From Squalus acanthias (Eukaryota): a stretch of 64,000 nt of DNA. Shown here in pieces: positions 1-64,000 of the stretch. Position 1 is the stretch's first letter; each line of letters opens with the position of its first letter. The stretch lies in the NCBI GenBank assembly GCA_030390025.1, contig CM059432.1:44890001-44954000 (forward strand), written 5' to 3'. The notes below the pieces were generated by a model that saw only the letters and a program-made list of their open reading frames with translations, was not told where the DNA came from and made no database searches. Both the position numbers and the translations under genes were made by a program.

Positions 1-878
1 CCTGAAATCGCAAAACTGTTTTGAAGGACTCATATTGTAAATCCATTGGGAGCCCACTGGAACAGATTGAGTCAGGATCCAGTTAGGTCAGATCCAGGCC
101 TTAAGTGCGAGATTCCATGATGCCTTTGTGAGGGCGGAGTCTCCCCCCACCCCTAGCCTCTACAAGGCCATCGATGTAAGGGACTCCCTAAGATGCCGTA
201 TAATCCCCGAAGGTACACCTGTTCTCACCAGGAGTACCTTACTGATTCCATTAGAAGTGGGGCCCACTTTGGAGTCCAGTTTGGGATTGGAGCTTGGACT
301 CCTGAAAATAGCAAGGCCAAAAAAGAGGGCTCCTTGGACAACCAGCCTTTTCTTCCAAGGGAGACTTGTCCTCCCAGGCCAGCCAGCTACTGCTGGCATT
401 TCTGGCTTTCTAGATTCTCCATTGGGTGGGCCCCCACGCCACCAAATGTCCACTCCTGCAGGCCCCACCTCCCTAACCCAGCTCCTACAGGAAGAGGAGC
501 CCACACCTCTGCCAGGTACTGTTTCAGCACAGAATGAACTACCTTTCCTCCAGATCATGTTCCATTAAAAAATAACATGATTTGGAGCCATTTGTGCAGG
601 TTCAAAATGGATTAATGTCCAAACACAACAGACATCTATGAGTGCCCGGGAGCTGAAGGAGCATTTAAAATGCAAAAAGGACCAATTATAAGTGTGATTT
701 TACACTTTTTTTCTAATTTTTTAAACCATCTAGTAGGTAAGACTTTGTACCATCGGTTCCACCACTGGTATATTTAGCATCAGTGTCTCTGCTTTGCACC
801 TGGGGAGTGCTCAGTTCCCAAGGGCAAAGCACAGGAAAAAGAGGCATAGACACATGAGACTCTGCCCTATTTACATTG

Positions 879-1060
879 AGAGGTCGCACAACACCAGGTT
901 ATAGTCCAACAGTTTTATTTTAAATCACAAGTTTTCGGAGTTACGAGTTGTAACTCCGAAAGCTTGTGATTTAAAATAAAACTGTTGGACTATAACCTGG
1001 TGTTGTGCGACCTCTCAATTTTGTCCACCCCAGTCCAACACCGGCATCTCCGCATCATGA
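879..1060 (+). mobile_element. Short Penelope-type (pseudo-LTR-like) retro-insertion with a fold-back palindrome
   Basis: 12-bp TSD CTATTTACATTG at 867-878 and 1061-1072. Arms 878-944 and 950-1016 are inverted copies (1 mismatch, 5-nt loop). 954-1056 is near-identical to the hammerhead-bearing insert at 52442-52545. Confidence 0.85.
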
Positions 1061-3284
1061 CTATTTACATTGCCCAGGGAATTCCTGGGAATCCCATTAG
1101 TGGTACAGAGAGCTTGCACCTGGAGCAGGCACAATTATGGAGAAGCTCCAAATGGGGCCTCTGCCTAATTTTTCAGCAGGTGCACCAGGCGGGTGCCAAT
1201 CTGGAAGAGCGCTGGAAGAAGCTGGCATTAGGTATTGCACCTGACCCCCTTAGATCAGACAATCTGACAGGGGCGAGAAGCAAGGCCGTGGAGGCTAAAA
1301 AAGTAGGTCCCTTAGATATCTTCAGGCTGAACAGCAGCCTGCAGCAGTGGCTAACTCTCCTCCCCCACTACCAGATCCTAGGCCCTGCCAGGGGTGGGCT
1401 TACACCAGGGAAACATCTGGCCTAGGGTAATGACCAGAACCCAGAAATCCAGGTGGATGTCAGGCACATGCTGCACCTGATCTCTGCTTAGATGGGGCAG
1501 GAGAGATGAGCAAGAAAAATTGGGACTGAGGTTTTCCTATAGAAATCCTGTAATTTTAAAGTTTTCTAAAGGTAAAATAGGAGTAACAGAGGGATGGCAG
1601 TCAGCTGATGTTTCAGCTTATGAAAACTGTGAGCATCCGCTATTACCTTCCCACCCAATAATATTGGGAGAGATGCACTTATTTGGATTTGCATGAGGAA
1701 CTCTGTGTGGGTAGGCTTGCAATTCACCTGAGCGGCAGTGGCAGTAATCTGACTTTCAGCCAAACCACGGCCCCGTCAGTAGCTGTAAAGGTCAATTCAG
1801 TTCTCACTTTTTATACCTCAAGCTTATTTACCTTATGGGGTGGGTATCCTGGAGTACTTTGCAGCCACTTCAAATAGCATAATACCCATTTCATGAGCCA
1901 TATAGAGTGAGGTACTGCTTCATTATTTACCCCCAATTGCATATGGTGCATCCATATTGGTTTCTGCCTGTTATTTTTTCCCCCTCTGGCCCTTTTGACT
2001 TCCCAATGCTGCAATCAGGTTGAGATACCTTTTAAACTATTCTAATGGCTACTCCCTATGTGGCCACCTCTCTTTAAGTGACTGTGTCCCTTTAAATTGT
2101 ACTTACTGTGCCAGTTCACGCTTCCTCCCCCCTCCATCTAGACTAGCTCCCTACAATAGGCCTAAGCTGCACTTGGAGCTGTGAATAATTATGCAAATGA
2201 ACTGATCAAGGAAAATTGCTTATTAATAGAACACTATTTCTGATTAGATTTGAACCTGCTCTTAGCCATTCTGTGTGAATTTCACTGGGTCACACAAATT
2301 TAGCCTGCTTGCAATGTCAAATAATGTGACCTAACTTGATGGCTTATGTAGATGTAGAGTAAGAGATAGCCATTTTTGGTCAGGTGTTAAAGTATTTACA
2401 TAGCAATTAGCCCTAGTGGTAATTGTTTATGGATTTAGGTATTCCTAGCTAACCACTTAGTATTATGGAGTAGGTTTTATTTTATATTTCAAATAACTAC
2501 ATTTTGGAATTATTTTTGTACAACACTGTTTATGACACTGAATTGTTTTTTTCAATATTTAAAAATGTGTTCTTCCTTTCTCAACGTTTAGCACTACTGT
2601 AAAAGGAGACTCTAAAAATTAGAGTCCATGACAGAAATAACTTTTGTACTAAAAATGCATTTCTAACATGCATAAGCTTTGAAAATACATACTGTACTAG
2701 TATATGTCAGATTGCAGAGAAAGGGGAATTATATGAGAATAATTTCTTACAATGCTAAAGGGGTAATAAATATTAATCTGGATTTTAAAATGATTATATC
2801 CTTCACTGATCCAGGCAGTTGAGAAGCACTAACAACTTGAAATTTGTCAGCTGGAATTTCTGTGCCTCCAGTATGGTGAATGGAAAATGATATTCTTCCA
2901 TAGGTAATTCCATTATACCACTGGGGAATGTGCTAATATTTTGGGGAAGAGTGATTTAAATCCGGCACGTAATTATTCATTAGGCCATTTGGCACAGAAC
3001 TCCCCCAATGCCCTGGTGGGTAAAGGCACTAATGGATAATACTGTGGTGCAACCAGTAGAGGGTTGGGAATCTGTGAGAAGCTATACATCTTGTTGGCAG
3101 GTAAAAGTTTCGAAAGAAACATATCTGCTATTGTGAGGTTCTGCTGGTGGTATGAGACCTTACGTTTGGCAAGTGCAGATCAGAACTTCATGTATGTATG
3201 GGGCTGCACCCACGTCACAATAAATTATACAGCAGCAGACACCTACAAGTTTATTAGAGAAGCAGGCGACAATAATCAATAAAT

Positions 3285-3672
3285 TCATAGAGTCATAGTC
3301 ATAGAGTCATCGGCACAGAAGGAGGCCATTCGGCCCATCGAGTCCGTGCCGGCTCTCTGCAGAGCAATCCAGTCAGTGCCATTCCCCCGCTCTATCCCCG
3401 TAGCCCTGCAAGTTTATTTCCCTCAAGTACCTATCCAGTCTCCCCTTGAAAACATTGAGTGTCTTCGCTTCCACCACTTCTGTCGGTAGCGAGTTCCAAG
3501 TCCTCACCACTCGCTGCGTAAAAAAAATGTTCCTCACATCCCCCTGTAGCTCTTGCCCAATACCTTAAATCTGTGTCCCCTAGTCCTTGTAACATTAACA
3601 AGTGGGAACAGCCTTTCCCCGTCTAGCCTATCCAAACCCGTCATAATCTTGTACACCTCTATCAAATCACCC
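3285..3672 (-). mobile_element. CR1 LINE 3' fragment
   Basis: CATAGAGT-type terminal repeats and the 'gaaggaggccattcggcccatcg' CR1 3'-UTR motif. Resembles other CR1 tails in the window (29022, 31010, 40714). Confidence 0.8.
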
Positions 3673-4100
3673 CAGTGAGCGCAGCAAAAAAATCAATCAA
3701 TCAAAGGAACAATGGGTACACCAAGTAATCAATATGGGCTCAAAAAAGACAATAAATTAATGGAGTCGTGGGCATAACAACAAATCATTAAGTTAATGGA
3801 ACAGTGGTGTACCATGAATTAATGAAACAGAAGGCACACCAACAAACAAATAAATTAATGACACCAATGCATTAATAAATTCACATATCAGCAACCACAC
3901 TAACAAATAGATTAATACAGCAGTGAGCGCAACAACAAATGAATCAATTAGTGGAGCAATGGGCAGCAGTGAACTAATGAAACAGAAGGCACCAATAATT
4001 TAAAAATTCCTAAACCAGTGGCCACACCAATAAATAAATTAGTGTAGTAGTGGGCACACCAATAAATAAAGGACTGAATTAATGGAGTAGGAGGCACAAG
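3673..4100. repeat. Degenerate minisatellite (~30-35 bp unit, roughly AAATAAATTAATGGAGCAGTGGGCACACCAAC)
   Basis: Recurring aattaatgga / cagtgggcac / caacaaa motifs, about a dozen times. Confidence 0.6.
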
Positions 4101-4109
4101 GAATTTTTA

Positions 4110-5575
4110 AAAATTCGTTCATGGGATGTGGGCGTCGCTGGAAAGGCCAGCATTTATTGCCCATCCCTAATTGCCCTTGAGAAGGTGGTGGTGAGCCGCC
4201 TTCTTGAAGCTCTGCAGTTGTGTGGTGAAGGTACTCCCATAGTGCTGTTAGGGAGGGAGTTCCAGGATTTTGACCCAGCGACGATGAAGGAACGGCGATA
4301 TATTTCCAAGTCAGGATGGTGTGTGACTTAGAGGGGAACTTGGAGGTGATGGTGTTCCCATGCACCTGCTGCCCTTGTCCTTCTAGGTGGTAACGGTCGC
4401 AGGTTTGGGAGTTGCTGTTGAAGAAGCCTTGATGAGTTGCTGCAGTTTATCTTGTGGATGGTACACAGTGCAGTGGTGGAGGAAGTGAATGTTTAATGTG
4501 GTGGATGGGGTGCCGATCAAGTGGGCTGCTTAGTCTTAGATGGTGTCGAGCTTCTTGAGTGTTGTTGAAGCTGCACTCATCAGGCAAGTGGAGAGTATTC
4601 CATCACACTCCTGACTTGTGCCTTGTAGATGGTGGAAAGGCTTTGGGGAGTCAAGAAGTGAAACACACACCGCAGAATACCCAGCTTCTGACCTGCTCTT
4701 GTAGCCACAGTATTTATGTGGCTGGTCCAGTTAAGTTTCTGGTCAATGGTGACCCCCCCAGGATGTTGATGATGGGTGATTCGGCGATGGTAATGCCATT
4801 GAATGTCAAAGGGCAGTGGTTAGACTTTCTCTTGTTGGAGATAGCTTTTGCTGGCACTTGTGTGGCGCGAATGTTACTTGCCACTTATCAGCCCAAGCCT
4901 TAATGTCATCCAGGTCTTGTTGTATGCGGGCACGGACTGCTTAATTATCTGAGAAGTTGCGAATGGCACTGAACACTGTGCAATCATCAGCAATCATCCC
5001 CACTTTTGACCTTATGCTGGAGGGATGGTCATTGATGAAGCAGCTGAAGATGGTTGGGCCTAAGACACTGCTCTGAGGAACTCTTGCAGCGATGTCCTGG
5101 GCTGAGATGATTGGCGTCCATCAGCCACAACCATTCTCCTTTATGCTAGGAATGTCTTCAGGCAGTGGAGAGATTTCCCCCAGATCCCATTGACTTCAAT
5201 TTTACTAGGGCTCCTTGATGCCACACTCGGTTAAATGCTGCCTTGCTGTCAAGAGCAGTCACTCTCACCTCATCTCTGGAATTCAGCTCTTTTGTCCTTG
5301 TTTGGACCAAGGCTATAATAAGATCTGGAGCCGAGTGGTCCTGACGAAACCCAAACTGAGCATCAGTGAGCAGGTTATTGGTGAGTAAGTGCAACTTGCT
5401 AGCACTGTCAACGACACCTTCTATCACTTTGCTGATGATGGGGCGGTAATTGGCCGGATTGGATTTGTAGTGCTTTTAGTGGACAGGACATATCTGTGAA
5501 ATTTCCACATTGTCGGATAGATGCCAGTGTTGTAGCTGTACTGAAACAGCTTGGTTAGAGGCGCGGCTAGTTCTA
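4110..5575 (-). mobile_element. 5'-truncated CR1/L2-group LINE (RT C-terminus + 3' UTR), same family as 35817-38893
   Basis: ORF 5158..5427 (LLTDAQFGFRQDHSAPDL...ALDSKAAFNRVWH) matches the RT in ORF 36923..38062. The 3' end is the reverse complement of 38820-38890. Confidence 0.9.
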
Positions 5576-5789
5576 GGCCACCACAGGGAGCATTTGCCAG
5601 ATGTCAGTCTGCAATTATTCCTGTAAATGAAGTGGCTAATGCCATGTTTTTTTTTATTTGTTCGCAGGATGCGAGTGATGCTGGTAATTATTGCCCATTC
5701 ATAATTGCTGCAGTTCTAGTGGTGATGTTGCTACCACAATGGTGTTAGATAAGGATTTTGCCTGGGGAAACATCTTTTTATCACTTTTA

Positions 5790-6860
5790 CAGTAGAAAAG
5801 AAACATCAGCTAGACAGGGCACAGCACCTTTACCACCTACAGGCTTCCCCAGAGTCTAGGGCACTGTAGATGTGGCTATGTGGCTATCAGGGCTCCTCAC
5901 GGCAAGCTTGAATAGGAAGCAATACCACGCCATCAATCTGTAAGTTGTTTCTGACTGCAAAATGTGATCCTTATTTTAATTTCTGTTATCCAGTGGGCAC
6001 CCACAACACTTTTATTCTGCAGCAGTCCATGCTACCTGCATTTTTTTGGAAGTGATGAGAGAATGTCCAAATGCCTCCTTGAGAGACCAGGCTTTCCTTT
6101 ATACCCATGATATTCTGACCCCAATTAGAAACCCCTACAACAGCAGCAGTGTTTATTTATTCATTCACAGGATGTGGGCATCGCTGGCAAGGCCAGCATT
6201 TATTGCCCAACCCTAATTGCACTTGAGAAGATGGTGGTGAGCCACCATTTCAGAGGGCAGTTAAGAGTCAACAACATTGCTGTGGGTCTGGAGTCACATG
6301 TAGGCCAGGCTGGGTAAGAACGGCAGATTTCCTTCCCTAAAGGACAGATGGGTTTTTATGACAATCCAGTAGTTTCATGGTCACCGTTACTGATACTAGC
6401 TTTTAAAAAAAAATTGCAGATCTATTTAATTAACTGAATTTAAATTCCCCATGGTAGGATCTGAACTCATGTCTGCCAGATCAGTAGTCCAAGGCCTGCG
6501 GATTACTAGTCCAGTAATATAACCACTATTTTACCGTACCCCGCGTATATGTGCAGTTACATTGAGGCTCCTGAGTCACTGTGGAGCACACCATTCTGTT
6601 ACTTAGTTGAAACTACTTAGGCAACGTTCCGTTGTAGTCCATGTAAGATGTGCAAAATCATTATGGTCTACCGTATGCTGCACAATTATGCAATTCAAAG
6701 AGGGATGAGCACACAGCTGGAGGATGAGGAGGCCAATGGGTCTGCAAGTCCCACATGAAGAAGGGAGGAGTAGGAGGAGGCAGAGATAGAGAGTCGGTGT
6801 TTAGGTAGGGAGAGTGGCCCAAATCTTTGTCATAGAGAGCTACTTCAAGTGACATCTACT
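5790..6860 (+). pseudogene. Highly degraded Harbinger (HARBI1-type) transposase remnant, split by a SINE
   Basis: Hand translation gives GFPRV*GTVD..YVAIRAP near 5840-5900 and CKIIMVYRMLHNYAIQRG near 6650-6705. These parallel the motifs in the 13426-14637 transposase. Confidence 0.6.
6155..6541 (-). mobile_element. tRNA-derived SINE carrying the 3' tail of the 35817-38893 LINE family
   Basis: Minus-strand head with A-box-like TAGTGGTT and B-box-like GAGTTCAGATCC. 6155-6245 matches the LINE 3' end (4113-4200; 38805-38890). Confidence 0.75.
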
Positions 6861-7139
6861 CCCAGTTACAATCTTTCATCAAACTCTGACAATCCACACA
6901 TTGGAAGTAATACATTCTCTACACTCATATTGACTCACCATCCTGGCACATCTAGTCTTCCCTCACTCAAAAAAACCTAAACACCAAAGGAAGGAACAAA
7001 TAAATGCAAAACTGAAGTTAGCCCTTTCCTACAACTGTGCTTCCCCTTGCTGACTATGTAAGATGTGCTCGATTAACTTCTTAACTTTAAACTAAATTGA
7101 AATGTACCTTGAGTGAGAGAAGCAACTATGGTGGTAGGT

Positions 7140-8290
7140 AGAGGTGGTTCAGTGTGTACATCAATGATTTGAATATAGGGCTAGAGGGAATGGTGTCCAC
7201 ATCTTCAGATGACATGCAAATTGGGGAAATAGTAAATAATTCTGACCAAAGAAAGCTGCAAGTGAATAATGATAAAATGGTGAGATGGACAAAACATGGC
7301 AAATGGAATGCAATGTAAGTAATTTTGAGGTGGTACATTTTGGTAAAAAAAATCATTATAATTTGAATGGGGGAATGCTAAGTGGTGTGGAAGACCAGAG
7401 GGGTTATAGGGGTTTACGTTCACAAGACATTAAAATCAGTACCTCAAGTGGATAAGGCCATAAAAAGCTAATAGTACACTGATTTTTATGGCAAGAGGTA
7501 TAGAATACTAAAGTCAAGATGCAATGGTGAATCTACCTAAAAGCTTACGAAGACTGAAGCTGAACTACTGTTGCAGTTTTGGGCTGCACACTATGGGAAG
7601 GCTGTTGGACAACAGAGAGGTCACAGCACAGATTTACTAGGATGATGCCTGGTACAAAGAAATACAAATACATAGAAAGTTCTGAAAAAATGGGGCTTTC
7701 ATTAGAATAGAGCAGATTAAGGCGTAATTAGATAGAGGTATTTAAAATTATGAAGGGTTGGAACCGAGCAGATTGAATGTAGTGATTTAGGACAGGGAGC
7801 AGGAGAAACATTTTTACAGAGTTCTATCAGATTGTGGAATGCAAAACCAGAATTAGTGACTGAAGCAGAGACTGCGGCCAGGAATTTCCTCAGAGCTGCT
7901 CCCACTTCTCTGCTCTATGTTCACCGGAAGTGCGGCAGAGATCCCGGGGTAATGTTAACCGAAACTGCTCAGCAAGAAAATGATGGAATCGGATTGACCG
8001 ACCGTTTTACACTTGGCCTGATTTTAATTTCTATTAACTTTGATTTCTATTGACTGGGTGGGCTAGATTAAAATTAGCCCCCACTTATGCACATAAATGG
8101 AATTTCTGCCACAATTCCAGTGGAATTTTGTCACTGGAATGGGTTAGATTAGTGGTTGAAGGAACGGGGGAATGAAAGGATATGGGAACATGGTATTAGG
8201 ACAACTGTTTATGTGGAGGATTAACACAAAATGGACTGGTTGAGCTGATCGACCTATTTCCATGTTGTAATTTCTATGTAATTGTATGTG
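7140..8290 (+). mobile_element. Old degenerate CR1 LINE fragment (RT C-terminus/3' UTR), with a small insert at ~7875-8082
   Basis: Recognisable CR1 remnants (SKFADD-like 'tccacatcttcagatgac', WQMECNV, HKTLKSVPQVDKAIK, 'gttgtaatttctatg' tail). Confidence 0.6.
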
Positions 8291-8391
8291 AGTCTGTGAA
8301 AGAAGTGCACTCCCTGCAAGTTCAGGTCATTTACAACCATCAGTACCAGATTATACAAGTCAACAAGGGCTTCCAAGGCAGCTGTCACAAT

Positions 8392-10107
8392 GGCCGTGAT
8401 TTTTCCGGCGCTCAGTGAACCCGATTGGTGGCGGGTCAGCTGTGAAATTTAAAATGATTGACAGCGGGTCGGGAACCCACTGTCAAAACGCACACACCTG
8501 CATTTCCCAATGTCGGGTCTGCCAGCGTTCAGCAGACCCGACAGGCAGTGGCGGGGTCCCAATTCAAATCATTAGTGGCTTGTTTACAGCCACTTAACAA
8601 TGCTTTTTTTTCCCCAGCTTTTTGAACTTGACCGGTCGCCCATTGGTTTCCGGCTGTGCCTAGACCTCGTCTGTGAAGCTGAGGTGGGAGGTCACTTGAC
8701 ATTGAATCAGCTGATGAGTTGACCGCTTCAAATGTCAAGTGAAAGCTCCCAGCTGATTGGGAAATGTTCTCTTAACCACTAGCTTCTCTAAACTGCATTT
8801 CCACTACAGATTCAGAATGCTGCAAGTCTTTACACAAGTCTCCATCCAGTCTGACCTCTTTACCTCTCCCACCATTGACAGATCGCTTCTGTCATTTCTA
8901 CTTCACTTGCTATCTATTCCATCAGCATGAGTACACTTTATACTCTCTCACCTTGGTCCTCAGAATCTGACCATGATCAGCCACAACACCAGCATTACCA
9001 GGCACACCAGCAGCACCAACAACCACACCAACCTGCTCCGCAATCACCTGATGCTGCACAGGACCGAGGGCATCAGCACCTGACCACATTGTTGTCTGAG
9101 ATGCCCGGGATGGCCTCACCATGGCCACATTTACTTCACTTGATGCTGCACACCCTGGCTGCCACATGATGTGCCAGGTTGGCACCACCCCATACCAACA
9201 ACATAAAGCATCCCTACAATGCCCAAGCCATTCCTTTCACACTCATCACCATTGCGGGGGGTACCGTTATGTCTCACCATTCACTGCAACTCACTAAGCC
9301 ACTTCCAAAGGTGCACACAAATCTGTCCAAGAATGCAAAGTGTTGAAAATAAAGATTTCAATGTTTGGCAGCACATTAACAGAAACTTCACATGAACATT
9401 GGTGAAAACACCCAAGTGCCTACCCTTGTGTGTTGTTAGTTGGTATGATTGCACTACAATGAGGGTGAGTGTGAGGGGTGGCTAGTGAGATGGGGAAGTG
9501 ATAATGTAGATAGAGAGGGATGGGTGGAGGTGCAAGGTAAGTTGGTGTGAGTAAAGATGTGCAGGAGTAGGGTAGGGAAGGCAGAATGATGGGGATGTGA
9601 TGAGTGGCACAGCAGGATGAGGTTGAGTGTGGCTTTGCAGTAACATTTCGTGATCTACTGAGATCATTGAAAGGTTTGCGCCACTGCAGCCTGGTTCTCC
9701 TGACCACATCCCTGCTTGTGTCCTCCTGTGCAATGTGCAACCAGGCTGCGTTGGTCTCCTGGGGAGGTCTCTTCTGCCCATTGGAAGGGAAGAGAACCTC
9801 GCTGCGTGCTGGGAGAGCCTGGGAGCAGCCGTGCACCTCTGTGCAGTGCTTGTCAGTGTCTGCAGCACCTCAATGCTGTAGAACACTGACAGCACAACTG
9901 TCAAAATCAATTAGCGCATGGTCCCTTTAAGGAAACCGGCTGATGACACGTCTTTAAATGACGTCATCAGACCCGCCTCCTCCAATTGGCTGGGAAACTC
10001 GCTGGGCGGGCTTAACAAGCTCAATCAGGGGAAATTCATGTCGAAGGCCGGGACCCGTCATCGACGTCGCCCGCCACGGACCCACCGACGTAAGGAAAAT
10101 CACGGCC
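8392..10107. mobile_element. Harbinger internal-deletion derivative (element A)
   Basis: TIRs GGCCGTGATTTT at 8392 and AAAATCACGGCC ending 10107. 3-bp TSD AAT (8389-8391, 10108-10110). Retains Myb exon 1 on minus (AAWLHIAQED...RRTRLQWRKPFNDLSRS, ~9645-9860) and a Gln-rich transposase N-terminus on plus (ORF 8927..9169). Confidence 0.85.
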
Positions 10108-10239
10108 AATATCTTTATTTTAAGGCAGTTCCTCGTCCCATAAATATTTGACCTAGAAAGCTAAACATACAGTTTTCTACTCAACAATCAAGACTATCTT
10201 CTGTAGCCATGGTTCATGAGACCTTTGTGGTATCTGACA

Positions 10240-10900
10240 AACCCAACCCAGGACAGAAGAATAATGATGTTGTGGCATTCACTATTTTGTCACCGAGCAC
10301 ACTGTTGGCATGTTGAAGCAGTGCTTTAAGAGCCTGGATAGATCTGAGGGCATCCTGCAGCAGAGCTCGAGTAGAGACCCTTCAGACAGCAGGTCACCTC
10401 CTCCTCTGCCAGCATCGCTTGCTCCTGCTCACTCATGCTGTGTAGATCGCACCATTAGTGCAGTCGGCAAATTTCCAAGTTAAGAGAAGTTCCCCTGTGT
10501 GAAGTTAACTTAATGGTTCTCACAAGCAGCATCAGATTCTTTGCTACATAATGCTCAACCTTGCCCTGTAAATAGGCACCAATATGGAGGCTCTGGAAAA
10601 GAAGGTCCCAAGATGCTGTTCTTGGAATCCTGTGGAACTCACTGCCAAAGAGGGCCTCACTTTTCTGTTATATTCCCACCAGGAGCACCTCAACGGTTTC
10701 ATTCAAGAAATGAGCCATCCCTTGCTCTCCTGGTCTCCTTACAGACATTTGTTTTTCTAAAAAAAGGTTGCTGTCTTGAAAATCTGCAAATCACCATGTT
10801 TGCCCCTTTAAGTTGCTACTGGCCTTTAGATCCTGCAGCAGTACCTGATTTCCCGACCCTCCGATGGATGATTCCTAATCACAGGAGTTTTCATTACCGT
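10240..10900. pseudogene. Degraded Harbinger remnant (short transposase fragment on +, Myb exon-1-like fragment on -)
   Basis: TEHTVGMLKQCFKSLDR at ~10290-10342 (+). HFLNETVEVLLVGI*QKSEALF at ~10650-10717 (-). Confidence 0.45.
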
Positions 10901-11363
10901 AAATTCGCTAATGTTATAATAATTCAGCACAATAAAGATCAGGCAAATACCCACGTTGCCATATTGTGTCATCTCCTTCTGTGCACAAGGCTCAGTGTCC
11001 CTTAGTTTTCGTGTAACCAGCTGACTGTCATATTTGCTGCTGGAACTCTCCTTAGCTGCTTTTACAACAATTGCTAGAGTTGTTAAGGCACTAAGTGCTG
11101 CATTTTATTGTGCAGATACGTTGGGAGCGGGGGGGGTCCCGATAGCGCGTGGGAAACCCGAAATATCTGAAGCGCTTCTGTCAGCGGCTTTTCAATGCAG
11201 CCACTTCATTAACATCTGAATTTCCAGTTTCCCACCTAATTAGCGTCAACGGACGTGATGATGTCCCACATGATGCAATCTCAACTCCAGCATTTAAAGC
11301 GACAATCCAAACATGCACGTTGAAGCAGCTGGAGTTAGGAAGGAGAGAGAAAGAAGTGTTGCC

Positions 11364-13145
11364 ATGGAAGGGAGACCTGCGACCTGTTTCAGCAACACCT
11401 CCCTGAATGTGCTGCTGGGGGCTGCGAGGACCCAGAGGTAGATACTGTTCCCTAGCAACAGGAGGAAGAAGCCGGCTGGGAAACCAAGAAGGCAAGGTTG
11501 GAGGTGGCACAAGAGGTCAGCAGCAGGAGCGTGGTTCTACGCGCTTGGATCCAATGCAGGAAACGGTTCAATGACCTAAGCAGGATAGGAAAGGTGAGAG
11601 TAATGGCACATTCACCTATACCTGATGTGCGTATCACCCCAACGCCCTCACTCTGCCTTCTTAGGCCTACTCCAGCACATCAGTCCTCAAACCAACTTAC
11701 ATTGCAGATGGACCTATCCCTCTCTGTGTATGCACTTCCTCACATCCCCATTTATCCATCCACTACTGGCACTCACCCTCATCCTTATGCAATGTCATGC
11801 CTCTCCCTCATAGTCACCCTCAACAAATGCTCTCCATCCATCGGGTGAACACATACCATTACTCTCACTCATAGGTCTCTTGTTTCCTTCCTTGCAGGAG
11901 AAGAGAGCACAGAAAATCAGGGAGAGGCAGAGAACCAGAGGTGGCCCTCCAGCCATCTCACAACTAACAGCTACAGAGGAGGAGATGCTGGAGATCAGCG
12001 GAGTCTTGGCATGCCTGGCCGTTGGAGATGGGGGCCTCCCAGCTACCTGGGGGCAGAATTAAATATCAGACAGTCACATGGCATACAACACTCAGTCATG
12101 TTGACTTGATGTCAACAGCGAGCGAAATATGATCATGTTCTTACCTTGACCGTACTCATTCATGTCTTTTATCTCCCACAGGGCCTTCATGCATCCAGCA
12201 GGAGGTGGTCGAGATCATCATCGCCGCTGCCACCTCTGACTCCTCAGAGGAGCTCAATCCCTCTAAGGGTGCACCATCACAGGACTCATGCATACCATGC
12301 ACCAGCTCAGATACTCGCACTTTGCTGGGACTAGTTAGAGAGATGGGTTTTTACACGGTGACTCGCAAATCACAAGTGAGCAAGAGCAGATGGTGGAGTC
12401 AGGGACAGCAGTAGAGTCTGTGTCAGAGGGCACAGCCTCTCCAAGCTCTGCCCAGCTGGACGCAGAGGCTATATCCCGGGGGACATCAATAAAGAGGATA
12501 ATTATTGAACAGTAGCAGAGATTGTGCGATGTACTGACAGGCGTTCCAAGCGCATTGTGCACGATTGCAGAGAGATTGGAGGAGTCCGCCTCAGGCATGA
12601 GTGGGATGCTATCGCAGGCCATTGCGATGATGTCTTTTTCCATGGATAGAGTGGCCAACTGCATGGAACATCAAATGCAGCAATCGCACAAGTGCATGCA
12701 GGCATTCAACAAGGGTTTGCACACTCTGGATGCCACCTTAAATAGGATGAACGATAACCTAGCCTTGGCCTTTCGGTGCCCCACTGATCTGCATCAAACT
12801 GTTCTCCAGCACAATGGTAGCAGGGAAGTACGGCTGTGCCATGAGTGGGATGATGGTAAAAGGGGACATGGAAGCGGGGACTCCACTTCTCACCCATTTG
12901 CCCTCCCCCCTCAGTTAGTACCCGACATGCTGCCTCGTGTTCCAATGGCCAAGTCTGCCCCCGCACAGGTGTAGGTAGAGCAGTGTTTGGCGATGCCCTC
13001 ACAGGTTCCAAAACCCAAAGGACGTCAGCCAAAAGCAACTCAACAGTTAGAGCAGGGATGTGAGTAGCCTGCCTCAACCTCTGCTGAAGCCACAGGGGTT
13101 GCACCACGTGGAAGCGATATGAAAAGGAAGAGTAAAGATTTGTAG
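11364..13145 (+). pseudogene. Harbinger Myb/SANT-like DNA-binding protein (NAIF1/MSANTD-like), 3 exons, disrupted
   Basis: ATG at 11364. Exon 1 ends 11593 (...RAWIQCRKRFNDLSRIGK|GTGAG). Exon 2 starts 11898 after TTGCAG (EKRAQKIRERQRTRGGPP...TATEEEMLEI). Exon 3 starts ~12182 and includes ORF 12522..12974. Contains internal stops and frameshifts. Confidence 0.85.
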
Positions 13146-13425
13146 TTGCACAAGGGTATGCACATGGGTGTGTTACACATTTTGTACTGTTAAGTCTCAT
13201 CTGTTCATTTGTTGCACATAAATATTATTGTTTTGCACCACTTTCCCGTGTTGCCCACTCTTGGTTGCTGGTTGGCAAGTGACCTTTTAAGTTGTTTGAT
13301 GATAATTGGGAAGACCTGCAGTTGTTTGCAGGACTGCTTTGTGTTAATGGCATTGGGGGGATTGGTGGGGGGGGGGGGGGCGGGTGCAGCAAAAATGGTT
13401 TTTGCATGTGATTGTAAGATGGAAC

Positions 13426-14637
13426 CTAAGTGAACCTCGCAATAATCAGGGCATCCCAGGCAGCAATGTGCACTGCTAGTGGTGCATTGCCCACATCACC
13501 TTCTGCTTCCTCATCTTCCACCTCCTGTTCCTCGGAATCCTCCAAAGAGGCACTGTGCTCTGTGCCTAGTTCCTCCTGCAGGTCCAAACCTCGCTACTGG
13601 ACAATGTTGTGCAGAGCGCAGCACACCATGACCATTCTCGAAATGCTGGCTGGTGCGTACTGAAGGACACCTCCAGATCTGTCCAGGTACCTGAAGTGCA
13701 TCCTTAGCATGCCAATGGCCTGTTCAATCACACAACTGGTGTGATATGGCATTCATTGTGGCGCTCCTGTGCCTCATTCCTCGGGTTTCTGAGAGGTGTT
13801 ATCAGCCACATTTTAAGTGGGTATTCCTTGTCTCCGAGCAGCCAACTGGTAACTCTGCTTCCAGGTGCAAAGACGTCTGGGAGGGTGGATTGCCACAGGA
13901 TGAAAGCATCATGGCAGCTGCCCGGGATTCTTGTGTACACCTGCATAAACATCTTTTTGTGGTTGCACACCAGCTGCACATTGATGGAGTGGAATCCCTT
14001 GCAGTTGACGAACACTCCTGGTGTTCTATGGGTGCCTTAATTGCCATATATATGCAGTCGATGATGCCCTGCACCTGTGGGAAGCCAGCCAGAGCCACAA
14101 ATCTGAGCGCCCACTCATTCTGACTGGCGCCATTGCAGGCAAAATTGACATAATTGCTGGCCCTGGCAAACAAGCCATCAGTCACCTGTCTTATGCATTT
14201 GTGGGCCACTAACCAGGAGATCCTGCAAATGTCTCCAGCAGAGCCCTGGAAGGATCTAGATGCAAAAAAGTTGAAGGTGGTGGTGACTTTGACAGCCACT
14301 GGTAAAGCGGGACCACCAGGTGCAGTTGGCAGCAGGTCTTCTTCCAACAGGCTGCAAATGTCTGCCACCACCTCATGCGACACCCTGAGCCTCCTGAGAC
14401 ACAGGTGTTCAGAGATGTCGAGGAAGCTTATCCTCTGCCTGTAGACCCTGTGTGCCGGTTTGGCCTCCTGTGAGCTGCACCTCTTTGCTGTTCCCCTCTC
14501 TCCTGTGGAGCTGCAGGTCTGTGACCAGCAGACTGCTGCTGCCGCTGTTGCTGGTACTGTTGCTGCTGCTGTTGCTGTTGCTGGTCATCTTGGTCCTCAT
14601 CTGAGGTCCAGTCTAAGGCAGCATAAATGGCACCCAT
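13426..14637 (-). pseudogene. Harbinger DDE transposase (HARBI1-like), frameshifted
   Basis: Motifs spread over ORFs 14428..14637, 13802..14383 and 13728..14015: NFFASRSFQ, GFPQVQGIIDCIYMAI, KGFHSINVQLVC, PGSCHDAFIL, WLLGDKEYP; then IEQAIGMLRMHFR and CCALHN. Stop at 13426-13428. Confidence 0.92.
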
Positions 14638-17306
14638 GTTGACCTGATAGATCAGCGCTCCAAAGTGCAGATCAGACCTTCAAACCTCCAAAGTGTAGAT
14701 GACACCTCCAAAGTGTGTAAAGTAAACTCACCGCACAAGCATTGTGAAAAAACCCTTTCCCACAAACAGGTAAGAAAGCAGCTGAGTACTGAGCACTTAT
14801 TGGCATATTTCCCCGAGATTGCTTCAGCCCCCTCAATTGCCGCTGTGTTCTCGCCTTGCTTTCACTAGCGAGTTCCAGGAAGCCCAGGAAAGCCGTGGAC
14901 CCAAAGTTAAAGTTAAAAACCCATGCCAATATCGCTCTAATTGGGCGATTAACATATGTTAATTGGCAACCCGCCGCTCCCGAGGGGGTTGCTTGCACGC
15001 AGCCTAACGCACTGCAGTGAAACCCGGACCGGAAGTCAGTGGGTTGGAGCCGGCTTCCCGATGCGCTGTTAATATCGCCGGTTTTAACCCCCCCACCCGC
15101 TCCCAAACCCAAACATTAAAATCCAGCCCCAAATAGCTTCCTAATTACCCTGCGCTTATTGATGTTTGTTTTGCCTCCAACCTGAACTGTAGAGGAAGTG
15201 AAAATATTGCCCGTTAAAGGATTTGGACTCATTTGCCTTATTAGCAGCATTATTTCAACTTCATTAAGAGGAATTAGCCACTGGTTATCATTGTAATATG
15301 AGATACAACACTGTTAATATTAAGGCCACATCAACAAACATATTGCAATTTAGTAATTAAATGCACTCTCTATATCTAAGATAGAGGCTTTTCATCCCAA
15401 TCTAAGTCAGTGCATTAGGTGCTCCTGTAAATATTATATCGAATGATGATGGGGTGAAGGATGATGAAAGTATGTGTTGATCAAGTGGACAGATTATTAT
15501 GATATCGAACTTAACAACAAGGAATAATGCATTTCAGGCATTTGCAGCAAAAATTACTACAGTGCAATGTGACATCATGTTGCCTAGCAATTTATCCAGC
15601 AACAGGGATTATAAGATATCACAGAACCATAAAACAATCTTGATGCTCCATTTCTAAGCATGATAAAATAAAGGCTCACATGATTGAACATTAACATGCA
15701 TCTGAGACAAATAGAGAATGTACGTTAAGGACTAAAGCTACTAAGCATTGCTGCCTGAGCATTGAAAATGATTTATAGTATGTGCTAAGAGTGAGATATT
15801 GATCATGAAACACAGCTCCTCATACTATTTGCACCACACATTAGGTAATTGAAGTAAAAGAGGTTATATTGTAATTTAAAGTGGAATTAAATTGGTGCGC
15901 AGTTTGTGGATGTTCTGGTGATGTTATTACGAAACAATTTTTTATCAGTGATGTTCGTTCTCAACAGTGAGGTCAAATCCATGCAGTACAAAATAGTAAA
16001 TGAAGATGACAGCATGCACTCATAGAATTACTGCTGTGGTCTGATCAAATCAATAATAATTCATGCGTGAAGGAGTGCTTATACAATTAAAACAAAGCTA
16101 CACTTTCAATGTTAAAAATAAATATAAAACAGTAACAGTTTTTCAGTGGAAGAACAGTTATCTCTGCTCAGCTGCTTGCTAAACACATAAGGGCGCACCT
16201 ACACGGGTTGAATTGGAGCCCGCCAAATTCTGTGCAGTTTTCCCGTATGCAGGAGCTTAAAGGACTGCTGCGTTCTTAAAGGGAGGCAGCATTTTTTTTA
16301 AAGAGAGGTACTTAATGGACAGCATGGCTGTAGGAGCTCCAAGAACTGTCTGCTTAGTTTAATTGGAGATTGTGCCCCTGAGTAAAGTGGCAATTTTGGG
16401 GACAAAGAAAAATCCTCCAAATAGAGCCAGAGTAAAGCAAGAGATGGCCAATTGTGTGACTGTTTCACACCAGCTGAAATCCAGGCTGCTCTTTGGATGC
16501 CCTTTTACTTCCCAAAGCTGAAAGACTCTCTTTCTTATTTCAAAGGCGAAGGCTGCACATAAACATCAGCAGAGAATTCACACTGATGACGACCCAGCCG
16601 ACCTGTATCAAATTACCTACTACAAAGACTAGTCCTCCGCATATTTGTGGTGGAGGCCATACTGGGAGAAGTGCAGGTCCTTCTCCAGTTTGTTTCCTCT
16701 ATTCCATTCAGAAAGTGACAAAAGCGTTGCCTGGTAAACAAGGCAGCAGTGACCTACTCGGTGCATTGGTGTACAGATGACTGACACCATAGTGGCTTGA
16801 AATGAACCAGCTTCATAAAAGATTAATGCAGTGGTGACTTAGCAGCAATAGGCAGGTCTGTTTCTATATGGGATGTCAACTGAAGGCCATATTCCAATAT
16901 ACAGCACAGCTCATTGATTGCTTCTCTGCTGAACTATAGGCAGCACAGACAGGTCCCTTCCAACATGTGCCTTGGGTTATAATTCCTGGGCCTCCGCGGA
17001 TTATATCAGGTGCCTGACATGCCAGCACAATTGCCTCTCCTCCCTCTCTAAGAATTCCTCTTCTCCCTCCAATACAGGCAATGGAAGACCCAATGAGATG
17101 CACTGCTTGCATATACGCATGCATTTTCCAGCAGAAACCATTGGCTAGCCCTCAGACATGGGAACCTTTGTTGATAGAGCTCACCCTAGCTAGGGGTTCT
17201 GAGGCTAACTGTAGTGACCTAAATGCAGTCCAGGCTGAGATAAGTGGACTCAGCACAGACTGGGAATCAAATCAGGAACCTTCTAGTCTGTGTGGATTCA
17301 TGCTAT

Positions 17307-17546
17307 TGTTGAGGCTGCCGCGAAACATGAATGGAGGCTGAATCCATGTGTGGAAAACAAGAAACTTTAATTCACTGCATGGCACACAAAAAGGCTGAGA
17401 AAGCTGCTCCCAGAATCCTCTGGAAAAACCCTGAAGCCCCGCCCACTCCTGTCTTAAAGGTAAGGTGCCTTAAAGGGAAGGTTCACCGATATATTGTCCA
17501 CAGACGGAAAAGTGGGTTATGCCTGTTTAGGTGGCGATCCGCCACA
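17307..17546 (-). repeat. Gypsy 3' LTR
   Basis: Direct repeat of 23085-23324. Polypurine tract at ~17550-17557 (minus) immediately precedes it. Confidence 0.97.
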
Positions 17547-17752
17547 CAGCTCCCCCCAGAATCCGCTTAGGAGGTGTGAACGAGACGGTGCGGCGGTCTG
17601 ATGGGCTGGCCGGAGCGGCTCTTGTAGGACGCCGGTGGACGTGGAACGGCCGGGCATGGAGCAGCCGGGTGAACCGGCTTGAGGGCAGGTCGGCCGCATG
17701 GAGGTGGACGGAGCTACAGGGACCTGCTCACCGGGCTCCGAGTGTGCTGGCT

Positions 17753-19413
17753 TGTAGAATTCGCAATATATCGCGATTTTATTAATAAGGAGAAGAACAC
17801 AGAGTTTCGTTCAAACAGCTTTTATTTCAGCAGAATGCTGTCAGGTTTTCAAAGTGGACACAAGCAGCTTGTAAAATGGCCGCCACGCCTCGTGACAGAA
17901 CATTCTAGACTTTTCGACAGGCAGACAAGATGGCGTTCCAATAAACATTTGTGTAAGATCGATTAAGACTCAGCACATTTAAGATAATACACGAGACATC
18001 ATGGGTTTACAGTATACACATAAATACTGGAATCGGTCTCCCAGGTGCGAATAAGGGTTATTGTACCAAGTAATCAAGAACCCATCCAAAGACATTAATA
18101 TGTAAAATCCCAACGACTCTACGATGAGAGAGCCGTTAGCGGGTAGTTACAGAAAACACTTGGAAGCCCCAAAACCCCTCCAGGGAGAACACCGACCGAT
18201 TAAACAATGGGAGAAATATTAACAGGTACTCAGACAATTACGAGTAGCCCCGAAACCCATTAAAACGGAGATCACCCTATACAAGACATTTGAGTGCCAA
18301 ACCCTAACAAAAGAAAAGACATTAAGGTTGGGCGGGAAACGGAAGATTTTGCACTATAATTACAAGCTCCAAACCGTCCATCTTTCTCTTATCCTGGTGG
18401 CTGCTCCTGTGCTCTTATCCTCTTATTCGCTTGACTCTTGCCTCTTGACTCTTGACTCGTATCCTCGTGGCTGCTCTTGACTCGCCGTCTTGTTCCTGTT
18501 TGATGAACTGGGCTCTGAAGCCTTGAAGCGGGCGCACCATCCCGATAAGTCGGTAAACGGTGTTGGAACCGAAGGCCCGAGATGAGATGAGATGAGATGA
18601 GATGAGAAGAGAAGAAGACCATACTTATCGCCACGGTCAGTAGGCTCCGACCGCGCCTGTAGGTCGAATAGACATTTTTCCTTGCCAGGAAGACTTCTTC
18701 GAGTTTTACAGAACTGCCAGGAAGATTATTCTTCGAATTTTATCGTACCTGTGCGAGGGCACAGGAAGACTCTTCTTTGAGCAGTGTCGGAACTCCGAGG
18801 ACAACACAGATCTTCATGACAGCAGACGTTCCAGCCTGCTAGCCGGAGCAGAAACGAGTAAACAAGTGGGGCCAGGAGACCCCCTGATCGACACGTGGGT
18901 GCTGCGGTGAAAAACATCCGATCAGAGTTTTCGGAATTCTCCGAGTTATCACGAGTGGTGAGCATGAACCTCGAATCCTACGAATCTAGCTTAGGACAGA
19001 TATTGATAGGGGAGGGTTTTAAGTATTAAGGATAATTGTAATGTGTGCCCCCATTTACGATGTGTCGTTCGTTCCTCGTTTCCCTGAAATTAATTACATA
19101 ACTGCGTGTAAGATTGTACTGTCATTAATCTGTGCTTATGACATGTATTTCATAATCTTAAATAATATGCAATAAAGATTTTCCATTTCGTACCATTCAA
19201 CCGAGTCTACCTGAGTTTCATCTCCATTACTGCTCTCGCATCTAAGTCCAGTGTCTAGAACCGTAAGGGCGAGTGGGTCGAACCACTCACAGGTGTCTAG
19301 TGCTCCCAGACTGGCTGGAGACCAGAACAGGCAACAAGGCCTAACCTCGCACTAGCATCCAGGCTGCACAGAGCCACACGAATCTCACAGGTTGAGAGAC
19401 GAAAACCCTTACA
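17753..19413 (+). mobile_element. 1661-bp solo-LTR-like insertion nested in the Gypsy integrase
   Basis: Ends TGTA...TACA, with 4-bp TSD GGCT (17749-17752, 19414-19417). Removing it restores ...VDRLKPAHSEPGEQVPVA in frame. GC-box, CGGAAG and TATAAT at 18330-18360 and AATAAA at 19171 suggest + orientation. Confidence 0.85.
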
Positions 19414-22400
19414 GGCTTGAGTCGGTCAACCGACACTTTTTCGGTCCTGTCGCCCACTTGCAGGGTGAAAAATTTGTCCCCAGCCTGTAGCACCTTGTAG
19501 GGCCCGTCGTACGGGGGTTGAAGGGGTCCGCGGTGGGCGTCGTGCCGGACGAAAACAAACCGTGCCTGGTGCAGGCTTAGTGGGACGTGTGAGGTGGATT
19601 CGCCGTGTCGAGCAATGGGCACCGGGGCGAACTGCAGCGCCGGTGAGGCGAAGTCGTGGCGTTGCTGGTCGGCTGACCAGGGTGTCGTGGCGGTGGGCAG
19701 GAACTCGCCGGGTACGCGCAGCGGCTGACTGTACATGAGCTTTGCTGCCGATGCGTGGAGGTCTTCTTTAACCGCGGTGCGCAGGCCGAGAAGGACCCAC
19801 GGAAGTCGGTCGGTCCAGGCGCCGTCTTGGAGGCTGGCTCGAAGAGATGCCTTCAAGGATCTGTGGAACCGCTCACACAGTCCGTTGGCTTGGGGGTGGT
19901 ATGCTGTGGTGCGGTGAATGGTCACCCCGAGATTGCGTGCAACGGCGGTCCAGAGTTCAGAGGTAAATTGCGGACCTCTGTCCGACGTCATGTCGGAGGG
20001 GATGCCAAACCGTGCGACCCAGGTGCTGACGAAGGCTCTGGCGATGTCGGCGGTGGTGGTAGAGGTCAGTGGAATTGCCTCAGGCCAGCATGTGGTGCGG
20101 TCAACGATGGTCAGCAAGTGCGTGTGGCCTTGCGACGGCGGCAGGGGCCCGACGATGTCCACGTGGATGTGGTCGATTCTCCGCGAGGGGACGGTAAACT
20201 CCTCGAGGGGTGCTTTCATGTGTTGCTGTACTTTGGCCCGTTGGCAGGCTAGGCAGGAGTTGGCCCAAGTACGCACATCCTTGCGAAGGCCGCGCCAGAT
20301 GAAGCGGTTGGCTACCAATTTGATGGATGCGCAGGCGCCGGGGTGGGAGAGGTTGTGGAGAATGTCGAATATCCGGCGGCGCCAGGACGCTGGGACGACG
20401 GGCCGAGGTTGACATAGGGATATGTCGCACTTGACTGTGACTGCGGTCGGGCCACAAGCGACGTCGGCCAGGCGTAGCCCTGGTAGGTTGGTGGGTGCGG
20501 AGAGCAGATCAGGGTCGGTGATCTGGTCTGCTGCGAGTTGAGCGTAGTCGACTGCCAGGTGTGCGGCGTGGATGGCGGGGCGGGAGAGGCAGTCGGCTAC
20601 CACATTGTCTCGGCCGGAGACGTGTTGGATGTCCGTGGTGAACTCGGACACTGCTGAGAGCTGGCGCTGCTGCCTGGTGGACCAGGGGTCGGTTGTCTTT
20701 ACCATTGCGAATGTCAGGGGCTTGTGGTCGACAAACGCCGTGAAGGGGTGGCCCTCAAGCAAAAACAGGAAATGGCGGACCGCCAGGAACAGCGCGAGGA
20801 GTTCGCGGTCGAAGGTGCTGTACTTGACCTCCGGGGGGCGTAGTTGGCGGCTGAAGAAGGCAAGTGGTTGCCAGGCGCCGTCGACCCACTGCTCATACAC
20901 GGCGCCGACCGCGTGGTCGGAGGCGTCCGTGGTGAGCGCTACCCTGGCATTGGGCCGTGGGTGCGCGAGCAGGGTGGCGTTGGCGAGCGCGGTCTTGGTG
21001 GAGTCGAAGGCGGCTGACGCGTCTGCCGTCCATTCGACTGCCATCTTGCCGCTCCTGCCCCGGAGGGTTTCATACAGGGGCCTCATGAGGGACGCCGCTT
21101 TGGGGATGAAGCGGTTATAGAAGTTCACCATCCCGAGGAACTCCTGGAGGCCTTTGATGGTGGTGGGGCGGGGAAATTGTTGGACGGCCTGCACCTTGGT
21201 GGGCAGGGGAATGGCCCCAGCATGGGTGATTTGGTGGCCGAGGAAGTTGATCTTGTCCAGGCCGAACTGGCATTTGGCTGGGCTGAGGATGAGCCCGTGG
21301 TCGCTGAGGCGCCCGAACAGGATGCGAAGGTGTTCGAGGTGTTCCTGCTTGGAGGAACTGGCTACCAGGATGTTGTCCAGGTAGACGAACAGGAACTTCA
21401 GGTCCCGAAGGACCGAGTCCATGAGCCGTTGGAATGCCTGGGCCGCGTTTTTGAGGCCGAAGGGCATCCGCAGGAACTCGAACAGGCCGAAGGGGGTGAT
21501 TACGGCCGTCTTGGGGACGTCCGCGGGGTGGACGGGGACTTGGTGGTAGCCGCGCACCAGGTCGACCTTGGAAAAGACTGAGCGGTCGGCCAGTCTAGCC
21601 GAGAAGTCCTGAATGTGCGGCACGGGGTACCGATCAGGGGTGGTGGCGTCATTGAGGCGGCGGTAATCCCCGCAGGGGCGCCAACCTCCGCCTGGTTTGG
21701 GGGCGATGTGGAAAGGGGAGGCCCAGGGACTGTTGGAGCGGCGGATGATGCCGAGCTGTTCCATGGTGGCAAACTCGGTCCGCGCGATCTCCAGTTTGGC
21801 CGGGTCCAGCCTGCGGGCGTGGGCGTACACTGGGGGGCCTGTGGTGGGGATGAAGTGTTCCACCCCGTGTTTGGCGGCCTCCGCGGAGAAGGTCGGATTG
21901 GTGAGGGCTGGGAATTCGGCCAGGAGTGCCGAGTAGTCATCCGTGGCCCTGGCGTGGCACTGTGACGCCATGTCGGCGGGTTGACGGGGGGCCATGGCGC
22001 CCAGGATGGGGGACATGGTGTTCATGTCCACGCGGCGGTGACGGGGGATGTCTACCAGTAGGCCGTGGGCGCACAGGAAATCTGCGCCGATGAGAGGGGA
22101 GAGCACCTTGGCAGTGATGAACTCCCATCGGTAGCGGCGACCAGCGAGGTCGAGGGTGACTGTCCGGGTGCCATACGTCCGGATTTCTGAGCCGTTAGCA
22201 GCAGCCAGCGCCGGTCCTCATTCGCCCTTTTGGATGTCGAGGGAGGAGGCCGGGATGATGCATGCTGAGCCCCAGTGTCGCACAGGAACCGGCGGCCGGT
22301 TTTGTCATCCGTAACGAACAGCAGGGAGCCCGCGTGGCCCACAGCCATCGCGGGGGCTGGTACAGGGGCGGACTTGAAAGAGCAGGGAGGTGTGCACCGT

Positions 22401-23044
22401 TGTGCCCTGGCGCCGAACCGTGCGTGGTAGTAACAGTGGCCCGGGTTAGTGGGGCGTGAAGGCCCCGTGGGCCTGGTGGCAGGCCCTTGTGGCCGCGTGT
22501 AAGCCGGTGAGGGGCGCGCCCAGGCATTGGCTGCCAGGTCCGGAGTGACGTCACGGCTGGAGTGAGCGGACAGCAGCTTGTCGGCCTCATCGGCCAGGGC
22601 TTCCAGGTTCGTGAGGCCGGACGCCACGATCGCTGGGCGGATGCTGAGAGGGAGCTGGTGGATGAACAGCGTGTGGAAGAGGGATCCGGGTGGGCTCTCG
22701 TCGGTGAGGGAGACCATGTGGGAGAGGAGGTCTGACGGTGAGGCATCACCGAGGCCTGGAAGGTCGAGGAGGTGGCAGTTTCACTGATATGCCGAGGCCG
22801 TAAATTTTTTAAGGAGCGCTGTCCTGAGATGTGCGTACTTGCCTTCCTCTGGTGGGTTCTGCAGCGTTGTCCAAACCTTCGAAACTGCGGCGCTACTGAG
22901 TGATGTGACGAGATAGTCGTACTTCGTCCCATCTGTGGTGATATTTCGCAGCCGGAAGCGAGATTCAGCTTGGAGAAACCAGGCTTCGGGCTGGTTTTCC
23001 CAAAACTCCGGGAGTTTCACGGAAACTGCGTTCGTGTCCGCCAT
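19414..23044 (-). pseudogene. Gypsy gag-pol polyprotein (Gag with CHCC knuckle, aspartic protease, RT, RNase H, integrase); C-terminal tail continues below 17752
   Basis: Gag VKLPEFW...PEAWF with an in-frame TGA at 22781-22783. CYYH-x9-C-x3-C knuckle. Protease FLCDTGA followed by a frameshift near 22262. RT RMPFGLKNA / YLDN (D-to-N change). RNase H TTDASD...YSTFDRELLA. Integrase H-H-C-C zinc motif, HVDIVGP / SDRGPQF / NGLCERFHR and GPY. Confidence 0.95.
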
Positions 23045-23069
23045 TGCAGTGCTCGGAATACGTTCTGAG

Positions 23070-23083
23070 CGTTGGGGTCACCA
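23070..23083 (-). other. Primer binding site, tRNA-Trp type
   Basis: Minus-strand TGGTGACCCCAACG, 1 nt after the 5' LTR. Matches the known tRNA-Trp PBS TGGTGACCCCGACG with one mismatch. Confidence 0.85.
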
Positions 23084-23084
23084 A

Positions 23085-23324
23085 TGCTGAGGCTGCCGCG
23101 AAACACGAATGGAGGCTGAATCCATATGTGGAAAACAAGAAACTTTAATTCACTGCATGGCACACAAAAAGGCTGAGAAAGCTGCTCCCAGAATTCTCTG
23201 GAAAAACCCTGAAGCCCCGCCCACTCCTGTCTTAAAGGTAAGGTGCCTTAAAGGGAAGGTTCACCGATATATTGTCCACAGACGGAAAAGTGGGTTATGC
23301 CCATTTAGGTGGCGATCCGCCACA
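23085..23324 (-). repeat. Gypsy 5' LTR
   Basis: Direct repeat of 17307-17546, adjacent to the PBS. Confidence 0.97.
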
Positions 23325-26300
23325 CTATAATGATTAGTAAAATTACCTACTAGACTGTCAAGGGAGCATTATTAATTGGGTTTTCTCCATTTTTGGTGAG
23401 ATTTCTTCTGTCAGTGGTGAACTGTGACAAACAGCAGACTTCTATGACTAACTCACTTGTTTTTAAATAATGTGTTTCTGTTTCAGGTCACTTGACCTAA
23501 AGTCGTATCTGAATTTATTTCATTGCATATTACGGTGGAACAGCAAACCCTATGTACAGTATTTTCCTGTCACATTCAGTGAAATAAAACAAATATAACT
23601 GCAGTTTATATTATGTGAGGTCATCACAGAAGTCTGCCATCCATTACTGTCCTCCATAACATACTGCCAGCAGAATAAAATACTGCCAACAATGGAATAA
23701 AACCTTCCCCACAAGGACCAGAGTTTAATTTCCACTGTTTTTAGCAACCCCTTAATGCATTTGCATAAAACCCTGTTATTTCAATTTATGCATAAATCTA
23801 TTTTAAATGGGTTAAAAGAGTGCAAACAGGAATTTGTGCAAATATTATTAACAAGTCTGCCAAAAATAATATGGGGAATTAGTCCCATTAATGTATATAT
23901 TATATAAAGGACAAAATGCAGCCCCAATGGCGGGATTGGTTTGGAACGTTGACAGATATGTCACCCAGCCAACTTTAACCGTCTGCCCACCAGGTGGGTA
24001 GAGTTAAAACCAACCCTTGTGTTTCAGAGACCTAACGTGTCTTGGGGATTAGTTGATGTTGGAAAACTGTGAGATTGACAATGATCAATTCCCCCTTCTC
24101 TCCATTAAGAGTAGCAGCACTTGAAGCAGCATTGATGAAAAGGCAACTGAAGTGATTCATCGCTCAAAATGAATAGAATGTGAGATTATTATTGTGCGTA
24201 ATGCCTGTTGAGACTCTAGCTCACTGTTGCGAGAAGAGTTTCGGCAGAGGTAAACATTATCTGGTGTGGGTAATTTAATACAAGAAGGGGAATGTATTGC
24301 TGTTGTTTGCAAATTGTCTGATATATCAAGTACAGATATAGATAAGTTATCAGAGTGAAGCAGTTTGTTTTTCATTCCAGTGTGTTATTATCTGTTGTGA
24401 CACCTTTATTTGTACAATTTTTTGCGATGTTATGCATGATTACACTGAAGTGTAATAAATTGCATCATCAGGCTAGATTAAGAAGGTCCTCTTGTCCCAT
24501 TTTCAGCCACAAAAAGTTACTTGCCCCAATTAAGCAACCGAATTATGCCAAAAAGTGCAAGGAAATTCATCCCCACCACAGAATAAGTACAGAATAAATA
24601 TATACTACAAGGGAAGAAAGGTAACAGGCAAAAGACTGATGTCGACTGCATTGGAAGGTGATGGGGAGAATGAGGCAAAAAGAGATTGGGAGAGATTTTC
24701 ATCTGCCTACCACTCCATTTTTCAATGTGAAATTAAAAATACCTAAATCTATCCCTCACTGGCAGCACAAATCGATTTTCGAGCGGGCCTAGAATTGGGA
24801 GGCCAGCACCTCCACCCAAAACAGGCATTATTAAAATATTTAAAGCAGGGTCCTGTACCATTTTTAGGACCCTGATGTAATTTTGTTGTATCACTACACA
24901 AAGCATGTGTTCCATTCTACTCTGTCCAGTGGAACTGAGCGTTGAGTGGCCGAACCAGCTTTCCTTAAAGGGGCTGCTCCGGAAAAGCTTAAAGAAAAAG
25001 CTGTAGAACTGATTTCTGTGTGGTTAGAAGGACTATTCAAATATGATCCGTCCATGCCCCCCACCCACTTCCTCCCAGCCTCTCAAAGCCCACTTCCAGA
25101 TCAGCTCTATAGAGGAGCTGCTGAATTTCACCCCTCACCCCTCCACAATTGGCAAGCTGCCTGTCAGTGCTTTTTCAGCACTGGCAGCTCTCCAAATCTA
25201 TTTTAATGAGGCCCCACCATTAAAATGGTTTGGGCCTCCTGCTCGTGCCATTGGGCGGCCAGCGCGACTATTGCACCCACTGCCCAATGTGCACCCAATC
25301 CGAAAATTGGCCTCATTGTTTTAAAGCATCAAGAAACACATTGAACTGAGACAAATATAAGACCAAGTTAAAGGTGGTTAAGAAATTATTCAGGAAAAAG
25401 CTAAAACAAAAAATCGTGGGGTATCATCACCACAAGGACACCTGCAGTTCAAGAATAAGGCCCGCCAGCACCGTTTCAGGGCAACTAGGGTTGGTCAATA
25501 AATGTTTCCTTGCCAGCATCGCCCACATCCTGAGAAGAAATTAAGAAAACACAAGGAATATTATCAAACATTTCCACATCTATATAAGCATAAAAAGAAG
25601 TAGCAGGCCATTGAACAATCCCAAAGAAGACATAGCAGCTGACTTGTCTTCGGCCTGGGTACAAGGCAGAGGAAAATTGACCCAATAATATCAACTGACC
25701 AGCAATAACAATTACACCAAATGGATTCTTCTTAATTTTTTACACCAAATGGATTCTTCTTGTTTTTACAGCATGGAAGTTGAATTTCTGGAGGGGGGAG
25801 AGCAGAAGAAGAACTAAAGAAAATAGCAAATTCAGATATGATGATCACTGATAGGCTGAGGAAGTAAAAGGAGGATAAAGCTCTAGGCCTGGATGGACAC
25901 TATACAAGGATACTGGAAGAAGTGGTCAAGGTTGTCACAAATTCTGAAACCATGGGACATGGGTTCAAGCTTAGAAGAAGGAATATGTGCAGATAGTTTA
26001 GATTTAACTACTTTACAGAGAGTGATGATTATGTGGAGTAGACTCCTCAGGAGGCAGTGGAAACAGAGGCAGATAAGTGTGGATAAACTTACGGGAGAGC
26101 TGAAAAGCTATTTGAGTGAGTTTTTTTTTATTTATTCATTCACGGGATGTGGGCGTGTGATTGAGAGGTGTTATTTTATGGGATCAGCCAAATGGATCCA
26201 TTCCTTTTATATGTTTCTTCAATAGTTTAGATTATCATTATCATTTACAAGCTTTTCAAATAAAATTCTTATCATTTTTATATTATTATTGTATTATAAA

Positions 26301-26596
26301 ATCGGGCCTTTAACTTAGCTGAGTCAAACTGAGAGAGCTATTTAAATGCAAGTGTTTTTCATTTTGATTGTGTCTAACTTAATTGTTTTATCAATGGACC
26401 TCAAAGGTACCATTATGCCCATTACTGTATAATCCTGTCAGTATCAACCTGCTGACTATTGCTGGGAATTGGAGCAAGTCTCAGCAGTAAAATTAATCAG
26501 GTGCTGGTGGAGAATCAGTTGAGACTGCAAGACTGAAACAAGGAGCTAGACTCTACAGTAGACATTCGGTCAATCCTCTACTGACTGTGAAATATA

Positions 26597-26782
26597 GGCC
26601 TAGGAATTCGTTTCAGGCGGTGGTGCCAAAGGGGCGGTATTGGATCGGCCAGCCGCTATCCACAGTGCCTGATATTTTGTTCCTTTGCAGTCAATGGAGC
26701 TGAATATCAGGCACTGCGTATAACAGGCTGCCGATCTGATACCGCCTGTTTTGAGCCACTGCCCGAAACAAATTTCTAGCCC
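26597..26782. mobile_element. Harbinger-type MITE (186 bp)
   Basis: TIRs GGCCTAGGAATT and (reverse complement) GGGCTAGAAATT match at 10/12. TSD ATA on both sides. Confidence 0.7.
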
Positions 26783-28895
26783 ATAGAGAACAGGTACCCT
26801 GGAGGAACTTGGACCCTGAATGTTACACTGAAGATATGGACAAACCAAATTTAACATTTGGTATCAGGTGATTCAGGTAGTGTTGCAGGTAGGTATTTTA
26901 TTGTATTGTTTTATTATTAAAAGTAAATTATTAAGACAATTTAATGGGGAGATGGCTTTGATCTGGCTTAGGGTTCAATGTTCTTGGAGCTTTTTGATTT
27001 GAATTGGATTGAGGCACCAAAATAAAATTGAATTGTTCCTCGCAAACTGTGAGATGATGAGATTGGAGCAGAGATTAACAGAGGACTGATAGATACCATC
27101 TCAGAATGTATTCTAACTGGCTTAAACACGAAAGGAGCATGTGGTCTTCAAAATTCAAGTAGGATAGAAAATCTGATCGACAAACATAAAAATGCTTAAT
27201 GTGCTCCTATTATGCTCCTCTGTGCAATCATTAACCTGTTGAAAATAAATGGGTTAAAACCTGCATAAAATTAGCAATCAAGGGAAGACAGCAAAAGATT
27301 TCTACCTATGCCACCTATATGATAACAAAGAGAATCTAATTCTGCAACTGCAAAACAGTTAAAGCAAGAAGGTAACCAAAAATCAGTCACTCTACCTCCT
27401 ATTTTTTTTGTCAATTGTGTTGTAATAAAATTATTAAAGTTAACTGGAAGTGCGATATTGAGTGGGGAAAGGGGGCAGGAGGCAAAACTGTTGATATCAA
27501 CAGAGTGAGGCCTGGCTGATTTAACTTAGGTGAAAAAAAATTCAGAAACAAGCAGTGTCCAAGTTCAAATGTCTCTTGTAAATCCAAAAAGCCCAATAGC
27601 ACACAAAAACCCTATGATCTGAGTGTCTGCTCCATTAAATACTGCTTTCAGTGGCTCTCTGAAACCAATCCCACCAACTTTTACTGAGTGGGTTTGGCAC
27701 TGTTTGGGACATCCGCTATTTCCTGTTAAAATTCTGTCAGGGTCCTAATGACCCCAATTTGTATGTATTCATGAAGCGCCCGCTGACCGCCTAAAAAAGT
27801 GCACGGTAAAGATGGCATTGGGTGGGAATCAAGCAGGAACAGGGTGGTAAGTAGTCCTAGGCTATTTTAACTGCATATCCACCCCATTCCCACTGGGCTT
27901 ACAGGGGAGGGTGGGGTGGGGCGGGGCGGGGTGGGGGGGTGGTGGTGGTGCAGAGATGGATTAAAATTGTCCCTTTAATGTTTGATACAAACGTGCAGAG
28001 TGTTTTATTAAGTCTGTTGTCAGCTATCACCCAAGACAAGATTTTCTCAGAGAAGCTTTGTTTTGTCGTTGTAAAACATTTACTTAGGTGTTGTAAATCA
28101 GTGTTTGAAAATGCAATCAGTAAGTTTCTGTCAGTCTTTGTACAAAACAGATCAATTCTTGGTACCTTTGGCATTTGAGTTTGGCTTGAGTTTTCCCTCA
28201 GGCCTGATTGATGCAATTTTCTCTTTGAGAGGCTGCTATTTACAGTGGAGAGGACTTCACTCCACTTCTTACAGGATCTGTAATTATTCTGTCTTCACTA
28301 ATGTGTCTGAAGAGTTGATGGTGGGAACCTCTAGGTTCACAGAAATCTGTTTTTACACCCTAGCAGTAGACATTACTTTAAAGCCTGTCGACTTTAATTA
28401 TTGCAGACTGACTAAGACAGCGACTATATAATTATTGTAAAAAAGGAGAAAACTTTCATATGACAGTTACAGATCATATACATTACCATGACAACAGTGA
28501 ATAGTACTGGCAGTATCACGAGGAGAAGAGCTTTACTGATTTAGCAATTTGATTTTTATATTCTTATTTTCTCTACTCTAAAGTAGCATTCCTGTCCTAG
28601 GTTTGGAAATAACTGTAATTAGGTTAAACATTTCCCTTTACCAATTTGATCAGTTACGATGAAAGTAACAGAGTGTACTGTAATTGATGTGAATTTATAT
28701 TGAAGCATTACTCCATCTGTCAGATGATAATTGTTTAGTTTCATGCTTTTATATTTGTATAAAGCAGAGAACAGCTGAACAATTCTGGCACCAGGTCCAA
28801 TTTTTCAAAACAGAGCTCTGTTAAATAACTGAACGTAAAAGAGATTAATGACACTTGTGTTAATAAATAGCACTGGAAAGGAAAACTTCAGAAGA

Positions 28896-29012
28896 AGTTC
28901 TGAAGAAGGGTTCACACTCTAACTGTAAACTTGCTTGTTCTCTCCCATGATGCTGACTGACCAGTATTCTTGGTTTTTGTTTCAGATTACCAATATCTGT
29001 AATATTTTGCTC
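28896..29012 (+). mobile_element. Degenerate Penelope pseudo-LTR/3' end remnant with decayed hammerhead
   Basis: AGTTCTGAAGAAGGG...gatgctgactga...tttcagatt...tattttgct parallels 60903-61000 and the reverse complement of 51360-51491. Confidence 0.5.
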
Positions 29013-29021
29013 TAATATTTA

Positions 29022-29235
29022 TCATAGATCATAGAATCATACAGCACAGAAGGAGGCCATTCAACCCATTGCGTCTGTGTCAGCTCTTTGAACAAGCTAT
29101 CCAATTAGCCAAACTCCCCTGCTCCTTCCCCATAGCCCTGCTAATTTTTCCTTTTCAAGTAAATATCCCATTCCCTTTTGAAAGTTACAATTGGATCTGC
29201 TTCCACCACCCTTTCAAGTAGTATATTCCAGATTT
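29022..29235 (-). mobile_element. CR1 3' fragment
   Basis: CATAGAATCAT terminal repeats and 'gcacagaaggaggccattc' motif. Confidence 0.7.
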
Positions 29236-31009
29236 AGGAGGATATGATCTGAATAAATGAAGTGATAACATTACAAGCTATTCTATTTTTATTATTGGGG
29301 TGGTTATAAAGATCAGAAACTTCTTGCTATTCCATATATGCTGTTGACCACCATAGTGAGTCACCTCAGCAAACAAATTATTTTACTTGGTGGTTATCAG
29401 ATGGAAATAGCGTGCCAAGGAAGACTGCATGTTCTGAAAAATAAATTAGCAACAGTAAAAGTTATCTTGTGGCACTTCACTGACTGTTAGTTTCAAGATG
29501 TTAATAAATTTTAGGAACAACAGACCTCAAGCAAGCACAGAGCAACACCTTTAAATTACAGAAGGGGAATTAAAACATATTCCAAGGAAAGAACAATGGG
29601 GGAAGATTTCCTCCATACATTATGGCCTGGCCTCTATAATACAATTCAAAATTGAGGGGAATAGTGGCAAAAATAAAGGTAAATAGGGCGGGGAGACCTG
29701 CCACCAGATCTCTCTTCCTCCTAGCACAATGTTAAATTTTACTCATTATTATTATTTCAGAGCGCCGATGGAACTTACAAATTGTGCCGACTCAAACTAT
29801 GCACACTTTAGTTTACAAAAAAAATGCCTAGGTCAAATTAAGGTAAAATAAAGTGAATGGCTATTCCCAAGTAATACAGTCTGCAAACTGTTCCAGTACT
29901 TGCAGGGGACATAGCACCCTGCTGTGCTATTTCTAACAGTAAGTATTTATTGTTTATAACACTAACCTAACCTGTGAACTGAATTCATAGCTGAAAATTT
30001 GACTGACAGCTATTCTGTTAGACAGGACAAAACACAAATGCCAGTCAGTCACTGAAGGCCATTAGGTCTGGTGTTCTCCGCCTCAGTCCAATTCCCAGTG
30101 GAGAACATGACACACAATCCCCCTGAATTTCATAGATGTCCTGAATTGAAAGAATGAAAAATAAAGCCTACTCTCAACTGAAAAAGTATGTGACACTTTT
30201 CTAAGGCTGGCGATGAATCTATTTCTGTCAGGATGGTACAGATGGAGCCCACCTGCGACCATTGAGCTGACTGGGCCCAATTTTATGTTTTCAAAGGAAC
30301 TAAGCTTTTATTTTAACGGCCATAACGTATACAAGCAAAACAATTCGAAACTGTTGCCTCATTTAGAATGAAACATCAATGAAAGTGGCAATAAACTGAT
30401 GTTACCTGTAGATAATTTTTTTAATGCTGGAAATATTGGCCAAACCACAAAAACATGAAATTCCCAAAAAAGTACTTTTTTTCCACAGCAGAACAAAGGA
30501 TGCTCTGAAAGAACTGTCACAATTTAAAATTAAAACAAATCATTTAGAGATGTTCTATTCTTAAATAATAAAAAAATTGGAGCCTTATATTTAGACTGTT
30601 GGTAACATTGGTTCAGAGTTTGCTGCCCAAATAACAATGGGTTTAATGGTGCTTGCCGTTATTAATGTGTAAATGGTGCAGCAACTTGTGATGAGGAAGA
30701 GATACGAGTTGCTGGATGATTTGTGCCGCCCTGCTGTTAGCCTCGTTAAAACGACAGTTCACCCTCAACATCCCCGTGAGTTTCATGAAGTTGGTGCATT
30801 TGTGCATTAATTGCCAATTAAACTCACTGTAGAAAGTTAGTTCTGCTACTTAACAGCATAAGTACCTTTTTCATGAGAAGATTTATGTTCCTGTAATGCC
30901 AATTCAACCTCTCTGGCCCAGAAAGGGAAAAAAGTAAACTGTGGAGTCTCATTCCTACAGGTAGTAAATTGTTGTTAGAGATTTTTTATATTTTAAATTT
31001 TAAATAAGT

Positions 31010-31532
31010 ACATAAGAACATAAGAAATAGGAGCAGGAGTAGGCCATATGGCCCTTCAAGCCTGCTCCGCCATGCAATAAGATCATGGCTAATCTTCGAC
31101 CTCAACTCCACTTTCCTGCCTGATCCCCATAACCTTGATTCCCTTATAGTCCAAAAAGCTATCGATCTCAGCCTTGAATACACTTAACGACTCAGCATCC
31201 ACGGCCCTTTCAGGTAGAGCATTCCAAAGATTCACAACCTGAGTGAAGAAATTTCTCCTCATCTCAGTCTTAAATGGCCAACCCCTTAGCCTGAGACCAT
31301 GCCCCCTAGTTCTAGACTTTCCAGCCAGGGGAAACAATCTCTCAGCATCTACCCTGTCAAGCCCTCTCTGAATCTTATATGTTTCAATGAGATCACCTCT
31401 CATTCTTCTAAACGCCAGAAAGTATAGGCCCATTCTCCCCAATATTTCCTCATAGGAAAACCTCTTATCCCAGGAATCAATCTAGTGAACTTTTGTTACA
31501 CCCCCTCTAAGGTAAGTATATCCTTCCTTAGG
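31010..31532 (-). mobile_element. CR1 LINE 3' fragment
   Basis: ORF 31089..31442 (RRMRGDLIETYKI...TRGH...RRNFFTQVVNLWNALP). CATAAGAA terminal repeats. Confidence 0.92.
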
Positions 31533-31613
31533 TAATTTTAATTTTGTTCATACTTTTCCTTTCTGTCTCTATTTTTCTCTCTCTCTTAATCCAATCTTTA
31601 TTCCCCTCTCTTT

Positions 31614-34154
31614 GGGCTGGATTTTCTGGCTGGAGGCGGGTTGGCGTCGGGAACGTGAAACGGTGGGTTCCAAACCCGCTGCCAGCTCTAGCCGGCCTGC
31701 TGACACAATTTTCCGCTAATTGGGCTAGTTAAGCCCGCCGTGTGCGATACCCACCCTGATCTCAAGGTGCGGGTCTGCTGAGCTGCTCTGTTGATGCGTT
31801 TGCAGCCGGAGTATTTAAGGGGGCCATTTCACAATTATATCTGAAGTCGTTTCTGCTGCTCCTGACTGCTGCTGCTGCTCACTATGTCTGCAAGAGACAG
31901 AAGGCAGCTCCCCGCTTCAATGAGGAATCCCTCCATGTTCTTGTGGAGGGAGTCAGAGGTCGTCGGGAGGTCCTCTCTCCCTATGTACAGAATCAATTCC
32001 CCATCTAACTATGCACCCCTCACACCCACCCTCAAGGTTGTGCAATGACAACAACTAGCAACTCAAAAGGAGGGAACTTGGAATGGGAACCCACTTCATC
32101 GTAGTCTCCCTCTAAACATCTATCATATCCATTCTATACACTCATTCCATCACTCTCACTGAAACTCCACTTCTTTCCCTCATTGCAGGAAAAGAGATCC
32201 CACAATAAGAGGGACAGGGAGAGAACAGGAGGAGGACCACCATCCGTGGGGCAGCTCACCCACGCTAAGGAGGCAGCTCTCGGCATTGCTGGAGGTGCTG
32301 AGGAGCTTGAAGTGGGGGACGGAGAGACGGGCTCAGTAGAGCAACCTGATGACAGAACTATTTTCCAACCATCTGATTTGGCATTCCTGAGTGACTCATA
32401 TGGGTTCTGATGTTTATAGAAATTGAGTGCTGATCATGTGCACAATGGGATGTGTCTGCAAGCTACATATCACATGTGTAACTCATGTCTTTACTCTCCC
32501 ACAGGACCATCAAGAGCCCCCCTCCCTACTTTCCAGGAGGAAGAGCAGGAGGACACCTCAAAGGAACCTCCATCCTCTGAGGGAGCAGCGTCAGCAGAAA
32601 TGAGCACACCCAGTACCAACGCAGGGATGCACACCTCGGTGGGTAGTTTGCGAGATAGATTAGTGTTTTCACCTGGTGTATCACAGCTCACAAGTGAGCA
32701 TGAGCAGATGGTGGAGACAGGGACAGCAGTGGAGAGTCCTCATCGGAGGCTGCAGGGCGATCCCAGCTCGGCTCAGCTGCATGTAGACGCTGTGCCTCTG
32801 GGGCCATCCAGAAAGAGAGCGGTGCTGGAGCTTCAGGAACAAGTGCAGGAGGGTCTGACTGGGTTTGCAACCACGGTGACTGCGAGTGTGCAGAGAATGG
32901 AGGAGTCCATGTCAAACATGAGCAATGCCGTGGTGCATGCAATGACGAATGTAGGTACTGTCATGGAAAGGATGGCAACCTCCATAGAGGACATAAATCG
33001 CCAGACTCAAGCCAACATGGTGACTCTTCTAGATAGATGGTCTGCTATGGAGGATAGATGGGCATCTATCGTGGAGAGGAACCAGAGGTACATTGACGTC
33101 CCCGTTTTGAGGACTGTCAGTACAGAGATGGGTCCTCATGGCCCCACTGATGTGCAGCAAGGTGATCTCCAACTACTTGCTAGCAGAGAAGTGCGGGTGG
33201 TCCATGAGAGGGATGATGGTGGGAGGCGACATGCAAGTGGGGGCTCCTCTCCAAGTGCTCTAACTTCCAGCCTCTTGCCAACCCCTCGGCCAGAGCCCCA
33301 GATGAGCACCCAAGCAGTAATGGCCAAGTCTGCCCCTGTGCAGCCGCAGGAGGAGCAGACTTTGGCGGGGCCTTCGCAGGCTCCAAAACCCAGAGGATGA
33401 CTGCCAAAGGCGTCTAAGCAGGCGCAGCAGGGAGTTGAGCAGGCTGTCTCTACATCTGCTGAAGCTACAGGGGGAGCACAACGTAGAAGCACGCGTAAGA
33501 GAAAGCTGACACGTAAATAATCACAAGGGTTCTCACTTGGGTGTTGTGCTAGAATTCAATGTGAAGTTTCTGTTCTTTTCTTATGTTGCAATAAATGAAT
33601 GTTGCATGAACGTTTGACATCGTTGCCATATGTGTGCTCACAATTTGAATTGGCACAATGAAGGGTGAGGGCGCCTTTTATGTCCAGCAATGCAGGTGAC
33701 AGTGGATATAGAGTTAACACCACATACTTACAGCCTAAACACAGAATGTGTCTCCCAAATTGTTAAATCACCAGCCTCTGACATTTGCAATTGAGCAAAA
33801 GTGAGAGTGCAGCTTGTACACTGCAGTTGCAGCTGTAAAGTATCCAGCTCGTTGGTCCTCCTGACACACTTACCTGGCGTGTTCTCCGAGCATTGTGAAA
33901 CCTGTTGAAAAGGTTGGAAAATAGCAAAAGCCTGTCAAAATAGCAGTTAACAAGCAATTAACAAGGAGTTAAGTGCTTTAAATCCTTTACCCGCCGCTTG
34001 GTGTCGGGTCTGTTGAGAAATTACAGACCCGACACTCTTGAAACTCACGCAGAGGCGGGTTCGCGGCGACATTCCAACCTGCCGTCAATCATTGCCATTT
34101 TGACACATGACCCGCCTCCGAACCCGCTCTCTGAGAGCCGGGACAATCGCGGTC
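31614..34154 (+). mobile_element. Harbinger element carrying only the Myb-like gene (element C)
   Basis: Left end GGGCTGGATTTT, degenerate right end, TSD TTT/TTT. Collinear with element D. No transposase motifs between the Myb polyA signal (33590) and the right end. Confidence 0.8.
31884..33520 (+). pseudogene. Harbinger Myb-like gene (exon 1 partly deleted; exon 2 from 32189; exon 3 32505-33520 with one internal TGA at 33398)
   Basis: APRFNEESLHVLVEGVRGRREVL; EKRSHNKRDRERTGGGPP...EAALGIAG; long ORF 32423..33400. Reading through the TGA gives a basic end RRSTRKRKLTRK*. Confidence 0.85.
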
Positions 34155-35816
34155 TTTATTTCTCTTTCTGTATCTGATTTGACCATAATTCACCCTATTT
34201 CCTTCTCTATCATTCCTGTTTCTTTCTCAATCATTAAATTTAATTGTTGAAGGAGCTAGACTATTGGTCCCGTCGATCAACAAAGTACCAGATGCCCCAT
34301 TGAATTTGCAGAGCATTAACAGCTCACACTTCCATCAACTTACAGGGCAAAAACTTTTCAAAGTGAAGGGTGAGGGAAAAAGTCTAACTAATGGGGCATG
34401 TCACAAGATGCTCCACTCCAGCAAGTTCTGAGCCTTTATGACTGTATAGAGTTGGTCAGGTTGTTCGGTTTTGTGGGAAATCTTGAATTTTTTCTATGCC
34501 CAGGGATTGTCCAATCCTATCCTTGGGCCGATAAAGGAAAACAAGCCATTCTTTTTATAGCCAGCCTTTGATTCAGGATTAACAGAAGACATAACTGTGG
34601 AATTCTTTGTAAATAATTAGCATTATTTTATTTTTAAACTATCAGCATTTACTTCACTTGAAGATTATTTGAGGAACTATCTAAGAATCTTTTTGTGAGG
34701 GCCATTATCTTGAAGGATTATCTATAGGGTCACACAATAAATGTTGATGCGATGGCACCAATAGACACACAGTTATTGAAGGCTGCTCCCACAACCCCTG
34801 TGGACTAGCCTTCAGAGGACTTGAGGGAGCTCGTGCCGGGGTTTGAAAAGAAGAACTTACATTTGTAAGGGAAGTTTGATGTCATCAGGATGCTCCAAAT
34901 TGCGTTACAAACAATGAATTGTGTTTCAGTTGTAGTCATTTACTATGTGACAAGGATTTACAAGGCTTAACTGAATATTGTTGGCATGTTTATTATAGAA
35001 GACTTTACGGACAATATTCTAATATTATTTATTTGTGACTAGCGCACTCAACAGCAGACACATGGATGATATTCTCATTTCCTTGCCCTGGAAGTGATAC
35101 AGTTCAGCTATAAATTACTCAGTTCTTCAAAGGTCTTGCCAGGGGCCATGCAGTATTCCTGCACAGAGCTGCACATTTCATATGGTGCTAAATTTTGGCT
35201 TATGCCACTGTTTTGAGGTAATTAATTCTTTTCCTGTTTTTAAAAACTCTTCTCTCCTCTCAAAGTAATGACCTGCAAGACTTGGTTTGACATGATAGTG
35301 GCAGGATTCTGGCCTCTCGCCCAAGTGGTGATTCTTAGTTAAAGAGCCTAAGCGGACAGCAAAAGGTAAAATCAGCAATTGATGCTCTCAATTATGGGGA
35401 GCTGTGCTCGACGGGGAGCATGGGTCAGAGAATTGGGGGGTACAATGAACCTTTGAACGTGGCTTCCCCACTGAGAATATGCGATTACTGAATTTATTCT
35501 TGAGTGTCTCAGGCTTTTTAGTCCTAAGCGGCATCACTGTCAAACCACATCTTGTTCTCACCTGACATTGACACACATACAGACACTTTTTAGCCGGAGG
35601 GTCAATAGTTAAAGGAGTAGAAACTCTGGCTGCTTTTCCTCAAAATAACTTGAGGATATTGAATACAATTGTGGTGTCTCCACTATTATCTTACTGAGAT
35701 CAACAAAGACTAGGATTGAGCCCTGGAACTTTCCTTGTCTGCGTGATCCAGCAACACACATCATTGCATTTAAGCACTGTGCACAATTAACCCTGCAAAC
35801 CTGAGCAAATAGTTTT

Positions 35817-38800
35817 TTGCCTGAAAATGCAGCATCTGACATAGTCATACTCACAAAATCATACATTTCAGCCAATGTCCCAGACTCCTCCATCACCATC
35901 CCTGGGTATGTCCTGTTCCACCGGCAAGACAGACCCACCAGGGGTGGCGGCACAGTGGAATACAATGGAGTGGCCCTGCGAGTCCTCAACATTGACTCCG
36001 GACCCCATGAAGTCTCTTGGCTTCAGGTAAAACATGGGCAAGGAAACCTCTTGCTGTTTACCACCAACTGCCCTCCCTCAGCTGATGAATCAGTACTCCT
36101 CCATGTTGAACATCACTTGGAAGAAGCACTGAAGGTAGCATGGGCACAGAATGTACTCTGGGTGGGGGACTTCAATGTCCATCACCAAGAGTGGTTCGGT
36201 AGCATCACTACTGACCGAGCTGGCCGAGTCCTGAAGGACATAACTGCCAGTCTGGGCCTGCGACAGGTGGTGAGAGAACCAACACGAGGGAAAAACCTAC
36301 TTGACCTCGTCCTCACCAATCTACCTGTCGCAGATGCATCTGTCCATGACAGCATTGGCAGCACAGTCATTGTGGAGACGAAGTCCCGTCTTCACACTGA
36401 GAACACCCTCCATCGTGTTGTGTGGCACTACCACCGTGCTAAATGGGATAGATTCAGAACAGATCTGGCAGCTCAAAACTGGGCATCCATGAGGCGCTGT
36501 GGGCCATCAGCAGCAGTGGAATTGTATTCCACCACAATCTGTAACCTCATGGCCCGGCATATTCCTCACTCTACAATTACCATCAAGCCAGGGGACCAAC
36601 CCGGGTTCAATAAGGAGTGTAGAAGAGCATGCCAGGAGCACCTAAAAATGCAGTGCCAACCTGGGGAAGCTGCAACACAGGACTACATGCATGCTAAAAA
36701 GTGGAGACAGCGTGCTACAGACAGAGCTAAGCGATCCCACAATCAAATCAAAGCTCTGCAGTCACAGAATCACAGAATCCCCACAGTGCAGATAGAGGCC
36801 ATTTCGGCCCATCGAGCCTGCACCGACACATATCCCACCCTATCCCCGTAACCCCACGTATTTAATCCCCCCAACACTAAGGGTCAATTTATCATAGCCA
36901 AATCAACCTAACCCGCACATCTTTGGACTGTGGGAGGAAACCGGAGCACCCGGAGGAAACCCACGCAGACACGGGGAGAATGTGCAAACTCCACACAGAC
37001 AGTCACCCCAGGCCGGATTCGAACCCAGGTCCCTGGCGCTGTGAGGCAACAGTGCTAACCACTATGCCACCGTGTTGCCCCAGTCCTGCCACATTCAGTC
37101 GTGAATGGTGGTGGACCATTAAACAACTAACGGGAGGAGGCTCCATGAATATCCCCATCCTCAATGATGGTGGAGCCCAGCACATGAGTGCAAAATACAA
37201 AGCTGAAGCGTTTGCAACCATCTTCAGCCAGAAGTGCCAAGTGGATGATCCATATCGGCCTCCTCCTGAGGTCATCACCATCACAGAAGCCAATCTTCAG
37301 CCAATTCGATTCACTCCATATGATATCAAGAAATGGCTGAGCGCACTGGATACAGCAAAGGCTGTGGGCCCCGACAACATCCCGGTTGTCGTGCTGAATA
37401 CTTGTGCTTCAGAACTAGCCGCGCCTCTAGCCAAGCTGTTCCAGTACAGCTATAACACTGGCATCCATCCGACAATGTGGAAAACTGCCCAGGTATGTCT
37501 GGTCCACAAAAAGCGGAACAAATCCAATCTGGCCAATTACAGCCCCATCAGTCTACTCTCAATCATCAGCAAAGTGATGGAAGGTGTCGTCGACAGTGCC
37601 ATCAAGCAGCACTTACTCACCAATAACCTGCTCACCGATGCTCAGTTTGGGTTCTGCCAGGACCACTCGGGTCCAGACCTCATTACAGCCTTGGTCCAAA
37701 CATGGACAAAGGTGTTGAATTCCAGAGGTGAGGTGAGAGTGGATGCCCTTGACTTCAAGGCAGCATTTGACTGGGTGTGGCTTCAAGGAGCCCTAGTAAA
37801 ACTGAAGTCAACGGGAATTGGGGGGAAAAATCTCCATTGGCTGGAGTCATACCTATCACAAAGGAAGATGGTTGTGATGGTTGGAGATCAATCATCACAG
37901 CCCCAGGACATCGCTGCAGGAGTTCCTCAGGGCAGTTTCCTCGGTCCAACCATCTTCAGCTGCTTCATCAGTGACCTTCCCTCCATAATAAAGTCAGAAG
38001 TGGTGATGTTCGCTGATAATTGCACAGTGTTCAGTTTCATTCGCAACTCCTCAGATAATTAATCGGTCCATGCCCGCATGCAGCAAGACCTGGACGACAT
38101 TCAGGCTTGGGCTGATAAGTAGCAGGTAACATTCATGCCACAAAAGTGCCAGGCAATGACTTTCTCCAACAAGCGAGTGTCTAATCACCGTCCCTTGACA
38201 TTCAGCAGCATTACCATCCCCCACCATGAATATCCTGGGGGTCACCATTGACCAGAAACTTAACTGGACCAGCCACATAAATACTGTGGCAACAAGAGCA
38301 GGTCAGAGGCTGGGCATTCTGCGGCGAGTGTCTCACCTCCTGACTCCCTGAAGCCTTTCCACCATCTACAAGGCACAAGTCAGGAGTGTGATGGAATACT
38401 CTCCACTTGCCTGGATCAGTGCAGCTCCAACAACATTCAAGAAGCTTGACACCATCCAGGACAAAGCAGCCCGCTTGATTGGCACCCCATCCACCACCTT
38501 AAACATTCACTCACTCCACCACCGGCGTACCGTGGCTGCAGTGTGTACTATTTACAAGATGCACTGCAGCAACTCGCCAAGGCTTCTTCGGTACCACCTC
38601 CCAAACTCACGACCTCTACCACCTAGAAGGACGAGGGCAGCAGGCGCATGGGAACACCACCACCTCAAAGTTCCTCTCCAAGTCACACACCATCCTGACT
38701 TGGAAGTATATCGCCGATCCTTCATCATTGCTGGGTCAAAATCCTGGAACTCCCTCCCGAACAGCACTGTGGGAGTACCTTCACCACCTGGACTGCAGCG

Positions 38801-38893
38801 GCTCACCACTACCTTCTCAAGGGCAATTAGGGATGGGCAATAAATGCTGGCCTTGTCAGCGATGCCCACATCCCATGAACGAATAAAAAAAAA
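35817..38893 (+). mobile_element. Near-complete ORF2 of a CR1/L2-group LINE (APE endonuclease + RT), decayed
   Basis: APE motifs RQDRPTRGGG, VGDFNVH, LLDLVLTN. RT motifs KAVGPDNIP, PISLLSIISKVME, QFGF, GVPQGSFLGP, FADNCT. 3' end ...CACATCCCATGAACGAATAAAAAAA. Confidence 0.95.
36764..37080 (-). mobile_element. HE1/V-type tRNA-derived SINE inserted in the LINE
   Basis: TSD CAGTC (36759-36763, 37081-37085). Minus-strand head TGGCATAGTGGTTAGCAC...GGTTCGAATCC (A/B boxes), V-domain-like core, CR1-derived tail ending in ATTCTGTG repeats. Confidence 0.92.
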
Positions 38894-39362
38894 ATCTGAT
38901 GTCCCAGTAACTGTTTGAATAATCTGGATTAAAAAAAGGAAAATATTTACAGTAGTGGGGTGAAATTATGCTGTGCAATACGCTATTAAGATTCAGGATC
39001 TTAACCTATTTGTATGAAATCTCTCTATCTGCTAAATCTTACTACTTTATCAAGCAAGTGAATAATGCAAATGTTCATGTGACAAAAATTCAGGTTTACT
39101 ACAGAAAATTAATCCAATTCAGTATTTTCAAAGAATATGTCGCTTTTGGATGTAAAAGGAAAAATATTTCATTAATAGGAACACCATCTCTAATCTTATT
39201 GACTGTCAAAAAATGTAAATACATCAGCAGGAAAAAGAAAATGTGTAGACAAAGCTGAACACTTTTCAAGTGTTTCATGAGCCAGTGATGATTATTATAG
39301 AAGGGATCAAGAGCAAACATTTGCAGTGGAACCCAGATGTTGAACATTTGAAGTGAAATGTC

Positions 39363-39628
39363 AGAGACAATATTCATATTAATACCTAGAGAGAGCAGAA
39401 TAAAGGAATGTGTGCGAAGACCAGTATGCAAATGCTCATGGAAATACAGCATGGAGGAGAAGTGGCAGCGTGGAATAATAACACTATGTAGGAGAGACAA
39501 TACTCATGCTAATACCGAAACAGAGCAGAATAAAGGACTGTGTGTGAAGACCAGTATGCAAATGCTAATGGCAATACAGTGTGGAGGAGAGGTGAGAGTG
39601 TGGAATAATAACGCTATGTAGGAGAGAA
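39363..39628. repeat. Tandem duplication, ~130-bp unit x2
   Basis: AGAGCAGAATAAAGG...GAAGACCAGTATGCAAATGCT...TGGAATAATAAC..TATGTAGGAGAG recurs at 39392 and 39522. Confidence 0.85.
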
Positions 39629-40085
39629 AACAATGGGCATGGAGGTGGTGAGATAACATGGAGGAGGCAGAAAAGAACAGCTGAGTAAGATGAAGGTGAC
39701 ATTGGAAAATGAGCAATTTAAGGTTTAAAGGGATATTCGCTGAGTATGTTTAAATAGGAAGAGTATAAAAACCATTGACCAATCCATATTGCTGAACAGC
39801 TTTGTGTGAAGTTGAGTTTCTTGTTCTTTTCATATTTTTATTGATTTTTCAGGAGCTTAACATGCAGATAAAAATTTTGTGAAGTCATTGTAGTTTTTGA
39901 TTGCACTGTGCTTTAGGAAAGTTCCATGTGTTATTTTTATGGGTGTTTATAGGCTGGGAGCAAGGCAGGTTTAAGGGTTGAGAAAGTTTGTTTGGTCTTG
40001 ATCCTTGGAGTTCACCTGCGAAGACGGGAGCAAGGAACATATTTAAAACAAGAGTCCAACTAATTTCCACAAACATGGTGACACT

Positions 40086-40367
40086 GGGGGGGAGGGGAGG
40101 GAATTTTAACCCCAGAAAATAGGTGGGTTTGCGTCGACTCCCTCCGCCTCTGATCCCGGCCTTCCGAACCTCCACTCCGATCCCGGCCTTCCGACCCCCC
40201 CTCTGATCCCGACCTTCCGAACCACATCCCGATCCCGGCCTCCGATCCCTACCTCCCTTCTCTCTGCTCCCTGGCTGCGGCCTGGTACTGCAGGCCTACC
40301 CACCCGATAGCCAGCCAGCCTTGCAATCTGGCTGGCTCCCTGCCTGCCTCCAAGTTAAATCCTGCCC
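40086..40367. mobile_element. Probable MITE with an internal GC-rich minisatellite (GATCCCGGCCTTCCGA x~4 at 40145-40250)
   Basis: Ends GGGAGGGAATTTTAAC and GTTAAATCCTGCCC. Possible ACT TSD. Confidence 0.45.
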
Positions 40368-40713
40368 ACTGTGTTTAAAATAAATGCCTCGTATTTTTCA
40401 CAGACCTATGTGGTGTTACAAAATCTCACTTTAACATTTTCAATTTGTCCTCCATGAGAGCTGTTCTCACCATTTCTCTTTCAGCAAGAAGTTGGGGCAA
40501 ATGAGGCCTGAAATGTCATTATGCTTGTAACTAATATTGTTATGTAATCATTCAACATCAGGCATCCGAAAGGCTGAATGACACAACAGCTATTCTCTTC
40601 CCCTAAAATTAAATGCTTAGGACATTTTGCCTAGTGGCTTGGCAGAGAACTGACAAAATCAGTTTGGGTGACAGGTAGTTATGGGATGATGCGATGACAA
40701 TTTGGGTGTGGAA

Positions 40714-41595
40714 GAACATAAGAACATAAGAACTAGGAGCAGGAGTAGGCCATACGCCCCCTCGAGCCTGCTCCGCCATTCAATAAGATCATGGCTGATC
40801 ATCGACCTCAACTCCACTTTCCCACCCGATCTCCATATCCCATGATTCCCCTAGTGTCCAAAAATCTATCTATCTCAGCCTTGAATATACACAAAGACTC
40901 AGCATTCACAGCCCTCTGGGGCAGAGAATTCCAAAGATTCACAACCCTCTGAGTGAAGAAATTCCTCCTCATCTCAGTCTTAAATGGCCTACCCCTTATC
41001 CTGAGACTATGCCCCCTAGTTCTAGACACTCCAGCCAGGGGAAACAACCTCTCAGCATCTACCCTGTCAATCCCTATCAGAATCTTGTATGTTTCAATGA
41101 GATCACCGCTCATTCTTCTAAACTCCAGAGAGTATAGGCCCATTCTACACAATCTCTCATCATAGGACAGCCCTCTCATCCCAGGAATCAATCTGGTGAA
41201 CCTTCGTTGCACCGCCTCCAAGGCAAGTATATCCTTCCTTAGCTAAGAAGACCAAAACTGTGCACAGTACTCCAGGTGTGGTCTCACCAAGGCCCTGTAC
41301 AATTGTAGCAAGACTTCCTTACTCTTATACTCCAACCCCCTTGCAATAAAGGCCAACATGCCATTTGCCTTCCTTATTGCTTGCTGTACCTGCGCGCTAG
41401 CTTTCTGTGTTTCTTGCACAAGGACACCCAAATCTCTCTGAACACCAACATTTGAAAGTTTCTCACCATTTAAAAAATATTTTGTTTTTCTATTCTTCCG
41501 ACCAAAGTGAATAACCTCACATTTCCTTACATTATACTCCATCTGCCACCTTACTGCCCTCACTTAGTCTATCTCTATCCCTTTGCAGACCCTTT
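40714..41595 (-). mobile_element. CR1 LINE, 3' part
   Basis: ORFs 40808..41221 and 41243..41563 (WQMEYNVRKCEVIHFG, LVRPHLEYCAQFWS, RRMSGDLIETYKI). CATAAGAA repeats. Confidence 0.95.
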
Positions 41596-44340
41596 GGACA
41601 CGATTTTGCGCCTGGAGGCGGGATGGTGGCGGGTCCGCTGGTCAGCGGGTTCTGGACCCACTACCGGTTGCCGTTGCCCTGCAATTAAAATTTTCCATTG
41701 ATTGTCCTCGTTAAGGCCGACGTGTGGGTTCTCCAAGGCAATCGCTGGGTGCCGGTCAGTTAGTCACGTCTGATGAGTCGATGTTGGACTAATTATTTAA
41801 AGGGGCCATGTCTCCTCTGCAGATTCATTTCTGTTTTGTTCCCTGAAGTGCTGGCTGCTGCAGGTATGGCAGCGTAAAAACCTAAGGCTGCTCCCCGCTT
41901 CGATCAGGACTCCCTCCATGCTCTTGTGGAGGGAGTAAGAGAACGTAAGGAGGTCCTCTTCCCTGGAGACGGAAGGAGGAGGCCTCCTCAGCATACCAAG
42001 GCAGCTTGGCTGCAAATTGCTGAGGAGGTCAGTTCGAGGTCAGTCTGCAGACGCACCTGGGTGCAGTGTCACAAGAGGTTTAATGATCTGTTGCGATCAG
42101 CAAAAGTGAGCATAACATCACACTTACCTTCCATCTGCCTCCCATCTCTTCTCATCCCCATCACTCTGCATTGGCAACCTTCCCCTGCACATCCCAACTC
42201 ACTCTAACATCCCTTGCACCCTCACCCATCCCTCTCTTTCTCTGTACAGAATCACGTCACCATCTTACTATGCATCACTCACACTCTTATGCAATACCAA
42301 CATCTAACAACGCACAGGGAGGGAACTTGGTTTCTGCACCTCACTCCTTCATAGTCTCCCTCTAAACATCTATGTCATCCATTCTTTACACTCATTCCAA
42401 CAATCTTTCGCAAACTCCACTTGTGTCCCTCATTACAGAAGAGAGCCCACAATAAAAGAGAGAGGGGGAGGACAGGAGGAGGCCCACCATCATTGGCGCA
42501 CCTAATGAGCGCTGAGGAGGCAGCCCTGGAGATTGCCGGAGGTGCAGAGGAGCTGGAAATGGGGGATGGAGAGACGGGCGTAGAAGAGCAAGCTGGTGAC
42601 AGAATTGATTTCCAACCTGCTGATTTAGCATTCATGAGTGACTAATATGGGAGATGATGCTCATAGAGATTGAGTGCTAAGCATCTGCACAATGGGATGT
42701 GTCTGCAACATACATTTCACTTGTCTAACTCATGCCTTTACTCCCCCACAGGACCATCGAGAGCCCCACTCCCCACTGTTCAGGAGAAAGAGCAGGAGCA
42801 CTCCTCAGAGGAACCATCAGTCTCTGAGGGAGCAGCGTCACCAGCAGTCAGCGCACCCAGCACCAGCGCAGAGACACACACCTCGGTGGGTTTTTTGCAA
42901 GATAGAGTAGTGTTGTCACCTGGTGTATCACAGCTCAAGTGAGCAGGAGCAGATGTTGGAGACAGGGACAGCAGTGGTGAGTCCTCGTCGGAGGATGCAG
43001 GGCTCTCTCAGCTCTGCTCAGCTGCATTTAAATGCTGAGGCTCTGTGGCCATCCAGAAAGAGAGCAGTGCTGGAGCTTCAGGAACAAGTGCAGGAGGCTC
43101 TGAGTGGGTTTGCTTCCATGGTAACTGCGAGTGTGCAGAGAATGGAGGAGTCCATCTTAAACATTAGCAATGCCGTGGTGAATGCTGTGGGCAATCTAGG
43201 TGCTGCCATGGAAAGGATGGCAACCTCCATGGAGGACCTAGCTCGCCAGACACAAGCCAACATGGTGGCTCTTCTAGATAGATGGGCAGCTATGGAGGAT
43301 AGAAGGCCATCTATCGTGGAGATGAACCAGAGGTACATGGACGTCCCGGTTATGAGGACTGTCAGTACAGAGACGGGTCCACATGGCCCCACTGATGTGC
43401 AGCAAGGTGCTCTCCAGCAACTTGCTAGCAGTGAAGTGCGGGTGACCCATGAGAGGGACGGTGGTGTTCGAGCACAAGGAAGTGGGGGCTTCTCTCCAAG
43501 CGTTCACACTCCCTTGCCACTGCCGAGCCCTCGGTCAGAGCCCCATCTGCCTGAGCCAACAGAGATGGCCGAGTCTGCCCCTGCGCAGCCGCAGGAGGAG
43601 CAGACTTTGGCAGGGCCCTCCAAGGCTCCGAAAACCAGAGGACGGCCGCCAAAGGTGTCTAAGCAGGAGCAGCAGGGAAGTGAGCAGGCTGCCTCCACAA
43701 ATGTTGAAGCCACAGGGGTCTCACAACGTAGAAAGCACGTGTAAGAGGAAGATGTCATGTTAATAATCACAAGGGTTCTCACTTGGGTGTTATGATAGAT
43801 TTAATTGTAAAGTTTCTGTTCTTTGCCAATATTGTAATAAATTGATGTAGAAACAATGGTTTGGCATCGTTGACATCTGTGTGATGTCAATTTGAGGGGG
43901 CACAGTTTAGGGTAAGTGCGCCTTTAAAATCCAGCAATGCAGGTTACTGTGGATCTATAGTGCACAACACATACTTGCAGCCTAAACACAGAATATGCCC
44001 CCCAAATTATTCAATCACAACCTCACAGATTACTAAATGACAAGATTTGAGAGTGCAGCTTTTACATTGCAGTTGCAGTTGTGAAGTCTCCAGCTCGCTG
44101 GTGTTAACGCCTCACTTACCTGGCGTGTTGTTGGATCGTCGTGAAACCCGACCCAGAAACTGGAAAATCCAAAAACCCTGTGATAATAGCTCTAAAATAC
44201 CACTTAATAGGCAGTTAAGCACCTTTAATCCCTCTCCCGCTGCTTGGTGTCGGGTCCGTTTGCAAATCGGAGAACCGATACTCGGGAAAGTTGCATGGAG
44301 GCGGGATCACGGCGGGTTCCGAACCCGCCGTCAATCATTT
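41596..44340 (+). mobile_element. Harbinger element carrying only the Myb-like gene (element D); right terminus lost
   Basis: Left end GGACACGATTTT...CTGGAGGCGGG resembles element C. Collinear with C through to 'GCCGTCAATCATT', then lacks C's last ~60 bp. Confidence 0.85.
41866..43763 (+). pseudogene. Harbinger Myb/SANT-like gene, 3 exons (41866-42105, 42439-42595, 42752-43763)
   Basis: Canonical GT-AG introns with matching phases (0 and 1). APRFDQDSLHALVEGV...AAWLQIAEEV...RRTWVQCHKRFNDLLRSAK; RTGGGPP. TAA at codon 4, 2-bp deletion near 42938 and 1-bp insertion near 43733 relative to C. Confidence 0.9.
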
Positions 44341-44344
44341 TAAA

Positions 44345-45345
44345 CAAAATATTTGTTTAACGTTTCTGCCATTTCCTTATTCCCCATAATAATTTCTCCT
44401 ATCTCAGCCTCTAAGGGAGCAACGTTTACTTTTGCTACTCTCTTCCTTTTTACATACTTGTAGAAGCTCTTACAAGCTGCTTTTATATTTCTTGCTAGTT
44501 TTCTCTCATATTCTATTTTTTCCCCTTTTATCAATTTTTTGGTCAACCTTTGCTGGTTTCTGAAATTCTCCCAATCCTCAGGCTTACTATTATTCTTTGC
44601 AACATTATAAGCTTCTTCTTTCAATCTAATGCTATCCTTAACTTCATTAATTACCCACGGTTGGATCACTTTTCCCATGGAGTTTATGTTTCTCAATGGA
44701 ATGTACTTTTTTTGAGAATTATGAAATATTTCTTTAAATGCTAGCCACTGCTTATCTACCGCCATACCTTAGCCAACTCGCCACTCATACCTATGTAATT
44801 GGCTTTATTTAAGTTTAAGACTCTAGTTTCAGACTTAGGCAAGTCACTCTCAAACTTAATGTGAAATTCTATCATATTATGATCTCTCTGCCCCAGAGGA
44901 TCCTTTACTATGAGATTGCTAATTAACCCTGTCTCATTACACAATACAAGATCTAAAATAGCCTCTTCCCTGGTTGGTTCCATGACATATTGTTCTAGGA
45001 AACTGTCCCAAATGCATTCCATGAACTCGTCCTCCAGACTACCTTTGCCAATTTGATTTGTCCAGTCTATATGAAGATTAAAGTCCCCCACGATTATTGC
45101 ATTACCTTTGTTACAAGCTCCTACTATTTCTTGATTAATATTCTGTTCAACTATATAGCTACTGTTAGGGGGTCTATATACGACTCCCACCAATGTTTTC
45201 TGCCCCTTGTTATTCCTTATCTCCACCCAAACTGATTTTACATCCTGATCGTCCGAGCTGAGATCCTTTCTCTCTACTGTCCTTATGTCATCCTTTATTA
45301 TCAGGGCTACTCCCCCTCCTTTTCCATTCTGCCTGTCTTTTCGAA
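44345..45345 (-). mobile_element. CR1 LINE, endonuclease-containing 5' part
   Basis: ORFs 44756..45226 (VGVVYRPPNS, VGDFN, LDLVLCN, DHNMIEF) and 44340..44765 (KSFYKYVK...ETLNKYF). Confidence 0.93.
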
Positions 45346-45791
45346 GATAGTCCTCTAATAGCCATTGGGATACTGGGCCATCCCTGTGGAAAACCTAACT
45401 TTTATTCACAAAGTATGTCTTCCTAGGGTGCAAATGTCTATCTGAAAATTTTAATGAGGCATAAAAAAGATGATTCTGGCTACAAATTGGATAGCCACCA
45501 AAAACGGGCAAGGGGATCGCAATGCGCGATTAACCCGCTCCTGTTCAATGTAATGCAGGCAGCACACAAACTTTGTGCTGCCTGCTAATTATAATGAGAG
45601 TGGCATGCAGCCCAGCGCTAAATATACTGCTGAGTGGCTGCACGCTCAGCAGGGATCCCAAGTTCGTGCAAGGCTAGCACCAATTAAAGCTAGCCTGCAC
45701 TTCTTAAAGACAATCTGCACCTCTTAAATGGCTGCAGCAGGTACTGGAAGTCGTTATAGAGGAGTGCATGTGACCTACAGGAAGAGTGAAG

Positions 45792-47698
45792 ATGGCGCAA
45801 CATGGTAGAGAGTGGGCTCCCAGATTTTCTGATGCAGCATTTGAGGCTCTGGTACAGCAGGTGGCCAGGAAGGAGAGATGTCCTGCATCCACAGGGGGGC
45901 CAGAGGTCCCTCCAGACAGACGCTGAGAAGGGAATGCGAGCAGATAGCCGTCGCTATCAATGCAAGCAATATAGCCACAAGGACCTGGATGCAGTGCAGG
46001 AAGAGGTTTAATGACCTTACACGAGTGGTCAAGGTGAGTGAATTCATCTTCAAATGCCATATCCCACAAACTGCACCATTAACCTCACACACTGCTCAAT
46101 TCACCACACCCCTATTACTCACCTACCAATAATCTCTATCAATCACGACTCATACCTTACATTCATAGGCTCCATCTCACCCTCACACATTTATCACTGC
46201 TGCAAGACTCACACCCACGTCTCACAGCTTGCACACACGACAGCCACATCAGCCAAACACAGTGAACCACACTCACTCACACACTGCCCTCTCTCTTGCA
46301 GGACAAGGTGGCGCACAATCGTGGACAGCTGCAGCTAACTTGAGGGGGACAGGCACGCCTTCATATCCTGACCCTGCTCGAGGAGACAGTGCTCCCCATA
46401 ATTGGAGTGGCTGTGACTGAGGCCGTGGCCAGCGGCAGCGCTGAAAGCATTGAAGATGACAGAATGCTCATACTTTATCCTCCTTCTCTCAACTCACAAT
46501 CACTTCTGACATACAAGCTTCAGAAGGTGCAAGCATGCACCTCGTGCTTTCACCACTCCCGCCACCTCATCGCCGCCCCCCGCCCCCACCCCGCCACCCT
46601 GCTCCCTGCACCACAACCATATCCTTGTTTCTCATTTCAGAAACCCAATATATCCAACCTGGCTAGCCAATGGTGCAAGAGGAAGAGGAGAGTGATGATG
46701 AAGAAAAAACACCATCACTTGATCTGACACGCGCAGCCACCAGCTCAGCTTCTGGCATTGCACGAACTTTAGAGGGTAGCTTAGAGGCGGGATCTGCAGG
46801 TGAGTCACCGGGCATGAGTGGCCTGCAGCCAGGGCAGGGGGAAAAGGTAGCACAAGTGCCTGCTCCCTGGAGATCAAGGTCGCACACCAGTTCTGCTGCA
46901 CAGGACTCAGATGAGGACTTCGATGGAGGAACGCTGACGGGTATGCACAACAAAATGCTTGGTGCATTGGCAGGAATGCCAGAAAGCCTGAATGCAATGT
47001 CAAGGAGGATGGAGGAGTCCTTCACCAACCTTGCACAAGGCTTTGTGCAGAACGTGGCACCCATCCTTTCCAGCGTGGAAGGGGTGGGCAGATCCATTAG
47101 CGCACTTGTGAACCCAACTATCATGCAACCTCTGATGGATGATGTCACAGCTTCCATTGCAGCACAAGCAATAGCCACCCAACGTCTGAGTGCTGCAATG
47201 GAAGCTCAGACTGAAGTCATGCAAGCTCAGCTTGCTGCCACGCAAGCACAGACGCTGCCATTGTGGCTGGGTTTACCCATGTTGAAAGTGGCTTGCAGGG
47301 TATCACAGCAGTCCAGCAATCTGTCCTCTAGCAGATTACTAGGATTGCTGAGGCATTGCCCCGGGTGAGTGGCAGTGGCTCCAGGGAGGATGAACCTGCT
47401 GTCAGGATGACAGCATTCGTCCTCCCACTGCTGCCACTCTGTCAGTGCCCTTGCTGTTGCCTGTCATCCAGCCAGCCCAGACTGCTGCCACCCATGCAGA
47501 GGTGGTGCTGTGTGGTACCGGGCCTACTAGGCCCAGAGCTGCTCGAGGTCATCCTGCAAGGCCATCTGCAGTGACCCCTCTGAAAGTCAGCAGCCTTCCA
47601 CCAGCCATGTTGTAGCCACTAGGGTAGCACTGCGAACGAGCACTAGGACAGGCAAAGGCACACGGAATACAGGCACTAAGGGAATGCGCAAGTGTGAT
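45792..47698 (+). pseudogene. Harbinger Myb-like gene, 3 exons (45792-46033, 46302-~46460, 46641-~47698)
   Basis: APRFSDAAFEALVQQV; TRTWMQCRKRFNDLTRVVK|GTGAG; TTGCAG|DKVAHNR; TTTCAG acceptor at 46640; ORF 46670..47368. Confidence 0.85.
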
Positions 47699-47756
47699 TA
47701 GTTGACTTTTGAGTGAAATATGGGACTACCGTTGAATGGGGAATTTGGTGTTGCGT

Positions 47757-48683
47757 TCACTGGCACCGTAGTCTGATGATTTGATCACAGACAGCCCAGA
47801 CAGAAAGGGGCTGTTTGGGCTGTCTCCTCCCTTCCTCCTCTTCTGCTTCCTCCTCATCCTCTTCTGCTTCCTCTTCATCCTCTTCTACTCCTCCTGCTCC
47901 TCTTCTTCCTCCTCCTCTTCTCCAGTTGGTCACCGTATTCCTCATGGCCTTTGTCATCCAGAGTCACCCTCTGGTTTGTCGTGGTGGATCAAATACTGAT
48001 GGTACAGCGCACTTCTGCAGAATGAGCGCATAATGGCTGCTACCAGGGTACCGAGCATTGACTTGCATGATGCACTGAGTATGGTAGCACACCAGCTGGA
48101 CATTGAGGTAGTGGAATCCCTTCCAGTTGCAGTCCATCTCCAAATTGAGATGCGGCCCCCCAAAGCGACATGTGTGCAGTCAATGGCACCCTGCACCCTG
48201 TTATCCTTATGAAGCTGCATGCTCCCTCCACCTGCTTCTTTCTGGTAAGAGAGAATGAAATGTATTCAGCTCTGCTTGCGTACAGAGCCTCACTCACCTC
48301 CCTTATACAGGAGTAGATGGCAAACTGGGAGATGTTACAGCCTAGAAGGAGCCCGACGCCAAGATGTTCATGGCCACGGTCACCTTTACAGCCACTGGTA
48401 ATGCTGTCCTCGTCCTGGACTGAGGCTGCAGGTCCGACTGCAGCACGTGGCAGATTTCAGTGAGCACCTCCTTAGTAAAACAGAGACGTCGCATGCACTG
48501 TTCCTCACTGAGGTTGAGGTAGGAGAAATGCTTCCTGAAGACCCTGGGTGGATATGGCCTCCTGCTGAGAGCCCTTCTCCCCCTCCTCTTCCTGCCTCTT
48601 CTTGCGGCTTGTTCTGCTCTGTTTCACCTCTGCTCATTCTCCCTGTCATGCAGGGAAAGGGGGATACAAGTTACTGCACCTAT
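47757..48683 (-). pseudogene. Harbinger transposase remnant with internal deletion
   Basis: RVQGAIDCTHVAL, SEALYASRAEYISF, and an acidic C-terminal tail ending IIRLRCQ*. The WLLGD...CCxLHN region is missing. Confidence 0.8.
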
Positions 48684-49744
48684 GTCTGGGAGCAACTGTT
48701 CTGAGCAGACCCCTTGCAAGTCAGTATGAAATCCTTGAGCATGTGCCATACCACTCCTTGTAGACTTTAGGCAACTTTAAAGAAATCTAGAAAGCACCAA
48801 ACATTTCTACAAACTCAGCAACAGCTAGTAGAAATCAATCAACAACTAACCTGTAAGTAGGTGATGATCCCTTTAAATTGTGCTTGTTGGGGGTCCTTCC
48901 TGCTGCTGAATGCATGTTCAGCTGTGTGAGGTTAAGAAAGGGCATTAGCACCAGCATTGAGATCGAAAATGGCAGCACTGGCGTCAAATCAACATTTCAT
49001 GCTGATTGACGTCACAATCTACCTACTCTGCATACTTACGGCGCACGCTCCCAACTCCGACGCTAATGCCCTCACCAAAATGGTGTCCGGCACGGCCCAC
49101 ATCAGAAGTGTGCGCATAGTGCTCGGATGCCATTTTCAAGCCAGACAATGGGCACTACCCAACTGAATTTTTAGCCCGAAATCTTTCATGTAACATGTAT
49201 ATGCTCGGATGTTTATTCTTCCACTTCCATTCATTTTATGCTATGTTAAGTTGGACCCAGATAATGCAATATTATTGTTCGTGTCTTTCCTCAGGGCTGC
49301 TCCCATTCCAATGCAAACAGGGTTTCCATCGCACTTTCGGCAAAGTTACGGGGATGGAGCAGGAGAAACTCAAAGTGAATTCCCAGCCATTGTTATGTTT
49401 ACTGTTATTTTTCATTCCACTACCTTTGCAATTGTGGATATAGATAAATAGGTTTGGATTTCCTACCATCCCTCCTCAGATTTTTCATCATAACTGAGGC
49501 AGGCAGGGGTGTTCTGTTGCATCCCTGCCAATTTTTACTTGTATCCAATTTCCCACAGGAAGGCATTTGCAAGCAGATGCATATAAGTGAAATACATTCT
49601 CTGAAGAATTCCCCGTTATTGGTGCCGTAACAATGCTGGACGTCCGAGACACCTGTTGATCCTTGAATCCAACATTACCATGGTGGTGGTGGGGTTCAAA
49701 TTTTTACCAGTAGAAATCCTGGCCAATCAATTTCAGAGTGATCA

Positions 49745-50182
49745 ATGGTCTGCTCTGCCAGTCAATTAGATCACATCTGATCTGTATCTCAACTCCATTT
49801 TCCCACCTTTGCTCCATATCCCTTGATACCCTTACCTATCAAAAATCTATCTATCTCAGTCTTGAAAGCTCCAATTGACCCAGCATCCACAGCCTTGTGG
49901 AGAAAGAGTTCCAAATTTCCACTACCCTTTGTGAAAAAGTGCTTCCTGATTTTGCTCCTGAATGGCCTAGCTCTAACTTTAAGATTATGTATCCCTTGTT
50001 CTTGATTCCGTCAATAGTTTCTCCATATCTACCCTATCAAATCCTTTTAACATTATTTCGGTCAAAGTAAATAGCATTCTATTGCGGGAGAGTGGGACTA
50101 GCTGAAGTGCTCTTGCAGAGAGCTGGCACGGGCTTGACAGGCCGAATGGCCTCATTCGGTGCTGTAACCATTCTATGATTCT
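49745..50182. mobile_element. Two CR1 3' fragments (49745-50060 minus; ~50085-50182 plus)
   Basis: IMLKGFDRVDMEKL / SRTR remnants. 'ggccgaatggcctc...attctatgattcta' tail. Confidence 0.7.
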
Positions 50183-51124
50183 ATTAGCAAGCATGTCAAT
50201 ATATTAGCTGCAGGGTTTTTTGAGTTTGCTGGCACGTCATCATATATTAATATTTGAACACATCAAAAGCACATACATTACTACTAGCAATATCAAGCAA
50301 ATAGTCTTATCCAACACCACAATATCTCACTCTCTAAGGAATATAGGTAAACAGTGCAGGTTGATGAACTACTTGAATGACTGAGAAGGAGATGTATTGT
50401 TAAACCAGCTCTGTCAAATGCATAATTAAATATTTGTTTGTACCAGAAAGAGCACACAATTGTTAGACTAATTCAAATATTATACCAGTATACATATCAA
50501 AGATTTAATATATCATGCAGAAGAATTAAGATTGCATTTTTTTAATTGAGAAACTAACAGGAAGGACCAAAGGCAGGACAACATAACTGTTGAAGAGAGC
50601 AAAAAAGAGGAAATCAGTAAGTGACACCAAGCTTGGGTTTTAAAAGCCTAAAGACGGTAGGAAGAAGGAGAAATTGAGGGAAGTAAGGGAGATCCTGGCA
50701 ATGAATTAGTTTAGGAGAGAGTGCAATGGAACGTGATTTCAACAGTGAGGATGGAGAGAGGAGGGAGAGAAAGTAGGACAGCGTATTTGGAGCTTCAAAA
50801 AAAGAAGAAAAGAAAAGTTTAGAGCACTACTAAGCATAGTAGTATTGAAAAATAGAGACAGGAAAGGTTGTGTGTGAGAGAGAGAAAGAGAGAGGGAAAT
50901 GGAGGTTAGAGGTGCGAGAGGAATCACCTGTTAAACAAGTTTTTTTCTTTTATGTTGTCCAGGAGTGTGAGGGCAGTTAGAAGGGCCCCCTATGCATTAT
51001 TCTCACCTTTGGATGTATTTGACCTTTATAGACAGTTAATTACTATTGTGAAGAAAAGAGAGTTTGACACAGAAGAGGAAACCAAGCAATTAGAATCAGT
51101 TTTAGGAATGAACACATGAGGGTT

Positions 51125-51358
51125 TCATTTGCCATCTGATCAGCTGCCTCTGCCTCTTCCCTTCCTTCCCCAAGCCCACCTGGCCAAACTTCCTCTAAAG
51201 CTCCCCCCTGCCCTAGCCCTGAACTCGCATCGTTCTCCACTTTCTCTCCAATCTCCCCTCTTGACCTCTCCATGCTCACCTTGTCCATGAGACCCACTTC
51301 CTGCTCCCTCAACCCTATTCCCACCAAACTGCTGACCACCCAACTTCCTTTTCTGGCT
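51125..51358 (+). mobile_element. L2-type LINE internal fragment
   Basis: Translates to LSMRPTSCSLNPIPTKLLTTQLPFL, resembling the pre-RT 'TSCxLDPIPT' motif of L2 elements. Confidence 0.6.
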
Positions 51359-51454
51359 AAAGCAAAATACTGCGGAAGCTGGAAATCTGAAATAAAAACA
51401 GAAAATGCTGGAAATACTCAGCAGGTGAGGCAGCATCTGTGAAGAGAGAAACAG

Positions 51455-51491
51455 AGTTAACGTTTCAGGTCAATGACCCTTCGTCAGAACT
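51455..51491 (-). ncRNA. Minimal type I hammerhead ribozyme in the Penelope pseudo-LTR
   Basis: Minus strand reads AGTT-CTGACGA-A-GGGTC(ATT)GACCT-GAA-ACGT-T-AACT: stem I AGUU/AACU, core CUGACGA/GAAA, palindromic stem III. Confidence 0.85.
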
Positions 51492-52418
51492 GGAAAAAGC
51501 TAGAGATGGAACAGGTTTTTAAGCAAGTGCAGGGGCAGGGAAAGGAGGGAGGGGAGGAAAGAACAAAAGGGAAGGTCTGTGATAGGATGGAAGGCAGGAG
51601 AGATTAAGAGACATTAAGAGATGGTGCAAGGCAAAAGGAGATGGGAATGGGACAAGTTAAGAAACAAAGGATGGCTCTAGATGAAGTGGAAATGGCAGTG
51701 GCAGATGAAAGACAGCTGCCATGTGGGATAGAGATAAAAAAAATATATATATAAAATAAATGGAAAAAAAAAAGGATGGGGGCAGAAATTATGGTCTGAA
51801 ATTGTTGAACTCTATGTTGAGTCCAGAAGGCTGTAAAGTGCCTAACCGAAAGATGAGGAGCTGTTCCTCGAGCTTAGGTGGAGCTTCATTGGAACAGCGT
51901 AAGAGGCCGAGGACGGTGAGGTCTGAGTGGGAGTGGAGCGGAGAATTAAAGTGACAGGCGACCGGAAGCTCCAGGTCACCCTTACAGACTGAACGGAGGT
52001 GTTCTGCAAAGCGGTCACCCAATCTGCGTTTGATCTCCTAAATGTAGAGGAGACTGCATTGTGAGCAGCGAATACAGTATACTAAATTGCAAGAAGTACA
52101 AGTAAATCGATGTTTCACCTGGAAGGAGTGTTTGGGGCCCTGGACAGTGGGAAGGGTGGAGGTAAAAGGGCAGGTGTTGCATCTCCTGCGCTTGCACGGG
52201 AAGGTGCCGGGCAAAGGGGAAGGGGTGTTGGGGGTGATAGAGGAGTGGACCAGGGTGTCGCGGAGGGAGCGGTCCCTTCGGAATGCTGAAAGGGGAGGTG
52301 AGGGGAAGATGTGTTTGGTGGTGGGATCACGCTGGAGGTGGCGGAAATGGTGGAGGATGATCCGTTGAATGTGGAGGCTGGTGGGGTGAAAGGTGAGGAC
52401 AAGGGGAACCCTATCGTG

Positions 52419-52541
52419 TTTTACCTGATGAAGGAGCAGCGCTCCGAAAGCTCGTGATTTCAAATAAAACTGTTGGACTATAACCTGGTGTTGTGTGACT
52501 TCTCATTTTTGTCCACCCCAGTCCAACACCGGCATCTCCGC
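52419..52541 (+). mobile_element. 123-bp hammerhead-bearing Penelope-type mini-insert inside the Penelope ORF
   Basis: ATCGTG duplicated at 52413-52418 and 52542-52547. Absent at the homologous site in the other copies (58910, 59980). Same family as 879-1060. Confidence 0.9.
52421..52457 (+). ncRNA. Minimal type I hammerhead ribozyme
   Basis: TTAC-CTGATGA-A-GGAGC(AGC)GCTCC-GAA-AGCT-C-GTGA: stem I UUAC/GUGA, 5-bp stem II, palindromic AGCU stem III, CUC cleavage triplet. Confidence 0.85.
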
Positions 52542-54475
52542 ATCGTGGTTCCAGGAGGGAGGGGAAGGGGTGAGAGCAGAAGTGCGGGAAATAGAACGAA
52601 CATGTCGAGGGCCATGTCAACCACAGTAGAGGGGAATCCTTGGTTGAGGAAAAAGGAAGACAGGTCGGAAGCACCAGTATGGAAGGTAGCATCATCAGAG
52701 CAGATGCGGCGGAGATGGGGAAACTGGGAGAATGGAATAGAGTCCTTACAGGAAGCGGGGTGGGAGGAAGTGTAGTCCTGGTAGCTGTGGGAGTCAGTGG
52801 GCTTGTAGTGAATGTTTGTCAATAGTCTATCCCCAGAGATGGAGACAGAGAAGTCAAGGAAGGGAAGGGAAGAGTCGGAGATGGACCATGTGAAGGTGAG
52901 GGAAGGGTGGAAATTGGAAGCAAAGTGAATGAAATTTTCTAGTTCAGGGCGAGAGCAGGAAACAGCACCGATACAGTCATCAATGTATCAGAAAAAGAGG
53001 TGAGGAATGGGACCCGAGTAGGACTGGAACAAAGAATGTTCCACATATCCCACGAAAAGGCAGACATAGCTGGGACCCATGCGGGTACCCATAGCAACAC
53101 CTTTGATTTGGAGGAAATGGGTGGAGTCAAAGGAGAAGTTGTTCAATGTGAGAACAAGTTCAGCCAGGCGGAGGAGGGTGGTGGTGGATGGGGACTGGTT
53201 GGGCCTCTGTTCAAGGAAGAAGCGGAGGGCCCTCAGGCCATCCTGGTGGGGGTTGAGGTGTAGAAGGATTGGACGTCCATAGTGAAAAGGAGACGGTTGG
53301 GGTCAGGAAACTGGAAACTGTTAAAGTGGCGGAGGGTGTCGGAAGAGTTGTGGATGTAGATGGGAAGAGACTGGACAAGGGGAGAAAAAATAGAGTCGAG
53401 ATAGGAAGAGATAAGTTCCGTGGGGCAAGAACAGGCTGAAACGATGGGTCTACCAGGGCAGTCCTGTTTGTGGATCTTGGGAAGGATGAGGAAGTGGGCT
53501 GTGTGGGGTTGGGGAACTATGAGGTTGGTGGCCGTGGAGGGAAGATCTCCAGAGGAGATGAGGTCAGTGACGGTCTTGGAAACGGTGGCTTGATGTTCAG
53601 TAGTGGGGTCATAGTCCAGGCGGAGGTAGGAGGAGGTGTCGGAGAGTTGGCGTTCAGCCTGCGCTGGGTAGAGGTCGGTTCGCCAAACAACAACAGCACC
53701 ACCCTTGTCAGCAGGTTTAATGACAATGTCGGGGTTGGATCTGAGAGAATGGAGTGCTGCAAGTTCAGAGGGAGGTAGGTTGGAGTGAGTGAGGGGAGCA
53801 GAGAAATTGAGACGGCCGATGTCACGCCGGCAGTTGGCAATGAAAAGATCCAGAGAGGTTAAGAGGCCAGAGGGAGGGGTCCAGGTAGACTGAGAATTCT
53901 GAAAACAGGAGAAAGGGTCAGCTGTGCGGGGGTAGACTCTTGGCCAAAGAAGTGGGCATGGAGACGAAGGCAGCGGAAAAGAGCTCAGCGTCGTGCCGAG
54001 CTCGAAATTCATTGATGGGGGCGTACGGGGATAAAGCTCAGGCTTCAATTGAAAAACGATCTATAGACCCCCTTCTCAAACTTTGCTTGTTCAGGGGAAT
54101 GCTTGTACATCTGTGTGTTACTCTCCAATTTCATCGTCTTTTTTAGAAGATTAAGACATTGCCTTACAGGTACCCTTTTCAGGTCACTATCAGGCCATCC
54201 TTTATCTTCCATTTATAATCCAAATGCTAACTTTCTACCATAACACATCCCCTTTCTATACAATTGTAACAGACATGAGCAAAGATATCTTCTATTAAAA
54301 GATATACATACAGATATTACTCATCCTCACAATCCTCAGATTTTCTTAAATTGGTACAAACATAAAGCACAGCAGCACAAGGCATACTGGCCAACTCAGC
54401 AGAATCTCATTAGCCTACACTAGATTTAATAAAGAATTAAGAGAATCAAAGAAAGGATATCAGGCAGATCAGACT

Positions 54476-56412
54476 GCAGCAGAAATCGATAGTGCTGAAA
54501 ACCAAGTGTGGGCACCGTGATGTGCCATAGGCCCGTGCCCGTTCAAAGGAGTTCAGCCAGCACGTTAAATTTGTGATGCCTGCTAATTATAAAGATTTAC
54601 TTAAAGCTAGCCCGCGCCTCTTTAAGGCAGTCTGCACCTCTTAAAGGTGAGCTGCCTTCTGCTGATCATAAAAATGTTAAAAGTGCTTCAAGCACTAACC
54701 CAAAGGGCTCAACAGGCTGGGAAAGGGCACCCAGGGTCTCGGATGCAGCACTTGAGCTTTATGCAGGGGGTGAACACTCAAAGAGAGGTCCTCTACCCAC
54801 AGGGGGCCAGGATGCCCTCCAGAAAGAAGGATGTGGGACCCGATCACTGAGGCAGTCACTGCCAGCAGTGTCGCCCCACAGGACCTGGCTCCAGAGCCTA
54901 AAAGAGCTTTCATGACCTCTCACTGCCCAATACACAACCCCCGCCCCGCCCCCCCCCAATCACTCACCTACCAACAATCTCTACCAAACACGAGGCACAC
55001 CTCACATTCCCAGCTTCACCTCACCCCCTTGGAGGAGACGGTGCTGGCCATTCTTGGCAGGGGAATGGCTGAGCCCTTGGCCCGCGGCGGGCTGAAAGAA
55101 TACAAGATGCCGGTATCCTCATCCGTTAACATCCTTTTCACACCCCACTTCCCGCTCATCCCACAATATCTTCTGATTTACAAGCTGCACATGGTGTAAG
55201 CACACACCTCTTGCTTTCCCATCCTCCCTTCACCACAACCCTACCCTTGTGCCTTCCTCATTTCAGACACCCAAGAAATCCAGCCTGCCCAGCCAGTGGT
55301 TGACCAAGAAGAGGGAGAGCAGAGTGAAGAAGATGAAGAAACACCATCACTCGGTTTCACACTCCCAGCCACCAGCTGCAGTCTTCACCACTGAAGTCAG
55401 CAGTCTTCCACCAGCCATGCTGCAGCCAGTGGGGTAGCACTAGGATAGGCAAAGACACACGTAAGACACTCACTAAGGGAATGCACAAGGGTGATTAGTT
55501 GAGTTTTTGATGTGATATTGGATGCATATATGGATAAAGTTGAATTCAAAAGTTTGCTTTGTGGTGGCTTTTATTTCAGCATTGTGACCAAGGGGATGCT
55601 GTGATTGTCAGTAACAGAGGGAAGGTAAGGTGTGGGACAAATGTTGAAAGGGGAACTGGTGTTGTGTTCACTGGCACTACGGGCAGATGATTCAATCCTG
55701 GATAACCCAGCCAGAAAGGGGCTGTCTGGGTTGCCTCCTTCCTTCCACTTCCTCCTCTTCTGCTTCTTCCTCTTCTGCTTCTTCCTCTTCTGCTTCTTCC
55801 TCTTCCTCCTCCTCTTCCTTCTCCTCCTCCCTCTGCTCACAGCTTGTCCAGTTTACTGCCTTTGCTCCATTTCCATGTCATGCTGCAGCCCAAGGGGGAC
55901 GGCAACTAGAGCTCCCAAGACTGGGAGCAAATGGTGTTCTCAGAGGCCTTCCTTTAAGAGCCAAAGCCTTGCAAACATCCAGCAGCACTCCCTGCACACC
56001 CTTCACACTGTAACAACTTTTAAAATGTCTTACACCAAGCCACTACTCAAATAAAATGTAAAGAAACCAGTACAAAAGCAAAAATCTAACCTTACCTGAA
56101 AGTTGCGTGTGTCCCTTTAAGAAGCGCTGGTAGGGGGTCCGTCGTACAGCTGAACACACGTTCAGCTGTGCGTGCGTTGCAGAGGATGTTAATAAGCGTG
56201 GCGACGTCCAAAATAGCAGGTTGTGCGTCTATTCAGCATTGCACACTTATTGACGTCACAATCTGACTAATTATCATATTTGCAGCGCTGCCGACCTGCC
56301 CAAAATGGCGGCTGCTGCGTTCTGCGCCAGAAGTGGGTGGAAGCGAGGCAGTTGCCATTTCTCACTGAAACCGGCCTTATCAGTCGGTTCTAAGGGGCCA
56401 AATTTCATGCCC
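54476..56412. mobile_element. Deleted Harbinger related to element E (element F); left boundary approximate
   Basis: Myb exon remnants (LTPLEETVLAILG; TTTCAG acceptor at 55266). Transposase reduced to its N- and C-terminal acidic ends (55668-55885). Right end AATTTCATGCCC. Confidence 0.7.
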
Positions 56413-56419
56413 CTTATCT

Positions 56420-57250
56420 CTAGAGGCGATTGGTGGAGGAGAATTGCCTTTGCAGATTTCAGTATGGAAGCAATTGTGCCATCTATTGCAAATAGACCTG
56501 CAGACAATCTCAAGTACAGGGATCATGTTGCCAGTTACTACGACTCTCAACTTTTATGCCTCAGGCTCCTTCCATACAGCATAAACCAATTTGCAGTACA
56601 GAGGTGTATCAAATAGGTGACTGATACATTGGTCAGCAGGGCGAACTCGCTCATTATTTTTCCCACTGGATTGCACAGCAGCATGTCAGGGCTGTTCAGT
56701 TTCATAGCATTCCTGGATTCCTCAAAGTATTGGCAGTTATTAAAGGGATCCAATTGGCAATCTAAGTCCCATTTCATCAACATGCAGCTAATCAGTGATG
56801 ATCAATACCACATCATGCAGGTCAATGACCCTTTTTCAAGGCAGAAGTCACAATTCTTTCTTTCTAAGGTAATCATTTGTACCATCTTTATTGGAAGGGA
56901 AAGGCAGACTGTAAGGATGGCTCCTCAGGGGCTACAGCTACCCTCCCTCAGACATGGCTAAACACCCCTTGTACTAGACACAAACTGAACACAGATACAA
57001 TGAGGCTCATTCAGCTACCAGTATTGCCATAGAGCATATCATAGGAATCATGTAGCAGCATTTCAGGTGCATCAACAGATCAGAGGACATCTTGTTATAG
57101 AGCTCTGTCAGGATCTCCAAAATCATCATCATTTGTTGTGTACGCAAAGAGGCCTGGGCATGCAGGGAAAGGAGGAGGAGGAAGAATAAGAGAAGCAGGG
57201 ACGGACCACCCACAATCAAGGACAGAGAGGACATAATCATTGATTAAGAG
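56420..57250 (+). pseudogene. Old Harbinger transposase remnant (element G)
   Basis: TTLNFYASGSF, FAVQRCIK*VTDTLV, HFINMQLISD, YNEAHSATSIAIEHIIGIM*QHFRC, IIIICCV. Confidence 0.75.
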
Positions 57251-57974
57251 GAAGTCTCTGTAGAATCACCAGCAGCCAGGAAAAATCTTTTATCAGATGC
57301 TCACACAAAACATATTCAGCCAAGGGCCTGAGGTCACTATATAATGAAGCCTGCTGTCTACATGCACTCAATCAAGTATTACAAAACACCACCCCCACAT
57401 TATCCTTGCTACTGCATTCACTCCAATCAATGCCCATTCTTTGCTTAATAGCTGCCACAATTCAAAAGAAACTCATTGAAAAAGATAAAATGAAGCTATT
57501 AAAATGTATTCACCTACCTTGTGTTACGTGTCAGTGACGTTACCATCTTCTCCTCTAGCGCTGGTGTATTGTGTGCGACTTCTAACTCTGCACCCTTTGA
57601 CATCTTCTATGTGATTCCCCAGTGGAAGGAGTAATTATGCTGGCTGGTTGCAGAGCTTCAGTGGGAACTGCTTGGGATCCAGGTGGAACTATATCTTCTT
57701 GTTCCAGGTTAGGAGTTGGCCATGCAATTGCCCCTGCCTTGTACATGGCTGCAGTGGCCGCTGGGTCTTGCCTAATTTCTAGCACATGCATCATTGGTGT
57801 AAGGAGGCTGAATGGTCTGAATGTGTTGTCGCCTTGAGAGAATCATGTCCACTCCAGTCAGGTCCCTGCTGCTCAACAAAGGCAAAATACAGCAGATGCT
57901 GGAAATGTGAAATAAAAACAGAAAATGCTGGAAATACTCAGCAGGTCAGGCAGCATCTGTAGAGAGAGAAACAG

Positions 57975-58011
57975 AGTTAACATTTCAGGTCGATGACCCT
58001 TCGTCAGAACT
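57975..58011 (-). ncRNA. Minimal hammerhead motif (stem III palindrome decayed ACGT>ATGT)
   Basis: AGTT-CTGACGA-AGGGTCATCGACCT-GAAATGTT-AACT on the minus strand. Confidence 0.75.
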
Positions 58012-60902
58012 GGAAAAAGTTAGATGTAACAGATTTTTAAGCAAGTGTAGGGGCAGGGAAAGGGAGGAGGGGAGGAAAGAACAAAAGGGAAGGTCTGTGA
58101 TAGGATGGAAGGCAGGAGAGATTAAAAGGCAAAGTGATGATGGTGCAAGGCAAAAGGAGATGGTAATGGGACAAGTTAAGAAACAATAGATGACTCTAGA
58201 TGAGGTGTAAATGGCAATGGCAGAACGATCGACAGCTGCCATGTGACAGGGGAAAAAAAGAAAAAAAGAAAAAAAATAAACTTTAAAAAATAGGGGCCGA
58301 AGTTATAGGCTCAAATTGTTGAACTCGATGTTGAGTCCAGAAGGCTATAAAGAGCATAATCGAAAGATGAGGTGCTGTTCCTTGAGCTTCGTTGGAACAG
58401 TGTAAGAGGCCGAGGACAGAGAGATCAGAGTGGGAGTGGAGCAGAGAATTAAAGTGACAGGCAACCAGAAGCTCGGGGTCATGCTTACGGACTGAACGGA
58501 GGTGTTCCGCAAAGCAGTCACCCAGTCTGCATTTGGTCTCCCCAATGTAGAGGCGATCGCATCGTGAGCAGCGAATACAGTATACTAAATTGCAAGACGT
58601 ACAAGTAAATCGCTGTTTCACCTGGAAGGAGTGTTTGGGGCCCTGGACAGTGGGAAGGGAGGCGGTAAAAGGGCATGTGTTGCATCTCCTGCGCTTGCAT
58701 GGGAAGGTGCCGTGGGAAGGGAAGGGGTGTTGGGGGTGATAGAGGAGTGGACCAGGGTGTCGCGAAGAGAGCGATCCCTTTGGAATGCTGAAAGGGGAGG
58801 GGAAAATGTGCTTGGTGGTGGGATCACGCTGGAGGTGGTGGAAATGGCGGAGGATGATCCATTTAATGTGGAGGCTGGTGGGGTGAAAGGTCAGGACAAG
58901 GGGAACCCTATCGTGATTCTGGGAGGGAGGGGAAGGGGTGAGAGCAGAAGTGCGGGAAAAAGAACGGACATGGTCAAGGGTCGTGTCAACCACGGTAGAG
59001 GGGAATCCTCGGTTGAGGAAAAAGGAAGACATAACGGAAGCACTAGTATGGAAATTGGCATCATCAGAGCAGATACGGCAGAGACGGAGAAACTGGAATA
59101 ATGGAATAGAATCCTTACAGGAAGTGGGGTGGGAGGATGTGTAGTCCAGGATTGGGAGGGGACCTGAGTAGGACTGGAACAAAGAATGTTCCACATGTTC
59201 CACATATCCCACATAGTCAGGCATAGATAGGACCCATAGCAACACCTTTAATTAGGAGTCAAAGGAGTAGTTGTTCAATGTGAGAATAAGTTTAGCCGGG
59301 TGGAGAAGTGTGGTGGTGGATGGAACTGTTAAAGTGGCGGAGCGCATCGGAAGAGTCGCAGATGTAGGTGGGAAAAGACTGGACAAGGGGAGAAAAAATG
59401 GAGTCGAGATAGGAAGAGATAAGTTCCATAGGGCAAGAACTCGCATGGGTCCCAGCTATGCCTACCTTATCGTGGGATATGTGGAACATTCTTTGTTCCA
59501 GTCCTACTCAGGTCCCCTCCCTCACCTCTTTTTCCGATACATTGATGACTGTATCAGTGCCGTTTCCTGCTCTCACCCTGAACTAGAAAATTTCAATCAC
59601 TTTGCTTCCAAATTCCACACTTCTCCCACCTTCACATGGTCCATCTCCGGCTCTTCCCTTCCCTTCCTCGACTTCTCTGTCTCCATTTCTGGGGATAGAT
59701 TATAGACAAACATTCACTATAAGCCCACTGGCTCCCACAGCTACCTGGACTACACTTTCTCCCACCCTGCTTCCTGTAAGGACTCTATTCCATTCTCCCA
59801 GTTTCTCTGTCTCCGCCACATCTGCTCTGATGATGCCACCTTCCATACTAGTGCTTCCGACATGTCTTCCTTTTTCCTCAACCGAGGATTCCCCTCTACC
59901 ATTGTTGACACGGCCCTTGACCGTGTCCGTTCCATTTCCCGTACTTCTGCTCTCACCCCTTCCCCTCCCTCCCGGACCATGATAGGGTTCCCCTTGTCCT
60001 CACCTTTCACCCCACCAGCCTCCACATTCAACGGATCATCCTCCGTCATTTCCACCACCTCCAGCGTAATCCCACCATCGAGCACATCTTCCCCTCCCCT
60101 CCTCTTTCAGCATTCTGAAGGGGCCGCTCCCTCCGCGACTCCCTGGTCCACTCCTCTATCACCCCCAACACCCCTTCCCCTTCGCCCGGCACCTCCCCGT
60201 GCAAGTGCAGGAGATACAACACCTGCCCTTTTACCTCCTCCCTTCCCACTGTCCAGGGCCCCATACACTCCTTCAAGTTAATACAGCGATTTACTTGTAC
60301 TTCTTGCAATTTAGTATACTGTATTCGCTGCTCTCGATGTGGCCTCCTCTACATTGGGGAGACCAAACGCAGATTGGGTGACCGCTTTGCAGAACACCTC
60401 CATTCAGTCTGTAAGTGTGACCTCGAGCTTTCGGTCGTCTGTCACTTTAATTCTCCACTCCACTCCCACTCTGATCTCTCCATCCTCAGCCTCTTACTCT
60501 GTTCCAATGAAGGTCAACGTAAGCTCGAGCAACAGCATCTCATCTTTCAATTAGGCTCTTTACAGCCTTCTGGACTCAACATTGAATTCAACAATTTCAG
60601 ACTATAACCTCGGCCCCGATTTTTAATTTTTTTTAATTTATTTTCCTTTTTTCTTTTTTTCCTCTCACGTGGCAGCTGTTGATAATTCTGTCATTGCCAT
60701 TTACACCTCATCTAAAGTCATCTATTGTTTCTTAACTTGTCCCATTACCATCTCCGTTTGCCTTGCACCATCATCCCTTTTGTCTTTTAATCTCTCCTGC
60801 CTTCCATTCTATCACAGATCTTCCCTTTTGTTCTTTCCTCCCCTCCTCCCTTTCCCTGCCCCTGCACTTGCTTAAAAATCTGTTACATCTCTAACGTTTT
60901 CC

Positions 60903-60939
60903 AGTTCTGACGAAGGGTCATCGACCTGAAATGTTAACT
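60903..60939 (+). ncRNA. Minimal hammerhead motif (same ATGT variant)
   Basis: AGTT-CTGACGA-AGGGTCATCGACCT-GAAATGTT-AACT. Confidence 0.75.
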
Positions 60940-61504
60940 CTGTTTCTCTCTCTACAGATGCTGCCTGACCTGCTGAGTATTTCCAGCATTTTCTATTTTT
61001 ATCCCTGCTGCTGAATGTTGCCTCAGAATGTGTTACAAGGCATTTGACGTGAGGGCATTTTTAGAAGACAATGTGACAACAGGGAAAGAGGCAAGTTGCA
61101 GTTTGAAGCAATGTCCAATGTAAAAATGTGTTATTAAAACAAGATGATTGTCAAATGATTCAGCAGTCTTCTAGTTGTCTAATCTACTTCAAATATATTA
61201 GATTTGCTATGCATGTTGCACACTCCTTATTTGGGCATCACCATGGCAACACATAGTCAGTCCTGCATCTGCACACTTCTACCAGTAGATAGAGCTTCAT
61301 AAGCTCCAAAGGTTGCAGGTATTCATACCTGTACCTATACCATTCAGATAGCCTCACAGGTCCAGGACACGTCAACATTCCTAACCTTCCTCCTGGAATA
61401 ACAGTAAGTTTGGAACAGCTACTCAGCATCTTCTCATTCCTTTCTTTCCGTTTCCCTCTTTCTATATTTAAGGAAAAGATTCATGAAACCTTTCTAGATT
61501 TGTA

Positions 61505-61745
61505 TAGAATGTATAGCACAGAAACAGACCATTCAGCCCAACTGGTCTATGCCAGTGTTTATACTCCACTCAAGCCTCCTCCTACTCTAATTACCAGGTC
61601 TTCCCAATCTGCCCCCAGATCCCTATGTTCCCTTCTCCCTTATGAATGTATCAAGCCTCCCGTTAGCATCAATGCCATGTGGCCGTGAGTTCAATATCCT
61701 CACCACTCTCTGTGTAAAGAAATTCCGTCTAATTTTTTATTTGAT
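61505..61745 (-). mobile_element. Degenerate CR1 3' fragment
   Basis: 'tagaatgtatagcacagaaacagaccattcagccc' tail and 'caccactctctgtgtaaagaaatt' motif. Confidence 0.6.
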
Positions 61746-61990
61746 CTGAGTGTTTTCTCTGTGAGAGATCAATTCTTCAGACTGTTCCTGCCACCTCCTT
61801 GCCCACAGGACTCGCATTCCACCCTCTCGGGCTTCCTGCGACTTTTGAATGTCTTTTTAAATGTTTTTCCTGACTTCAATACCTGATTTTTTGCACCCTG
61901 CCATGTTTTCCTCTCTTCAGGTATCAATCTTTCAGGTTATCCCCACCACCTCCCTTCACACCTGGAGTTGCACACGTCTATCTATACATG

Positions 61991-62734
61991 GGGCCAAAAA
62001 TTCATCCCGCGACGCGAGAGTACGCACTGCGTACTCTCGCGTATTCTCTCTCCAATTGCCGGTTTTCTGCATGCCCTGCGCATGCGCTGAAAACCGGCAC
62101 TTGGTCTTTTGAAAAGGGGGCGGTTCCTCGGTGCATCGCGTGCGCGCTACAGGCTGCGCGCACGCTGTGCACTTTGTGCTTTGGACGCGCAGGTTAGTAC
62201 GGAAGATTTTAGAAATGGAAAAAGGAGGAGTAAGACCCACTTTTAACAAGGTAAGTAGTGAATTAAGTATTTTTTTGAATTTTTTTTAACAGCTATATCT
62301 TTTTTAGAGACTTTAAAGACAGGTAAGTTTATTTTTATAACTTTTTAAAAGATTTTAAATTTTTTCAAAAATTTAATTTTTTATTTAAAATGGTTAATTT
62401 ATTTAACTATACTTATTTTATTAATGTGATGGTTTTTAAAAAAATTTTAATTGAGGTTTAGCTGTTATTTTGGGGGGGTGTAAGATTCATAGATTTCACA
62501 GCACGTATGTGAAACTTATGAATGGAAGATGGTGTGGTGCCATTGGCTCTAACTGAGTCACGTGATCCCACAGCTCGCACGAATTCACTACGCCGGTGGG
62601 ATATGCAAGCACTGCCCAGCTGATGTCTGGAACATCAAGTTCGTGCGAGCTGGATCTGAAAAAGCACACGCGGAGTGAGAGATCGCGGGGAAGCCTTACC
62701 CCCGCGGGAACAGAGCGAGATCAATTTCTGGGCC
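61991..62734. mobile_element. Harbinger-type MITE (744 bp)
   Basis: 20-bp TIRs GGGCCAAAAATTCATCCCGC and (reverse complement) GGCCCAGAAATTGATCTCGC match at 16/20. TSD ATG/ATG. CpG-rich ends, AT-rich core. Confidence 0.8.
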
Positions 62735-63839
62735 ATGAAGTTTCTTCAACTCCAGAAGTTTAGGTAACAGTATTTAATCTAATTATCATGAGTTAGCAGT
62801 AATTTTGGAATATACAGTGATATACCAGCTCTTCTTGCAACATTCTACCTCTCAGTGTGATCTCCCTTTGCTCTCACACCCTTTTACCAAAGCCCCGATG
62901 CCTATGCTCTGAAGTCACCGCAGCAGGCTGCAGATAGAGTAAGGTGAGAGCAATAATTCTGGAAATATGTACTTTGCTCAGGAACATTCACCACAGGCTT
63001 GGAGGAGTACACAATCTTGATGATGCAGTAAACCTGCTGAGGCCTTTAGAAGAATTCACTGCTGTTATTAATATAGCTAAAACGCCACCCACTGTAGGCT
63101 TCGTTGACAGTGATCAACATTATATAAACCTAACCAATACTTCCTTTCTGTCACAGTGTGTATCATAATATTAGTGAAGCATGTCAAAGCGGTATCAAGT
63201 TACCCACCCCACTCCGGAGTTATTGTATATTCATCTTCTTTGACATATATCATTAACATGACATAATATATTTCAACCTTGAAAATGTTGATGTATAATA
63301 CTGTCATGTAAGTAGCTTTAATGGAGCAGTTAGTCTTATTAATAAATTTAAGTAAGTTGGTTTTGGAAAGGAGCAGATTTCAAGAATTCAAGGATGTGTT
63401 TAATAAAGAGACTATGATTTCAGCATTTTTTGGGACTGTTTTGATTCTTCACAATGCAGCAGTGGGTGATAAAACGTCAATCACATGTGGGTGGTAACGA
63501 TTTCAGGTAGAAACTAGACTGTTACCATGGATTTATTTGAGGCTTTGTTCTGGCTTTGAGTTCAAGGAGTTTGAACTAGCTCATCTGAACCTAGATAGAT
63601 TCATTTATCATTTGTTACAAGAGGGATTTTACTGTAATGCATGGACATGTCAGAGCAGTAGCGCAGTAGACGGCTCGGGAAACTAATAGCACGACCGTTT
63701 GGCTATCATTCGATTTCCTCAGCAATTGGATGCATGAAGAAATATGTTTCCTGAAGTAAGTGACATAGCAGAAAAAAGAAAATATTTTAAAGTGAATCTC
63801 ACTGAGATGGTGACACGGCTGTCATTTCTATATGAAAAA

Positions 63840-64000
63840 AAAAGAACTCACATTTATATAGTGTCTTTCATGCCCTCAAGGACATACCAAAGCACTTCAC
63901 AGTCAATGAATTACTTTTGAAGTGTGGTCACTGTTGCTATGTAGGCAAGCCCAGCTGACGATTTGTACACAGCCAGGTTCCATAATCAGCAATAAGACAA
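63840..64000 (-). mobile_element. 3' tail of an L2-mobilised SINE/LINE (DeuSINE-like), running off the window
   Basis: Minus strand GTGAAGTGCTTTGG...AAAGACACTATATAAATG resembles the L2-type tail. A more decayed copy lies at ~34850-34950. Confidence 0.55.

Follow-up and report, generated by a model that had tools for sequence, protein, structure and literature searches.

Elements C and D, two Harbinger transposons in the window (the whole stretch of 64,000 nucleotides analysed here), are independent insertions of 2.8-kb elements. They are probably dead copies of a family that shares one deletion junction, has an open Myb frame in its subfamily consensus sequences and is likely to have moved with a transposase borrowed from its autonomous parent. 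The original prediction of a semi-autonomous, Myb-only family is borne out in its many copies, its open consensus frames and the presence of a partner; it is not supported in treating C and D as one lineage, in assuming a long spread and in proposing a true split of the two functions.

Structure of elements C and D

C and D are collinear, with 80.1% identity over 2453 aligned bases, close to the earlier estimate of about 80%. The collinearity, however, does not run from end to end as had been supposed, since D lacks about 60 bp at its right end, including the terminal repeat. Both elements were also thought to keep a three-exon Myb gene. This is true of exon 3 (~1 kb), which matches codon for codon except for a 2-bp deletion and a 1-bp insertion in D, but not of exon 1 in C, where a private deletion has removed the second half of the exon, comprising most of the Myb domain, together with the splice donor. 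Both copies are disabled, as had been noted, by the lesions given in Table 1. Element C is a mosaic, closest to subfamilies C1 and C3 and having an exon 2 similar to those of Ca3 and C5. The exons and splice sites of the Myb gene were predicted from GT/AG and the open frame in the consensus. Putative RNA contigs, all of other organisms, gave no clean splice joint against the predicted introns, and no near-length protein relatives of exon 3 were found.

Table 1. Positions of the two elements and their parts in the window
Feature	Position	Strand	Remarks
Element C, Myb-only Harbinger copy	31614..34154	+	Both terminal repeats present; TTT/TTT 3-bp duplication
C exon 1 remnant	31884..31973	+	1-bp deletion near start, then private 277-bp deletion
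C predicted exon 2	32189..32348	+	
C predicted exon 3	32505..33520	+	Stop at codon 432
Deletion junction in C	33694..33704	+	Single copy of ~11-bp repeat
Element D, Myb-only Harbinger copy	41596..44340	+	Left terminal repeat present; recombinant family
D exon 1, Myb/SANT domain	41866..42105	+	Stop at codon 4; PF13873 (E 6.9e-11)
D predicted exon 2	42439..42595	+	Acceptor carries 3-bp deletion
D predicted exon 3	42752..43763	+	Two frameshifts
Deletion junction in D	43941..43951	+	Position identical to that in C

The families of C and D belong to the PIF/Harbinger superfamily, as indicated by the 3-bp duplication, the shared terminal inverted repeats and an autonomous form encoding DDE_Tnp_4 and Myb/SANT proteins. 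The ends, GGC(C/T)..GATTTT, occur in every subfamily consensus. Of 77 two-ended placements made automatically, 38 show an exact 3-bp duplication; its middle base is A/T in 29 of these, and it is not strictly TWA. The family comprises several hundred elements. Its Myb frame is open in the consensus sequences of all seven Myb-only subfamilies (470 and 471 amino acids for C and D), and 30 transposase queries had no match at E<=1 in the C and D family consensus. The families are thus DNA-binding-gene-only (solo-ORF, MADF-only) Harbinger derivatives, being multi-copy, inserted at sites of their own, devoid of transposase and equipped with an open gene, as had been anticipated for their consensus. 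A domesticated Myb gene of the NAIF1/MSANTD type is a single intact locus without transposon ends. This identity was rejected for a family with hundreds of end-bearing copies, of which both in the window are broken.

The autonomous parent and the loss of the transposase

A transposase-encoding partner with similar terminal inverted repeats was sought and found. The autonomous parent, Ca, is 4.25 kb long, carries a Myb gene and a transposase gene arranged tail to tail and has the same GGC(C/T)-GATTTT ends as the Myb-only elements. Its transposase is a DDE_Tnp_4 protein (PF13359, E 6.5e-35 in a real copy, L159), for which no solved structure was found. All subfamilies have similar recognition helices and similar GGCGGGT end motifs, and no private pairing of Myb and ends was seen. 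Two other candidate partners were discarded: the top PF13359 loci (30 of 150 scored, 63,886 candidates) represent another young family without C/D ends, and the family of element A is non-coding. The postulated split two-component system, with the two functions only in separate elements as proposed for Harbinger-1M_cIno, is not supported, since Ca still encodes Myb itself and occurs almost as often as its derivatives.

In Ca, a repeat of about 11 bp lies on either side of the transposase gene. One copy of this repeat is left at the junction in the Myb-only elements, and the 1.43-kb loss between the two repeats removed the entire transposase frame. The statement that both elements lack the transposase at the same position is correct; within C and D themselves, the three queries listed for the window detected no transposase. 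Exact junction matches numbered 245 for the Myb-only form and 180 for the autonomous form, with none in reversed controls. The junction is common to seven Myb-only subfamilies (C4, C1, C2, C3, C5, D and E2), whose right arms form one ladder, seen in distances and in trees, with side branches near zero. These findings make it likely that a single transposase deletion underlies all seven.

Recombinant origin of D and ages of the subfamilies

The left- and right-arm trees of D and E2 conflict. Their left segments are basal (1-854, 855-1170 and 1801-2080; AU p 1e-12, 0.003 and 4e-8), and their right segments are nested with C5 (2081-2369 and 2370-2820), a basal place being rejected with AU p 3.5e-4 and 4e-25. 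The crossover of the D family lies near the end of exon 3, at consensus ~2120-2180. Judged by these trees, D is a recombinant, with a Myb gene from another lineage and a C5-like right arm. The Myb gene of C is sister to that of Ca and not to that of D (156 vs 18 informative sites), which gives no support to the idea of a single Myb-only lineage within which C and D diverged. Smaller exchanges were also found: exon 2 of C5 is Ca3-like and segment 1640-1800 of E2 is Ca2-like. No autonomous element of D or E2 type was found among the best 40 candidates scored per search. Autonomous element I (L399) was considered as the D/E2 donor and proved to be an outgroup.

Copies of every subfamily have much the same age, 3.2-3.8% from their own consensus, and the proposed long spread is not supported. 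Every sampled copy is decayed by at least 2.2%. The masters differ by 14-24% at their ends. Nested insertions at two hot spots were found in 11 of 12 C4, 5 of 14 C1 and 1 of 15 C2 copies, in a sample picked by the junction; these counts support the order of the subfamilies in time.

The history may be pictured as follows. A microhomology-mediated deletion, occurring once in a Ca1-like element, would have eliminated the transposase gene, and successive masters would then have arisen in the order C4>C1>(C2; C3>C5)>D>E2. The D master could have originated when gap repair in a C5-like element switched template to a more distant Harbinger and so acquired that element's promoter and Myb gene; shorter stretches would have been copied between lineages too. 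Mobilisation in trans by the Ca transposase is suggested by the shared ends, the duplications and the copy number.

Selection on the Myb gene

The dN/dS between C and D (0.37 overall, 0.15 for exons 1 and 2) was dropped as a test of selection in Myb-only elements, because the Myb gene of D comes from another lineage. The nonsynonymous/synonymous ratio between masters, relative to decaying copies, is 0.46 for exon 1 (p 0.006) and 0.38 for exon 2 (p 0.0035). Between subfamily consensuses, the comparison proposed originally, these two exons thus fall below the ratio of decaying copies, but the amino-acid changes of exon 3 are neutral (1.04). The autonomous subfamilies give relative ratios of 0.51 and 0.52 for exons 1 and 2. 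When the D-E2 step is left out, the exon 1 ratio is 0.53 (p 0.074); this step is not clean, family H having an E2-like exon 1 and remnants of another transposase. The low dN/dS of exon 1 is in part due to high dS, as its dN is about 0.65 of the intron-1 divergence. Changes between masters in the Myb domain are more conservative (BLOSUM p 1e-4), and stops between masters are absent where 7.4 are expected (P 5e-4). A comparison of conserved with variable positions, made on small and noisy consensus sequences, was not significant (8:23 vs 67:155, p 0.68). The data suggest, but do not establish, that the Myb gene was under selection once the transposase had been lost.

That the masters benefited from the Myb protein they themselves encoded is the least sure part of the scheme, and the balance tips only slightly in its favour. 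The most likely reason for such usefulness would be that few copies are open and expressed per germ cell, so that the copy making Myb gets the transposase loaded. A broader proposition, that the trans-acting helper of a non-autonomous DNA transposon was itself under purifying selection within one genome, with a swappable promoter-plus-Myb arm and masters evolving far faster than the host clock, is put forward tentatively and may well prove wrong. If true, it would be an exception to the rule of within-genome neutrality for DNA transposon proteins.

Alternative explanations

Copying from autonomous relatives may explain the conservative, stop-free Myb changes. The Myb gene would then be a passenger refreshed by conversion: after one deletion the elements were mobilised in trans by both parent proteins, and selection acted in the autonomous donors. 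An abundant parent with a Myb gene of its own is in keeping with this, as are the tract swaps of C5 and E2, the swap of the whole gene in D and the exon-1 changes on the C steps, 29 of 38 of which match a state of another lineage. Non-coding derivatives have multiplied as well (6 of 30 D right ends), which implies that Myb is dispensable for movement. However, lineage-private changes in exons 1 and 2 stand at 15:18 vs 594:240 (p 0.003), though mostly from D-E2, the C steps contain no stop in 93.5 nonsynonymous changes (4.9 expected, P 0.0065), and no donors of C3, C5, D or E2 type were found among the best 40 candidates scored. A passenger gene is, on these grounds, unlikely but to be taken seriously.

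The ladder of right arms bears on two further possibilities. C and D could each have lost the transposase of its own autonomous parent at the same repeat, acting as a hot spot, the parent of D having since vanished. The repeat pair is old, being present in outgroup element G, the sister relation of the C and Ca Myb genes accords with separate origins, and at two junction positions E2 has the parental state but D does not. The right arm of D, however, has about 44 derived sites in common with C5, a Myb-only subfamily, and no D-type autonomous junction was found among 100 listed of the 180 matches, or by pattern search. The nested right arm largely refutes independent deletions, and such an origin appears improbable. 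Evolution of the subfamilies in other hosts, with repeated horizontal transfer imposing selection and carrying the masters' divergence beyond the age of their copies, is more improbable still. It would account for masters so much further apart than their copies are old; horizontal transfer imposes purifying selection on DNA transposon proteins (PMC7070016), and Harbinger elements are known to be transferred (PMC8437027). Yet an incoming Myb-only element still needs a partner, which brings its own Myb, and a ladder with such short side branches would take many ordered transfers. Finally, one old segmental duplication, to which a 530-bp, 88% match upstream of both C and D might point, is refuted: the match is a common repeat present in 54 of 366 loci, the adjacent 300-400 bp of flank align only at chance level (scores 18 and 20), and C and D each have dozens of closer relatives elsewhere.

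Relation to known systems

The Myb-only layout itself is already known, from sea snakes (PMC8437027) and a nematode (PMC13668399). Harbinger-1M_cIno together with Harbinger-2M_cIno of Caenorhabditis inopinata are described there as likewise limited to the DNA-binding gene and multiplied, with ends and 3-bp duplications kept; they also gave rise to short non-coding elements, and transposase supply in trans was proposed. In that account a single intact locus supplies the transposase to an active family, whereas here the parent with both genes is almost as frequent as its derivatives and the copies are decayed. The main text of PMC13668399 does not mention purifying, synonymous, recombination or microhomology; the present data include the junction, the subfamily ladder and the gene swap. 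The solo-ORF variants of Harbinger-Snek in sea kraits are likewise multi-copy vertebrate elements with only the DNA-binding gene, 452 of them intact in one species, and the relevant section of PMC8437027 ascribes them to large deletions; it does not describe the subfamily succession, selection test or gene swap shown or tested here. A literature search turned up no work dealing with selection on Myb-only Harbingers or with the swapping of their genes. The present case contributes a history that can be traced in full within one genome holding hundreds of copies: the parent, the exact deletion, the swapped gene and seven subfamilies following one another.

Such a history makes it testable whether a trans-acting DNA transposon protein is under selection without horizontal transfer. 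PMC7070016 reports that this is generally not so, and that such proteins evolve neutrally within genomes. The history also carries a warning that the dN/dS of two diverged copies misleads when subfamilies swap arms. Autonomous fish Harbingers, as treated in PMC9179366, likewise combine a transposase with a Myb-like protein, which is summarised there as binding the ends and taking the transposase into the nucleus. Recombination between sublineages is rare in the fish elements according to the same paper, whereas exchange of arms and tracts is frequent among the close subfamilies studied here.

The Myb-only families and their two-gene parent

Elements C and D each have many relatives in the genome searched (the best 40 of 19,651 and the best 40 of 15,732 candidates were scored). 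The D-type consensus is 2809 bp long (26 copies) and the C-type consensus 2820 bp (29 copies). As the original prediction had proposed, both combine an intact Myb frame with the absence of transposase: the three-exon frame, with predicted GT/AG introns, is open over 470 aa in the D-type and 471 aa in the C-type consensus, and 30 transposase queries found no similarity in either. The Myb frame is also open in all seven Myb-only subfamily consensus sequences. Exact 3-bp duplications were found at 38 of 77 automatic placements.

A transposase-encoding partner family, which the prediction had suggested seeking, was found. At 13 loci the match to C breaks near its 3' part; the gap holds a transposase gene at six, a truncated one at one and nested insertions at six. 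The parent, Ca, reconstructed from 26 transposase-holding copies, has a consensus of 4251 bp, carries the Myb gene and a 441-aa transposase gene tail to tail, and is 95% identical to the C consensus over positions 1-2370. Two genomic copies (L156 and L159) have 437-aa transposase frames with PF13359. C and D lack the transposase at one common position, as had been noted: the absent 1.43 kb lies between two copies of an approximately 11-bp repeat and contains the whole transposase frame. Exact junction patterns, whose counts are lower bounds, gave at least 245 Myb-only and at least 180 autonomous matches, and reversed controls gave none.

The two window copies are 80.1% identical over 2453 bases, close to the earlier estimate, and are collinear over this length, but D is incomplete at its right end. 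Both had been credited with the spliced Myb gene. D does retain the Myb domain (PF13873, E 6.9e-11), although disabled, downstream of a stop at codon 4 and with two frameshifts in exon 3. In C the domain is not kept: a private 277-bp deletion took out the splice donor of exon 1 together with the exon's second half. An old segmental duplication with shared flanks is contradicted by the unrelated flanks of C and D; the 530-bp match upstream of both is a repeat found at 54 of 366 loci.

Features of the window
Feature	Position	Strand	Description
Element A	8393-10109	-	member of a non-coding Harbinger family of 1.77-kb elements
Element B	~11100-15130	Myb +, transposase -	decayed two-gene Harbinger of a more distant family, genes tail to tail
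Element C	31614-34154	+	TTT duplication
Element D	starts 41596	+	ends ~60 bp before the family's right end
Related Harbinger	~45500-49200		transposase internally deleted; collinear with the next at ~77%
Related Harbinger	~54500-57300
Inverted repeat pair	57912-61002		1.26 kb, 89%, strong GC skew; related copy 6 kb upstream, 51359-53432

Origin of the subfamilies

Copy trees define three autonomous subfamilies, Ca1 (21 copies), Ca2 (6) and Ca3 (3), and seven Myb-only subfamilies, C4 (17), C1 (22), C2 (26), C3 (13), C5 (12), D (24) and E2 (22), all assigned by eye. Sixty copies were chosen from the first 100 junction matches, passing over those already in the set and most of the D type; 56 of the sixty could be placed in a subfamily, and four short ones were excluded. 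The mosaics L031 (element C of the window) and L032 were kept out of the subfamily sets.

Between about position 2150 and the right end a single ladder connects the subfamilies, Ca3-Ca2-Ca1-C4-C1-C3-C5-D-E2, and AU tests reject a basal placement of D/E2 (p 3.5e-4 and 4e-25). The left part is reversed, with D/E2 basal for 1-854 (AU p 1e-12), 855-1170 (0.003) and 1801-2080 (4e-8); for two exon 3 stretches the AU tests favour neither placement. Independent deletions with different breakpoints are at odds with the shared junction, the single right-arm ladder and the rejected basal placement, and the transposase was likely lost in one deletion. The nested right arm and basal left arm together indicate that D is a recombinant, in which a C5-like deletion and right arm are joined to a promoter and Myb gene whose lineage branches outside all of the C and Ca subfamilies; the crossover maps near the Myb stop codon. 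A sequence pattern for a D-type autonomous element had no match, none of 30 D right ends has the transposase in place, none of 30 autonomous junction loci is nearer to D, and E2 and C5 searches (best 40 candidates scored in each) returned no autonomous D- or E2-type element.

In family H, 1.68 kb and non-coding, exon 1 is E2-like (19 of 20 D/E2 differences) and remnants of another transposase are present. The left arm of its copies (L367-L396) is E2-like and the right arm foreign; at L397:4395-5956 a chimera joins a left arm resembling that of A to the right arm of H. Exchange of arms appears to be common in these Harbinger elements.

Nine of the ten subfamilies lie 3.2-3.8% from their own consensus (median, non-CpG; Ca2, 5.3%), which does not bear out the predicted spread over a long time. 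The masters, that is, the reconstructed subfamily consensus sequences, are 14-24% apart at the element ends. In the copies chosen from the junction matches, two hot spots hold nested insertions at a frequency that declines from C4 (11 of 12 copies) through C1 (5 of 14) to C2 (1 of 15; p 1e-5, C4 vs C2), indicating that the subfamilies did arise one after another, while the host diverged little. At the hot spots, consensus 2414 and 2639, different Harbingers inserted independently (e.g. L307, L311, L118, L162), which points to long target-site preferences. Transversions make up 53-73% of changes between masters against 43-50% in copies; changes between masters are concentrated at the ends and exon 1, and decay in copies is even. 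Gap repair can be error-prone and accompanied by template switching, and such repair could have produced the deletion, the copied tracts and the rapid change of masters. Shuffling of old-lineage alleles may contribute part of the divergence.

Possible selection on the Myb gene

Nonsynonymous/synonymous ratios between masters were compared with those of private non-CpG changes in decaying copies as the control. The ratio is 0.46 of control in exon 1 (30:31 vs 321:154, p 0.006) and lower still in exon 2 (0.38, p 0.0035), whereas exon 3 does not differ from control (1.04, p 0.92); the autonomous subfamilies give 0.51, 0.52 and 0.73, respectively. In exon 1 the masters differ by conservative replacements (p 1e-4), and of the 7.4 stops expected between masters none arose (P 5e-4). 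Several results weaken a reading as selection. Without the D-E2 step the exon 1 ratio is 0.53 (p 0.074). Sequence tracts were clearly copied between lineages, and 29 of 38 exon 1 changes on C steps equal the state in another lineage. Lineage-private changes in exons 1 and 2 still differ from the control (15:18 vs 594:240, p 0.003) but fall mostly on D-E2, where family H makes them doubtful evidence, and the C clade on its own has too few of them (8.5:7.5). Exon 1 dN is about 0.65 of intron 1 divergence, and a conserved-site test is not significant. On balance, we lean slightly towards real selection on the Myb gene in the Myb-only state.

Among the subfamily consensus sequences, Myb exon 1 has 3-7 times the synonymous divergence of exon 3, a level that also exceeds the divergence of intron 1. 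The excess also occurs between autonomous subfamilies, and CpG sites do not account for it.

Mobilisation

Element anatomy, parent, junction and mosaicism are directly established; the Myb-only elements presumably moved with the parent's transposase. The Harbinger Myb protein is described as binding the ends and bringing in the transposase (PMC9179366). Non-coding D derivatives, seen at 6 of 30 right ends, multiplied too, and the subfamilies have the recognition helix and end motifs in common, which argues that the Myb-only elements did not need their own Myb to move. The derivatives, of about 770 bp (L181, L183, L191, L196) and 990 bp (L182, L186), carry further deletions between short repeats. 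If selection is real, its likeliest cause would be that one open copy is expressed per germ cell, an explanation proposed for LTR elements in a paper that describes DNA transposons as neutral within genomes (PMC7070016).

Harbingers with the DNA-binding gene only are described in sea kraits (PMC8437027) and C. inopinata (PMC13668399), and from these descriptions share the layout of the C and D families. Among the articles listed in a literature search, none dealt with gene swapping or selection in Harbingers of this kind. The layout is thus already known; this case adds an unusually complete history.

Other elements

The genome holds 63,886 PF13359 candidates. A separate young autonomous Harbinger family (L061-L090) has copies 93-99% identical, many with open transposase frames. 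The family of element A, with at least 40 copies scored, has the same terminal repeat and remnants of Myb exon 1 and transposase. The inverted repeat pair is possibly a long-repeat (foldback-type) element.
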